A stretch of DNA of 50,021 nt from a virus. Its lineage: Duplodnaviria > Caudoviricetes. Positions within the stretch are counted from its first letter, which is position 1; every line of letters begins with the position of its first letter. This document shows positions 1 through 50,021 of the stretch, piece by piece. The position numbers were made by a program, and so were the translations under genes. The notes under the pieces were generated by a model. The model was not told where the DNA came from. It did not search any database and saw nothing but the letters and a program-made list of their open reading frames with translations. The stretch spans positions 1 through 50,021 of the IMG/VR virus record IMGVR_UViG_3300033153_006092. One strand, given 5' to 3'.

Positions 1-95
1 TGACATTCTATACACTGAGGCAAGTTCCGCAGATGCTGGTGTTGATATTCGTATCGGTCGCTACCAGGATGGCGTGGCCCTGGATGACGATTATT
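1..95. repeat. Terminal direct repeat, copy 1 (circular assembly overlap)
   Basis: Bases 1-95 are identical to 49927-50021, and the tailspike reading frame runs through the junction. Confidence 0.95.
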
Positions 96-274
96 TCGAT
101 ATTACAACATCGGAAACGAGCAAAAATTTAGGCTATAAGAAACGCATTGATACTGCCAGTCTCACGCATTATCAACTTGCCGCCGGTGACGCGGTAACAG
201 TGGGAACTGCTGGCGGGAAAGTAGGAACTGGCGAGGTGCGTATAGTGTTATACTTTGTTTTAAGTGCACAATAA
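1..274 (+). CDS. C-terminal end of the tailspike protein, continuing from 48899-50021 across the junction
   Basis: The frame ...YDILYTEASSADAGVDIRIGRYQDGVALDDDYF...VLYFVLSAQ* is continuous with the ORF running off the right end; the listed 74..274 ORF is its tail. Confidence 0.85.
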   Translation, partial: DILYTEASSADAGVDIRIGRYQDGVALDDDYFDITTSETSKNLGYKKRIDTASLTHYQLAAGDAVTVGTAGGKVGTGEVRIVLYFVLSAQ

Positions 275-558
275 TGACAGTGAGGGCTTTAATGACTGAG
301 GAAGAAAGAATATTTATAGAAGGTTTATTTGATAACTTAAAAGAAGATATAAAAGAACTAAGGGGCGATGTAAAAAACTTGCCTTGTAGTGAGAGGGGTG
401 AGAGATTAAGTACATTAGAGGCTGTTCAAACTGCTAAAGATAAATACAATGATATAGCAAGGGAAAATAAAACACTTAGTATTAGAAAATGTCTTTTACT
501 ATTTGCTGTTTTTCAGCTTATATATATGGCGGTTAATTTATGGGTGAGTGCAAGATGA
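274..558 (+). CDS. Coiled-coil protein with C-terminal transmembrane helix (holin/XhlA-like lysis accessory)
   Basis: Heptad N-terminal part, hydrophobic CLLLFAVFQLIYMAVNLWV, position directly after the tail gene. Confidence 0.5.
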   Translation: MTVRALMTEEERIFIEGLFDNLKEDIKELRGDVKNLPCSERGERLSTLEAVQTAKDKYNDIARENKTLSIRKCLLLFAVFQLIYMAVNLWVSAR

Positions 559-1052
559 TGGATTTTGATATTTTAGCAGGTACAGGTAAACTTATTATAG
601 ACAATAAACATAGTTGGGGTGATCAACTTAGGATTGTTAATAAGTATAGTTATTGCCTAAAAATATTAAGGTTGAAATATCCTAATATAAAAGGTAGTTA
701 TCATAAACATCTTAAAAAGAGAGAAACGTGGTTTGTATTAGAAGGGGTTGTGTATGTTAAAATTCTTAGAAATGAATCTGATGGTATCGAATATTTAACT
801 TTATATCCTGGTGATAAATTAGATATAAGTGATGATAAACCTCACCAATTTTGGTGTTCTGTGCCGTCTATAATTATTGAAGTTTCTACCCATGATAATG
901 ATAAAGATACTTATAGGTATAATGAAAAGGATGGGGAGTTTTATAATGAAGATGGTGATAAATATATTTCTAAAAAGGATCAAATGAAGGCGTGGCATAA
1001 AGAGTTAGAAAATGATTATAGAAAACATATATTAGGATTTCCAAAACCATGA
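555..1052 (+). CDS. Cupin-fold protein (sugar/mannose-6-phosphate isomerase-like)
   Basis: Cupin motifs SYHKHLKKRETWFVLEG and LYPGDKLDI...PHQF...IIEVSTH; ATGA overlap with the upstream gene. Confidence 0.75.
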   Translation: MMDFDILAGTGKLIIDNKHSWGDQLRIVNKYSYCLKILRLKYPNIKGSYHKHLKKRETWFVLEGVVYVKILRNESDGIEYLTLYPGDKLDISDDKPHQFWCSVPSIIIEVSTHDNDKDTYRYNEKDGEFYNEDGDKYISKKDQMKAWHKELENDYRKHILGFPKP

Positions 1053-1237
1053 CAAAAGAACCATTGGGTTTACCAAAAGGTAGTATACGGGCAATAATAG
1101 CAGTACTGATTGTTGTGTCAGTAATTGTTGCAATTTTTATAGGTGAATCAGAAAGCGTTAAATCTCTTACTCCTATTGCCGGTATGGTAATTGGGTATTA
1201 CTTTGCACAAAGATCAAATAATAAAACAGGAGACTAA
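1049..1237 (+). CDS. Small two-TM membrane protein, putative holin
   Basis: PLGLPKGSIRA followed by two hydrophobic segments ending GYYF and a polar tail. Confidence 0.55.
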   Translation: MTKEPLGLPKGSIRAIIAVLIVVSVIVAIFIGESESVKSLTPIAGMVIGYYFAQRSNNKTGD

Positions 1238-1239
1238 AA

Positions 1240-2169
1240 ATGTTTTACAAAAAAGCGGATGGTAGTATTATAGATGAACAAGGAAATGCGGTCACAAATA
1301 TTGTATTAAACACAGATGGTAGTTATACAGATTCAGAAGGTAAAGTTGTTGAGGTACAAACAGAGGCATCTGCTCAACCAACAATAGCAGATTTACAAAA
1401 TGAGTTAATTGAGGTAAAACGGCAAAATACTTTATTGAAAGGGAAAGCGCAAGATTTTGATGTATTGATGCAGGATAGGGAATTTGCCCAATGGGCGTTA
1501 GATAGAAGTCAACGTGATCTATCTAATAAACCAACACAGCAGGTTCAGCAACCTGTAAATCAACAACAGCCAAATGATAATCCATTTGCAGAATACCAAG
1601 ATGCCGAAGGTTTGCAAACATTGACTAATACAATTACCCAGAATGTATTAGATGCAATTAGCCCACGTTTTGAAGCAATAGATAAAACAATAGGTCAGAA
1701 GTTTGAACCATTATTGCAAAATCTTTCACAAAATAGAATTGAAGCTGATTTTAATGCTTTAGTACAACAGGCTGCAACCAATAAAGAATTTTATCCTATT
1801 GATCCTACTTCGATTAGAAAACAAATAGATTATGAAAGGCAAAAAAATCCTAATTTAAATATGCAACAGGCGTATGATTTAACTTGTGCAACAATGAATA
1901 GAGAGGGGTTAATAACTCGACCTCCTATTCAGACAATGGGAAGCGGTTCTCAGGAAGGTGGTCAAGGAGGAAATATATTAACTAGACCTGCTGGTGGGCA
2001 AACCACTATAAAAGCTGATGCAGGTAAATCAACGTTGGACAAGGCATTAGACGCTAAAAATAAAGGTGGTGATGAAAATCAAAGGCGTAGTGTCAATGAT
2101 ATTATAGCTGAGGCTGCTAAACAGATGGAAGATAGTGGCAACCCGATTGATATTAGTGAATTATCTTAG
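1240..2169 (+). CDS. Putative capsid scaffolding protein
   Basis: Acidic, Q-rich, helical/low-complexity protein immediately upstream of the major capsid gene. Confidence 0.6.
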   Translation: MFYKKADGSIIDEQGNAVTNIVLNTDGSYTDSEGKVVEVQTEASAQPTIADLQNELIEVKRQNTLLKGKAQDFDVLMQDREFAQWALDRSQRDLSNKPTQQVQQPVNQQQPNDNPFAEYQDAEGLQTLTNTITQNVLDAISPRFEAIDKTIGQKFEPLLQNLSQNRIEADFNALVQQAATNKEFYPIDPTSIRKQIDYERQKNPNLNMQQAYDLTCATMNREGLITRPPIQTMGSGSQEGGQGGNILTRPAGGQTTIKADAGKSTLDKALDAKNKGGDENQRRSVNDIIAEAAKQMEDSGNPIDISELS

Positions 2170-2180
2170 GAGTAAAAATA

Positions 2181-3308
2181 ATGATACTGTTATTGGCTAT
2201 TTCTCTTATTGCATTTGGTATACTACTAAGTGTAGCTACCGCATATGCAGATATAACACAAGGCCAAAAAGATGAACTTCTAGCCACCACTTTACAGCTA
2301 CAAGAAACTGAGTTAATTAAACATACCTATTTGGAAAATCCTATATATGTTTTCTTTTCTAATAGTAGATATACTAAAAAAGTAAAAGGTGGTCATGAAA
2401 TTCGGTTTCCGGTTGTACTTGATAAATCGGACACTTTTGATTGGTTTGGTGTTGGAAGTACATTTAATCCACAACCTAAAAAGATATTAGGTTGGTCACA
2501 TACGGAATTAAAACAGGGTGCAGGTCATGTTACTTTTGAAGATGTAGAATTGTGGCAAGCCAGTGGCCCTGGTAATTTTGTAGGAATGGTAGAAGCAAAG
2601 ACTGAGGAACTTGAACAGTCTATAGGCGAGTCATTGAATTTGACTGCTTGGGGAGATGGAACAGAGGATGGTGGATTAGCACCTACTGGTTTGACTGGTC
2701 ATATTCCTAATCCGCCTACAAGTGGTACATATATGGGTCATGATTTGTCTACAGAAAATTGGGGTAGATGTTGGTATAATGATAATGAGACTATTGGCCC
2801 ACATTCATTGACAAGCCCAACTGGTAATGCCCCGCATACAGAAGGTGCAATAGGAGATATAAGTGATAGATATCCACTTATAATAGATTCTCTTAACCTT
2901 ATGTATGCTTCATGTGTTAGTAATAGTGATAATAAAAGTGATATTTTTCATATTACCGATTTGCAGACACAATTGTGGTATAAACAAATTCCATTTAGAT
3001 GCCCCGGTTTTGATATAGGTGTAACAGAGGGGCCATTTAATATTGGAATTGAAACTGCTCATTTTATGGGTTCGCCAATTATTCCAGATACAGTTGATAA
3101 TGGTGCAATAGAAGGCGAGTGGCGTATGGTTAATATGCGGTATTACAATATGTATATTGACACTGACCATTTCTTCAAATGGGTTGGGCCACGTTCTCCT
3201 TATAATGCTCTAAGAACTTCAAAGTATCTGGTTGTGCGTTTCCAATGGGTTAACAAATTCCCAAGAAAGCAAGGGCTTTTAGTCGGAATAGCTACTTGGC
3301 AGGCTTAA
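2181..3308 (+). CDS. Major capsid protein (HK97-type) with a 23-aa N-terminal hydrophobic leader
   Basis: ELLATTL...NP...KKVKGGHEIRFPV, LNLTAWGDGT...PTGL, FMGSPIIPD, RKQGLL resemble podoviral MCP motifs; synteny scaffold-MCP-decoration; AGGAG RBS before the ATG. Confidence 0.8.
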   Translation: MILLLAISLIAFGILLSVATAYADITQGQKDELLATTLQLQETELIKHTYLENPIYVFFSNSRYTKKVKGGHEIRFPVVLDKSDTFDWFGVGSTFNPQPKKILGWSHTELKQGAGHVTFEDVELWQASGPGNFVGMVEAKTEELEQSIGESLNLTAWGDGTEDGGLAPTGLTGHIPNPPTSGTYMGHDLSTENWGRCWYNDNETIGPHSLTSPTGNAPHTEGAIGDISDRYPLIIDSLNLMYASCVSNSDNKSDIFHITDLQTQLWYKQIPFRCPGFDIGVTEGPFNIGIETAHFMGSPIIPDTVDNGAIEGEWRMVNMRYYNMYIDTDHFFKWVGPRSPYNALRTSKYLVVRFQWVNKFPRKQGLLVGIATWQA

Positions 3309-3320
3309 CTGGAGGATATT

Positions 3321-4193
3321 ATGGGTCAGAAATTTGAACAAAAACGAAACGAGGTTACATTTCAATATAATCTTGACCAATGTGAAACTTGGACAAATTA
3401 TATTACGTACCCTCAGAGATTTGCTGGTATGCGAGTCGGTGCTGATCGTTGGGAAAATGCCATGATGGGCGATGGTGTTTATAGACGTATTAGAGTAAAT
3501 GGGTTGGCAAAGTTTAGATGGGTATGCAACCGTTCTGGTAATACGCTCACAAGAGGGACTTTGGTTTCTTTTAAGAGGGCTACTTGGACAGCAACTAGTG
3601 GTTCTACTTCTACGGTTGTTGCCGCAGTTGGGTCATTTGTAGAAGATGAAAATCTGTGGGATAATTTAATTGTTTTGCAAGATGCTGGTGGTGCCGGTGC
3701 GGCACCTGAAGGTGAAGCCGGTATTATAGTAAAGGCAAAACTTAATACCGCAGAGACACATATTACTTTTACTTGTAGAACACCCGCCGCTAGTGGATTA
3801 TTCTCTGCGGCACCAGCTGCAGGTGATACTGGTGTTATTCGTTCTCGTTATAATATTATACCAATAACTGCTACAGATGGGATAGAGCAATTTGCTGGTG
3901 TGGTTGTTAGAGAAGATGGCATACCTGATAATTCATTTGGTTGGGTATGTTATGAAGCCGATGAAATTGAGATTAAATTGAAGGCTGGTACTGGTGTAAC
4001 AGCTAATCTTGGATTTATGGCTGCTGACGATGCTGACGGTTCCACTATAGCAAAGGCGAGAATAATAAATTCAACTGGTACTGACCTTGTTGGCGGTAAG
4101 GTACTTGGTACTGTATTGGAAACTATTGCCAATGATATTGCTGCTGATGTTGCTTGGTGTAGATTGAAGGCAGTTGGTGCTGACGAAGCATAG
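3321..4193 (+). CDS. Putative capsid decoration/cement protein
   Basis: Follows the MCP with a GGAGG RBS; G/A-rich; GVVV...IPDNSFGWV motif typical of cement proteins; followed by a hairpin. Confidence 0.6.
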   Translation: MGQKFEQKRNEVTFQYNLDQCETWTNYITYPQRFAGMRVGADRWENAMMGDGVYRRIRVNGLAKFRWVCNRSGNTLTRGTLVSFKRATWTATSGSTSTVVAAVGSFVEDENLWDNLIVLQDAGGAGAAPEGEAGIIVKAKLNTAETHITFTCRTPAASGLFSAAPAAGDTGVIRSRYNIIPITATDGIEQFAGVVVREDGIPDNSFGWVCYEADEIEIKLKAGTGVTANLGFMAADDADGSTIAKARIINSTGTDLVGGKVLGTVLETIANDIAADVAWCRLKAVGADEA

Positions 4194-4203
4194 ATGTATT
4201 TGA

Positions 4204-4225
4204 CGGGGCGGCTTTTGTCGCCCCG
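4204..4225 (+). terminator. Stem-loop after the capsid genes
   Basis: CGGGGCGGC-TTTT-GTCGCCCCG GC-rich hairpin; no strong U-tract. Confidence 0.5.
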
Positions 4226-4245
4226 CAACAACTTGGAGAATATAA

Positions 4246-4851
4246 ATGGACGATAAATTAGCGGTTAAAAATGCGGAAATTGTTATAGTGAAGGGTACTC
4301 AAGAACCGCCTGTTGGAAAGTTGTATTATGGTTTACCATTAGAAAACGGTTTGACTCCAGTGATGATGCGAAGAGTTAGACGATCTGGGAAAAATAAGAA
4401 AATATCTGATAGAGTGGTATGGTATGAAAAGAAGATAATGCAAGAGAATGGGTTAGTAGTGCCATTAAGGGCGCATATAGTAGTTGCGCCAACAGAAAAA
4501 GAAATAGAGGCAAACGCCCTTTATCCAGTAGCAATATTTAATATCAGCCGTGCTAGATTTGATGGTATAATGAGAATAAAAAGGTGGAAAACTTTTCCTT
4601 TTTTAAATGATAATGGAGTACCCTATATGGTAACTAACGGAATATTAAAACCATTTTCGTTTGTAATTGTAAATAATAATTATATTCCCAATGAGCTACC
4701 AAACGGGAATACAGATGATGGAAATTGGCAAGTTGGTGCGCCTGTAACAGGCCAATATATAATAGAGTTCTTTAACAACTTAATAGAAAAAGCTAAACCA
4801 TTAGTTTATTCTACACAGGTTGCTAAAGCAATAGAGGCTAAAACAGAATAA
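4246..4851 (+). CDS. Hypothetical protein
   Basis: 201-aa ORF with GGAG RBS, coupled to the next gene. Confidence 0.6.
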   Translation: MDDKLAVKNAEIVIVKGTQEPPVGKLYYGLPLENGLTPVMMRRVRRSGKNKKISDRVVWYEKKIMQENGLVVPLRAHIVVAPTEKEIEANALYPVAIFNISRARFDGIMRIKRWKTFPFLNDNGVPYMVTNGILKPFSFVIVNNNYIPNELPNGNTDDGNWQVGAPVTGQYIIEFFNNLIEKAKPLVYSTQVAKAIEAKTE

Positions 4852-5204
4852 TGATATTGACAATAGGAAAACAAAGAGCGGCATCTGTATTAACTAACAA
4901 TTCGTATATTACTCATCTTGCGGTAGGTGATGATGATACGGATGAGACAGCTGGTGATTTAGCTCTCGGTAATGAGATATACCGAGTTGCTTTAACTACG
5001 GTATCACAGAATGATCAGGTATGTTGGGGCGTTGCTACTATAACAGCTAGTGATATTGGTGCTGGTTCTTATACTATTAAAGAGTTCGGTTTTGTCGATG
5101 CGGCAAGTGGAGGCCATTTTCAATGCAGAGTGGTGTTAGATACAGGAATAACTATAACAGGCGCTCAGAAACTAATAATAGTATGGGGCGAAGTGTTTCC
5201 GTAA
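4851..5204 (+). CDS. Virion structural protein, tail-collar/fibre-attachment-like domain
   Basis: ITHLAVGD...LALGNEIYR...TIKEFGFVDAASGG pattern. Confidence 0.55.
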   Translation: MILTIGKQRAASVLTNNSYITHLAVGDDDTDETAGDLALGNEIYRVALTTVSQNDQVCWGVATITASDIGAGSYTIKEFGFVDAASGGHFQCRVVLDTGITITGAQKLIIVWGEVFP

Positions 5205-6172
5205 TAGAGAGAATAACCCGAGGTTTTGGTGATGGGATAATGCTTCGTCCTGCTATTATTGGATATATGAAAAAGTACCCTACTTATGATGTTAAGTTAC
5301 ATATAAGAGAACCAGAAGCATGTGTGTTTGAGGATATTGAAGGTTTAGATATTGTACCTATATCAACATTTTCTAAAAGTAAATCGGTTATAAGTGATAA
5401 AGATTCTATTACTAGAGCCAAAAGAAATAGATTAAAGCGTTATAATTATTCTAAACAACTTATAGAAGGTTATAATAATCCTATTATATATAGAGTATCC
5501 GAATCTTGCGCCAAGTATGAAATGGAACATATAGATAATGTTGATAAGTCTAGGCAAGAAATTTTTTGTGATGAACTTAATGTACAATTTGATATGGCAA
5601 ATTACAATGTTAAATTTTCTTTAGAAGAAGAACAATTTGCAGATGATTTTCTTGGTGGTATAAGTAGAGCTATTGGTATTCATATACAAACTGCAGATAG
5701 TTGGCGTGATTATAGATATATGTATTTAAGAAAGCGCCAAACAAAAATGTGGGATTTGGTAGATTATATAGCCAAAAGATTTAATGGTTATATAATAACT
5801 TTTGACAAAGATTGTAAATATGAAGGGAGGCAAAAGAATGTAAAATCTTTGGCTAATGTAACGTTTAGGCAGGCATGGGTTGTAATGTCTAGGATGCTTT
5901 TAGGTATTGGCCCAGATTCTGCTGGAATTCATGCTTTTGGTTCGACATTTGTTCCAACTTACGGATTATTTGGCCCGACTAATCCTAGACACAGGATGCT
6001 TTATCCTTACGTTGGTTGGCCAGATAAAGGAGATTGTCCATTTGGTAAACAATATTGTTGGTATAATTATTGTCAAAATAATGGAAAACCAATGGTATAT
6101 TGTTTGAATAGGCGGTCAGTTAAATACTATTGGGATGATATAAAGCGGAAAATGGGGAGGTTTATAAAATGA
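5183..6172 (+). CDS. Glycosyltransferase family 9 (heptosyltransferase-like)
   Basis: N-terminal RGFGDGIM; C-terminal IGPDSAGIHAFG...PTYGLFGPTNP. Start estimated. Confidence 0.85.
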   Translation: MGRSVSVIERITRGFGDGIMLRPAIIGYMKKYPTYDVKLHIREPEACVFEDIEGLDIVPISTFSKSKSVISDKDSITRAKRNRLKRYNYSKQLIEGYNNPIIYRVSESCAKYEMEHIDNVDKSRQEIFCDELNVQFDMANYNVKFSLEEEQFADDFLGGISRAIGIHIQTADSWRDYRYMYLRKRQTKMWDLVDYIAKRFNGYIITFDKDCKYEGRQKNVKSLANVTFRQAWVVMSRMLLGIGPDSAGIHAFGSTFVPTYGLFGPTNPRHRMLYPYVGWPDKGDCPFGKQYCWYNYCQNNGKPMVYCLNRRSVKYYWDDIKRKMGRFIK

Positions 6173-6852
6173 GATTTTTTAGGCGGTCACAGGTAAAACA
6201 AAGTTATATATCTTATGTTTCAGAGCGGTCTGTTAGAGGTTTACATGATACAATTTTAAGAACTGAAGAACCAAAATATTGTTTAGAAATAGGTTTGAAT
6301 GGTAAAAGTGAAGATTGTATTACATTAGATCTTGGTTCAAAAGCTGATATAGTTGGAGATATTAGAGGTGCTTTTGCACAACATGGTGGATATAAACCTG
6401 TTGAAGAAATTGAAAAATTGCCATTAGATTATTTTCATCTTATTAAAGCGGTGCATGTTATTGAGCATATAGAATGGTTGTATCAACAAGTAATGTTTGA
6501 CTGGTTTTTTGATTTAATTGCACCAGGCCACTATCTTTATGTAGATACGCCAAACTTAGATTATATTATTGAGATATATAATAATGGTATTCAGTCCATG
6601 AATAAAGGTAACAAGTTAGAATATCCAATGTCTGACCATCCAGATTTTACAAAAGATAGGTATATAGAGAATTTTACACCATGGGTTAATTATAAGATAT
6701 TTAGTGGTTGTAGTCCTGGTGATTATCATCATACCTGTTTGAATAGTATTTGGTTGGGTAATCTTCTACATGCCGCTGGTTTTGAAAATATAAAAATACA
6801 TAGTGGTAGGTCATTGATTGCTATTGCTATGCGACCGAAGGAGAGCTTGTAA
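6169..6852 (+). CDS. Class I SAM-dependent methyltransferase-like protein
   Basis: CLEIG, ADIVGDI, HVIEHI, LIAPGHYLYVDTPNL. Confidence 0.75.
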   Translation: MRFFRRSQVKQSYISYVSERSVRGLHDTILRTEEPKYCLEIGLNGKSEDCITLDLGSKADIVGDIRGAFAQHGGYKPVEEIEKLPLDYFHLIKAVHVIEHIEWLYQQVMFDWFFDLIAPGHYLYVDTPNLDYIIEIYNNGIQSMNKGNKLEYPMSDHPDFTKDRYIENFTPWVNYKIFSGCSPGDYHHTCLNSIWLGNLLHAAGFENIKIHSGRSLIAIAMRPKESL

Positions 6853-8285
6853 TGGCTATTAAATTAAATTGCGGTGCAGGCGGAGTTATTCTTTCAAAAG
6901 AAGATGGTTGGATAAATATTGATATTAGGCAATTAGATGGTATAGACCTGGTATTAGATTTGGAAAACAATGATTTTCCATACGAAGATAATTCGGTAGA
7001 TGAAATTAGGTTACAAGATTTTTTAGAACATTTGAGTAAAGATAGGCAATTACCGTTTTTAAATGAAGTACATAGAGTAATGAAATTAAATGGTAAATTA
7101 TTTATTCAGTTACCAGATTTGGAAACATTATCTAAACGGTATTGTAATGTTTTAGAAAACCCTACTAAGCTACAACACCCTTTAGATGCCTATCAATTAT
7201 CGAGTGCTTTATATGGTGGACAGGAATATGAAGGGAATTTTCATAAGTGGGGTTATGACCAATATACGCTTAGTCTTATATTAGAAGAAGTTGGGTTCTC
7301 AATTAGAGAGATAGGTTCTGACGGTGGTCAAAATTTGTTATGCCATGCTCAGAAAAGTCCTGCCGCATTTTATATAATGATTAGTGGTGGTTTGGGCGAT
7401 TGTTTACAGATATATTTCTCTAATCCACCATACTGTAATCATGAGGATTTAAAGGGAGTAAATTATTTTCCTACTGGTCAATTGTTGGCAAGTTTATGGC
7501 TTAAACGTTTGAAAAGTTTTAAGTTGAAACATCCTAATAAATCGGTGTATTTGATTATAGAATCACATAATCCTTCGGCTATAAGGTTCTTTGATAATGT
7601 ACCATATATAGAAGGTTGTATATCTAAACCTTGGGATTTACCTAAACCGTGGGAAGAAGATAAATGGAGTCAGGTGCATTTTGGTTTATACAATTTAGAA
7701 CATTCGTATAATCCAGAATTATATGAACCAGAAGAAGCCAAAGTATATTTGTCATCTTTAGAAGAAATGCAAGTAGATACTATTGTTAATAAGGGTGATT
7801 ATATTATTGTTCATCCATTTTCTGGCGTGTCTAGGGATAGGCAAGCTATTAACCAAGATCAGTATAAAGAGATTGTAAAGAAAATTATTAAGAAAGGTTT
7901 GAACGTTGTTGTTATAGGTGGTAGTTATAAGACTAATGTAGTTGGTAAGAAATATAATATAACAGAACAATTTGATATGAAGTGTGACGGTTTAATCAAT
8001 TTGGTGAATAAGAGTAGTATTGCTGTTACGGTTGAACTTATACATAGGGCAAAAGGTTTCATAGGAACTCATAGCTCTATGGTTCTTATGGCTTGGTATA
8101 AATCATTGCCAACAGTTTGTATTGTGCCAATGTACCATGATGGTGGTCAACCATGGGAAGAGTTTTTTGCCGATGAAGTTAATCCTACTACTTGGGGTAA
8201 TAGGCAACCATTTAATAAAACTGTCATGGTTGAAGATAGAGATATAGTTGATTTAGATGAAATAGTGGAGTGGGTGGTGAAATGA
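6852..8285 (+). CDS. Methyltransferase fused to a GT9-like glycosyltransferase
   Basis: KLNCGAG...GWINIDI...DFLEHL...HRVMKLNG (methyltransferase); GGLGD...IIVHPFS...GFIGTHSS (GT-B/GT9). Confidence 0.8.
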   Translation: MAIKLNCGAGGVILSKEDGWINIDIRQLDGIDLVLDLENNDFPYEDNSVDEIRLQDFLEHLSKDRQLPFLNEVHRVMKLNGKLFIQLPDLETLSKRYCNVLENPTKLQHPLDAYQLSSALYGGQEYEGNFHKWGYDQYTLSLILEEVGFSIREIGSDGGQNLLCHAQKSPAAFYIMISGGLGDCLQIYFSNPPYCNHEDLKGVNYFPTGQLLASLWLKRLKSFKLKHPNKSVYLIIESHNPSAIRFFDNVPYIEGCISKPWDLPKPWEEDKWSQVHFGLYNLEHSYNPELYEPEEAKVYLSSLEEMQVDTIVNKGDYIIVHPFSGVSRDRQAINQDQYKEIVKKIIKKGLNVVVIGGSYKTNVVGKKYNITEQFDMKCDGLINLVNKSSIAVTVELIHRAKGFIGTHSSMVLMAWYKSLPTVCIVPMYHDGGQPWEEFFADEVNPTTWGNRQPFNKTVMVEDRDIVDLDEIVEWVVK

Positions 8286-9328
8286 TATTAGGATTTTTAG
8301 GGTATGGAGAAGATAGTTTTTTCCATAGCGGAACAAATAAATGGATAGAGCCTAATGCTAACGATAGGTTTCCTAATATAGGTGTGTGGGGGCCGAATTC
8401 AAATGCTGTATATAGAAGGTTATATCCTAATGATCCATTTGTTATGTTAGTTACTAAAGACCCTAATCTTGAATTTGCTAATAGGTGTGATTTTATTATA
8501 TTTCAATCTTCTACAGGGCAAGACCCGTTATTCTTAGAACATTGCGATAAAATTGAAGTGCCTATAATTCATTGGCAACATGGTGGTTATGAAAATATGG
8601 TACAATTATCGTATGGTGCTGTTTTACGAAATAAGCAATGTATGGATAAATGTGATTTGGTTGTCACTACAGACCATAGATATGTGTCTCTTTATAAAAC
8701 GTGGACTAAAACACCTGTTATATATTGCCCGCTGCCTTATCCTGTTAATTATGCACTTAAAACTTTATCTAAAAGTGTAGATATTGAATATGATTTATTT
8801 ATACCGTATGGTATAAATATGACATATAATAATAGAAGAAATGGTTATGTCATGTCAGCGGTTGCTGATAAAATTATTACAAATGTAGAAAGTTTTAATA
8901 ATTGTTTAATGATAGATAGTGGTAATACTGATAAGTCGTGCGATTTTTTGCAACAAATGGGGTTCCAAAATATTACTATAATTGACCGTAAAAAATATAG
9001 TGAATATCTATTATCATTGAGTAGATGCAGGGTAATTATAAATTTAGATAGACACATGGCTTGTGGTAAGGTTGCTATTGATGCTGCTTTGGCTCGTAAA
9101 CCTGTTATAATGTCTAACCGAATTCCTTATGCCCAATATATATATAGTGGTATAAAATTACAAGACCCATTTGATGTTGATGCGGCATTGGCAACCGCAG
9201 AATTGATTCAACGAGGTGGGTGGGAACAGTCTTGGATAGATATGGCTTTTAACAGAGCACAGGATTTTAGTATGGAGAATGTTGGTAAGATATTGGAGGA
9301 AGCAGTTGGAAATCTTAAATTTAATTAG
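8282..9328 (+). CDS. GT-B fold glycosyltransferase (GT4-like)
   Basis: CGKVAIDAALARKPVIMS resembles the GT4 E-x7-E region; C-terminal AQDFSMENVG helix. Confidence 0.65.
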   Translation: MILGFLGYGEDSFFHSGTNKWIEPNANDRFPNIGVWGPNSNAVYRRLYPNDPFVMLVTKDPNLEFANRCDFIIFQSSTGQDPLFLEHCDKIEVPIIHWQHGGYENMVQLSYGAVLRNKQCMDKCDLVVTTDHRYVSLYKTWTKTPVIYCPLPYPVNYALKTLSKSVDIEYDLFIPYGINMTYNNRRNGYVMSAVADKIITNVESFNNCLMIDSGNTDKSCDFLQQMGFQNITIIDRKKYSEYLLSLSRCRVIINLDRHMACGKVAIDAALARKPVIMSNRIPYAQYIYSGIKLQDPFDVDAALATAELIQRGGWEQSWIDMAFNRAQDFSMENVGKILEEAVGNLKFN

Positions 9329-10076
9329 TGCAGGTGAATGGTTAAATGGGAAACGTAAGGCTACCTATGAATCTTATATACAATGGTCAAAAAATAATGA
9401 TAGTGTAATTCAAGTATCATATCCAAGAAGCGGCAGACATTGGATTGAATCAATAATAAAGTGGAATTTATTAGGCAAAGATGGTTGTGCGGATATACAA
9501 AACTTTGACCCAAATAATTCTAAACATTATTATTTTACTCATGTAAAAAATTGGCCGGCATTTGATGCTAATGGTAAATATGTTTATTTGATACGTGACC
9601 CAAGAGATGTATTTGTGTCCTTTATGTATTACCGAACTTGTATAAAACAGTCTTTGACAGTAGAACAATCTTTCAATGATTATGATTTTCTTGGTAAAGA
9701 GGTTAAGTCGTGGAAAAATATGTTACAGGTTTTTATTGAAACTGATTGTATTATTATTCAGTATGAAAGGATGTGTTTGTACCCTAAAATAGAATTGAAT
9801 AGGATAGCCAGATTTATTGGTGTAGATATGGTGGATAATATTGACTGCCGTGATAATGGTCATTTTATTTATTATAATCCAGATAAACCTTGTCAACCAA
9901 TAAAGAAACCTTTTGAGTCAAATATAGAGAGATATAATATCAGATGTTTGACATGGCAAAAAAATCCAAGATTTACCAAAAAACATTTTGATATTATTTG
10001 GGGTGCATTGAAAGATATAATACCATACTTTGGTTATTTAGAAAACGGTCATTCGCTAAATTTATTAGAAAGGTAA
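9306..10076 (+). CDS. PAPS-dependent sulfotransferase
   Basis: 5'-PSB loop SYPRSGRHW, 3'-PB motif LIRDPRDVFVS, IQYERM...IARFIG. TTG start inferred from the GGAGG RBS. Confidence 0.8.
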   Translation: MEILNLISAGEWLNGKRKATYESYIQWSKNNDSVIQVSYPRSGRHWIESIIKWNLLGKDGCADIQNFDPNNSKHYYFTHVKNWPAFDANGKYVYLIRDPRDVFVSFMYYRTCIKQSLTVEQSFNDYDFLGKEVKSWKNMLQVFIETDCIIIQYERMCLYPKIELNRIARFIGVDMVDNIDCRDNGHFIYYNPDKPCQPIKKPFESNIERYNIRCLTWQKNPRFTKKHFDIIWGALKDIIPYFGYLENGHSLNLLER

Positions 10077-10081
10077 AACTA

Positions 10082-10810
10082 GTGAGATTTTCTGTTATTA
10101 CTATTATTGCTAACCTAGATAAATATAGAAAATATAATTTTGATAAATGTGTTACACAATGGTTAAATCAAGACTTTGATGATTATGAATTTATATGCGT
10201 AGAAATGTCATATAAAAAAGATTTTTATATTCATGGTAATTATAATTACTATAGTGTGATTGGTGACGAATTCAAACGTGGTTGGTTGTTGAATGTTGGT
10301 GCAAAGAAATCTAAAGGCGATATATTAGTATTTGCTGATTCTGATATATTGGTACGAAAAGATTATTTAACTAAAGTTGACAATTGGTTTAAAATTGGTA
10401 TGAAAAGCGCAATAGGATTAAACCAATTGATTAGATTAAATCAAGATGGTTCAATTAAAACTTCTTGTATTGCTTCTATAAAAGGGGCGGCTGGCGGTAT
10501 AAATATATTTGATTCTCATTTCTTTTTTAAGTTATTTGGTGGTTGGAATGAAACGTTTACTTTTGGTGACGGTAATGATAATGATGGGATGTTCAGGGCA
10601 GAAGCCGCAGGTGGTCATGTAAAAATATTTCCAAGTCCAGTTATTCATCTTTGGCATCCTGGTAAAAAACATGGTATTAAAAATATGGAATTGTGGTTAT
10701 ATACACAACGGTATCCCGAAATAGTTACAGAAAAGATTTTGGAATTGGGTATTGGAAAAGACAAACCTACGGTTTATAATATTGAGGAATTGAAAAGGTT
10801 AACTAAATGA
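10082..10810 (+). CDS. GT-A fold glycosyltransferase (GT2 with GT7-like C-terminus)
   Basis: FSVIT, NVGAKKSKGDILVFADSD (DxD), GGWNETF...DND, HLWH. Confidence 0.85.
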   Translation: MRFSVITIIANLDKYRKYNFDKCVTQWLNQDFDDYEFICVEMSYKKDFYIHGNYNYYSVIGDEFKRGWLLNVGAKKSKGDILVFADSDILVRKDYLTKVDNWFKIGMKSAIGLNQLIRLNQDGSIKTSCIASIKGAAGGINIFDSHFFFKLFGGWNETFTFGDGNDNDGMFRAEAAGGHVKIFPSPVIHLWHPGKKHGIKNMELWLYTQRYPEIVTEKILELGIGKDKPTVYNIEELKRLTK

Positions 10811-11370
10811 ATATACAAGGATGGATGAGTCAATCAGAACTTATGTGGTTACAAACTATGTCAAAATCAATGCCATCTAATTCTTTAATAGTAGAAGTTG
10901 GAACATGGAAAGGCAGAAGTACGGCCGCTATATGCAATGCCTTAAATAAAAAGAGCACTTTTGTTACTATTGATACATGGTTAGGTAATAGTAATTTATT
11001 TATATATCAAAATTCATCAGCATCTTTAGTTACTGATATATTTTTAGAATTTTTAGATAATATGAAATTACTGGGTCATAATTTTAAGTGGTATAAAAAA
11101 AATACTTTTGGTTTATTTTATCTAAGAATGAAATCAGTTGAGGCCGCAAAATTATTCGATGATAAAAGTATTGATTGGTTGTTTTTAGATGGTAATCATA
11201 CAGAGGCAGATAAAGATTGTGATGCTTGGGGAGTAAAGATAAAGAGCGGCGGAGTTATATCCGGCCACGATTTTACAAATGACTTTATTAAATTGACTAC
11301 AGATGTGAAACAAAGGTACCCAAATTTATCAGTGGCAACGAATACAGGTATATGGTATTCAACAATTTAA
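10807..11370 (+). CDS. SAM-dependent methyltransferase (Methyltransf_24-like)
   Basis: VEVGTWKGRST, IDTW, LFLDGNH, GGVISGHDF. Confidence 0.85.
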   Translation: MNIQGWMSQSELMWLQTMSKSMPSNSLIVEVGTWKGRSTAAICNALNKKSTFVTIDTWLGNSNLFIYQNSSASLVTDIFLEFLDNMKLLGHNFKWYKKNTFGLFYLRMKSVEAAKLFDDKSIDWLFLDGNHTEADKDCDAWGVKIKSGGVISGHDFTNDFIKLTTDVKQRYPNLSVATNTGIWYSTI

Positions 11371-11383
11371 GGAAAGAAAATAA

Positions 11384-12376
11384 ATGAAAGATAATGAATA
11401 TTCATTATACAAATCTTTGCATCATCAATATGCGCTTAAAAATAAAATACCAGTATTATGCTATTTTTTTATAACGCATAAATGCAATAATAAATGTCCA
11501 ACTTGTTCTTCTCGATATGGTCAAAAGTTTGATGAAAATATAGAAATGCCTATTGAAGATGCGTTACCTTGTTTAATAAAATTGAAAGAGTTAGGACTAA
11601 AAGCTATTTCATTATCTGGCGGTGAGCCGTTGATGCATTCTAATTTTGGTGGTTTTGTAAGAGCCATAATTGGTATAGGATTAGATATTGCGGTTATAAC
11701 AAATGGTAGATTATTATCTAAGAAATATTTAGATGTTTTGAAATGGCTATCTTGGATTAGAGTTTCCATAAATGCAGTAAACCCAGATATATATAAATTG
11801 GTTCATGGTGCAAAAATGCCAGAGAGGTATTTTCTTAATCTAAAAGAGACTATTCCTAAGCTTAGAAAATACGGTGTAACTACTGGTGCTAGTTTTTTAA
11901 TAAATAAAAATAATATACAAGATATGCTTGATGCTGTAATAATGGCAAAAGAAATTGGTTTTGAAACATTTAGATTTAATTATACAAGAGATAGAGATGG
12001 TCTTATCTTTTACAAAGATGAAGATCTTTACAAGATAAAAGATAATTTATCTATCGCTATAAATTATAGTTGTGATAGTTTTAGAGTGCTTCCTTTGTCT
12101 GATAGGTTATTATATAAAATTAGTAAACCGTATACACATTGTTACCAAAGTGATATATCCTTATGTATAACTGCCGATGGCGGTGTATATGCTTGTCCAT
12201 TTTTGGCTAATAATCCACGTGCATTTTATGGTTCGATATATGAAAAATCTATAGATTATATTTGGTTAAACAAAAAAGAAATAGATGTGACTAAATGTCC
12301 TATATGTTGGCAAACAAAGAAGAATGAATTTATGGCATACTTAATGTCTAAACCTACTCATGTTAATTTTGTATAA
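11384..12376 (+). CDS. Radical SAM enzyme with SPASM/twitch domain
   Basis: CNNKCPTC, SGGEPL, ITNG, C-terminal C...DGGVYAC...CPIC. Confidence 0.9.
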   Translation: MKDNEYSLYKSLHHQYALKNKIPVLCYFFITHKCNNKCPTCSSRYGQKFDENIEMPIEDALPCLIKLKELGLKAISLSGGEPLMHSNFGGFVRAIIGIGLDIAVITNGRLLSKKYLDVLKWLSWIRVSINAVNPDIYKLVHGAKMPERYFLNLKETIPKLRKYGVTTGASFLINKNNIQDMLDAVIMAKEIGFETFRFNYTRDRDGLIFYKDEDLYKIKDNLSIAINYSCDSFRVLPLSDRLLYKISKPYTHCYQSDISLCITADGGVYACPFLANNPRAFYGSIYEKSIDYIWLNKKEIDVTKCPICWQTKKNEFMAYLMSKPTHVNFV

Positions 12377-12386
12377 GGTGTAAACA

Positions 12387-12572
12387 ATGGCTACATTGAT
12401 ATGGCATAAGGTTGATACATTCTTATCAAAATTACGGTCTTGTCAAAGATGTTATAATCAATCTGGTGATGGTATGATATACTCTTTAGTAGTATACGAC
12501 TACCTTTATTTGACAGAAATTACAACTATTAGTTTAAAGGAAATTGATTCAACAACAGGAGTTAGATGGTAA
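12387..12572 (+). CDS. Small hypothetical protein
   Basis: 61 aa with AAGGTG RBS, fills the gap in the operon. Confidence 0.4.
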   Translation: MATLIWHKVDTFLSKLRSCQRCYNQSGDGMIYSLVVYDYLYLTEITTISLKEIDSTTGVRW

Positions 12573-13276
12573 TGTTACTACATCAGATAAGAACAGCCTT
12601 TGCCGCCCGTATAGATAACACAGTGTATTGGACTACCGCACGTCAAAATGCCTTGGCGAATGATGCTATGCGGTCAATAGCTTCTCATTTTGGTACCAGA
12701 ATGAAAGGTTATCAAATATTATATACAGTAGATGGTCAACAACATTATGCTTTACCTGTAGATTTTATTGCCAATGATTTATTATATACTAACACTGATG
12801 AATTGATGCGAAAGATTAAATTTGTTGATAGCCCAGATGAAATATATAGCAAATATTATGACCCTGGTACTTATGAAGGTTCACCAGAACTTGCATTTAT
12901 ATGGCCTATAGATGAACGAGATAATCTATGGCTTTATCCTATACCAGATAAGCAATATACACTAGAATGGTTTTACTATAGAGAAGCACCTGAATTGGTT
13001 AATAATAATGATGAGCCTATGATAGCCAGAGAATTTCATACCTTTATTGTTGATTATATGGAAATGCGAACCAAAGTATTTGATGGCGAAATGAGTGAAA
13101 TGGAATATACGGCACTATGGGAAAAAACCTTAACAAAAATGAGTATGTTTAAAACCGCCAAAATGGCATTGACAGTAGAGAATACACCGGGTAATGCTAG
13201 AAGAAATTTTCCAGTTAGAGCTGGTGATTTGATAGACCCTGCTGATTCTAGCGGTGGAATATGGGGCATATCATGA
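12566..13276 (+). CDS. Putative head-tail adaptor (podoviral tail tubular A / P22 gp4-like position)
   Basis: YALPVDF and LWLYPIPDKQYTLEWFYY motifs; synteny. Confidence 0.65.
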   Translation: MVMLLHQIRTAFAARIDNTVYWTTARQNALANDAMRSIASHFGTRMKGYQILYTVDGQQHYALPVDFIANDLLYTNTDELMRKIKFVDSPDEIYSKYYDPGTYEGSPELAFIWPIDERDNLWLYPIPDKQYTLEWFYYREAPELVNNNDEPMIAREFHTFIVDYMEMRTKVFDGEMSEMEYTALWEKTLTKMSMFKTAKMALTVENTPGNARRNFPVRAGDLIDPADSSGGIWGIS

Positions 13277-15045
13277 GAAAGATAAGGTACAAAGATATAG
13301 AACGGTTTGACGGTGGTTTTGTAGATGCTAATTCTCTGGATATTGGAAGCGAGTCTCTGAATATGATCAGATATGCAAGCAATATACGACAGAGAAGCGG
13401 ATCAGCTTGTCCTAGGGATGGACATAAAGTGAAATGTGACTTCACACTTGTTGCAGGAATTACAAATGCTTTACAAGCTGTTTATGAATATAAAAGAGAA
13501 CAGGATGTATTAGGTGTATATTCGCTTTACAGAGCGATTGTATTCAGCACAGGGAATGATATATACTATGTAGAGACAAGCAATCCTAATGTCGCTGTAA
13601 AGATGAATAGCGTTGCAATGAATAACGATATATATTGCGCTAATGCTTTTGACCATTTATTTATTGGGGATGGCGCACATGCTATGAGGGCGTGGAATGG
13701 AAACGACCTTTATCATACTATGTTCGCCGCACCAACTGTTGCATTGTCATGTATTCAAAGCCCTGGTGCTATTACGGGTTATAGAAAATATAAATACACT
13801 TTTTATACACCATCTGGTGGCACATACCCTTATGCTAAAGAGTCTAATGCTAGTGCTGTTATGCAGATACAGTATACTGGTGGACAACGTGGTACAATTA
13901 CTATGCAGTCACCATTCCCTGATAGCCAGATAACAATGTATAGATTATATGCGACAGAGGTTGGCCCAAACCCTGATTTATTAGTAGACTATAATCTTAT
14001 GACTACTCAGGCTAATAATGTATATGTAGATAATTATCCTACTTTTACCGGAGACGCTTTTAGTGATACAGACCGTGGTGTGCCTGATACATATAAATAT
14101 TTATTGTTTGATGGTTCAAGATTATGGGGTGCATATACAGAAGAACATAAGAATGAAATTGGTTGGTCATTAAATGGAAATCCATTCTATTGGCCAGCGG
14201 TTAATTATGAACGTATTGGTATAGATGATGGAGATTTTATAACTGGCTTAGGTATGATAGCAAACATACGGTACATCTTTAAGGAACATTCTATATGGGA
14301 ATGGACTGGTAACCCTGATGTTGCTACTGAAATAGTACCAGTTGCTAGACCTGATGCTAGTCAGAATATGACAAGATTGGCAGTTGGCTGCAAAGACTCT
14401 AGGACACTAACACAATGGGGGAACTCTTTAATATTCAGGTCATCTGATGGTCATGTATATATGTTAACCACCGATAGTATAACACAATTAAGTAGGTATA
14501 TTGGCTCGCAAATTACATTACTAGATTGGGGTGCCAAGGCATGTGTTCATAATGACTATTATATTATATCATCTGGTTTATTGACTTTAGTATGTGATTT
14601 ACGTAAAGGGGTATTTGGGTGGCAAGGATATGATACTGGTGTATATCCAAATTGCTTTTGTATAACTAATGATAATTATTGTATAGGTACAGAGGGCGAA
14701 AAGATAGTTCAGTATTATGATCCAACTGAATACCAAGATTATGGCGAAGATTTTACCAAAGAGATACAGCCGTGCTTTTTAAGAGTTGGTGGTGGGAATA
14801 CACAGTCTCTCTTTAGAAGTATTATAATAGATTCACCTAATCGTGGCGAAGATATAACAGTTGAAGTACATAACGAAAATGGTGTTATAGGTGCCGCTAG
14901 TAGTTTAACATACGAAGATACAGATTCTATATGTTATATACCTAGAGGCGCTAGAGGTGTATTTATGTCTGCAATATTATCATGGACTGAAAAAATTAAT
15001 ATTATAGGTGTATCATACGGGTATCAACCAGTTAGGAGGCATTAA
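13273..15045 (+). CDS. Putative tail hub/stabilisation protein (P22 gp10-like)
   Basis: Beta-rich ~590 aa; DGDFITGL...IFKEHSIW, VGC motifs; lies between adaptor and ejection genes. Confidence 0.65.
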   Translation: MRKIRYKDIERFDGGFVDANSLDIGSESLNMIRYASNIRQRSGSACPRDGHKVKCDFTLVAGITNALQAVYEYKREQDVLGVYSLYRAIVFSTGNDIYYVETSNPNVAVKMNSVAMNNDIYCANAFDHLFIGDGAHAMRAWNGNDLYHTMFAAPTVALSCIQSPGAITGYRKYKYTFYTPSGGTYPYAKESNASAVMQIQYTGGQRGTITMQSPFPDSQITMYRLYATEVGPNPDLLVDYNLMTTQANNVYVDNYPTFTGDAFSDTDRGVPDTYKYLLFDGSRLWGAYTEEHKNEIGWSLNGNPFYWPAVNYERIGIDDGDFITGLGMIANIRYIFKEHSIWEWTGNPDVATEIVPVARPDASQNMTRLAVGCKDSRTLTQWGNSLIFRSSDGHVYMLTTDSITQLSRYIGSQITLLDWGAKACVHNDYYIISSGLLTLVCDLRKGVFGWQGYDTGVYPNCFCITNDNYCIGTEGEKIVQYYDPTEYQDYGEDFTKEIQPCFLRVGGGNTQSLFRSIIIDSPNRGEDITVEVHNENGVIGAASSLTYEDTDSICYIPRGARGVFMSAILSWTEKINIIGVSYGYQPVRRH

Positions 15046-15046
15046 T

Positions 15047-15226
15047 ATGGCTGCGGGAAATCATGTTACTAGACGGTCATTAGTTGCTATAACATTACCA
15101 GATAGAACACTTATGCAAATAACAGAGAGTAGAATACGTCAACCCGGTTTCGGAAGTGAACGCCCTAATTGGCAAAGATATGAAAGGCGTGATACAAATG
15201 CCAGAGTGGTTAGAGAAACAAGCTAG
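15047..15226 (+). CDS. Small hypothetical protein
   Basis: AGGAGG RBS before the ATG at 15047. Confidence 0.5.
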   Translation: MAAGNHVTRRSLVAITLPDRTLMQITESRIRQPGFGSERPNWQRYERRDTNARVVRETS

Positions 15227-15350
15227 AGCAATATGTGGGAAAACATATAAGCCAGGGACTAAAGCATTTAATACATGCAAATATAAATATATGAAAAGCC
15301 GTGGTTGGAAAAATAAAAAAGTCACATTGAAAAAGAAGGTGAAAAAATAA
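15198..15350 (+). CDS. Small basic hypothetical protein
   Basis: K-rich 50 aa; its stop overlaps the next start (TAATG). Confidence 0.45.
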   Translation: MPEWLEKQARAICGKTYKPGTKAFNTCKYKYMKSRGWKNKKVTLKKKVKK

Positions 15351-15904
15351 TGGGATTAAAAAGAAACCCCTATAGTGGAGAATTTACATGGGTTAGAGAA
15401 GGAGAAGAAGGTGGACTACCATGGTATTACAAATTAGGTAATATAGCCGCAAGATTACCGGGAGGCCAAATAGCAGGAGATATTTTAGGAGTTAACCCAG
15501 TAATCTCTGAACGACCACCATTACAAACTCGGCCACCGCTGGGGCCAGCGGCAGATCAAGCGGCGCAACAGCAGGCTCAATATTTCCAAAGAATAATGAA
15601 CCAGAACCTTATGCAAAATATTCTACCGGGAATAACTCAAGAATATGGAGCCGCTGGTAGACTAAGAGGTGGTCGTTATCCCGAGGCATTAGGTCAAGCA
15701 GGTATGGAAAATCAGAGATTGATAGCTGGTATGACACAACAGGGTAGTATGGACAGGTTCAAGGCATTGTTAGCCGCTCAGTTACAGCGTGAAGGTATGG
15801 ATGAAGAAAGAGCATGGAGAGAAGCGCAATTAGAAATGGAAGGTGGAACTGATTATACAGATATTGGTTCTAAGATAATGATGCTCTATCTTATGGGAGG
15901 ATAA
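15350..15904 (+). CDS. Putative DNA ejection protein (small)
   Basis: G/A/Q-rich helical protein; first of three genes of increasing size after the tail hub. Confidence 0.5.
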   Translation: MGLKRNPYSGEFTWVREGEEGGLPWYYKLGNIAARLPGGQIAGDILGVNPVISERPPLQTRPPLGPAADQAAQQQAQYFQRIMNQNLMQNILPGITQEYGAAGRLRGGRYPEALGQAGMENQRLIAGMTQQGSMDRFKALLAAQLQREGMDEERAWREAQLEMEGGTDYTDIGSKIMMLYLMGG

Positions 15905-15906
15905 TT

Positions 15907-17160
15907 ATGGCAGTACGACCATATAAAGTAAAACGACCAAGCCCTCTATTACAGTTAGCGACGGGTGCTTTATCTGCTAAACTAGAACATGAAAAAGGTC
16001 TACGTGCCGCAGAAGAAAAGAAGGCATTACTTGAATTTAAGAAACGTGAGCTGGATATAAAAGAAGGCTATAATAAAGGTTTACTATCTCGGCAGGAGGC
16101 CGAGTTAGAATATCAGAAGGCTATAGATGCACAGAAGTTGAAATGGGAACAACAAAAATTCGCCCGTGAACAAGCGGCGGCCAATATGAAAGAAATTGAA
16201 GATAGATACCAAGAAGGTTTAATAGATAAAAGAGAATTTGAACAAGAGAAAACATTAATCAATCTAAAACATAAACAAGCTTTAGAGTTAGCAGAAGCAG
16301 GTGGCGATATAACTTTAGATGTAGAGAAAGGCAAAAAAGAACTAGGTCATGTATCTTATCCTATTCTTGACCCAGAAGAAGAATTATTAAATAGAGAAAT
16401 CCAAAAAGCAAATTTATTAAACCTTCAAAGTCAAATAAAGGCTCGAGATATTGGTATTACACAAGAAGCAGAAAGAATCGCTTTAGAAAGACAACGAATA
16501 GCAAACCAAGAAGAACAATTTGATAAAAACTATCAGGCTAACCAAGAAGAATTTTCTTGGGACAAGGCTATGGATATGTTTAAGTTTATAGAAGATAGGG
16601 TACAATTCCAATGTTCTCAGCAGACCCAATTTGATTTGGCTAAATATAAACAAGAGCTTAGTATTATAGTTAACAAACCATTGTCTTATCAAGGTAGACG
16701 TGCTTTTAATGAAGCATTGTATTGGCAACATGAAGCATTAAGAACAAATGACAAAAGGGATAAGAAAACCGCAAATGCGGCAAACGAAACATTAGAACGC
16801 ATATTAGAAAAAGAAGATAACATAACAATAAAGTTACCAAGATTAGAATACGAATACAAGCCATCATTATTTCACCCCTTTAAATATGAAGTTACACCGA
16901 CTTCTGAAACTACTTATGAAAGGGGCACTACTACACCAAGAAAAATACCTGAGCCAACAAGAACTGGTATATCGCCACAAACTTTCACACCATTTGAAGG
17001 TAAGTCTAAAACATTTATTGATAACCTGTCTACTGATAATAGGTTTACTGATAATGAAGATCGCATAAAATATATTGAAGATAATAAAGAGGCATTGAAA
17101 AAGAAAGGCATAACTGATACTGATATAGATTTAATGATATTATGGTTAAGGAGACAATAA
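15907..17160 (+). CDS. Putative DNA ejection protein (coiled coil)
   Basis: E/K/Q-rich coiled coil; synteny. Confidence 0.5.
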   Translation: MAVRPYKVKRPSPLLQLATGALSAKLEHEKGLRAAEEKKALLEFKKRELDIKEGYNKGLLSRQEAELEYQKAIDAQKLKWEQQKFAREQAAANMKEIEDRYQEGLIDKREFEQEKTLINLKHKQALELAEAGGDITLDVEKGKKELGHVSYPILDPEEELLNREIQKANLLNLQSQIKARDIGITQEAERIALERQRIANQEEQFDKNYQANQEEFSWDKAMDMFKFIEDRVQFQCSQQTQFDLAKYKQELSIIVNKPLSYQGRRAFNEALYWQHEALRTNDKRDKKTANAANETLERILEKEDNITIKLPRLEYEYKPSLFHPFKYEVTPTSETTYERGTTTPRKIPEPTRTGISPQTFTPFEGKSKTFIDNLSTDNRFTDNEDRIKYIEDNKEALKKKGITDTDIDLMILWLRRQ

Positions 17161-20100
17161 TGGGTAAGCCATCAATAGATGAATTACTATCTGAAAAACC
17201 ATCAGTAGATGAATTGTTAAGTAAGCCATCAGTAGATGAACTATTATCAGGCACGGCGGCTGAAACCCTTCCGGCACCTCCTGATCTCAAGCAAACTCAG
17301 CCGCCATATACTGGCATTGGGGAGACTTCTCGCATATCTCCGGCGACAACCGCAAAAGGAGTCTCCCCTGCCGCCTCTCCAGAATTATTTTACAATAAAG
17401 AAGAATTAGATAAATTTGTTAAGCAGTATGGTTTAACACAAAAGCAAGGTTTACCATGGTGGGATAAGTTAGGATTTTTTGCTAGAGTAGGTAAACAAGC
17501 TAAGATAAATGCTTATAGTCAGACTCTTCTTGGTGAAGCTAGCGCAAAAATTGCCGGTAAAGTAGCAACAGAAGTTGCTAGGCCATATAATGTATTATGG
17601 CAATCTCTACAAGATGCGGCGGCACTTGCTAGAATAGGTACTCAGTATGCTTTCTTGCGACCACATCCCGGTACCCCTATACAAAAAAGATTACTTGGTG
17701 AAGCAATAACTACTGTTAAGAAGTACCCAGATAGAGTAGTAGATGCGTGGAATCTTGACCCTATTACCAGTCCTTTAGATACTGTTATGACAGGTGCGAT
17801 GAGTCAAGATGATTTAGAAATATTCAAGGCTAATCTAAGCGAAAAACGAATAATAGGCAAAGTATATACTGGTGTTGACCTTGCATCAATGTTAGCAGGG
17901 GATGTTTTTATAGATTATTTATTATTTGGAGTAGGTGGACGTGCGGCTACCAGAGCATTGAGTCTTAGGTCTGCAAGGTTTGCTAGAGCGGCACAAGCAT
18001 TAGCACCTACCAAATATGCAAAAGCATGGAAAGGCCATCCGATGATTGGCAAGATGGTCTTAGGAAAAGAATCTTGGGCTAAACAATTTTCTCGCACATC
18101 TGATTATTTAGTCAGACAAGGTTATGATAGTGTTATATATGATACCATAAAAAGGTCTGTTACACCTAACATTGATGAATTTATAGCACAATCATTACTT
18201 AAACCAAAGGCAGGTTTTCAAGCTGGCCCCAGATATATAGCAGGCGGTAAAGCATATCTCGATGTAGCTGGTAATGTAGTATCAAGAGAATTACCTATTA
18301 GTAAATTTTATATGAATTTGTTAGACCAAATAGATGATGCTGCCAAGAATGTAGATAACCTGACTAAGAATTTAGATGATATTACTAAAGAGAAGGCCAG
18401 ATTATCTACTTTAGCGGATGACATGGGTTTCAATAAACAGAAAACGGTCGAAGATATTTATGATCAATTTGGTCACCCTATAGTGGAACAAGCAGTAGAT
18501 ATACCTACTCGTACCAATATAGAATACTCACTATTAGATGAATTAGATACCTTGTCACGAGCCGAAGAAATGATAACTGAGGCTTTACCAAGAGCACAGA
18601 TATGGAAACAGATGGTAGATTCTAAACGGGTATCTATGCTTAATGGCTCTTTCATAGACTATGAGACTATAACAAGATCGGCTAGAGAAGCATACATTGA
18701 TAGACTTGTTAATTTGCCAAAGAGTGCAGGTGTAATAGCCAAAAAGAAAGGTATAAGTCTAAGTAAAACTATCAGAACATATAAGAAAACCGGTATTACT
18801 AAAACGTATCTACATGGCACTAAAGAACTACGAACTGCTATAAAGGCTGATATAATTAAGGCTATTGAAGCTGTGTCAGATGGTAGAGTGGTTAACTATT
18901 CTTTAGAGAAATTAACCGATGATGAATTTTTGGCATTATTTGATTATATCAATGTTTATACATCTGCACCGGAATCATTCCATAAATGGGCAGGGTTTCT
19001 AACTAAAGAATGGTATAAACATCCTAATCCCCCTTTACCACAAATCTTTGCACCATTCAGATATTGGATGCACAGAAAAGGTTTACGGCAAATACCTGAT
19101 GTTGTCGAACATGCTGATATGATGCAGACAAGAGAAGCTTTGCGGTTTAAAGATGAATGGGATGAAGTTATTGATGGGTGGAAAAAAGTATTCAAGCGCA
19201 AGCCAGAAGAAAAAGATTTTAAGCGGCTATTTGATTTAGCAGAAAACCAACAAGCGGCGTATGATGATGTAGTTAAGAGTTTTACACCATCCCAATTAAC
19301 CGCTGATAGAGTTGTAGCTGACCAATGGATTAGTCTTAGAGATTATTATGGTAGTAAGTTTAAAGCCCAAGGTAAATTCTCTGATGCTATCCCAGAGATA
19401 GAAGATTATGTAACATGGTTTACCAAAAAAGTAGAAGATATACCAATAAGTGAAGAATTTAGATTAAATAGGTTTGTTGAAACATTGAATAGGCGTAGGC
19501 CAAAAGCTATGGATAAAATTACTGTACCTATTCTAAAGAAGCGTGTAAGACATATAGCACCTGAACTTAAGAATTTAGAAAGTGCTTATGTAGATTATCT
19601 TAACTATGCCGCATGGAATTCTAATATGGAACCGGCATTAAGAAAAGCCAAAACTCTTGCGTCATTAACTGGTGATAAAATAGTTATAGATAAAACAACT
19701 AATTGGATTAACTATGCTATTAGAGGTTTGCCAACCAAATATGAAACATGGACAGACTATCATATATCAAACCGGCTTATGGACGCCGTAGAAACTGGCA
19801 CTAAATGGTTACCAGAAAGAATGAGAATCAAAGCACAAGTTAGGTCTACTAAACAGTTGCTAACAGCATGGCGACGTGCTACATATTCTGGTGCTATGAT
19901 AAATCCAACGCCAATGGCCAATAATATACTACAGAATATAATGAATATTGCACCAACAAATGTTAATTCATGGGGACATGGTGTAAAGTCTATGTTTACA
20001 GAGGGCGGGCAAGAGTTAGCAGAAAAGCATAATACCTTATTGTTGCAGAGGATGCCATTGGAAGGCTTTACTGTTACAGATTTAACTAAAGTTGAGAAGT

Positions 20101-20915
20101 GGGGTACTGCTGGCTTTAGACTTGCAGATAGGTGGAATGTAACAGTTGGCTTTAATGGAGCCGCCTATCATTTTGTTAAACGTGGCGGTGATACTAACCT
20201 TAAAATACTACGCCGTTTCGCAGACATAAGTAGTTGGCGTGATACTGATAATGTAATGAAGGCTATTTCTGATGCGATGAGTGCCGGATTATTTAAGGCT
20301 GAAAAACAGTGGGCTAATGATTTAATTAGAACTACACAGTATATATATAAACCATTTGGATTACCGCCATATATGTTTGGACAAATAGGCAGGTCTATGG
20401 GTCAATTTACCACATGGCCATCAAATTATTTTTATTCTTATTTACCACAAATGGTTGAAATGACCGTGACTGGAAAAGCGCCATGGGGTACACTTACTGG
20501 AATGGAGAGACATGCCTTGTTAAGACATTTCTTATGGGCAGAAACTATTGTTACAGCCGGTGGTATAATGGGCTTTGATATGAAGAAACAAAAGACACCG
20601 GGGCCACATCTATTTGGAGATAAATTTACTTTAGTCTCTGGTGCAATGCCGATGGGGGCACCACCACTTCCTACATTTCTTGAAGGATTAACCAGAGGAA
20701 TTTTGTTTGGCATATTAGGTGGTAGTGATAGAGAAAAACAAATAGGATGGTCAAAAATCAAGTCAGGAACAACTTTTGCACCACCAATACTGGCTGGAAA
20801 ATTATGGAAAGTAGGAACAGGAGAGAAACCAGCTAGAACCATTCTGCTGCCTGTATTAGAAGAAGATTCTAGCTGGGATTATAAACCTAGGCGTCCTTCA
20901 CGACCGAGGCGTTAA
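17160..20915 (+). CDS. Large internal virion/ejection protein
   Basis: ~1250 aa helical protein, last gene of the structural arm; QFTTWP motif region typical of such proteins. Confidence 0.55.
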   Translation: MGKPSIDELLSEKPSVDELLSKPSVDELLSGTAAETLPAPPDLKQTQPPYTGIGETSRISPATTAKGVSPAASPELFYNKEELDKFVKQYGLTQKQGLPWWDKLGFFARVGKQAKINAYSQTLLGEASAKIAGKVATEVARPYNVLWQSLQDAAALARIGTQYAFLRPHPGTPIQKRLLGEAITTVKKYPDRVVDAWNLDPITSPLDTVMTGAMSQDDLEIFKANLSEKRIIGKVYTGVDLASMLAGDVFIDYLLFGVGGRAATRALSLRSARFARAAQALAPTKYAKAWKGHPMIGKMVLGKESWAKQFSRTSDYLVRQGYDSVIYDTIKRSVTPNIDEFIAQSLLKPKAGFQAGPRYIAGGKAYLDVAGNVVSRELPISKFYMNLLDQIDDAAKNVDNLTKNLDDITKEKARLSTLADDMGFNKQKTVEDIYDQFGHPIVEQAVDIPTRTNIEYSLLDELDTLSRAEEMITEALPRAQIWKQMVDSKRVSMLNGSFIDYETITRSAREAYIDRLVNLPKSAGVIAKKKGISLSKTIRTYKKTGITKTYLHGTKELRTAIKADIIKAIEAVSDGRVVNYSLEKLTDDEFLALFDYINVYTSAPESFHKWAGFLTKEWYKHPNPPLPQIFAPFRYWMHRKGLRQIPDVVEHADMMQTREALRFKDEWDEVIDGWKKVFKRKPEEKDFKRLFDLAENQQAAYDDVVKSFTPSQLTADRVVADQWISLRDYYGSKFKAQGKFSDAIPEIEDYVTWFTKKVEDIPISEEFRLNRFVETLNRRRPKAMDKITVPILKKRVRHIAPELKNLESAYVDYLNYAAWNSNMEPALRKAKTLASLTGDKIVIDKTTNWINYAIRGLPTKYETWTDYHISNRLMDAVETGTKWLPERMRIKAQVRSTKQLLTAWRRATYSGAMINPTPMANNILQNIMNIAPTNVNSWGHGVKSMFTEGGQELAEKHNTLLLQRMPLEGFTVTDLTKVEKWGTAGFRLADRWNVTVGFNGAAYHFVKRGGDTNLKILRRFADISSWRDTDNVMKAISDAMSAGLFKAEKQWANDLIRTTQYIYKPFGLPPYMFGQIGRSMGQFTTWPSNYFYSYLPQMVEMTVTGKAPWGTLTGMERHALLRHFLWAETIVTAGGIMGFDMKKQKTPGPHLFGDKFTLVSGAMPMGAPPLPTFLEGLTRGILFGILGGSDREKQIGWSKIKSGTTFAPPILAGKLWKVGTGEKPARTILLPVLEEDSSWDYKPRRPSRPRR
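17166..17249 (+). repeat. Three tandem copies encoding KPS(I/V)DELLS
   Basis: Directly visible in DNA and protein. Confidence 0.85.
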
Positions 20916-21049
20916 TATAATTCCCGAATTCAAGCACTCGACACAACCAACGCCTTTACACTTTGGGCACTCTATTATTACCATATTAGATGATTCCCTA
21001 AGTTGTTTAACCCATTGTTTTGTCCGTTTAATAAGTTGTTCTTTGCTAT

Positions 21050-21535
21050 TCAATTTATTTTCCACCATTTTTTGTTAATAGCTGGCCAATATCTAATATC
21101 TTTCAATGGCCTAAAATTAGGGTCTCGTTTTGCTAAATCTTTTGGATAATGTTTAACTAGAATATCCCTGGCTCTTGCATCTGTATAACCTAGTGCCCTT
21201 AATAACTTGTAAGCCACACTGACAGACCTATTTCTACCAGCCGCACAATGAATAAGTAAATGATTTTTACCATCATTCATTGGATGTAGAACCCAACAAC
21301 CAAACGTAGTACAGGTATCCCAAAATTCTGAACCTTTTGGTTGTCCATCGTCTGGTGTATAAAAATGCAAAACTATTATCTCATTGTTAGGTATAAACCT
21401 TATATCACAATCTCTAGTCAAACTAATGATATGAGTTATACCCATATTTAGAACATCGTTCATTGTAGGTTGCTCGTTAATAGCACCACCAACATATATA
21501 TTTTCTTCTGTTCTTAACCTTTGTATTCTTGGCAT
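21050..21535 (-). CDS. Dual-specificity/tyrosine phosphatase
   Basis: LLIHCAAGRNRS (CX5R) and upstream PDD acid loop. Confidence 0.9.
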   Translation of the reverse strand: MPRIQRLRTEENIYVGGAINEQPTMNDVLNMGITHIISLTRDCDIRFIPNNEIIVLHFYTPDDGQPKGSEFWDTCTTFGCWVLHPMNDGKNHLLIHCAAGRNRSVSVAYKLLRALGYTDARARDILVKHYPKDLAKRDPNFRPLKDIRYWPAINKKWWKIN

Positions 21536-21819
21536 TAGCTTACTCCTATTAACTTAAATCTAGCAACATTTAACCCTTCGATATATAAATACCCATTCAT
21601 ACTAGGATATATATCATCCCAGAAATGCTTGTATTTGAATGTATAATTACCGGGGTCGTTTTCTATCACCTCAAATTTCCCCCAAACAAAACGACCCCAC
21701 AGCACATTAAAGCCGTATGTCTTGTCATCCACCCCTTTGTATATCACTTTATAATTTACAAACCAGAACCACCACCAGCCACGCATCTTAACTTTCCATT
21801 TACCTAGAATTTTCTCCAT
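21535..21819 (-). CDS. Hypothetical aromatic-rich protein
   Basis: Coupled ORF in the operon. Confidence 0.55.
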   Translation of the reverse strand: MEKILGKWKVKMRGWWWFWFVNYKVIYKGVDDKTYGFNVLWGRFVWGKFEVIENDPGNYTFKYKHFWDDIYPSMNGYLYIEGLNVARFKLIGVS

Positions 21820-22045
21820 CTAACTCACCTTTCATTTCATTATATGCTCGCATCTTCTCGGTGCAATTATCTATTGCAATCTTTAACTTATCTATTTCTG
21901 CCAAGTAAGATTTTACCTCGGTCTCTTTAACTTTGACAACCAAATGCAAAATTAAATTTTCTTTTGCTATACCCCTGGTTATTAAACACATAACTATTAT
22001 AAACAGTATTATAAACCCTACCATAATGTATACAGTTAACGCCAT
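21800..22045 (-). CDS. Membrane-anchored coiled-coil protein
   Basis: N-terminal TM helix then heptads; GAGGT RBS. Confidence 0.55.
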   Translation of the reverse strand: MALTVYIMVGFIILFIIVMCLITRGIAKENLILHLVVKVKETEVKSYLAEIDKLKIAIDNCTEKMRAYNEMKGELDGENSR

Positions 22046-22055
22046 TTTACTTACC

Positions 22056-22541
22056 TCACTTTCTTAATTGTTTTGTAAAAGTTTCTAACGAATAAAAATA
22101 TACTTCACCAAATTTAGAATCAATCGCATACACTCCTTTTTGTAAACACAATTCTAATTCTTTTACCCATAATTCGTTTGTGATATTTGGCCACCAATCG
22201 TATGTATCTGGTGGTTCATTTAACATTACATACAGCGGTGTTCCAACGTAGATAGTACGGCAATCAAGATAACTTACAGAAATTGCCGGGTGTGAAAAAC
22301 CATCTTCATAAAAACTATTATCACAGTGTATGTCAAGACTAGTTAACCATTCTAAATTAAAACCAATCTTTGTTCTACTGCGAGTAGATTTGTGGTCAAA
22401 CCTAATCAAAATATCACCAACACTGGCTAACACATCCCCTTTGTTCTTTCTTCTTGAACCATAATATTCTATAATAGTCCAGCCATATTTTTTTAGGTGC
22501 CTAATTAATCTATACTCTTGTGCCTGTGAATATCTACTCAT
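22056..22541 (-). CDS. Holliday junction resolvase-like PD-(D/E)xK nuclease (Hjc-type)
   Basis: E-x7-KKYGW...GDVLA...RFDHKST. Confidence 0.6.
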   Translation of the reverse strand: MSRYSQAQEYRLIRHLKKYGWTIIEYYGSRRKNKGDVLASVGDILIRFDHKSTRSRTKIGFNLEWLTSLDIHCDNSFYEDGFSHPAISVSYLDCRTIYVGTPLYVMLNEPPDTYDWWPNITNELWVKELELCLQKGVYAIDSKFGEVYFYSLETFTKQLRK

Positions 22542-22975
22542 TACAATACCCCCTTTGGTATTATCATATCGCCTACCAGCATAATTTTGCTGGCCAATAC
22601 TGTGCCCTTTGGTAAGTTAGCCAGATACGTATATTTAAAACTCCATTCCCTCTTTATAGTTTCACATATACTTAATACATATACACACGGTATTATATAG
22701 TGGCTTGAAGAACAACTACATCCAAAATCATTATAATAGTAAAATTCTTTAGCCGACAAATATGAGTCAAAGCAAAACAACGGGTAGTTTACAGATGGAG
22801 CCTCAGTCCATTTATAATGATAATATTTTTGGTCAAAGATATATTCACCTGTTCGTGTGATTATATCCTTTACGACACAACTATAGTGTTGAAAGTTTTT
22901 ATACTTTGTTACCTTATAACCAAGTTTATAATTTTCCGGCAAATTTATATTTGAATATAGCTGGTGATGTAACAT
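22541..22975 (-). CDS. Hypothetical protein
   Basis: GGAGGT RBS, coupled ORF. Confidence 0.55.
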   Translation of the reverse strand: MLHHQLYSNINLPENYKLGYKVTKYKNFQHYSCVVKDIITRTGEYIFDQKYYHYKWTEAPSVNYPLFCFDSYLSAKEFYYYNDFGCSCSSSHYIIPCVYVLSICETIKREWSFKYTYLANLPKGTVLASKIMLVGDMIIPKGVL

Positions 22976-22987
22976 TATTCATACCTC

Positions 22988-23320
22988 CTAAAATGGTACC
23001 GCATCAGGATTGTCCTTATTATATTGCCTTCTGTATGCTATCTGCCTATCATATTCAATCACCCCCATAGATAGTTGTTCTGTTAATTGGTCTACTTTCT
23101 TAAAGGAAGTTCTAAAATTCCTAAATTTTGTATCTTTTCTAGCCTTAACAAATTCTCCTTCTTTTGGCCAATCAGATTCACCAAATGTAACGCTTAGCCA
23201 TACCAAATATTCTACATCAGTATACTTATCCTTAATTGTATTATACCGGTTAATATATTTTCTCAGTTCATCAGCTAGTTGTAAAGCGACTAGGTTCATT
23301 TGGCCATTATTTCCATCCAT
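22988..23320 (-). CDS. Hypothetical protein
   Basis: GGAGGT RBS; ends DAVPF. Confidence 0.55.
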   Translation of the reverse strand: MDGNNGQMNLVALQLADELRKYINRYNTIKDKYTDVEYLVWLSVTFGESDWPKEGEFVKARKDTKFRNFRTSFKKVDQLTEQLSMGVIEYDRQIAYRRQYNKDNPDAVPF

Positions 23321-23685
23321 TTCAGAACCTCCATAAATAAATCAACCCCATCCAATGGTTTTATACCGGTTTTTCCTGCTATCATTTCAGCATGTTTATG
23401 ACAATCTTTGTCTAACATCCGATAAATGATACATAATTCACATATATCGCTGTTATAACCATGTTTTTGTTTCATATACGACGCATTATTGCACAATGGA
23501 AAAAGCATACTTTTCTTTAACATCATCTCACCAAATTTTATACTTTGTTCATCGGTCTTAATTAACTTAAATATTTCCATAGTATACAATAATGCTTGAT
23601 ATGGATCGGTTATATACTTAAGTGGTTGTTTTAGCTTAGACGCACGGCCAAAATGTCGTGTCGTAAAGAACTTTCTAAAATTCAT
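23296..23685 (-). CDS. Hypothetical Cys-containing protein
   Basis: C...CELC...C cluster. Confidence 0.5.
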   Translation of the reverse strand: MNFRKFFTTRHFGRASKLKQPLKYITDPYQALLYTMEIFKLIKTDEQSIKFGEMMLKKSMLFPLCNNASYMKQKHGYNSDICELCIIYRMLDKDCHKHAEMIAGKTGIKPLDGVDLFMEVLKWMEIMAK

Positions 23686-23711
23686 TTTTTTTTATTCCTA
23701 AATTTAAAGGA

Positions 23712-23924
23712 CTACCCAACCAAAAGTTCTGGGATCGTTTCTGCCTTCAATTCATCATAATTGCATTTGATGCCTGAAATCTTGGCGTCGTTAGTGCCGT
23801 CATCATACCAGTCAACGCCTTTGTAATATTTACATCTGTTACCTGACTCAATGCAATCACATATATCCTGTATACATTTGTTTTTAGGACACTCGATGGC
23901 TATAATAGCATCCAAAATCTTCAT
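23712..23924 (-). CDS. Small Cys-rich hypothetical protein
   Basis: AAGGAG RBS; six Cys residues. Confidence 0.5.
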   Translation of the reverse strand: MKILDAIIAIECPKNKCIQDICDCIESGNRCKYYKGVDWYDDGTNDAKISGIKCNYDELKAETIPELLVG

Positions 23925-23930
23925 CTTCGT

Positions 23931-24047
23931 TCACGCTCCTTTCTTTTCAATCTTTTTTCGCTTATGTCGCATTTTAGATATAATCCCCCATGCCGTCGCA
24001 ATGCCGAAAAACCCCGCAATAGCAGCCGACAGAATTCTCAATATCAT
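23931..24047 (-). CDS. Small single-TM protein
   Basis: MILRILSAAIAGFFGIATAWG followed by a basic tail; start re-estimated. Confidence 0.45.
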   Translation of the reverse strand: MILRILSAAIAGFFGIATAWGIISKMRHKRKKIEKKGA

Positions 24048-24292
24048 TATAACCACCCCATCAATATAAAAAATAGCCCGGTAACACCTATACCAAATAA
24101 ATACCCTTGTATATCTTTCCAAGCCATATCATGGATATGCAAGTGTTCACGAACCTCATAAAAAACAAAACCTACAGCAAACATGATACTCAATGACGCA
24201 GACCGGGAATGGATTATTACATTGACAATCCCAACCGGGAAATGTAATAAAAACCTTGGCCAATCATGTATGAACCACAATTTCCTTCTCAT
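24047..24292 (-). CDS. Membrane protein downstream of the endolysin (possible holin)
   Basis: Two to three hydrophobic segments. Confidence 0.45.
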   Translation of the reverse strand: MRRKLWFIHDWPRFLLHFPVGIVNVIIHSRSASLSIMFAVGFVFYEVREHLHIHDMAWKDIQGYLFGIGVTGLFFILMGWL

Positions 24293-24321
24293 TTTTACTC
24301 ATTCTCCCCCTTTCCAAATAT

Positions 24322-24353
24322 CTTTCGCAATGGCAAGACTCCCACTGCGAAAG
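24322..24353 (-). terminator. Hairpin downstream of the endolysin
   Basis: CTTTCGCAATGG...CCACTGCGAAAG inverted repeat. Confidence 0.45.
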
Positions 24354-24408
24354 GTAGTGTTCTTCACTCGGTTTGTAAATAAGAAATCCGGTTCACCTAA
24401 TTCTCCTT

Positions 24409-24762
24409 TCAATATATCCATATAACCCGTCCGATCTTGTGGCCGTCCCCCGCATGAATAAAATTTTCCCCTATCCCGATACGAATAAAACCTGCCTTAA
24501 GTAATGCAGTAATAATTTTATACCGAGAACGAGAATCTGTGCAGGCAATATCAGCCGCCAAACCGAATAAATGTTCACTATTCTCTGAACCACTGACTTC
24601 TTTGTTATGTTCGACACAACGATAACCAGATGTAATTACGAAAGGTATGTCTGCAATATCTCTGGCTTTTTGTAATTTACCAACAAAAACTCTTTGCATC
24701 TTTACTTTACCACAACAAGGGCACTTGAATTCTTCTTCGTTAAAGTTTACAGATAACCTCAT
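24409..24762 (-). CDS. Peptidase M15 (M15_3) endolysin
   Basis: NF...EFKCPCCG, ITSGYRC..HN..VSG...SEHLFGLAADI, FIH. Confidence 0.9.
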   Translation of the reverse strand: MRLSVNFNEEEFKCPCCGKVKMQRVFVGKLQKARDIADIPFVITSGYRCVEHNKEVSGSENSEHLFGLAADIACTDSRSRYKIITALLKAGFIRIGIGENFIHAGDGHKIGRVIWIY

Positions 24763-24780
24763 CTTTGATTATTCTCCTTT

Positions 24781-27759
24781 CTAAAATTCATCTTTTTCAT
24801 CACCTAAAACTTCTGTGGCAGTTTTCAATGACGGCAGATTATCTGCCGGTAACAATGTTTCAATAAAACTTACACCAATAGGTGTTTTTCTATAAGCCGA
24901 TGTAGCTGTAGACTCCAATAATTTCTTACCAGCTAACCAACTTAAACTTTCACGAACATCTTTATCATCCATAGTATTCAATGTCGCTGATATTTCTTTT
25001 GCCTTTATATAAACAGACAACATCAATGCGCTACCTATACGTTCCCAATCATACGGGTATCTATTCTTAAACTGTGTTACTATTTCAGCCATTTGTTCTG
25101 GTGTATAAGCATATTTGGCATAAGCAACAGAATAACCAAAATAATTCATAGCTTCATCACTATATACCTCATTCAAGAAATCATAAGTATATTTAACAGC
25201 TTCATCGGTAACAATAAGTTTATCACCATCTCTGCTATCCATACGAGCCGCCGCCGCTATACTAAATTTTGCTAACTTGAAACGAAAATCACCTGGCTCA
25301 ATTAGTGGTACAGCAGGTATATATTCTTGGCACATACTATTGGATAAAGCTAGTATGGTTTGCTCAACAGATTTTTCAATAATAATATCATCCGGTTTCA
25401 AATTCCATACCCATAGCAAATGATTATGGCATACTTCACCAGAGTATATATCATTATAGACTTTTAGTTCATCTATATCGGCATTTATTATACTATCATC
25501 TACCTGTCCGCTGGCTACTCCAACAGCGGCAGTGAACCGCCTAACGTCCTGTCTTTGTCTTATCAAATCATTAATCGCCATAACAGGAAAACCATAACTT
25601 TTCATAGTTTTACGACCAACTGCATTAGTTATCCATATCATTCTGGTTTGGGCATTAGCTTGACCAAATACCGTTTGTGTTACTACAACTTTACCACTTG
25701 AACGTACATCGGTCAACTCACTAAAATTACCTGATTTAATTAAAGAGTCTAATTCATCAACGGCTACTAACCTTCCATTATATCTAGGAATAACACCCCA
25801 TACTATATAAGGTTGTTCTTTCCCTGTCATTGGTATAGTGTATGTTAATCCAGTTCTCTTGGCTGATTCACCAGACACCTTTATCCCTAAATTATACAAC
25901 TCCATTAAAGATTCTACAATTTTGCTTTTGCCCTGACCAGTGTCACCTATTATTAATAAATCTATCCATCCGTTAACAAGTTCCCTTTGAAACCAAAACT
26001 TGTTGACAGAATGAAATGCAAGATCAACCATTTTAATTAGTAATGACCTACCCCATACTCTAATATGATTATAGGCAAATGTGTCAACAATATGGTTATG
26101 CTTTATAGCATAAGTTTGACCATCCACTGGTCTAAATATTTTCGATTGTTCTTTCATCTCGTCGGTAAAAACAAAGCTGGATAGAGTATCTTTAAGTGGC
26201 TCTGCTTTATCTAATACTAACCGTTTTTTCATTGTCTTATCATTGATATGCAAATAGCCACTAAATGTATAGCTTGTATTAGGTAGTAATCCAAACCCTA
26301 AATAATATGCTTGTTGCCTTATATATCTATCTTCCCTCTCAAAACTATTTGTTACTAATGGCGCTAACATTATAGTCTCACAATTCTTTTGTGTAATCTT
26401 ATATCGCCATGATGTACAAGACCTTTGACCTGGCAAATGTAACATAGATATAATTCTATTCTTGGTAGAAGCAACCGAAGGCTCAAGCCATGTTAATATA
26501 TTCTTAGTCTTGGCTGTTAACTTTACAGTTATACCATCTTTACATTCATTCAATGGACACCCTTCGCATCTATTTATACCTGACTGATCACACCAAACTT
26601 CTATTTCATCCGGTACAGCTATAGTATCATCATTTCTGCCAATAGCCTCGGCATTTATGTATAACCTTTTACCTTGATTTTCTATGTCGAAGGCATTGAA
26701 TAATGTTACTTCAACTTTTTGCTCTAATTTCTCTTGGCACTCTGGTGTACAAATATTTTCCAAACCAGGTATCTGTAGCATACCTCCACAACTAAAGCCG
26801 TACTGTTTACCAGAAAAAACTGTACCTGTTACATATCTAACTTGCTTTCTTAAACTACCTATATCAACTAAACCATCCCTTGTTAAAGTATGCGTGACCT
26901 CTGGTTTAATATTTTCAATCCAGCTATACAACAATGGTCGAGTTTCTTCTATAGAAAGGTTTTGTGATTTGAAATAGGCGGCTAATCTATACATAACCAT
27001 ATTAACTGTACCTAATTCAAACACACCGGCTTCTAATAAAGCCTTGACACACTCTGGCGGCTCGTCAAAATTTACTTCAACGGCTTCCCATGTTTCTGAT
27101 ATATTATATCTTTCTAATTGTTTTTCGGCAACATGGTATATATTAGATAAGTTCTCTAAAGACCTGTCTGGTAATACATAAGACGGTTCCTGCTCTACCT
27201 TAGCCGCCTCCTTTATCTGCTCTAATGTCAGGTTAAATAACTCCTCTGGCAGTAAAGGGGTTTTATATAAACCTGTATCACCATGTATAGTACCGGGAAC
27301 ACGCCACATTCTACGGTGGCTATATACAGTCTCATCTAGGGTATTAAGGTTTAATTCCTTTTTAATCTTACGGGCAACCTGTCTCCATACTTGTGAGACA
27401 TTAACAGCAGGTTTTATTCCAAACATCTTTTCTGGTATAACTATATGGAAACCTTTTTTACCTGAAAAATGTATCTGTATAAATTTGCCAGCTACACCCT
27501 GATTTATCCACCATTCTACCATCTTTCTGGCGTCATTTAATGCACCTTCGCCATCAAAATCAGCATAGAATGGCGCAATAACTGGTTCATCATCGGCTTC
27601 TTCGGCTGATGAAAAGGTCTGGATTGTAGTAAAAATGTGTCTCGACTTGGCTTCCTTTGCCTTCTCTATCCAGACCTCTACCTGTGGCAATGTCATTCTG
27701 TCCCAGTGCTTTCTTCTTTTGCCCTCTTGAGTAACCCTTTGCACATCTTTGTAAAGCAT
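24781..27759 (-). CDS. AEP primase-polymerase / MCM-like helicase fusion
   Basis: AEP motifs YADFD, FSGKKGFH, DETVY...RMWRVPG; PPEC...FSC...C...C module; Zn finger; Walker A IGDTGQGKS, Walker B VAVDELD, DVRRF. Confidence 0.85.
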   Translation of the reverse strand: MLYKDVQRVTQEGKRRKHWDRMTLPQVEVWIEKAKEAKSRHIFTTIQTFSSAEEADDEPVIAPFYADFDGEGALNDARKMVEWWINQGVAGKFIQIHFSGKKGFHIVIPEKMFGIKPAVNVSQVWRQVARKIKKELNLNTLDETVYSHRRMWRVPGTIHGDTGLYKTPLLPEELFNLTLEQIKEAAKVEQEPSYVLPDRSLENLSNIYHVAEKQLERYNISETWEAVEVNFDEPPECVKALLEAGVFELGTVNMVMYRLAAYFKSQNLSIEETRPLLYSWIENIKPEVTHTLTRDGLVDIGSLRKQVRYVTGTVFSGKQYGFSCGGMLQIPGLENICTPECQEKLEQKVEVTLFNAFDIENQGKRLYINAEAIGRNDDTIAVPDEIEVWCDQSGINRCEGCPLNECKDGITVKLTAKTKNILTWLEPSVASTKNRIISMLHLPGQRSCTSWRYKITQKNCETIMLAPLVTNSFEREDRYIRQQAYYLGFGLLPNTSYTFSGYLHINDKTMKKRLVLDKAEPLKDTLSSFVFTDEMKEQSKIFRPVDGQTYAIKHNHIVDTFAYNHIRVWGRSLLIKMVDLAFHSVNKFWFQRELVNGWIDLLIIGDTGQGKSKIVESLMELYNLGIKVSGESAKRTGLTYTIPMTGKEQPYIVWGVIPRYNGRLVAVDELDSLIKSGNFSELTDVRSSGKVVVTQTVFGQANAQTRMIWITNAVGRKTMKSYGFPVMAINDLIRQRQDVRRFTAAVGVASGQVDDSIINADIDELKVYNDIYSGEVCHNHLLWVWNLKPDDIIIEKSVEQTILALSNSMCQEYIPAVPLIEPGDFRFKLAKFSIAAAARMDSRDGDKLIVTDEAVKYTYDFLNEVYSDEAMNYFGYSVAYAKYAYTPEQMAEIVTQFKNRYPYDWERIGSALMLSVYIKAKEISATLNTMDDKDVRESLSWLAGKKLLESTATSAYRKTPIGVSFIETLLPADNLPSLKTATEVLGDEKDEF

Positions 27760-27982
27760 AGACTTTACCCCTTCTTATAGCACTAAGGGAGCAGATAAAA
27801 TCCCGGCGACAACTTTCTCGGCAGGTATGGTATTCATGAATTTCATTATACATATCGCCGTATTCGTTATCCCAGCATTTTCCGCACTCTCCATCTGTTA
27901 CATAATCTAACAACCTGAGACAAAATTTAGGCGTTCGACTTTGCTTCGGTAACAAGAGGGTCGTTTTCTTCATCTTCTTCAA
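27590..27982 (-). CDS. Possible Cys-rich small protein; extent uncertain
   Basis: Fills the 27760-27926 gap but overlaps both neighbours. Confidence 0.3.
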   Translation of the reverse strand: MKKMKKTTLLLPKQSRTPKFCLRLLDYVTDGECGKCWDNEYGDMYNEIHEYHTCRESCRRDFICSLSAIRRGKVYALQRCAKGYSRGQKKKALGQNDIATGRGLDREGKGSQVETHFYYNPDLFISRRSR

Positions 27983-28262
27983 CCTCCACTTCTTTTACTA
28001 TAGAAACAGCACTATTTGTGAAGAGGTCATCATAATATTTCGTATGGTGCAATTCTTCAAACCGTGCTTTGAGCATATTCAAATTTCCTATAGTCTTAAA
28101 TTCTTTCACCAAAAAATCTGATAGAATTTGGTTTAAGGCTTCTCTCTCTGACATGCCTACTAATGGTGCATAGTTTTTCAATAAGTATCTAACCTGTTTA
28201 GGAATTGCGTGACTCATATTTTCAATTACAACATCTTTTCTCATTCTTGAATTTTTAGCCAA
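27927..28262 (-). CDS. Hypothetical protein with acidic tail
   Basis: AAGGAG RBS. Confidence 0.55.
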   Translation of the reverse strand: MAKNSRMRKDVVIENMSHAIPKQVRYLLKNYAPLVGMSEREALNQILSDFLVKEFKTIGNLNMLKARFEELHHTKYYDDLFTNSAVSIVKEVEVEEDEENDPLVTEAKSNA

Positions 28263-28286
28263 TTTTATTTTCTCCTTTTACCTCTA

Positions 28287-29174
28287 CTAAAATATTGTCA
28301 ACTGATGACCAACATTAACTAACATTTTATTCTTCCATAACACTTCGGTTCGTTTATAATCTTTCTTCAATGCACCTGCACCATGGACTACAGATGCTTG
28401 ACATACGGTATCTATTTCAGTAACTTCCCAACCTTCATGCTCTTCAAAAAAGTTATCGTATGTAGCATTATGGTAACCACTCAACAGCACATACCCTTTA
28501 AGATTATGTAATACTTCTAGTAATTCTTTATGTTCACCCCGTGACATTTCTATTCTATAACCAGACTTCACTTCTTTGCCACGCTTAGTATTAGTTCTTT
28601 CTCTACTTTCATGTATATAAGGCGGGTCTGCATATATAAAAGTGTACGGTGTATCATACTTCTGTAAACATTTAACGGCGGGACTATGCTCTATTTGTAT
28701 ACTTCTTAGCCGTTCTACACATTGTGGCAATCTGGCAACAGCAGACAGCCAATTTCTAACAGCATCAGTTGTTCTACCGTGACTCCAACCACCTTTCAAA
28801 TCTCCAGACATAGATTGCCTAGAACGTATAAAAAATTCTACCGCCCATCGCATTTTCTTATCTATTATCTCATGAGTAGGCCATAATTTTAATATCTCTT
28901 TAGCATCCATATATTCTTCTCTGCTATATGGTAGCAGATTAACCAGTTTAATAAATTTATCACCATCATCTCGAAGTACTCTATAAAAGTTTACGATTAA
29001 ACTATCCCAATCATTTAGAATTTCTAACTTGGTAGGTGGCAACGCAAAGAACATTGATGCACCGCCAGCAAATGGCTCTAAATATATATCATACAATTCC
29101 TTCGGCGGAATATGCTCTAACAATTTGCCGGTTAAATGACCTTTCCCACCAAACCACCTCAACGGGCTATTCAT
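28287..29174 (-). CDS. dam: DNA adenine methyltransferase (Dam/D12 class)
   Basis: LRWFGGK, YLEPFAGGAS, ILND, YADPPY, EVLW. Confidence 0.9.
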   Translation of the reverse strand: MNSPLRWFGGKGHLTGKLLEHIPPKELYDIYLEPFAGGASMFFALPPTKLEILNDWDSLIVNFYRVLRDDGDKFIKLVNLLPYSREEYMDAKEILKLWPTHEIIDKKMRWAVEFFIRSRQSMSGDLKGGWSHGRTTDAVRNWLSAVARLPQCVERLRSIQIEHSPAVKCLQKYDTPYTFIYADPPYIHESRERTNTKRGKEVKSGYRIEMSRGEHKELLEVLHNLKGYVLLSGYHNATYDNFFEEHEGWEVTEIDTVCQASVVHGAGALKKDYKRTEVLWKNKMLVNVGHQLTIF

Positions 29175-29252
29175 TGGATTACCCCTAGTTTAATTTGTTT
29201 TTTTTCTCTTGATATTATAATCTTCATATCAAATCCTATGTGTCTAGAATAG

Positions 29253-29317
29253 CTGTGGGACGTAAAAAATGTAGAATATGACTACTTCTATACACTCAAA
29301 TTTTCAACGTCCCACAG
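29253..29317. other. Long intergenic stem-loop
   Basis: CTGTGGGACGT...ACGTCCCACAG perfect 11-bp arms with an inner TAGAA/TTCTA stem. Confidence 0.6.
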
Positions 29318-29326
29318 ACGCTCTTG

Positions 29327-29662
29327 TTATTGACAGTCCGCAGAATGTTTTTTGACATCCTGCGGAGTCATAGTACCTGACATAGATTCGCTAGGTTTAG
29401 TAGGTATAACATACACTCTATATTGAACCGTGTGGTTATACTCTTTCAATATGGCTATAGCTGCATATATCTCTACATACAACCCTTTCAATGTTGCCTT
29501 CTCACATTTAGACAACGTGGGTTTTCCTTTAGTTTTTTCTAACCTCCTTTCTATATCTTCTTGCATTAAAGACAACCAATTGCTAAAGTCAGCCACTTTT
29601 ACAAGCTGATGTTTAATCATTTCCTCTTTCGGGCAATCAATTCCTATGTCATGTCCGTCCAT
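29327..29662 (-). CDS. Hypothetical protein
   Basis: AAGGAG RBS. Confidence 0.55.
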   Translation of the reverse strand: MDGHDIGIDCPKEEMIKHQLVKVADFSNWLSLMQEDIERRLEKTKGKPTLSKCEKATLKGLYVEIYAAIAILKEYNHTVQYRVYVIPTKPSESMSGTMTPQDVKKHSADCQ

Positions 29663-29679
29663 GTTTGCTTCACTCCTTA

Positions 29680-30486
29680 CTAAAAGTTATCAGCCTCTTC
29701 GGCTTCCTTATCATCAAATTCGACTTCTTTCTCTAACGACAGGTTAAGAAATTCAGCACGAAGTGCCTTAGCATACATTACATCTTGACCCTGGTATAAA
29801 ACTATCTTTGCTAAAGGTGCTAACATTTCACTGGTCACCGGGTCACCAGCAGTAAATTTGCAAATACAGTAATCAAAATTACCAGTCTGTTCGATCAAAG
29901 AGAAGTTGGTGACCACCATAGAATAATGACCATTTACTAGACCAGCCCTATAGTTGCGCCAACTTTTTAGCGATGTAGCTGTAATGGCCATCACAGCGGC
30001 AGAATTCGTTTCCGGGCTATAAAGAAGGAAACGCTGTCCAAGCCTACATTGCTGGCCACGACCTCCTTTGATGTCGCTACCCCATTGGCCCCAAGGACAC
30101 TGTTTGCAGATGTTGCCATTCTGTATTATAGGGCCAACTATCTCTTTCACAGCAGCGGCGGCATCATTTTTTAATGCTTTAGTTAATTCACCAATACCTT
30201 CTTTAAACTCTACTCCCCTACTACCGCATACCGGAAGTGGATCAAAGTAATTCTTGACGGCTTTTTCTTTCTGAGCATTACTGCCGAAAGGCCATAAAGC
30301 CCTAAACTTTTCTATGCCAAGAATAATTGCGTCAAATTCGGTACCATTACCAAATCCGACTGACTGAAATATAGCCGCCTGGTGCTTTATCTTTATGGCC
30401 AGCAACCCGGTTTCGGGTTCTTCATCGGCAGCCTGGTTTAACATATCCTGAACACTTTGTATTTTTGCTGGCAAATTTTCACTCAT
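29680..30486 (-). CDS. Putative ssDNA-binding/annealing protein
   Basis: C...CKQCPWGQWGS...GRGQQC Zn motif, TSLKSW, acidic tail ending in F. Confidence 0.55.
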   Translation of the reverse strand: MSENLPAKIQSVQDMLNQAADEEPETGLLAIKIKHQAAIFQSVGFGNGTEFDAIILGIEKFRALWPFGSNAQKEKAVKNYFDPLPVCGSRGVEFKEGIGELTKALKNDAAAAVKEIVGPIIQNGNICKQCPWGQWGSDIKGGRGQQCRLGQRFLLYSPETNSAAVMAITATSLKSWRNYRAGLVNGHYSMVVTNFSLIEQTGNFDYCICKFTAGDPVTSEMLAPLAKIVLYQGQDVMYAKALRAEFLNLSLEKEVEFDDKEAEEADNF

Positions 30487-30958
30487 TATCTTTACCTCCA
30501 AATTCTAACCGCAACTTCTCCATTACGGTCATAGCTGTTGCCCCAAATTCATTGGTCTTGTCACCTTTGTATACTCTTAAAGACCGTACCATCGAAAAGC
30601 CAAGACCGGGTGGCAATACCGCCTCATTTCCATGAGCCTTAACTAAATTACGAACCACATCATCTCGTTCCTTTTTAACTATAACCTCCTTAAGAAACTT
30701 TTCAGCCAGATTGTTATCAAAAATCCATTGCTTAAATAAGGTTTCATCTTCTACTTTGGAATAGATGGTCTTTACCATGCTAATTCTCTGACTATTATCA
30801 GAACAGTTAGCGGTTTGAGTACCTTCGTTATCAAAGGTCTCGGTTATATTTATAGCAAGAGTTTTCAATTCTTTTTTAACCTCCTCTAACTCTCGCTCTA
30901 TCACCTTTTTACGGTTATAAACCAGTATGTATTCATCCGCCATCTGAGCATTTGTCAT
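30479..30958 (-). CDS. Conserved-type phage replication-region protein
   Basis: Coiled N-terminus and LPPGL motif; start re-estimated at MTNAQ. Confidence 0.55.
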   Translation of the reverse strand: MTNAQMADEYILVYNRKKVIERELEEVKKELKTLAINITETFDNEGTQTANCSDNSQRISMVKTIYSKVEDETLFKQWIFDNNLAEKFLKEVIVKKERDDVVRNLVKAHGNEAVLPPGLGFSMVRSLRVYKGDKTNEFGATAMTVMEKLRLEFGGKDNE

Positions 30959-32711
30959 AATTTGTAGGAAGAACCTTAAATTCCAAATTTTCATCTATAG
31001 ACTCCCTACATACTAACGGGATTATGGTACTATCTCCTTTCTGGTTAAACCCCGTTATTCTACTTTCTGCTTGGTCATTAGGTTCAAGATAATACATTCT
31101 ATCATAAAAGATAGCAAACTGCGCCGGATTCAAATCATTTCCGGCGGCTACTGACGGGTTCATCAACATTATTTTAGTATTATCTGTAAACCTAAACTTG
31201 TCAACCAATCGAGTTCTATCTTCTGGTTTTACGCTACCATGGACTGATACTATACCATGTTTTTCATATCTGGCGGCTAACATTGCTAACACAGCCTTAA
31301 ACCGACTATAGATAACAACCTTTTTAATGTTATCTAAATAGTCTAACAAAAATTGGTCTATCCATTTGGTTTTTGGGTTACTATCTAACCAATGAGCATA
31401 CCCATGCTGATCATAAAGGAAACCACCTGCCACTTGTGTTAGCTTCTGTAACTTTGGCAAAAAACCGTTTATTTTAATACTAGTCCAGCCATCAGTAGTC
31501 ATCAATTCCGCCCTTAGTAACTCTTGAATATCTTTATGTATCTTAACCTGCTGACTAGTCATATCCAACATCATTGGTGATAATTCTTTACCAAATGTTT
31601 GACCAACATCTTTTCTTAGTGCCCTGATACTAGCTCTGGCTATTCGACTATGTATTTCTTCTAAAGCGCCATGCCTGTAACCAGTCACAAATGAACCATG
31701 AGATCCACTAGATGTCCAGCAATAACTTCCGACAAAATCATCATAGTTTTTGCCGAGTAAATTAGGTACTATCATATTACATGGTCTTGCTACATCAATC
31801 GGCTTATTAGCAACAAAAGTACCAGTTAATCCAAAACAAAACTTGGGTGGATTAGTACCATATATCATAGAACTAATAGCCTGTGTCTGTTTACTAGGAT
31901 TTTTTACCCTTTGTACTTCATCAAGTATTAATCCATAGCTTTTGCCTTCAAGGGCTTTTCTAACATGCTCTATGTCAGCCCTTATACAACTATAGCCTGC
32001 AATCTTAAAGATCGTTGGACTGTTCCACAATTCTATCTTTTTGGCTTTATTGCCTTCTACCACCGTTGACAAAAGTTCAACTTGCCGATTTGTAAATTTA
32101 CTAAGTTCATGTAACCAATTAAATTTAATAGAATTCGGACAAGCCACAATAATAGTATCTACCCCATCTTCTTTATTCTCAAGTTGCTTTAGAAAACTAG
32201 CATAAGCATAAATGATAGTTGGTGGGGTTTTGCCTGTTCGCATTTCTCCGAGGTTAAATCCATACCCTAATACAATATAAAGGGCAAGGGCTTGTAGTTG
32301 ATGATTTTCTAACTTTGGTTCAAAATCATTTGGCTCTAAATCCCAATCCCTGATAACCGCATTGATTACAACCATATCCTGTTCTTTAATACATTTAATG
32401 GAATGTAGTTTATCCTTAGACTCCAACAACCATTGTCTAAGTTCAGGGTCATTCTCAATTTTTCGCATTATTGGTGCAACTAATTCCTTATTGTCAGATA
32501 AGAATAGTTTTGACACCAATAATGGAGACATTTGGTACGTAAAGTTACGGTATAACACATCGTCAACCTCTTTATATGGATTTCTATATTGGTATCGGTA
32601 AGTAAAACCTGCTTCTCGCATTTTGTAGTCTGGGTGCTGTTGGTATACAGCTACTACCAAATTGCTTTGTCGTGGGTTTACTTGTACCTTTGCTACCTTA
32701 ATGACTTCCAT
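30933..32711 (-). CDS. SNF2-like SF2 helicase
   Basis: EMRTGKT, ILDEVQ, LTGT, KVVIYSRF, QAESR. Confidence 0.85.
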   Translation of the reverse strand: MEVIKVAKVQVNPRQSNLVVAVYQQHPDYKMREAGFTYRYQYRNPYKEVDDVLYRNFTYQMSPLLVSKLFLSDNKELVAPIMRKIENDPELRQWLLESKDKLHSIKCIKEQDMVVINAVIRDWDLEPNDFEPKLENHQLQALALYIVLGYGFNLGEMRTGKTPPTIIYAYASFLKQLENKEDGVDTIIVACPNSIKFNWLHELSKFTNRQVELLSTVVEGNKAKKIELWNSPTIFKIAGYSCIRADIEHVRKALEGKSYGLILDEVQRVKNPSKQTQAISSMIYGTNPPKFCFGLTGTFVANKPIDVARPCNMIVPNLLGKNYDDFVGSYCWTSSGSHGSFVTGYRHGALEEIHSRIARASIRALRKDVGQTFGKELSPMMLDMTSQQVKIHKDIQELLRAELMTTDGWTSIKINGFLPKLQKLTQVAGGFLYDQHGYAHWLDSNPKTKWIDQFLLDYLDNIKKVVIYSRFKAVLAMLAARYEKHGIVSVHGSVKPEDRTRLVDKFRFTDNTKIMLMNPSVAAGNDLNPAQFAIFYDRMYYLEPNDQAESRITGFNQKGDSTIIPLVCRESIDENLEFKVLPTNYDKCSDGG

Positions 32712-32715
32712 AATT

Positions 32716-33174
32716 TTATCCTTTACTTTTGTGACAGGGCATGTTTGCTCTGCGTCTATCTTGCTCTGCGACTATCAATTTATACTGTGCAATCAATAAT
32801 TTGGTCTGTTCTTCAACCCATTCTTCAAAGTCTAAATGGGCATCATTAAAACCCTTCAACATCATACCACCCTCTTTTTCTGCCTCCTTTCTGTTCTTGT
32901 CGGTAAAAGATTGCGCTTTATCATATAAAACACCATTGCCATTTTCTAATGCAATGTGCCGTCCCTTCATATTCTGGAATTCTATTATTCTAGCACGGTG
33001 ATATGTAACCGAATCTTCATGCTTGCTAGTCACAACTTTAGATAATAATGATACCTCCAATGATATTTGGTCTAATTTAACTTCCATATTCTGTACCATT
33101 GCAAACAAGTTATCAAATGCTGTACCTAACTGGTTTAATTTATCATCTTCACCTAGCAAAATTGGTTTTTCCAT
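32716..33174 (-). CDS. Hypothetical coiled-coil protein
   Basis: Start re-estimated at MEKPIL from the RBS. Confidence 0.55.
   Translation of the reverse strand: MEKPILLGEDDKLNQLGTAFDNLFAMVQNMEVKLDQISLEVSLLSKVVTSKHEDSVTYHRARIIEFQNMKGRHIALENGNGVLYDKAQSFTDKNRKEAEKEGGMMLKGFNDAHLDFEEWVEEQTKLLIAQYKLIVAEQDRRRANMPCHKSKG
32733..32757 (-). repeat. Bulged-hairpin repeat, copy 1 (plus half copy at 32761-32772)
   Basis: GACAGGGCATGTTTGCTCTGCGTCT. Confidence 0.8.
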
Positions 33175-33185
33175 TATACTTCCCC

Positions 33186-33374
33186 CTAAATTTGTTTTAG
33201 TTGTTTCGCAACCCATCTGCCTAAATTAGCAGGCAATGGTTTCCCTTCGTTGAAACACTGTACCAATAAATATAGTTGCCGTCTCATGTAACGTATTTGC
33301 CTATTTCTATTGGCTAACTTTTGCGACAGAGCATGTTTGCTCTGCGTCTGTGACAGAATCTGTTTATCAGTCAT
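33186..33374 (-). CDS. Small basic hypothetical protein
   Basis: GGGAG RBS before MTDKQ. Confidence 0.45.
   Translation of the reverse strand: MTDKQILSQTQSKHALSQKLANRNRQIRYMRRQLYLLVQCFNEGKPLPANLGRWVAKQLKQI
33325..33349 (-). repeat. Bulged-hairpin repeat, copy 2
   Basis: GACAGAGCATGTTTGCTCTGCGTCT. Confidence 0.85.
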
Positions 33375-33594
33375 TGGTTTAACTCCCACCGCTGTTGATG
33401 GCGGTTGTAGCTGCCTACTACAACCGCCATTCGGCTATTCATTGCCTCTCTTGGTGTTTTTAATAGAATATGGCGATGGGTACGTCTATAGCTTAAAGAC
33501 TATAGAATGTTACTCGGCGATACCCGTCACACCATGACTAACTCCTTTCTCCTGCATACTTAACAGGTGTTATCGCTCGGAGGTACGAGCGGTT

Positions 33595-33819
33595 TCAACA
33601 ATCTATTTTTTCCCACTTATACTTTTCTTTGGCATCTTTCAAGAGGGCAGTTATATACGGTTTATCGGCACCTTTGACAAACTTTATTTCAATCGTACCC
33701 CACAGCTTAGAATCTTTGGTTGAGCCATACTGTAATTCTATGCTAATATCCTCATTGGCACTTATAGTCTTAACCGTTTTATGAGTATCAGACTTGATTT
33801 TCATGTAAAGCCTTGACAT
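33595..33819 (-). CDS. Hypothetical early protein
   Basis: GGAGGT RBS. Confidence 0.6.
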   Translation of the reverse strand: MSRLYMKIKSDTHKTVKTISANEDISIELQYGSTKDSKLWGTIEIKFVKGADKPYITALLKDAKEKYKWEKIDC

Positions 33820-34371
33820 TCAATTCACCTCCCCAAAATCTATACCATCTTCTTCTGTCCAGCCACAACCACATATCCGCTTATGTAATTGCACCATGAA
33901 TGGATAATACTTCCACTTAGCTTTATTATATTTCCGCCTGACTTCATCATACTCCCGCTCGGCTTTATTATACTTCTGCCTGCTTTCATCATACTTCTGC
34001 CTGCTTTCATCATATTTCTGCCTGCTTTCATTATACTCCCGCCGGGCTTCACTATAATTCCGCCCGGCTTTATAATACTTCTGACGGGCTTTATAATACT
34101 TCTGCCCAGCTTCATCATACTTCCGTCCAACTTCATCATACTTCCGCCCAACTTCATCATGCTTTCGCACAACTTCATCATGTTTCTGCCCGACTTCCAG
34201 CAACTCTTCTGGCAAAAGTTTTTCATCTATAAACCGAAATAATTCTAGTCTTATAGATATTTCATTCTCCGGTTTATTTTGTTTAATATATTCCACCCTT
34301 TCGTCATAATCCCAACACCATTCATATAATTCATCATGATGTACATGAAAGGCAAAACCGCTTTCCATCAC
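33820..34371 (-). CDS. Heptad-repeat coiled-coil protein (KYDE[A/S/V]xx repeats)
   Basis: FHVHHD N-terminal domain, about a dozen 7-aa repeats, C-terminal H..ICGC. Confidence 0.7.
   Translation of the reverse strand: MMESGFAFHVHHDELYEWCWDYDERVEYIKQNKPENEISIRLELFRFIDEKLLPEELLEVGQKHDEVVRKHDEVGRKYDEVGRKYDEAGQKYYKARQKYYKAGRNYSEARREYNESRQKYDESRQKYDESRQKYNKAEREYDEVRRKYNKAKWKYYPFMVQLHKRICGCGWTEEDGIDFGEVN
33915..34195. repeat. Degenerate 21-bp tandem array
   Basis: Repeating CTTCATCATACTTCTGCC-type units. Confidence 0.8.
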
Positions 34372-34793
34372 ACATACCTCCCTGATTTTATTTGGTCTAT
34401 TTTGTCAAGCAATAACCACTGTTGATGCTTAATAGCCAATTTATGGAAAACCTCAAATGCTTCTTTAGCTTCTCTAAAGGCTTCCCGTGCATCTTTACTG
34501 CATTTATTAAAGGCTTTAATATCTTTTTGCCAAATTGCCCTAGCCTGCATTTGGTCATTATTAGCAGACAGGTAAGCGGCATAACTTATTGCCATTTTAT
34601 TAGCAAGTTTAGCCTTTTGTTTAATAAGGTTATTATATACTTTATTTGCCTTTATGTAACACGCTGACGCATTGACTATTTCAACCGGTAACTCTGTCGG
34701 GTTAACCGGTTCATACTGGTCATTACTAGAATGACCATATATACTCTTGTGGTCAATATTCCAACGTAAGCATAGATGCTGATGTTCTGTCAT
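34368..34793 (-). CDS. Hypothetical helical early protein
   Basis: GGAGGT RBS; coupled ORF. Confidence 0.6.
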   Translation of the reverse strand: MTEHQHLCLRWNIDHKSIYGHSSNDQYEPVNPTELPVEIVNASACYIKANKVYNNLIKQKAKLANKMAISYAAYLSANNDQMQARAIWQKDIKAFNKCSKDAREAFREAKEAFEVFHKLAIKHQQWLLLDKIDQIKSGRYV

Positions 34794-34978
34794 TACTTAA
34801 CCTCCTTTAGTAACTTCCAGTCTACCCCTTCGTTACTCAGTTTATATTGGTGGATAAAGGATAAACAACGGGTTGGATCAATAAACGACAATTTAGGTAT
34901 CAGATAATTCTGTGACCCCTTAACATAGTCATCGCTTGCCAGACAATACAACTTGTGTTTACAGTTTTTGCAATCCAT
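34793..34978 (-). CDS. Small Cys-rich early protein
   Basis: MDCKNCKHKLYC; GGAGGT RBS. Confidence 0.55.
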   Translation of the reverse strand: MDCKNCKHKLYCLASDDYVKGSQNYLIPKLSFIDPTRCLSFIHQYKLSNEGVDWKLLKEVK

Positions 34979-35273
34979 TTATCATACCTCCGATGAATAT
35001 TGTTTGGTTGTGACGTGCCTCTTTTTTGCACCAATGCTCAAAATCAAGCGCCTCGATAAAGGTCACCGGTACCCATTTGTTGCGGAGATGCTGTTCCATA
35101 CCTACTGCATACATATAGCAAAATACTTCACAGAAATACTTTACAGGGCTATGGTACAACCCATTAGGCACGTCAAATTGTTGCAATACAGAGTAAGCCT
35201 CAAAGGCATTGGCTACTTCACAATACCAACGAGGACTCGTCTCTGTAACTTGAATATAAACCCTATAGTCCAC
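34959..35273 (-). CDS. Hypothetical early protein
   Basis: GGAGGT RBS, GTG start. Confidence 0.55.
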   Translation of the reverse strand: MDYRVYIQVTETSPRWYCEVANAFEAYSVLQQFDVPNGLYHSPVKYFCEVFCYMYAVGMEQHLRNKWVPVTFIEALDFEHWCKKEARHNQTIFIGGMINGLQKL

Positions 35274-35310
35274 TTAGTATACCTCCAAATAGCAGTTATT
35301 GAGCAGTTAT

Positions 35311-35335
35311 GACAGAGCATGTTTGCTCTGCGTCT
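35311..35335 (-). repeat. Bulged-hairpin repeat, copy 3
   Basis: Identical to copy 2; intergenic. Confidence 0.85.
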
Positions 35336-35474
35336 ATTACTTTTTTGTATGACCTAACAGATAATTTGGTTATAGTCTAATCTACCACCATTTTAGTTTA
35401 CCTCCCTTCTAAACTTCGTCCACCTAGTATTTCGTGGTTAAATATCTATTATCTAATTAATATCTATCTGTTAC

Positions 35475-35498
35475 GTCAGAGCATTCCTGCTCTGCGAC
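35475..35498 (-). repeat. Bulged-hairpin repeat, copy 4 (covariant)
   Basis: GTCAGAGCATTCCTGCTCTGCGAC. Confidence 0.75.
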
Positions 35499-35561
35499 AA
35501 AGTGTGCCGCTGTTTAATTACAGGTTGTCAATATAACCATTTTTTTATAATTGCTTAGCTG

Positions 35562-35610
35562 AAATAGAAATAGCGCAACGAGTATAAATAGTTTACAACT
35601 CGTTGCGCTA
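35562..35610 (-). terminator. Intrinsic terminator after the first early gene
   Basis: TAGCGCAACGAG...CTCGTTGCGCTA 12-bp stem followed by TTTCTATTT on the minus strand. Confidence 0.65.
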
Positions 35611-35681
35611 TAGAATAATCGCTCAAAACTGATAGTACTGTGTGCTAGACTCTACTTGCTTTCTGCGGCAGCAGAGCTATT

Positions 35682-36602
35682 TTACTCTGCTGCAGTTATC
35701 TTACTCTCCCTCTCCTTCGCTTCCTTCGCTATCCTGTATAGCTGTTCACTTTCAGGAAGTCCAGCCTCAATACGCTCAATATGCTGCTTCATATTAATTT
35801 TACCAGGAATTAAATTCCCAGCCGGATCTGTGTGACTTGCAATAGCTTTCTTCAACTTCTCATCCGCTATCGATAAAGCATACTCAGTGTTGTTGGCAAA
35901 ACCCGGAACCGATACCCGCTTTCCATTCCCATTCGTTCTTTTGACAGACCTTGCGCTTCCAAAACGAATGTCAAATTTCCAGTCCGGCGTTTCATCGTCT
36001 GGACTATGCTTTGTATAAATAGCATTAACAGATGCGCTTTTCTCTTTGCTGACAAGCTTAGTATCCACACCGTCAAGAAAATGCTCTGCTCTGGACTCTA
36101 GCATAATATCTTGTATGCTGGACTGTAATGCCGGATCATAATACTGACACTGACCGCTGATGACTTGACGATCATCCGCTGTGAGTATATGACTGTCCTT
36201 CCACTTTCTCTGAATAGCAGTTGAACAAGACTGCGCGATAAATGTCTCTGTAAAGCTGTAATAGTCTAGCAAAGTCTTTTCGTGTATTGTGTCCCCTATT
36301 AGTTTAACAGAGACATCTTTGCTAGTCCATTTAAGAGACTCAGTGTCCAGGGTAAAGGATAAAGCTAGCGACTCAACGCTGGATGGAAGTTTCAACAATT
36401 TAACTCCGCTCCTCCAGTTAACTGTGTTAGCTTTTATCCCAATTCTAAGCAGCGACCGCTTTTTCATACGTTCTGCCTCTGCTTTCGACTCTGCAATATC
36501 CTTTTTCTGAGCTTCTACTACTGCCTTCATTTCATCCGAAAGCTTAGACTCGTCAACCGAAGCAATAAGTAACTCTAACTCTTGTGCTGATAGTTTAGCC
36601 AT
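35682..36602 (-). CDS. First early gene, unknown function
   Basis: 306 aa, GGAG RBS, directly behind consensus promoters. Confidence 0.7.
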   Translation of the reverse strand: MAKLSAQELELLIASVDESKLSDEMKAVVEAQKKDIAESKAEAERMKKRSLLRIGIKANTVNWRSGVKLLKLPSSVESLALSFTLDTESLKWTSKDVSVKLIGDTIHEKTLLDYYSFTETFIAQSCSTAIQRKWKDSHILTADDRQVISGQCQYYDPALQSSIQDIMLESRAEHFLDGVDTKLVSKEKSASVNAIYTKHSPDDETPDWKFDIRFGSARSVKRTNGNGKRVSVPGFANNTEYALSIADEKLKKAIASHTDPAGNLIPGKINMKQHIERIEAGLPESEQLYRIAKEAKERESKITAAE

Positions 36603-36644
36603 TGTTGTATCTCCAAATAGTTTAGACTACCAGTCGTCTGCGAT

Positions 36645-36663
36645 TATTCAGTTGTCAAAGAAC
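36645..36663 (-). promoter_or_regulatory. boxA-like antitermination element
   Basis: Minus strand GTTCTTTGACAACTGAATA, just downstream of the promoter. Confidence 0.55.
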
Positions 36664-36682
36664 AATGTGTTCGATTATTTTT

Positions 36683-36711
36683 ATTATAGCACAGATAGAA
36701 AAATATGTCAA
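36683..36711 (-). promoter_or_regulatory. Leftward sigma70 promoter 1
   Basis: TTGACA-17 nt-TATAAT with extended TG. Confidence 0.9.
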
Positions 36712-36808
36712 GAGTAAAAAATATGTACGTAAGTGTCAGATTTCTGACACTGTGTTGCATAAATGATACACTCTGATTTTCACAAATGTTATAAGAAAAT
36801 TAAATATA

Positions 36809-36837
36809 ATTATATCCAAAATATTGCGGTTAGTCAA
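36809..36837 (-). promoter_or_regulatory. Leftward sigma70 promoter 2
   Basis: TTGACT-17 nt-TATAAT. Confidence 0.7.
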
Positions 36838-37455
36838 GATGTAACAAAGTGATATATTATTGATAATTACTTCCAAAAGTATAGCGAACTGTCAAAATAA
36901 AAGTCATATTTTTATATCTGAGATATGCCAATAATCTTGTCTGACTGTGCGACGATAGTTTAGGAATGGTTGATATTAGCTGGTTTGTTAATCAAAAATT
37001 AACAAATGTTAAAATATCGTCAAACTGAGACGAAAAATACATATCCAGGATGAAATAGACAAATACAAGAAAGATATAATTACCATATTTATATTTATCG
37101 AAAATCCATGCAATTTCCTTTATTTTTCAATATTTCACTTTAGCTTTTTTTCACAAATGTTAACGGCTCTTTACACAGATTTTAGAAACATATCTAAAAT
37201 ATCTTTACTGGGTACTAAATGCAGGTGATGTAGTATACTATCTTCTGCTTTATAGGTTGCGCTTTAATCTCCACCAATTTGCGGAACGATAGTTTAATCT
37301 CCACTAGTTTTTGGAATGATAGTTTAGGATAGTTTAATTTGCCGATTGCTAATAGTCAGGTTTAGTTTTGACAAAAAGCGTCGAGACGGTTGCTGCTACG
37401 CTAAAATAGGATAAACTAACCGTCATGCTTCATATAAAATTTTTTTTTATTTTTC

Positions 37456-37479
37456 GCTCGCCAAGATAGGCGAGCTTTT
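37456..37479 (+). terminator. Hairpin plus T-run upstream of the rightward promoter
   Basis: GCTCGCC-AAGATA-GGCGAGC-TTTT. Confidence 0.5.
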
Positions 37480-37558
37480 CACTATAGGTTATTGACATTC
37501 CGCATTATAACAACAAAAGTGTTATAGAGTCGCATTACGACTGACTTTACAATTTTCC

Positions 37559-37587
37559 TTGACATTTCACACATTTTATGTTATAAT
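37559..37587 (+). promoter_or_regulatory. Rightward sigma70 promoter for the packaging/structural arm
   Basis: TTGACA-17 nt-TATAAT with extended TG. Confidence 0.9.
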
Positions 37588-37670
37588 AATGATATAGCAT
37601 ATTTTACATTTACGACTACGACACAACTCCCTTTTAGGGGCAGGGCTAATAACTCTGCCCCGTATATATA

Positions 37671-38075
37671 ATGCCGAGAGAAAACAGATTAGAGGTTGAA
37701 AGTGAACAATCAAAGGCTGTCATACGAGAGCGGCAACTAGAAATAGTTAAGGCTCTTTATCCTGATGATTTAACTCCACAAGAAGTTGGTCAAGAGGCGC
37801 TCAAGCTATTGATGGCTGATTTCAAGGGTGCGCTTACTCCTCCTTTAGAGAATTCGGAGAAAGTTTTTTTAATAAGTTTAACAAAGAAATACACTGCAGA
37901 TGCGCCTAAGGCTATTACTGTAGAGACTAGGACTAGTCCAGAGGAGATGTTATATGAGGCTTTGGCTAATGAAGAACGGTTAGTTAATGAAGCTGTAGAA
38001 AAAGCTGAAGAATTTGGTGAAGCGGCAGATGAAAAGGCTAAGTTGGTAGAAGAATTTGAAAACAAAAAAGAATAA
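37671..38075 (+). CDS. terS: Putative terminase small subunit
   Basis: Helical 134 aa immediately upstream of and overlapping the large terminase; positional call. Confidence 0.5.
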   Translation: MPRENRLEVESEQSKAVIRERQLEIVKALYPDDLTPQEVGQEALKLLMADFKGALTPPLENSEKVFLISLTKKYTADAPKAITVETRTSPEEMLYEALANEERLVNEAVEKAEEFGEAADEKAKLVEEFENKKE

Positions 38076-39540
38076 ATTTACTCGTGGCGAATTATCATTA
38101 CGTCGGCGGGAAATAGTAGATAGGCAGAAATGGTATTGGTTTGATAAGATAGGATGGGAGCCACATCGTGGTCAAATGCCTATGCACTTATCAAAAGCTC
38201 GCAAACGTTTATCTTGTGCTGGTAGGCAGGGAGGAAAAACGGCATGGGCATCAGTTGAGGCATCTGCTTACATGATAGCTGGCCCGTTTAAAGTTTGGTT
38301 TGGAGGTCCCAGCTATGATTTAGTAAGCAGGGAGTGGGAAAATTTTGTTAAGTGTATTCAACATCCGGCAAATCCGCATCGCATCCTTTATCTCAATTCC
38401 AATAAGAACGCAGGAACATTATACTGTAGATTATCTAATGGTTCAATAGCTGAGGGTAAATCATTAGATATTGCGGCAAAGTCGCCTGCTATTGGAGAGG
38501 CAATTGATTTATTTGTTGGGTGTGAATTTGCTCAACAGAGGCACATAGGGGGTGATACTGGTATTTGGAATGGTCAGATTGAAGGAAACTTAATGACTAG
38601 GCGGGGTGATGTAATTATTCCAACTACTCCAAAGGGTAAAGACAAGTGGTTATATCCTTTATTTGAGTTAGGAATGTCAGGTGCTGACCCTGAAGTATTT
38701 TCACATCAGTGGCCATCGTGGGAAAATCCGGCATGGATGGAAGACCCTGTCGCTTTAAGGAGGAGGATGTCAAAGAGGGCATTTGACGAGCAAGTAAGAG
38801 GTTTATTTATTTCATGGAGTGGGGCTATATGGCTTGTTGATTGTATGTATGACCCGGATAAACATATTGAAGAGCCTATACCAAATATACCTAGTTGGTG
38901 GAATAGAATAGAAGTTATTGATCCTGGTTTTTCTGACTGGCTTTTTTGGATTGCGGCTGTTATTGATTCTAGTGGTGATATACATATAGTTGACGAGTTT
39001 CAGGCTAAGCAAATGAGGTGGGAGGATTTGGCTAAGGTAATCTATGAAAAACGAGTAAAGATGTATGGCAAAGACAATTTACCCTCGCACGTTCCAATTT
39101 ATGTTGATCCTGAAAGTCCGAGGGCTAGAAGTGAGTTAGCAAACGCAGGTCTTAAGTTAAATCCTCCCATTTCATTGCAATGTATACCAGCAGTTAATGA
39201 TGTATGGGCTGGTTTCTCTTCTGCCATGGGGTATTTTGGTGGAGACAAAGAGTTCATTTCCAAATCTTGTCCATTAGTAATAGAAGCGTTAGAAAATCAT
39301 GAGTGGAGTGAAAGATATACTGCCAAAGGTAACAGGGTAGAATTAAGAGATGAATATAAACATGCTAGTGATGTAATGAGATATTTACAAATGGTGACTA
39401 TACGGCCATCTATTCAACCTCAACGTATAAAACCAAAGTTCGGTATAGGGTATGATGATTTAATGGTTGGGGTAGACAGCAATGCGATGTCGCCTGGTAT
39501 GCCAATGAGTCAATTTAATCGACTGCATAGGGTGGCTTAA
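38056..39540 (+). CDS. terL: Terminase large subunit
   Basis: PHRGQ, AGRQGGKT, TTPKG, SWENP, IDPG, HASDVMRY. Confidence 0.9.
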   Translation: MKTKKNKFTRGELSLRRREIVDRQKWYWFDKIGWEPHRGQMPMHLSKARKRLSCAGRQGGKTAWASVEASAYMIAGPFKVWFGGPSYDLVSREWENFVKCIQHPANPHRILYLNSNKNAGTLYCRLSNGSIAEGKSLDIAAKSPAIGEAIDLFVGCEFAQQRHIGGDTGIWNGQIEGNLMTRRGDVIIPTTPKGKDKWLYPLFELGMSGADPEVFSHQWPSWENPAWMEDPVALRRRMSKRAFDEQVRGLFISWSGAIWLVDCMYDPDKHIEEPIPNIPSWWNRIEVIDPGFSDWLFWIAAVIDSSGDIHIVDEFQAKQMRWEDLAKVIYEKRVKMYGKDNLPSHVPIYVDPESPRARSELANAGLKLNPPISLQCIPAVNDVWAGFSSAMGYFGGDKEFISKSCPLVIEALENHEWSERYTAKGNRVELRDEYKHASDVMRYLQMVTIRPSIQPQRIKPKFGIGYDDLMVGVDSNAMSPGMPMSQFNRLHRVA

Positions 39541-41220
39541 GTGTTAAATTTATTAGGAAAACCTAAAAGACTTAGAGAATTATCTCAAAAAGATCAATTA
39601 GAATATTGGTCACATAAATTTGAGAACGCCAAACATTTCCGTGAGCCCATGGAAAACAAATGGAATAAATGGGCTAGGATGATTGATGATGAAATATGGG
39701 GCAATAATGATAGAATAGCGCAAGTCAACGAATTAAAATCAGTTATATTTACAATCCTACCGTTTATAATTTTAGAACCTCCAGTAATAGAAATCAGAGC
39801 ATATAATATAAGAGATGTAGAATCAGCGGCTATATGGGAGCGAGTTGCTACATATATAGATCGTCAGTATGATTTATTTTCGGAGTTTATTTGGTGTGTC
39901 TATTCAGCTTTACTATATGGTAGTGGAATTGCCAAGTTGAGTTATTGGGATGATATACTGATTGAGCGACCCACTTGGGGTAGTGGTATATCTGAACCTT
40001 TCGGGATGAATCGAGCGGCATACGCCATTAATAATAATATTACTGAAATATATCCTGATGTCAGGGCGGAACGATGGGAGACACAACGGTATTTGATACA
40101 AACCAGTTTTTTACATATAGATGATATATTAGATAATCCGGGTTATAATAAGAAAGCTAAGAGTAAAGTTAAGCCTACTTATGCCGCCGAGAAGATGGAT
40201 TTCAGTTTACCTCATGTTGAGCAAGAGAGTGAATATGTAAAGGTTTATGAGATACATGATTTTCGTAATGGCAAAGTTATGATTATGTCGGATAATAATG
40301 ATACATGGCTTTATAATGATATTGAACCTTATGGAATAGTTCCTTATGAACATCTTGCATTTATAAACAGGCCTAAATCGGTATGGGGAGATTCGATAAG
40401 TCAAACTATAGAAGGTCATGTTAAAGCTATTAGTGAAAATTTACAGTTTATGAATGATGCTGTGGGTAAAGAGGGAATATTAAAAGTATTGTTGAAACTT
40501 GGGGAATGGCAGGAAACTGATATAGCCAAATTAAATACTAACAAAGATGAAATAATACCTATAATATCAGATAATCTTGAGAATTCTATAAAGGTAGTTG
40601 ATTACAGTACTGCCAGAAAAGATTTTATATTTGAACAACACATGAATACTTTAAGGGAGATAATACGTTCGGTGACAGGCGTAACGCAGCAGGAACGTGG
40701 CGTACATGAAGCTGGTGTTGAAACTAAGTTTGAGGCTAGTATGCTTAAAACGGCATCTGATGTAAGAAATCAGATGCGTAAACGGATGTTTTCAAGGTTT
40801 GCTTCACGGACTATATCTAAACTTCTTTATCTTGTTTCAAGGGAATATCCTAGCGCAAAGATTGCACAGATGGCTGGTCTTGATGAATCATGGGGGTATA
40901 ATATTCAAAGACCATTTGATGCTACTAAATTTGAAGTAGATTATGGTATGACAGCGGCAAATTCAAGAAGTGAACGGTTACAAAATTTAATGTTATTTAA
41001 GAGTTTAGTTGGGGATTATGCTAATCCGGTAATAATAGGAAAGATGGCTGCTGAGGCTATGAATTTTGATTTTGTTTCCGAGATGATGGTATTAGGTTCT
41101 ATGAGTGGTGGCGGTGGAGGAATTCCTGCTGGAGCTGGCGGGGCCGCCGCCGGCGTACTTAATTCAAGGTTATCTCCTAATCAACCTCAACCTGCACAAG
41201 ATATACCAATGGGGATGTAA
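39541..41220 (+). CDS. Portal protein
   Basis: Follows TerL; ALLYGSGIAK, VYEIHD, SVTGV...RG...TKFEA motifs of P22-like portals. Confidence 0.8.
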   Translation: MLNLLGKPKRLRELSQKDQLEYWSHKFENAKHFREPMENKWNKWARMIDDEIWGNNDRIAQVNELKSVIFTILPFIILEPPVIEIRAYNIRDVESAAIWERVATYIDRQYDLFSEFIWCVYSALLYGSGIAKLSYWDDILIERPTWGSGISEPFGMNRAAYAINNNITEIYPDVRAERWETQRYLIQTSFLHIDDILDNPGYNKKAKSKVKPTYAAEKMDFSLPHVEQESEYVKVYEIHDFRNGKVMIMSDNNDTWLYNDIEPYGIVPYEHLAFINRPKSVWGDSISQTIEGHVKAISENLQFMNDAVGKEGILKVLLKLGEWQETDIAKLNTNKDEIIPIISDNLENSIKVVDYSTARKDFIFEQHMNTLREIIRSVTGVTQQERGVHEAGVETKFEASMLKTASDVRNQMRKRMFSRFASRTISKLLYLVSREYPSAKIAQMAGLDESWGYNIQRPFDATKFEVDYGMTAANSRSERLQNLMLFKSLVGDYANPVIIGKMAAEAMNFDFVSEMMVLGSMSGGGGGIPAGAGGAAAGVLNSRLSPNQPQPAQDIPMGM

Positions 41221-41221
41221 A

Positions 41222-41611
41222 ATGCCTGTATATAGTTATAGATGTAATAAATGTGGTACCAAAATAGATGATTATAGAGAAATGAAAGATCGGAATTGGT
41301 TGACATTATGTACTAGATGTAAAAAAGGTATTTTAGAAAGAGATATGTCAAATGAGCGACCTACCTTATTTGATGATATTGCACCTTATTTTGATTTCTC
41401 TATTGGTGAATATATAAGCGGACGTAGAGATAAGGCAACTAAATATAGAAATGCTGGTATGACTCCTATTGCTGGGCATCATGGTGGAGATACTGTTATT
41501 CCTGAGAAACGCCTATATGGGGATGAACAATACTATGATGAAGTTATTAAGGGCAAACCAAGAACTGATAAAGAAAAGATGATAGATGACCACCTAGAGA
41601 TAGGAGTATAA
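41222..41611 (+). CDS. FmdB-like zinc-ribbon protein
   Basis: MPVYSYRCNKCG...CTRC. Confidence 0.75.
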   Translation: MPVYSYRCNKCGTKIDDYREMKDRNWLTLCTRCKKGILERDMSNERPTLFDDIAPYFDFSIGEYISGRRDKATKYRNAGMTPIAGHHGGDTVIPEKRLYGDEQYYDEVIKGKPRTDKEKMIDDHLEIGV

Positions 41612-41613
41612 AA

Positions 41614-42147
41614 ATGACGGTCTTTATAAATTGGTTTGACAAACTATTGAGTATGATATTAGTAATGTTTTCTAGCCTTGCGACTACTTTTGTTTATGAT
41701 GCAGACGGCGAACATAGTAATATCAGAGTTGCATATACTGATCCATGTGGCGGGGCATTTACTTTGTCAGCAGGTTCTAAAAATGGCCCGCATGGCTGGA
41801 TAGATTTGAGAAAATGTGGAAAACCTTATGTTGACTGGGTATTAACTACTTATGTTAGTTCTGGTGTAAGGGATGTTGCAGTAAGTATCGATTATGGGCA
41901 AAGGCTCGGCAATGATATGATAATTACTATAACTCAGAAGCAACGAAGTACAGATGCGCCGCTTGATTATGGCCCTAAGCGTGGATATATGAGAATGATG
42001 TTAAATAGACAATATGGTTCTTATGCAAGAATTAGAGAGGTTCAGAATGATGGCGATTGTCTTGTTGCAATACAGTCGCTTTCGCCTTCTACTATGAAAC
42101 CGATTAAATCTATAGGTACTATTGATAATAATGTAGAGGTGATATAA
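41614..42147 (+). CDS. Putative virion beta-sandwich protein with hydrophobic leader
   Basis: LLSMILVMFSSLA leader; beta-rich body. Confidence 0.5.
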   Translation: MTVFINWFDKLLSMILVMFSSLATTFVYDADGEHSNIRVAYTDPCGGAFTLSAGSKNGPHGWIDLRKCGKPYVDWVLTTYVSSGVRDVAVSIDYGQRLGNDMIITITQKQRSTDAPLDYGPKRGYMRMMLNRQYGSYARIREVQNDGDCLVAIQSLSPSTMKPIKSIGTIDNNVEVI

Positions 42148-42617
42148 TGAAAAGGTTAGCAGTTATTATAATACTTCTATTATGTGTAACATTTGGTGTA
42201 GACTCCCAAACTACATATAGAAAGAATTTTCCTGATAGAGGTATAGCCATTACGGGTTATGCCAACCTTAGAACTGCGGCTGTATTAACTACTTCTTATG
42301 TTAATACATCGGCAGTTAAATTTGACCAATATAAGGAACTTTGTTTACTATTTGATATAGTTCAAGGCGGGTTAACATCGTTTGAATATAAGATTTGGAT
42401 TAGCAAAGATGGTAATAAGTGGTATCAGGAGGCTACTGAATCAGTTGCCTCTGGTGTTATTACTGATGCGCCATGTTATTATACTTGTGCTTTATCTAGT
42501 GATGTGGCATATTATAAAGTTATTCCATTTAATGGCAGGTGGATCAAGTTACAGGTTAAAGGTACTGGCATTGTAACAGGGTCAAGTTGTTCGGTACAAT
42601 TGATGGGTTCTTATTAA
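42147..42617 (+). CDS. Signal-peptide beta-sandwich protein, paralog of the protease C-terminal domain
   Basis: MKRLAVIIILLLCVTFGVDS leader; collinear similarity with 44823-45248. Confidence 0.7.
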   Translation: MKRLAVIIILLLCVTFGVDSQTTYRKNFPDRGIAITGYANLRTAAVLTTSYVNTSAVKFDQYKELCLLFDIVQGGLTSFEYKIWISKDGNKWYQEATESVASGVITDAPCYYTCALSSDVAYYKVIPFNGRWIKLQVKGTGIVTGSSCSVQLMGSY

Positions 42618-45248
42618 ATGCGAAAAATCTTATCCTTTATTATAATAGCAATATTATGTGTGTCTGTGTCTGCGGATAAGCCACAGAAGAAGTTTTTTGC
42701 CGAGGATCATATATTAGTAAAATTTAGGAAAACTGCTAATATTGCAAAGATTCATGGAAGAACTAAGGCTAAAAGTATTAAGATTAGAAGAGATATTCAT
42801 CATGTTTCTATTCCTAGGGGTAAAAATGCACAGGTATTAGTGAATCAGTATAAAAATATGCCGGAAGTAGAATATGCCGAATTGGATTATTATGCTTATC
42901 CTGAGCATATACCGAATGATACTAATTTTAATATACAATGGGCATTATCTGGTTCTACTTATGACATAAAGGCTGATGATGCTTGGGATACCACAACTGG
43001 TGATGCGTCTATTATAATTGCAATACTTGATACTGGTATATTAACTACTCACGAAGATATAACTGGTAAGGTTGTAGCCAGTATTAATTATACTGATTCT
43101 ACTTTGACTGATAGTGTAGGCCATGGAACTCACGTAGCAGGTATAACTGCCGCAAATACTAATAATGCCAAAGGAATTGCGGGGGTTGGGTATGATTGTA
43201 AACTTCTAAATGTTAAAGTTATAAATAATGATGGTTTTGGTACATATTCTTGGATTTCTGATGGAATAAAATATGCCGCAGATTATGGTGCTCATGTTAT
43301 AAATTTGAGTCTTTCTGGCAAATATTATTCGTATACCATGGAACAAGCGGTTAATTATGCTTGGAATAAAGGTTGTGTTATTGTAGCCGCCGCAGGAAAT
43401 CAAGCTACTTCTAACAAAAGGTATCCAGCCGCTTTTGCTAATTGTATGTCTGTTGGTGCTGTCGATAGCGATGGAGATATTTGTAGTTGGTCAAATTATG
43501 GTACTTATGTAGATGTATTGGCCCCCGGAGATACTATTCTTTCTACAATAAAGAGTGGTAGTTATAGCACTAAGAGCGGTACATCCATGGCGTGCCCGCA
43601 TGTTTCAGGATTAGCCGGTCTCTTATATTCTATGTCTTATGGTACAAATGAGAGTATAAGAGATAGAATACAAGATACTTCTGACGGGTATGTTTTTAGT
43701 GATTATGGCAGGATAGATGCAGATGCGGCAGTTGCTGGCGCCGTACCAACTTTAAGTTCTATAGTGGTTACGCCAGATGGATATTCGATGCCGGCTACTA
43801 ATACTCAACAGTATACCGCTACTGGTACATATTCTGATAGTTCGACTATGGATATTACTGGTAGTGTTACATGGGCTAGTGCTACTCCTGCTGTTGCTAC
43901 TATTACTGCTGCTGGTTTGGCAACTGGCATTAGTGCTGGCGACTCTATTATATCTGCTACATTAGGTGCGGTTAGTGATAATACAACTTTGACAATTACA
44001 GCGGCTACATTAAGTTCTATAGCTGTTACTCCTGCCGGGTCGACTATTGAGATTGGTTCACAGTTGCAATATACGGCAACTGGCACATATTCAGATGCTA
44101 GTACATCTGATATAACTACCGAAGTTGCGTGGACATCTTCTAATGCTGGTGTTAGTATTGATGCTAATGGATTGGCTACTAGTTTAGATAGTTGTAGTAC
44201 TATAATTACTGCAACATTGGGCGCTAAAAGTGGCAATACGACTTTGACTGTTACTGAGTCGGCGCTGATTTCTATTTCAGTTATACCTAGTTCTATTTCA
44301 ATAGGTGTTACTAATACTAAGCAATTTGTTGCTAAAGGTACATATTCAGATAATAGTAAGGTTATTATAACAGATATAGTTGACTGGTTAAGTTCTTCTA
44401 CTGGCGTGGCAACAATAAATTCCTCTGGCGTTGCTACCGGGGTGGGTGCAGGCAGTACAATAATCTCTGCTAAGTTAGGCGAAGTAACCGGGTATGCCAC
44501 ATTAACAGTATCTGCTTCCGCACCCACTCTTTCCTCAATATCTGTAACTCCGGCTAGTTATACAATATCTATTGGTGCTATTAGAAGCTATACATCTATA
44601 GCCAATTACTCAGATTCTAGTACATTAGATGTTACGGCTAACGCAGTATGGGCTACTTCTAATGCTCTTGTAGCTTCTATATCTGGGCATTTGGCAACTG
44701 GAGTTGCGGATGGCACGGCATATATAACAGCTACTTATGGTGGCAAAACAAGTAATAATGCTTTATTAAGGGTATCAACTAGGTCTATCACTGAAACAGG
44801 TTCACAATCTGCATATCGTTATCAGTTTTCTAAAATTGGTTATCCAATTACAGGTTATACGAATCTTAGGGCTGCTGCTACATTATCAAATCTTTATGTT
44901 GATACAGATATTATAAAATTTGACGAATATAAAAGTATTGGTATATTATTTGATATAACGGCAGGTGGTTTAACTTCTGTGGATTATATAATTTGGACAT
45001 CGTTGGATGGTTATAATTGGTTTCAAGAAGCTGGTGAAGATATTGAATCTGGGGTTATAATAGATATGCCGAGATTCAATTCATTACCTTGTTATTTAGA
45101 TGCAGAATATTATCCGCAAACCGGTGATAGTTTTTCTTATTTTAAGATTGTTCCATATTATGGTAGATATTTGAAATTAACAGTTAAGGGTACTGGAGAT
45201 GTTACTGGTTCTAGCCTATCTGTTCAAGCAATGGGAGCATATCAATGA
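42618..45248 (+). CDS. S8 subtilase (thermitase-like) with signal peptide, prodomain, four Big_2 Ig repeats and C-terminal beta-sandwich
   Basis: AILDTG, GHGTHVAG, AAAGN, SGTSMACPHV; four LSSIxVTP...YTATGTYSD...W repeats. Confidence 0.92.
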   Translation: MRKILSFIIIAILCVSVSADKPQKKFFAEDHILVKFRKTANIAKIHGRTKAKSIKIRRDIHHVSIPRGKNAQVLVNQYKNMPEVEYAELDYYAYPEHIPNDTNFNIQWALSGSTYDIKADDAWDTTTGDASIIIAILDTGILTTHEDITGKVVASINYTDSTLTDSVGHGTHVAGITAANTNNAKGIAGVGYDCKLLNVKVINNDGFGTYSWISDGIKYAADYGAHVINLSLSGKYYSYTMEQAVNYAWNKGCVIVAAAGNQATSNKRYPAAFANCMSVGAVDSDGDICSWSNYGTYVDVLAPGDTILSTIKSGSYSTKSGTSMACPHVSGLAGLLYSMSYGTNESIRDRIQDTSDGYVFSDYGRIDADAAVAGAVPTLSSIVVTPDGYSMPATNTQQYTATGTYSDSSTMDITGSVTWASATPAVATITAAGLATGISAGDSIISATLGAVSDNTTLTITAATLSSIAVTPAGSTIEIGSQLQYTATGTYSDASTSDITTEVAWTSSNAGVSIDANGLATSLDSCSTIITATLGAKSGNTTLTVTESALISISVIPSSISIGVTNTKQFVAKGTYSDNSKVIITDIVDWLSSSTGVATINSSGVATGVGAGSTIISAKLGEVTGYATLTVSASAPTLSSISVTPASYTISIGAIRSYTSIANYSDSSTLDVTANAVWATSNALVASISGHLATGVADGTAYITATYGGKTSNNALLRVSTRSITETGSQSAYRYQFSKIGYPITGYTNLRAAATLSNLYVDTDIIKFDEYKSIGILFDITAGGLTSVDYIIWTSLDGYNWFQEAGEDIESGVIIDMPRFNSLPCYLDAEYYPQTGDSFSYFKIVPYYGRYLKLTVKGTGDVTGSSLSVQAMGAYQ

Positions 45249-47440
45249 AAAAATATTTGTGTTTAATATCTTGTATAATAATAATATTGTGTTATACGGC
45301 TCTGGTTGTTGGTCAGGATAGAGGTTCCAGAAGTCCTAGAGTACCTGACTCTACTACAATAGATGGTGTAGATTCCGGTAGTTTTTTACGCTCTGATCAA
45401 TCAGATGTACATACCTCTGGCGTACTTACTTTGCCGCAGGTAGAAATATCTACATATTGGCGTAGTAAATACCCTTATATAGATGTTACTCATTCAGATT
45501 TTGGTGCAGTTGGCAATGGCGTTGCGGATGATAGAGCTGCTATAGCAGCGGCTGATACTGCCGCTGTTTTGGCAGGCGTTCCATTGTTATTCGCAAATGG
45601 CGATTATAAAATTTCATCGGATATAACCATAGCAAGCGATCTCATCCTTTATCAGGGGGCATTGATAACACCTGATGCCGGTGATACTGTAACGATAAAT
45701 GGGCATATAGATGCTGGCACTTGGTGTATATTTGCGGGTGATGGTTCTATTGCAGGCACTCCCAAGAATGATTTTGTGCGACCAGAATGGTGGGGCGCAG
45801 TGGCTGACGGTTCTACTGATTGCGCTGACGCTTTTGAGAAGGCGATTTTGTTCGCTCATGCGAATAAAGTAGGTGCGGTACAATTATCAGCGGGCGTATA
45901 TTATATTGACAGCGCAAAGACTTTTACAAACGTTAGAGAGGTAACTATACGCGGCACTACTACGAAGCCACAATATACAAGTTCCAGAACGGCAGGTTCT
46001 GCTATAGTATTTAACGGTATTGCCACAGATACGCCAGGATGGAAATTCACAACTTGTAGAGGTTTGGCATTCAAGGATTTTTGGATGTATACCAATGGCA
46101 CAAAGGCGCACTCTGGTATATATCTTGATCAAACGGCAACATCAGTTTTTGACGGCGTAAATATACAGGATTTTACTACAGCGTCAGTGTACATAGATAC
46201 CTCATTTAGTTTAACGTTCCAAAATTGCACATTTTCTTCCAGTGATGCAGGGGTACGTTCTGCTGGTACATGCCAAAATATTACTTTCTTGGGCTGCTCT
46301 TTAATACAAAACACCACCTGTGGAGCCTGGGTGTATGGACAAAATTACACTTTTATTGGTTGTGATTTTGAGGGACAACCGAGAGGAATTGACCAAGAGT
46401 CCTCAGTTGGTAGAGTCGTCAGTAGGGGATGGCTGGTAGAGGGCAATTATTTTGAGGCGATGACTGATAATGCTGTAATGTATTTGGTATTTCATGATTA
46501 TAGTCAATTTGGCCCAGCTTATTTATCTGATTCGGCATACTATATATATTTAAATTCATCCGACCATAATGTTGTAGTAAATTGGAGGGGTGATGTTAAT
46601 ATACAAAGCGCATCGACTGATAATACAATAGTTCATGTCGCTGGCACAGTTACAGATGATGGCGTTGATACTATACAATTAGCTGATATAGACGAGTATT
46701 ATTTACGCAAGGATGGCGCAGTTGCGCTTACAGACCATTGGAAAGCAGGAACGAAGGGCTTACAAATTGCAGGTTTAGGTGTGTCTAAGACAGGTGCAAA
46801 CTACGGCGATGAAGTAGTCTCTAACGGGACTTTTGATAGTGATACTACTGGTTGGACGGCTGTAGTTTGTACGTTGTCAAGCGAGGCAGGCGGACAGAGC
46901 GGCAACTGTTTACAGATACTTAATGCTGCTGGAGGCGGTGGATATGAAGCGCAAGCGAGGCAGGAGATAGCAGTAATTCCATTTTTACGATACAAATTAT
47001 CATTCTATTTCAAAAAAGGCACTGGCTCTTATGGTCGTGTATGGGTGGACAGTACGGAATTTTCACGTAGTCCTACATCCGGTGATTTATATTCTACAGG
47101 TGCACTTTCCGATGTGACATGGACTGAGTATACTGGCGAATTTGTGCCAACAGGTAGTAGTATTTTTCTTATGTTGGAAAGTCATTCGCCTTCAAAAACT
47201 GCTCTATTCGACGAGGTGACTATCAAGCCGATCATAGCTGGCGATCTGGCTGTAGGCAAGGATTTGTATGTGGGTGGCGACTTGACAGTTACTGGCGATT
47301 TTATCACTCCTTATGCCAATGCCGTAACGGTTAGTTCTTCTGGCGCAGATTATACTACTATACAGGCAGCGTTAGACGCCAATGATGCGGGAACGCTGGT
47401 GTTGGTTTATCCGGGTACATACACGGATGACACTATAAAT
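45245..47440 (+). CDS. Tailspike segment 1 (signal peptide, beta-helix 1, CBM-like domain, start of beta-helix 2); frame breaks near 47440, annotated stop at 47671
   Basis: DGVDSGSFLRSD, FGAVGNGVADD, EWWGAVADG, NGTFDSDTTGW, YTTIQAALDA...PGTY. Confidence 0.8.
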
Positions 47441-48925
47441 CGATACTCAGATATGCAATTATGGGGCTTATACGGGCTGTCGGATAGAAAATATCAAGAT
47501 GACCATGACTGGGCCGACTACGGCAAAGACTATTATTACCGGCTCCGGTTCGTTGAGGATGCGTTTTGTGCATCTGGGTCTAGTCTGTGCGACGGATATT
47601 GCAGGGGCGCAACCTTCATGTATCGCAGGGACAGGCGATATAAAGATGCACTTTGGTACATTGGATTATGATAATACAGGGGAGACGGTTGCTGGCATCA
47701 AATCTCCGGTTGTCTTAGGTACAGGGTCAAATGTCGTATTAAATGAAGTTGATATTGATGTAGATACTCAGGGTGATGCTGCGGCCTCCACCACTGCCTA
47801 TGGCATCAGCACCGGAAAGGTTGAGTTTAGCCGGTGTGAAATTAACGTAACTAATATCCCTGAGACGCCGGGGTCGGGATTGGAAGATACCTATACTGTA
47901 GGGATTGCATATATTACCGATAGCGGCGAACTTGAAATTATTGATAACAATGTTCACGTTAATAACGACGGTTCGACAGGCATTGGTATGTATATTGGCG
48001 GAACGGTAAGTGCAAGAGTTGTTGGAGGGCACTTGCACGTTGAATCCACTTCTGGGACGGCTAACAGTTATTATATCGCAGCCGCCGGTGCGACGGTCAT
48101 CTCTCAGATTGCTGACATTATTGCCGCCGATGGCATAAATAACGCAGGCGGTGGTACATATTCTTATGTTCATTCACAATCTAACGCCAATTGGGAAATA
48201 TCGGGTGATCTGGCTGTAGGGAACGACGCTACCATACTGGGACACCTGACGCCGAAAGGCGATAATATCTATAACGTGCAGGGGTTGAGCTATGGAGCAT
48301 TGGGAGATGGCAGCAATGATGATACTGCGGCAATACAGGCGGCGATTGATGACGCTAATACAGCAGGCGGCGGGATAATATTTTTTCCGAAAGGAACGTA
48401 CAAAATCAGTTCTTCGCTCACGCTATATAGCAATATTATTCTGCAAGGCGTTGGCGGCAGTTCTATAATCAGTCTTGCCATTGGCAATGACGCCATAGCA
48501 GCAACCGGAACAGCATCAGGTTCAGGGCTTGCTCTGGCTTCTGACGCTGACGCAAAGCAGTTTGATGTGGTACTGGCTGATGCAAGTTCTCTATCAGCAG
48601 ATGATTGGATTCGGATATACTCAGACGATGCTTTTGACGGTTCAGCAACGCAAACGCAGTCGGAAATTAGGCAGATTGCCAGTATAGCAGGGAATACATT
48701 GACGCTTGCCGAAAGACTTGCCGCTTCTTACACAGTCGTCAACTCTGCAGAAGTTGAATTATTGACAATGGTGGAAAATATTACTGTGAGGAATCTGAAA
48801 TTTCTCGGCGGTGGCGATGGTGAGAATCAGTATGGGATGACATTTACATATTGTCGCAATCTCAAAATCACAAATTGTGATATTACAGATTTTTATAATC
48901 GTGGGATTCAACTCTGGAGTTGTGT
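47439..48925 (+). CDS. Tailspike segment 2 (+1 frame; rest of beta-helix 2 and start of beta-helix 3)
   Basis: Frame open from 47439 (DTQICNYGAYTGCRIENIK...); YGALGDGSNDDTAAIQAAID...FFPKGTY. Confidence 0.75.
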
Positions 48926-50021
48926 GGTCTTGGTTATGGGATCGCAGTGTTAGATTCATCGAGAGATTATATAATTAGCAATAATTATATTGCCAGATGC
49001 AGACACGCGGTAGCCCACGGCGGCAATACTTCTGGTGTGCAGAGAAACGGTATTATCAGTGAGAATAATGTTGTAGGTGGTGCTGTTTCCAATGGCGCTT
49101 TTGATACCCACCACACGGCAGAATTTATTACATATGAAAATAATGTTGTTGATGGGATGGGTCTTGCCGCTCCGTCTGGGAACCATTTAACTTTTATTGG
49201 TAATTTCGTTACGCCGCCGATAGATGAGCCTTGTTTTAGCATCTACACATACGGTCATGATATTGAAATCATTGGCAATTATTTTAATGTAGCATACCGA
49301 GGCGTGAATCTCGGCATATCGGAGGCAAAAAATGTTACCATCCGGGGTAATAAATTTTTTGGGACGGATAAATGTTCAGCTACTACTTATGGAGTCTTTT
49401 TAGGGTATGAATGTTTAGATGTGATAATCGAAGGAAACACTTTCGACGGCATGGATTATGGTATCACGCACTCAAACAATAGTGCAGATGCGGATTCATA
49501 TAACCTCAGTATTGACGCCAATACTTTCAGGAACATCGGGACAACGCCAATTTATGTTAAAGCGGAAGGCGGACAGGACATTTATAATGTTCGGATCACT
49601 AATAACATGATGGAAGTTGCGGCAGGTGAGGCTGGGATTTATGTGTTCGACGACGGGACCCAAAAGGTGGAAGGCCTTTTCATAGACGGGAATTATTCTT
49701 ATGACGGCGGGGTGGGGGTTCGCATCGCTGGAACGAATGTTGATAACTGGCGGGTAGGAGAACATTTCGCTACCGGATGTAGTAGCCATCCAGTCCGTAT
49801 TGGGCCAGATGTAAATACTGGCTCTGCGGGTATTCCGGTGATGGCGACAGCGAGCCTTGACCTTTCAGGAGCGGCGACTGACATTGAGGCGTTTATAGCT
49901 CCTGACAATTGCCAGCTTGTCATGTATGACATTCTATACACTGAGGCAAGTTCCGCAGATGCTGGTGTTGATATTCGTATCGGTCGCTACCAGGATGGCG
50001 TGGCCCTGGATGACGATTATT
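48899..50021 (+). CDS. Tailspike segment 3 (-1 frame; not in the ORF track because it runs off the end; finishes at 274)
   Basis: Stop-free beta-helix repeats GLGYGIAVLDSSRDYIISNNYIARCRHAV...FDTH...IIEGNTF. Confidence 0.8.
49927..50021. repeat. Terminal direct repeat, copy 2
   Basis: Identical to bases 1-95. Confidence 0.95.

Follow-up and report, generated by a model that had tools for sequence, protein, structure and literature searches.

No viral shells are better studied than capsids of the HK97 fold, which are described as assembling in soluble form in the cytoplasm. In HK97 itself, the N-terminal delta domain of the coat protein gp5 is cleaved after assembly. Regarding phage proteins with a hydrophobic N-terminus, M13 pVIII and Pf3 are tiny coats of filamentous phages, membrane proteins that are assembled by extrusion, and the SAR domains of endolysins can reside in the membrane and be released from it with no proteolytic cut, carrying a basic N-terminus ahead of a catalytic domain that is periplasmic. 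According to passages of a report on SPP1, the N-terminus of the coat protein gp13 lies on the interior face of the procapsid, where it binds the scaffold, and its helix alpha1* is refolded later (PMC6813328). A membrane-attached start of head assembly is described in passages of a report on T4, in which proheads start on the membrane-bound portal with the involvement of the gp20 portal, gp40 and YidC (PMC9958956).

The window, by which we mean the whole stretch of DNA that was analysed, is the complete genome (50,021 bp, with terminal repeats) of an uncultured tailed phage, and its major capsid protein gene (2181..3308, + strand) starts with 23 codons (2181-2249) for an uncharged, transmembrane-grade hydrophobic leader. 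Such a leader is unexpected because a capsid has to be built inside the cell, yet this one carries a front piece of the membrane-spanning type. The closest described coats are those of scaffold-dependent tailed phages (Mic1, 6j3q; A-1(L), 7f38; SU10, 7z48; PHROG 9953), which share the fold and the order of scaffold gene then coat gene, have an N-arm helix before the E-loop and are matched at profile level, while the portal and adaptor of the studied phage are of the SU10 type; the locus differs from these HK97-fold relatives in its leader, as a hydrophobic extension of the N-terminus is absent from all 146 distant relatives examined. Comparison with T4 gives a similar mixture, since the T4 head begins on the cytoplasmic membrane (passages of PMC9958956), as the present one may, but attachment in T4 is via portal and chaperone and not via a transmembrane segment of the coat, and T4 has a prohead protease of its own that takes off the coat propeptide, while the studied genome has no S78 or S49 match. 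The delta domain of HK97 gp5 and helix alpha1* of SPP1 gp13 are N-terminal helical pieces on the inner face of the procapsid that govern assembly; these are, however, soluble and specific, whereas the present leader is uncharged, transmembrane-grade and hypervariable and is accompanied by a separate scaffold gene. The coats of M13 (pVIII) and Pf3 share with it a hydrophobic leader on a capsid protein, a putative small-x-small site and an acidic flank, but the passenger here is a shell protein of 352 residues and the basic n-region is missing in all 21 leaders found. The SAR endolysins, finally, have an N-terminal, partly Gly/Ala/Ser/Thr-rich hydrophobic helix comparable in composition to the shorter leaders described below, but the body of the coat protein must stay cytoplasmic.

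Regarding the identity of the coat protein (375 aa), PHROG 9953 ('major head protein') matched residues 32-368 (E 4.1e-28), no Pfam family matched, and tblastn against GenBank phages gave nothing closer than distant capsid genes, those of Myxococcus phage Mx9 and Brucella phages (23-29% identity). A profile built from 150 relatives matched, in the PDB, the capsids of the cyanophages Mic1 (6j3q, 1.2e-13) and A-1(L) (7f38, 1e-11). The AF2 model from the 150-row alignment reached a pLDDT of 91.1 and a pTM of 0.83 and was used instead of an earlier model from 20 close homologs (pLDDT 57.5), for which the Foldseek matches were already HK97-like. The best 50 Foldseek matches listed against the PDB were all HK97-fold capsids or encapsulin shells, led by A-1(L) (3.5e-11) and GTA (1.2e-10) and including HK97 Head II (2.7e-9) and the SU10 capsid. 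The gene also stands in a head module, as the scaffold-like gene ends 11 nt upstream of the coat ATG and portal and terminase genes are present in the genome. The assignment as an HK97-fold major capsid protein, predicted from profile matches and from the model, is secure, in agreement with the original prediction.

The start of the gene is equally well defined. The Shine-Dalgarno sequence AGGAG that had been claimed for it was found at 2168..2172 (+ strand), 8 nt upstream of the ATG and overlapping the TAG stop of the scaffold-like gene (2167-2169). It had also been claimed that no other Met precedes the conserved motif of the N-arm, and the sole alternative start codon (ATG, GTG or TTG) in that interval is a TTG at codon 5, which still lies within the leader; translation therefore starts upstream of the hydrophobic stretch, and the absence of a start between leader and N-arm means that the junction and N-arm cannot be made without the leader. 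Internal initiation yielding a leaderless isoform was set aside, as the internal ATGs of two related loci (L005 and L006) have no Shine-Dalgarno sequence and the studied phage has no internal start.

The leader consists of residues 1-23 (2181..2249, + strand), is predicted to be helical, and has the uncharged hydrophobic character that was proposed for it: all 23 residues are uncharged and form one apolar run of 23, with neither K nor R anywhere (the missing N-terminal K/R had been pointed out), the best 19-residue Kyte-Doolittle mean is 2.79, and the summed dG of the best 19-residue window (dG19) is -3.7 kcal/mol on a Hessa-type scale, which was used for all dG values given here. By the same measure the scaffold (+18), the portal (+27) and the 290-aa gene product downstream of the coat (+15) have no leader, in line with the earlier claim that the other head proteins lack one. 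The leader is followed by an acidic junction, D-I-T-Q-G-Q-K-D-E (2250..2276, + strand; clade consensus DITQSQxDE), with a small residue at position -1, and then by the N-arm helix (residues 33-50; 2277..2330, + strand) with its ATTL motif, near which the distant leaderless coats begin; junction and N-arm were assigned from the alignment and the AF2 model. In the model, leader and N-arm form one continuous helix from residue 2 to residue 50, with block-mean pLDDT values of 92 (residues 1-10), 83 (residues 11-20) and 68 (residues 21-30), the last being the stretch of lowest confidence in the N-terminal helix, so that the junction after the leader may possibly be a hinge or a cleavage site. The leader of the studied phage has no flanking K/R, and the 15 residues that follow it have a net charge of -2. 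Inspection by eye for Tat, lipoprotein and prepilin signals showed no twin arginine, a junction without Cys, and nothing like the short basic leader of prepilins.

Investigation of related coat proteins by a word-indexed search revealed 19 close homologs with 49-85% identity, and among the 18 aligned homologs whose N-terminus is intact, 17 had a hydrophobic stretch of 14-26 residues before the DITQSQxDE junction, the exception being P0020. Eight loci were added, one from viral contigs (IMG/VR) and seven from metagenome contigs. Across the clade, a leader of 14-26 aa is present in 21 of the 24 members with a known N-terminus and is lacking in P0020, L004 and L007, a count that leaves out P0013 (N-terminally truncated) and P0023 (a C-terminal fragment) and includes the fragments P0027, L007x and L008x, and in which the starts of P0002-P0008, P0010-P0012, P0015-P0018 and P0020 are, like those of P0021 and of the sister protein P0022, gene calls of the source database. 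At the DNA level, a purine-rich Shine-Dalgarno sequence lies 6-10 nt upstream of the leader ATG in all seven leader-bearing loci, and in the two leaderless loci an in-frame stop occurs 1-5 codons upstream of the start. With the HK97 fold and the upstream start described above, this conservation within the clade leaves the observation behind the original prediction standing.

The clade is small, as an exhaustive profile search of 1.84 billion representatives gave four matches below 1e-30, and no prophage relatives were found in 185,579 species genomes searched. Beyond the clade there is a large group of coats, about 320 aa long, with an N-terminus some 8-10 residues ahead of the TTL motif, which bears out the earlier statement that related coats begin near this motif. 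None of the 146 distant relatives has a 19-residue N-terminal window with a dG below 0, the minimum being +8.7, and a transmembrane-grade leader is thus more than a chance occurrence. In a tree of 28 rows, built with the leader residues removed and with five distant proteins as outgroup (P0013, P0023, P0027, L007x and L008x not being part of it), the leaderless P0020 and L004 were basal and the 19 leader-bearing rows were united (SH-aLRT 92); P0022 is also leaderless. The basal position of leaderless members, the union of the leader-bearing rows and the leaderless state of the distant relatives together show that the leader is a clade-specific gain, and it is kept in 19 of 19 rows of the leader clade, down to 48-49% identity.

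Within the leader clade the state of the N-terminus (none, short or long) changed at least eight times on the 28-row tree. The proteins P0001 and P0002 have mature parts that are 94% identical and leaders that are different in length and sequence, and the same is the case for P0008 and L002, the mature parts of which are nearly identical (94% or higher). At codon position 2, T has a frequency of 0.62 in the leaders versus 0.26 in the rest of the gene, while at position 3 it is 0.41 in both; this restriction of the enrichment to position 2 points to selection on amino-acid character and rules out selection for a U-rich mRNA. Judged from these comparisons, the leader is a fast-evolving sequence of which only the hydrophobicity is kept. 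Two classes can be distinguished. The long class comprises 10 of the 21 leaders, including that of the studied phage, with dG19 values from -0.9 to -4.9. The short class comprises the other 11, with dG19 values from +2.7 to +12.3, and these lack the length or the apolar character needed to span a bilayer; they have 14-18 aa, are partly Gly/Ala/Ser/Thr-rich, and contain apolar runs of 6-14 residues (6-23 over all leaders). The helical hydrophobic moment is 0.16-0.39 in short leaders versus 0.03-0.16 in long ones, and a Met at position -2 is retained in four of the 21.

The distribution of charge is more uniform. None of the 21 leaders has K or R within its first five residues, and in all 21 the first six residues are without charge of either sign. 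Nine leaders have K/R further along, among them five of the 10 long ones, where these residues come after the hydrophobic core. The 15 residues downstream of the junction carry a net charge of -1 to -4 across leaders, and relative to the conserved junction, taken as the assumed cleavage point, position -1 is A/S/G/T in 19 of 21 leaders and position -3 is A/V/I/L in 21 of 21.

The genome itself shows what a true export signal of the phage looks like, in the form of three consecutive genes (42147, 42618 and 45245; 42147..47671, + strand) that encode canonical Sec-type signal peptides with two K/R each in the first five residues; one of the three products is an S8 subtilase with Ig-like domains. 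The relatives L001, L004 and L005 likewise encode signal peptides with a basic start. The dG19 is about +3 in two of the three signal peptides, both of which the long leaders surpass in hydrophobicity, and the long leaders also equal or exceed the real membrane segments of the genome.

Of the explanations considered for the leader, we rank first, while holding it tentatively and at somewhat less than an even chance, that it may be a module for membrane association by which the N-arm of an HK97-fold coat has been extended, and which in its long forms would act as an N-out anchor of the head. The long leaders, those of the studied phage and of nine relatives, would each form one transmembrane helix, the uncharged N-terminus crossing the bilayer and the capsid fold staying in the cytoplasm, and the 11 short leaders would be amphipathic helices at the membrane interface. 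In both cases, new coat protein would be retained and accumulate on the cytoplasmic side of the inner membrane, which would link the assembly of heads to the membrane. The transmembrane-grade dG19 of 10 of the 21 leaders counts for this reading, the uncharged tip of every leader suits an N-terminus that crosses the bilayer or is buried in lipid, and fast turnover combined with kept hydrophobicity is typical of a lipid-facing segment and not of a specific protein contact. By the positive-inside rule, the side of a membrane segment that is flanked by K/R stays cytoplasmic, so the K/R after the core in half of the long leaders would indicate a cytoplasmic C-terminal side. The membrane-attached start of the T4 head is a precedent.

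Other observations count against the membrane-association reading. In solved procapsids the coat N-terminus faces the interior (SPP1, PMC6813328), so that a lipid anchor on this face would need to come free ahead of shell closure, and the family searches described below found no phage protease that could release it. Short and long leaders interconvert between near-identical proteins, so that the function which they share may not need a membrane span. The proposal of an N-out anchor in the original prediction stands in part: it fits the long leaders, which are transmembrane-grade with an uncharged tip and, in five of 10 cases, with K/R after the core, but it does not extend to the 11 leaders that are too short or polar, and in the studied phage the charge rules do not fix an N-out orientation, given the lack of flanking K/R and the net charge of -2 on the C-terminal flank. 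A stronger version of the membrane-association reading appears doubtful, namely that head assembly would be membrane-templated via the coat itself, with every subunit first head-anchored in the inner membrane, shells nucleating on lipid or even carrying lipid, and the module having arisen independently in several unrelated tailed-phage lineages.

The alternative closest to this reading, which we regard as possible but rather unlikely, is an interior assembly helix without a membrane role, an extension of the N-arm inside the procapsid that would bundle under the capsomers or touch scaffold or portal in the manner of a miniature delta domain and be buried or trimmed in the virion. The continuity of leader and N-arm in the AF2 model agrees with it, half of the clade has short leaders that are unable to cross a membrane, and a hydrophobic contact between proteins is the simpler picture for a function common to short and long leaders; moreover, the N-terminus of HK97-fold coats inside the procapsid is a scaffold-binding site, according to passages of the SPP1 report (PMC6813328). 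For a specific interface, however, leaders that differ fully between proteins with at least 94% identical mature parts are not expected, leaderless relatives have a scaffold C-terminus of the same type as leader-bearing ones, and the absence of charge from the first six residues in all 21 leaders would be left unexplained. SRP prefers strongly hydrophobic segments that emerge early from the ribosome, and at least 19 residues with a dG of -3.7, the first to leave the ribosome, would be expected to be caught by the membrane-targeting machinery. A complex prediction for the scaffold with coat residues 1-36, run without controls, gave a score of 0.00 and speaks neither for nor against binding. It is improbable that the leader is a near-neutral N-terminal extension, in which the start codon would have moved upstream and the additional residues, having no function of their own, would be tolerated on a flexible coat N-terminus. 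Such an origin would fit the extreme variation in leader length and sequence, the leaderless state of the basal clade members and of the sister protein P0022, and the Met at position -2 in four leaders, which looks like the relic of an older start; it sits poorly with a non-random composition in which T is enriched at codon position 2 only, with the charge-free tip of all 21 leaders and with the retention of a leader in every row of the leader clade, and an unselected transmembrane-grade segment on the most abundant protein of the virion should be costly.

The least probable explanation, to which we give very little credence, is the export of the coat that the original prediction had offered as one of two options, in which the leader would be a true Sec-type signal peptide that signal peptidase I of the host removes and the coat would be partly or wholly exported. 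The order of a hydrophobic core and then a (-3,-1) pattern of small or aliphatic residues resembles such a signal, as does the acidic early mature region, and long hydrophobic cores reportedly make up for the lack of a basic n-region. Nevertheless, a basic n-region is found in none of the 21 leaders versus two K/R in each of the three canonical signal peptides of the phage, and on this sequence evidence the leader is not a classical Sec signal. In addition, K/R occur in what would be the c-region of five of the 10 long leaders, and the short leaders offer only 6-14 consecutive apolar residues. The protein behind the leader is, according to a model of high confidence, an HK97 shell protein encoded beside a scaffold-like gene, in a genome with portal and terminase; a shell of the HK97 type must meet DNA and ATP in the cytoplasm, and packaging of DNA there counts against an export of the capsid.

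Regarding a later removal of the leader, as put forward in the original prediction, six-frame searches of the complete genome for the families Peptidase_S78, Peptidase_S49, Rhomboid and Peptidase_S26 detected none of them while the controls fired. The only protease found in the genome is the S8 subtilase, which has an export signal of its own, and the conserved small residue at -1 is the one feature that would speak for a removal. Release of the leader from the membrane, or its cleavage at the junction of small residue and D-I-T-Q, would be a conditional part of the membrane-association reading.

In full-text searches of the literature, judged largely at abstract level, we found no account of a tailed phage whose coat protein has a transmembrane or signal-like leader. 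A transmembrane-grade segment on each coat subunit, kept across a clade, would if the membrane-association reading is true contradict the picture of soluble assembly, and a membrane-linked step (targeting, storage, timing or release) would be missing from current models. Membrane-templated head assembly, if true, would be an undescribed and recurrent mode of HK97-type capsid morphogenesis. For annotation pipelines, such leaders make capsid genes resemble those of secreted or membrane proteins, and where such shells are considered as nanocontainers, attempts at expression would need to handle the leader.

The scaffold-like gene (1240..2169, + strand) encodes a protein of 309 aa with no family match and no hydrophobic leader; it is syntenic in relatives, and its putative function is assigned from position and composition. 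Directly upstream of it lies a gene for a 62-aa membrane protein (1049..1237, + strand) with a long hydrophobic stretch at residues 6-37 and a second segment read by eye, and further upstream a gene for a 94-aa protein with a C-terminal transmembrane segment (274..558, + strand), an architecture that recurs upstream of the scaffold gene in L001, L004, L005, L006 and L007. All six of the six loci with enough sequence have genes for small membrane proteins shortly upstream of scaffold and coat, which fits the membrane-association reading; the leaderless L004 and L007 are among these loci, so these proteins do not track the leader and are context, not proof. The 62-aa membrane protein has clear homologs in L005 and L006 and is missing at that position in L004 and L008; a link between this protein and the leader is not clear-cut, as L008 has a long leader and the leaderless L007 has a different small membrane protein. 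Elsewhere in the genome, the SU10-type adaptor is located at 12566, TerL at 38056 and the SU10-type portal at 39541, and an M15 endolysin is encoded away from the head module at 24409-24762.

Regarding the origin of the leader, the hydrophobic stretch that precedes the conserved junction of the coat protein, 4 of the 21 leaders examined (those of the homologous coat proteins P0009, P0015, P0019, and P0027) have a Met two residues ahead of the junction, and this position (-2) is also the position at which the leaderless relatives start. The Met at -2 in these four leaders looks like a relic of an older start codon; in the related loci L005 and L006, it is not preceded by an SD sequence.

In L006 (2333-3273), the coat ORF ends after 94 amino acids and is identical to P0027, while the tblastn similarity extends past the end of this ORF, up to query residue 324, pointing to a frameshift or a stop codon in this contig. 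The closest homolog, P0002 (94% identity across the alignment columns retained in building the tree), has a short rather than a long leader and lacks around 32 mid-protein residues (columns 151-182 of A1, the alignment of close homologs); since its source contig is 1.3 kb, these differences are possibly an assembly artefact.

Directly 5' of the scaffold and coat genes, a conserved small protein with a C-terminal transmembrane segment is encoded, often accompanied by a second small membrane protein (window 274-558 and 1049-1237; L001 4211-4450; L004 4363-4701; L005 2303-2825; L006 1002-1452; L007 735-1226). These proteins, which may serve as an assembly factor or as a component of lysis, are found in leaderless as well as leader-bearing relatives.

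Hydrophobic N-termini are also encoded 3' of the portal gene. Shortly after it lies a gene (window 41614-42147) for a protein of 177 aa that belongs to no known family and whose N-terminus is a hydrophobic stretch with no K/R among the first five residues, and with D9 and K10. Three genes in a row then follow (window 42147-47671), each product starting with a canonical Sec signal peptide: a protein of 156 aa, an S8 subtilase of 876 aa that has a Fervidolysin-type prodomain as well as four Big_2 domains, and a tailspike-like protein of 808 aa. At the equivalent position, signal-peptide proteins are likewise encoded in L001 (855 aa), L004 (126 aa), and L005 (751 aa, tailspike-like).

Regarding lysis, an endolysin candidate (Peptidase_M15_3; window 24409-24762, minus strand) lies within a group of minus-strand genes, and just downstream of it an 81-aa ORF (window 24047-24292) encodes a C-terminal hydrophobic segment. 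The lysis genes therefore appear to be located apart from the head module. Also on the minus strand, window 21050-21535 has a weak match to a dual-specificity phosphatase catalytic domain (E 7.8e-06, below Pfam's cut-off). A gene cluster (window 5123-12376) situated after the head genes and before the SU10-type adaptor (window 12566-13276) encodes methyltransferases, a GT9-like domain, a sulfotransferase, a GT2-like protein, and a radical SAM/SPASM enzyme.

Follow-up and report, generated by a model that had tools for sequence, protein, structure and literature searches.

Our analysis suggests that an uncultured short-tailed phage may carry, inside its late structural operon, a cassette of three proteins that are exported by the host Sec pathway and directed at the envelope or its glycans. 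The window, i.e. the whole 50,021-nt stretch of DNA that was analyzed, is a complete circular phage genome of ~49.9 kb, in which the portal gene is followed by the genes for a zinc-ribbon protein, p177, p156, an S8 protease and a beta-helix depolymerase, in this order (Table 1). The last three proteins start with Sec-type leaders and very probably work outside the cytoplasm; that they do so as one envelope- or glycan-directed cassette is a reading we hold to be about evenly balanced between right and wrong.

Table 1. Features of the block, its surroundings and the capsid gene (positions refer to the window; bit scores with model cut-offs where given).
Feature	Position	Strand	Evidence or detail
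Promoter-like site, perfect sigma-70 type	37559..37587	+	TTGACA-17-TATAAT, with TG
Portal protein, upstream anchor of the block	39541..41220	+	phrog_1216 E 2.3e-5; SU10_portal 24.5 bits, under the cut-off of 30
Zinc-ribbon protein	41222..41611	+	Zn_ribbon_8, 36.1 bits (cut-off 34.4)
p177, all-beta protein plus N-terminal helix	41614..42147	+	AF2 model poor, pLDDT 50
p156, leader plus one jelly-roll domain	42147..42617	+	AF2 pLDDT 70.9
p156 leader, Sec-type	42147..42203	+	MKRLAVIIILLLCVTFGVDS; probable cut before Q20
S8 protease, pre-pro subtilase	42618..45248	+	Peptidase_S8 (PF00082) 171 bits (cut-off 21.8); Big_2, 4 stretches; Fervidolysin_NPro-like 30.6 bits (cut-off 21)
S8 protease leader, Sec-type	42618..42674	+	MRKILSFIIIAILCVSVSA, candidate cut, then DK
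S8 C-terminal jelly roll, p156 paralogue	44802..45245	+	residues 729-875, similarity to p156
Beta-helix, pectate-lyase-type depolymerase, 808 aa	45245..47671	+	Beta_helix 57.7 bits (cut-off 25.9); Pect-lyase_RHGA_epim 41.8 bits (cut-off 27)
Beta-helix protein leader, Sec-type	45245..45313	+	MKKYLCLISCIIIILCYTALVVG, candidate cut, then QD
Second beta-helix ORF	47499..48953	+	Pect-lyase_RHGA_epim 66.2 bits; K1-lyase_Rider 32 bits
Third beta-helix ORF, 426 aa	48920..50020	+	Beta_helix 38.6 bits; crosses the circle junction
Major capsid protein (MCP)	2181..3308	+	NF033394 capsid_maj_Podo 93.7 bits (cut-off 80); phrog_9953 E 4.1e-28
MCP N-terminal extension, 23 residues, fully apolar	2181..2249	+	no K/R ahead

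The promoter-like site precedes the packaging/head operon in which the block sits, and the same operon holds the terminase and portal genes as well as those for p156, the S8 protease and the 808-aa beta-helix protein. Block genes abut or overlap by 1-4 nt. A sequence scan of 41614-47671 found neither a promoter site matching at 11 or 12 of 12 positions nor a strong terminator, so the block is not a unit of its own. This position inside the structural operon counts against an exported cassette. It favors an alternative that we consider possible but rather doubtful, namely that spike, protease and p156 are virion parts which would fold periplasmically or extracellularly, to be added to the particle as appendages. 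The zinc-ribbon gene adjoins the portal gene in the window and in three relatives (G001, L005, L007), and a fourth (L006) has one 107-aa ORF between them; in the window, the p156 gene lies ~9.9 kb upstream of the capsid gene, counted round the circle. The gene positions from p177 to the beta-helix protein given in the initial annotation agree with ours. Its block end at 47440 coincides with a break in the reading frame, but the beta-helix ORF itself runs on to 47671. A single-protein pattern search of IMG/VR returned no close relatives via portal or p156, a capsid-alignment search of 185,579 species genomes yielded neither a prophage nor a host, and in cultured phages tblastn matched neither the portal nor p156 nor a leaderless member of the p156 family.

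All leader calls combine inspection with a home-made and crude heuristic that looks for an apolar run of at least nine residues near the N-end with K or R ahead of it. Ranked by the best 11-residue N-terminal hydrophobicity, the five top scores of 50 ORFs belong to p156 (3.76), the beta-helix protein (3.46), S8 (3.32), MCP (3.12) and p177 (2.21), and the next ORF reaches 1.82. An apolar N-terminal run was flagged in six of 55 window ORFs, and K/R outnumber D/E ahead of the run in three of these six: p156, S8 and the 808-aa protein, in each of which two K/R and no D/E precede the core. The three genes are consecutive, for which our own arithmetic gives a chance probability of ~55/26235 = 0.002. 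Their apolar runs span 15, 16 and 20 residues, the cores are rich in I and L, and small residues occupy -3/-1 after each core, giving candidate cut sites between VDS and Q, VSA and D, and VVG and Q. Leaders were found in every relative examined, conserved in kind and not in sequence: seven of eight p156 homologues carry one, with differing sequences (the eighth starts inside the leader), a similar leader begins the S8 proteases from L005 and P0031, and the beta-helix counterparts in G001 and L006 are leader-bearing too.

It seems highly improbable to us that there is no export at all and that these N-ends merely reflect wrong start codons or chance composition in an AT-rich genome. Leaders of differing sequence in all relatives would be hard to obtain in this way, the tight packing of the genes leaves no room for other starts, and pre-pro subtilases are secreted as a rule. 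As a control, the heuristic flagged only 7 of 297 plus-strand ORFs in 27 loci of phages with a leaderless p156-type gene. What speaks for the explanation is the home-made nature of the heuristic, together with the S8 start, where our own scan found no Shine-Dalgarno match.

The length and I/L-richness of the cores would also suit uncleaved signal anchors, which would keep the proteins inactive or sequestered on the external side of the cytoplasmic membrane, to be set free by holin action or lysis. Tethered phage enzymes that are released later are known, the SAR endolysins treated in the excerpt of PMC6116005 being the example, and some relatives, P0035 and P0041 among them, have longer, TM-like N-segments. 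The small residues at -3/-1 argue for cleavage instead, as does the lipoprotein-type leader of another relative (P0042), whose lipobox implies processing. SAR domains, moreover, are weakly hydrophobic and Gly/Ala-rich, unlike the cores seen here, and we regard anchoring as quite improbable. The lipoprotein-type leader of P0042 counts in favor of the exported cassette.

Initially, four leader genes had been annotated after the portal, three of them Sec-type, and a fifth leader on the MCP. The three Sec-type leaders stood up to our analysis (p156, S8 and the tailspike-like depolymerase); p177 and the MCP did not. In p177 one K and one D lie ahead of the apolar run and its relatives have D, K, R and Q inside the N-segment (alignment A5); judged from this alignment, the hydrophobicity of its N-end does not amount to a conserved export signal. 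Profile searches with p177 gave no family match, the best PDB sequence match had E 0.012, and atlas scores stayed below 0.9. The MCP extension has no K/R ahead, and 10 of 18 MCP relatives have short amphipathic versions of the N-end. It is absent from the capsid proteins of Mx9 and a Brucella phage; NF033394 covers MCP residues 32-370, the first ~30 residues lying outside the model, and AGGAG is found 8 nt upstream of the ATG. By its residues, the extension is not Sec-type. The hydrophobic N-ends of p177 and MCP are thus a feature separate from the three Sec-type leaders. One could still combine both in a two-compartment build, which we consider unlikely: the apolar or amphipathic N-helix of the MCP would tether it to the cytoplasmic membrane from the inside, so that heads would assemble and fill there, and the Sec-exported spike-depolymerase, stalked protease and lectin-like p156 would mature outside and dock via their shared jelly roll once the envelope opens.

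In the S8 protease the leader is followed by a fervidolysin-type prodomain, the S8 catalytic domain, four Big_2 domains and a C-terminal p156-like jelly roll; DTG, HGTH and GTSMA are visible in the translation and are what we take to be the D-H-S type motifs. This predicted architecture is typical of a secreted pre-pro subtilase, which counts for the exported cassette and against a virion part. No type IX CTD model appeared for S8 among the NCBIfam (E up to 0.1) or Pfam (E up to 0.01) matches. The jelly roll (S8 residues 729-875) is 52% identical to p156 residues 20-156 (E 9e-46), and similar jelly rolls are also C-terminal in another S8 protease (P0060) and in a beta-helix-PKD protein (P0066). 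A word search for longer fused forms of p156 scored none, but it missed the window's own S8 as well, so that this negative outcome weighs little.

The phage family to which p156 belongs is large (393 representatives) and mostly leaderless. On a 156-row tree the leader state changed 13 times as drawn, at least five times on well-supported branches, and such repeated gain and loss is in keeping with an extracellular action of the protein, by whatever route it gets out. In at least two lineages, the window's clade and L035/L036, the p156-type gene has a leader and the large neighboring proteins bear leaders as well. This coordinated leader state, set against the few ORFs flagged in leaderless loci, speaks for assembly of exported virion appendages. 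So does the location of leaderless relatives, which have the capsid gene on one side and tail-fibre-type genes on the other (27 loci) and, in 12 mapped loci, lie 0-2 genes after the capsid gene and before the fibre genes (the locus scan used a 12-row alignment, the first broad family alignment being too diverse); the same location counts against the exported cassette. If appendages were assembled in this manner, the exported parts would attach to completed particles, already filled with DNA, upon lysis or later, with the jelly roll as particle-binding domain, p156 being a plain decoration and S8-Big_2-jelly roll its Hoc-like decorated version. Against such attachment, dilution at lysis would hamper stoichiometric binding, and the p156 family co-occurs with at least four capsid-protein PHROG families and therefore does not track one capsid type.

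A structure search with the p156 model over 48,161 chains placed the C-domain of XepA (Z 10.0) and YomS (Z 9.4) on top, and also matched the C-terminal jelly roll of Tk-SP (Z 9.0-9.1) and, at Z 8.2, a capsid accessory chain of phage 7-7-1 and the cement protein of BPP-1. The latter two matches count against the exported cassette and for a virion role, but Z 8.2 is within the range that is common for unrelated models with this tool, and XepA and YomS score only 1-2 units above it. The Foldseek matches of p156 were all weak, TM staying below 0.5 in the PDB and reaching at most 0.54 in BFVD. When PDB sequences were searched (E up to 10) with a profile built from 66 family members, neither XepA nor YomS came up, and a CBM32 chain (E 0.52) was the second of three non-significant matches. 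F5_F8_type_C matched 3 of 32 scanned proteins at 17.8-23.7 bits, under the cut-off of 28.2, and a profile scan gave no such match for p156 itself. The jelly roll resembles a binding module, a point in favor of the exported cassette, and p156 is probably a sugar binder.

The beta-helix protein is matched by PHROG tail-spike families. The three related beta-helix proteins have only the leader and a short RSP motif after it in common, and just 25-55 residues separate leader and helix, which leaves no room for the usual particle-binding domain; the lack of a conserved domain of this kind argues against appendage assembly, although some other part of the protein might attach it. Homology to G001 in the 808-aa frame stops near 47458 and the G001 homologue aligns again from 47484 in frame +3 (tblastn), so that the second beta-helix ORF is probably the same gene past a frame break; otherwise it would be a separate, leaderless spike gene. 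The third beta-helix ORF overlaps the second by 34 nt, where a second frame break would fall. No other leaderless tailspike or fibre was recognizable in the window phage, and tail proteins of 290, 349 and 594 aa had no PDB sequence match. If the second ORF does belong to the same gene, the sole spike-like protein is the leader-bearing one, and the missing second spike or fibre is a point for virion appendages. On the initially proposed link with the glycan cluster, the analysis covered a sequon count. The Bacteroidota O-glycosylation sequon D[ST][AILVMT] is not enriched: S8 has 5 versus 5.8 expected, p156 none, and the 808-aa protein 9 versus 4.6, a count reached by 13 of 300 shuffles.

Returning to the exported, envelope-directed cassette, we infer export and cleavage, and above all function, as follows. 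Late in infection the host Sec machinery would move p156, the S8 protease and the beta-helix protein across the cytoplasmic membrane, where signal peptidase I would remove the leaders. The proteins would fold outside the cytoplasm, S8 maturing via its prodomain, and might there bind or cut polysaccharide and protein on the infected cell's surface. Receptor, capsule or matrix would thereby be stripped or masked before and during lysis; the likely gains would be easier release, fewer progeny lost on debris and a block to superinfection. In a two-membrane host Sec alone would deliver the proteins to the periplasm only, which counts against the exported cassette.

To our knowledge, every particle part of tailed phages is taken to be built in the cytoplasm, and the exported phage proteins we know of are mainly lysis or exclusion factors. 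Here, conserved enzymes and binding proteins of the tailspike kind bear secretion signals inside a structural operon. Our literature searches on signal peptides in connection with tailspikes, capsid proteins, depolymerases and Cellulophaga phages turned up neither a leader-bearing tailspike or capsid protein nor a description of this late-operon leader arrangement. Should the proteins act as free enzymes, reshaping of the host surface by phages from inside the cell, ahead of lysis, would be more widespread than is recognized, and many of the ‘tailspikes’ in metagenome annotations would have no place in the virion; should they be incorporated instead, virions would be assembled partly beyond the cytoplasm. 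With leaders repeatedly gained and lost, the p156 family amounts to a natural experiment, in which leader-plus and leader-minus relatives can be compared directly.

Several known systems share single traits with the block. Podovirus tailspikes of the P22 gp9 type reach their fold inside the cytoplasm and have a particle-binding domain at the N-end. The window's protein resembles them in its right-handed beta-helix of the pectate-lyase type, but differs by its Sec leader and by the short stretch before the helix. The S8 protease shares the pre-pro-S8 build and a C-terminal beta-jelly-roll with the secreted subtilases Tk-SP (Thermococcus) and KP-43; unlike these, it has four Big_2 domains between catalytic domain and jelly roll, and its jelly roll is also encoded on its own by a family of phage genes. 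Cement proteins (BPP-1 CP, phage 7-7-1, KHP40) have the jelly-roll fold and reach Z 6.8-8.2 against p156, within the tool background, and Hoc resembles the S8 protease in its array of Ig-like domains and C-terminal binding domain joined to an effector; cement and Hoc-type proteins are without leader.

Genuine signal peptides and export by host Sec before lysis are described for the endolysin Lys44 of phage fOg44 and the T4 antiholin RI in the excerpt of PMC6116005. Each of these is an individual lysis effector or regulator whose target is peptidoglycan or the holin, in contrast to the window, where a protease, a depolymerase and a lectin-like protein bear leaders in a head/packaging operon; the M15 endolysin of the window phage is itself without leader.

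A matching layout is seen in the Cellulophaga phages phiSM and phi3:1, cultured myoviruses with contractile tails whose Bacteroidota host belongs to a different phylum than that of the window phage. In their gp07-gp09 region the portal is directly followed by a small structural protein, the leader-bearing gp08 and a leader-bearing 1094-aa pectate lyase (gp09), and then by lysis genes, a protease and the capsid gene, an arrangement like the window's with no sequence similarity to the block (blastp E 0.1 or worse). The phi3:1 region is 100% identical to the phiSM gp08 region and encodes a Sec-type leader by our heuristic. According to the GenBank notes, phiSM gp08 is a ‘structural protein, experimental MS/MS’. 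A leader-bearing protein annotated from virion MS/MS counts against the exported cassette and keeps the assembly of exported appendages alive, although for gp09, the pectate lyase with a leader, the annotation comes from similarity alone and counts against such assembly.

The best structural counterparts come from Bacillus subtilis prophages: XepA of PBSX (rmsd 3.0 over 96 residues) and YomS of SPbeta (rmsd 3.8 over 101 residues). Identity to p156 is 12-13%, the shared trait being the fold, and XepA has two domains and forms pentamers, as opposed to the one jelly-roll domain of p156. According to the excerpt of PMC6834076, XepA is exported past the membrane while the phage develops, and particles do not contain it. 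That the best structural match of p156 is an exported, non-particle protein counts in favor of the exported, envelope-directed cassette.

Our analysis provides evidence for three consecutive genes with predicted Sec-type leaders in the late operon of the window. The heuristic applied requires an apolar run of at least nine residues beginning within the first 16, with K/R exceeding D/E ahead of the run. Six of 55 ORFs carry an apolar N-terminal run, and a positive n-region precedes it in three only: p156, the S8 protease and the 808-aa beta-helix protein, whose genes abut or overlap by 1-4 nt. By our own arithmetic the chance that three specified genes among 55 are adjacent on the circle is about 0.002. 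For comparison, 7 of 297 ORFs were flagged in 27 loci of other phages with a leaderless p156-type gene. The initial annotation had counted five export leaders, including p177 and the major capsid protein (MCP). The hydrophobic N-ends of these five genes are borne out, as they are exactly the top five among 50 ORFs; export leaders are retained for the three genes above, and the N-ends of p177 and MCP are of a different type.

Leader conservation in related phages, proposed earlier as a check, was found. In seven of eight p156 homologues a K/R-rich start is followed by an apolar core of unrelated sequence, and the eighth starts inside the leader. The related contig G001 (IMG/VR, 50.5 kb; capsid protein 54% identical) shows the gene order of the window, with portal, zinc ribbon, p181, p166 (leader) and a large beta-helix/LamG protein (leader), and additionally encodes an 855-aa LamG protein with leader; a full-length S8 protease is absent from it. 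Three further relatives carry leaders on both p159 and the S8 protease (L005), on both p169 and the beta-helix protein (L006) and on p167 (L007). Judged from these sequences, the three leaders behave like real signal peptides, with the property kept and the sequence drifting; that they are an artefact appears very improbable.

The N-terminal segment of p177 is preceded by one K and one D; its relatives have D, K, R or Q inside the segment (e.g. MILVMQYLDTLCSLSKVMLSQLGQIIV), and the G001 copy was not flagged by the Sec heuristic. The MCP start codon is well supported (AGGAG 8 nt upstream) and opens a fully apolar extension of 23 residues with no positive charge ahead; the NF033394 profile match begins at residue 32. 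Among 19 homologues with the N-end present, 18 carry an extension of 14-26 residues before the conserved DITQSQxDE motif. A Sec leader is ruled out for MCP because none of these 18 has K/R in the first five residues, any K/R come after the apolar run, and 10 of the extensions are short and amphipathic, some charged (G001: MYRMLLSLVEMLAKSLLSQ), the others being long and apolar. Capsid proteins of Myxococcus phage Mx9 and Brucella phages, 23-29% identical to MCP, lack the extension. The window's genome has no recognisable prohead protease; the extension may tether the protein to the membrane, act as a propeptide or contact the scaffold.

The window comprises the entire 50,021-base record, and its last 95 bases directly repeat its start, which identifies a phage genome that is circular and about 49,926 bp long. 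The late operon is a single unit beginning at a perfect sigma-70-type promoter-like site, and the opposite strand carries replication and lysis genes. No near relative was found among cultured phages, where the portal has no match. The zinc-ribbon gene lies downstream of the portal in five of five related genomes, directly in four and with one 107-aa ORF between in L006.

Features of the late operon, the leader block and compared loci
Feature	Coordinates	Remarks
Perfect TTGACA-17-TATAAT sites	36683-36711 (-), 37559-37587 (+)	diverging, at switch between gene arms; the latter begins the late operon
Small terminase-like gene, large terminase		start of late operon; large terminase phrog_2, E 3e-20
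Portal		after terminase genes
Zinc-ribbon protein	41222-41611	FmdB-type; after portal; conserved C-terminal part GRRDKATKYR...GGD
p177	41614-42147 (+)	after zinc-ribbon gene
p156	42147-42617 (+)	predicted first mature codon 42204
S8 protease	42618-45248 (+)	
808-aa beta-helix protein	45245-47671 (+)	first of three beta-helix ORFs; predicted first mature codon 45314
Beta-helix frame changes	47430-47500, 48920-48953	ORF overlaps 172 nt and 34 nt
Raised G+C	46001-50000	43-46% vs ~36% in rest of genome
Cupin, scaffold-like protein, MCP	MCP 2181-3308 (+)	past circle's junction; MCP: NF033394, 93.7 bits vs cut-off 80
MCP N-terminal extension	2181-2249	
Methyltransferases, glycosyltransferase-like proteins, sulfotransferase, radical-SAM/SPASM enzyme	5123-12376	after MCP, between head and adaptor genes; ORF block at matching position in G001
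SU10-type adaptor, large tail or ejection proteins		after transferase cluster
Lysis region	23712-24762 (-)	
S8 remnant of G001	L001:3817-4227	136 aa, leaderless; Peptidase_S8 E 4.7e-8, middle part only; at a place where the window has no S8 gene
Leader run of second lineage	L036:5884-10958 (and L035)	different capsid family; after head genes: p156-type, 227 aa, 245 aa (viral BACON domain), 876 aa
Block of Cellulophaga phage phi3:1	L041:5907-10438	

Behind its leader, the S8 protein has a prodomain of the fervidolysin type, then a catalytic domain scoring 171 bits, four copies of Big_2 and a C-terminal domain, and by this predicted build it is a standard secreted subtilase. Residues 729-875, which form the C-terminal domain, share 52% identity with mature p156 (E 9e-46). 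The p156 model is an eight-strand jelly roll (pLDDT 70.9); it was compared against 48,161 chains, with best matches to the XepA C-domain (Z 10.0) and YomS (Z 9.4), followed by the jelly roll at the C-end of the subtilase Tk-SP (Z 9.0-9.1); the BPP-1 cement protein and a capsid chain from phage 7-7-1 both scored Z 8.2. Since Z of 7-8 is common background, the modelled fold class alone is firm. Matches to F5/8-type-C below threshold in 3 of 32 scanned family proteins and a non-significant CBM32 chain among the profile matches hint at a sugar-binding module. We give roughly even chances to p156, the S8 protease and the beta-helix protein being free exported enzymes directed at the envelope. This reading is supported by the secreted-enzyme build of the S8 protein, by the jelly roll as a C-terminal module common to different enzymes and by the likeness of p156 to XepA, which is described as exported and absent from particles (PMC6834076).

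No conserved particle-binding domain is apparent on the beta-helix proteins, which again favours free exported enzymes; the leader and an RSP motif are the sole features common to the three related proteins compared, with 25-55 residues before the helix. The 808-aa protein has a pectate-lyase-type beta-helix, and a second beta-helix domain starts at its end. Homology to G001 moves from frame +2 to +3 between 47458 and 47484, and the second and third ORFs share 34 nt within a beta-helix region. On the simplest reading, the three ORFs would form one very large gene of about 1,650 aa, twice broken by assembly error or mutation; the frame changes may be assembly errors, real breaks or programmed shifts. 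The raised G+C in this region is consistent with recent exchange of depolymerase modules.

When 1.84 billion representatives were searched by profile, 393 p156 relatives were returned at E <=0.001. The best 150 are mostly leaderless proteins of 120-145 aa; about 20 carry leaders (lipoprotein-type in one, P0042), and a few are fusions, to two further S8 proteases (P0031, P0060) and to a leaderless beta-helix-PKD protein (P0066). In a tree of 156 p156-domain sequences, 27 have leaders, with 13 label changes as drawn and at least five on well-supported branches. A leader so readily gained and lost fits free exported enzymes. Assembly of the three proteins into the virion after export seems the less probable course, and the same family also bears on it. 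The leaderless p156-type gene accompanies capsid proteins of at least four PHROG families, and in 12 mapped loci it lies 0-2 genes after the capsid gene and directly before a ~285-aa coiled-coil protein and tail-fibre-type genes. This place in a structural module favours virion parts, as do the position of the window's genes inside the structural operon and the fact that no further spike or fibre could be recognised in the genome. Coordinated leader state points the same way. In the unrelated second lineage (L035/L036) the p156-type gene and the three next proteins bear leaders, and therefore the small protein and its large neighbours agree in leader state in two lineages, a small number. A third course, in which the leaders persist as uncleaved membrane anchors, is unlikely.

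The predicted cut falls directly before Gln in two of the three leaders (p156 and beta-helix protein), likewise in the L005 S8 protease, the G001 855-aa protein and gp08 and gp09 of Cellulophaga phages. Such predicted cleavage before Gln recalls the Bacteroidota 'Q-rule'. Bacteroidota-type O-glycosylation sequons are not enriched in the leader-bearing proteins, and Shine-Dalgarno-like motifs ahead of 38 of 55 starts, together with the two perfect sigma-70-type promoters, argue against such a host. The lysis region encodes a 117-aa M15 endolysin without leader or wall-binding domain, a type commoner in phages of two-membrane hosts, behind which lie two small ORFs for membrane proteins (81 and 63 aa) that overlap each other; no spanin, lipoprotein or other, was recognised in the lysis region or genome, and the genome has no tRNA genes. 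The clues conflict, and the host is probably not Bacteroidota. The transferase cluster might act on virion proteins, on exported proteins or on the host surface.

Sec-exported phage proteins are already known, among them endolysin Lys44 and antiholin RI (PMC6116005). Our literature search found no description of a conserved set in which spike-type depolymerase, protease and lectin-like protein all bear leaders and lie within a head operon, nor of an apolar N-extension on a capsid protein. The window adds a jelly roll common to a free protein (p156) and a protease, a tally of how often the leader was gained and lost, the coordination of leader state, a probable non-Bacteroidota host and the odd capsid N-end. 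Two cultured Cellulophaga phages, phi3:1 and phiSM, encode gp07, gp08 and gp09 directly after the portal, in a region that shows 100% identity between them; the heuristic assigns Sec-type leaders to gp08, of 407 aa, and to gp09, a pectate lyase of 1094 aa. In the phiSM GenBank record gp07 and gp08 carry the note 'structural protein, experimental MS/MS proteomics'; a leader-bearing protein can therefore at least co-purify with virions, which favours assembly after export, whereas the adjacent leader-bearing depolymerase gp09 is annotated by similarity only. In the myovirus phi3:1 the leader-bearing 'structural protein' and the leader-bearing 1094-aa pectate lyase thus come right after the portal and one small gene, matching the window's block in position and showing no sequence similarity to it.
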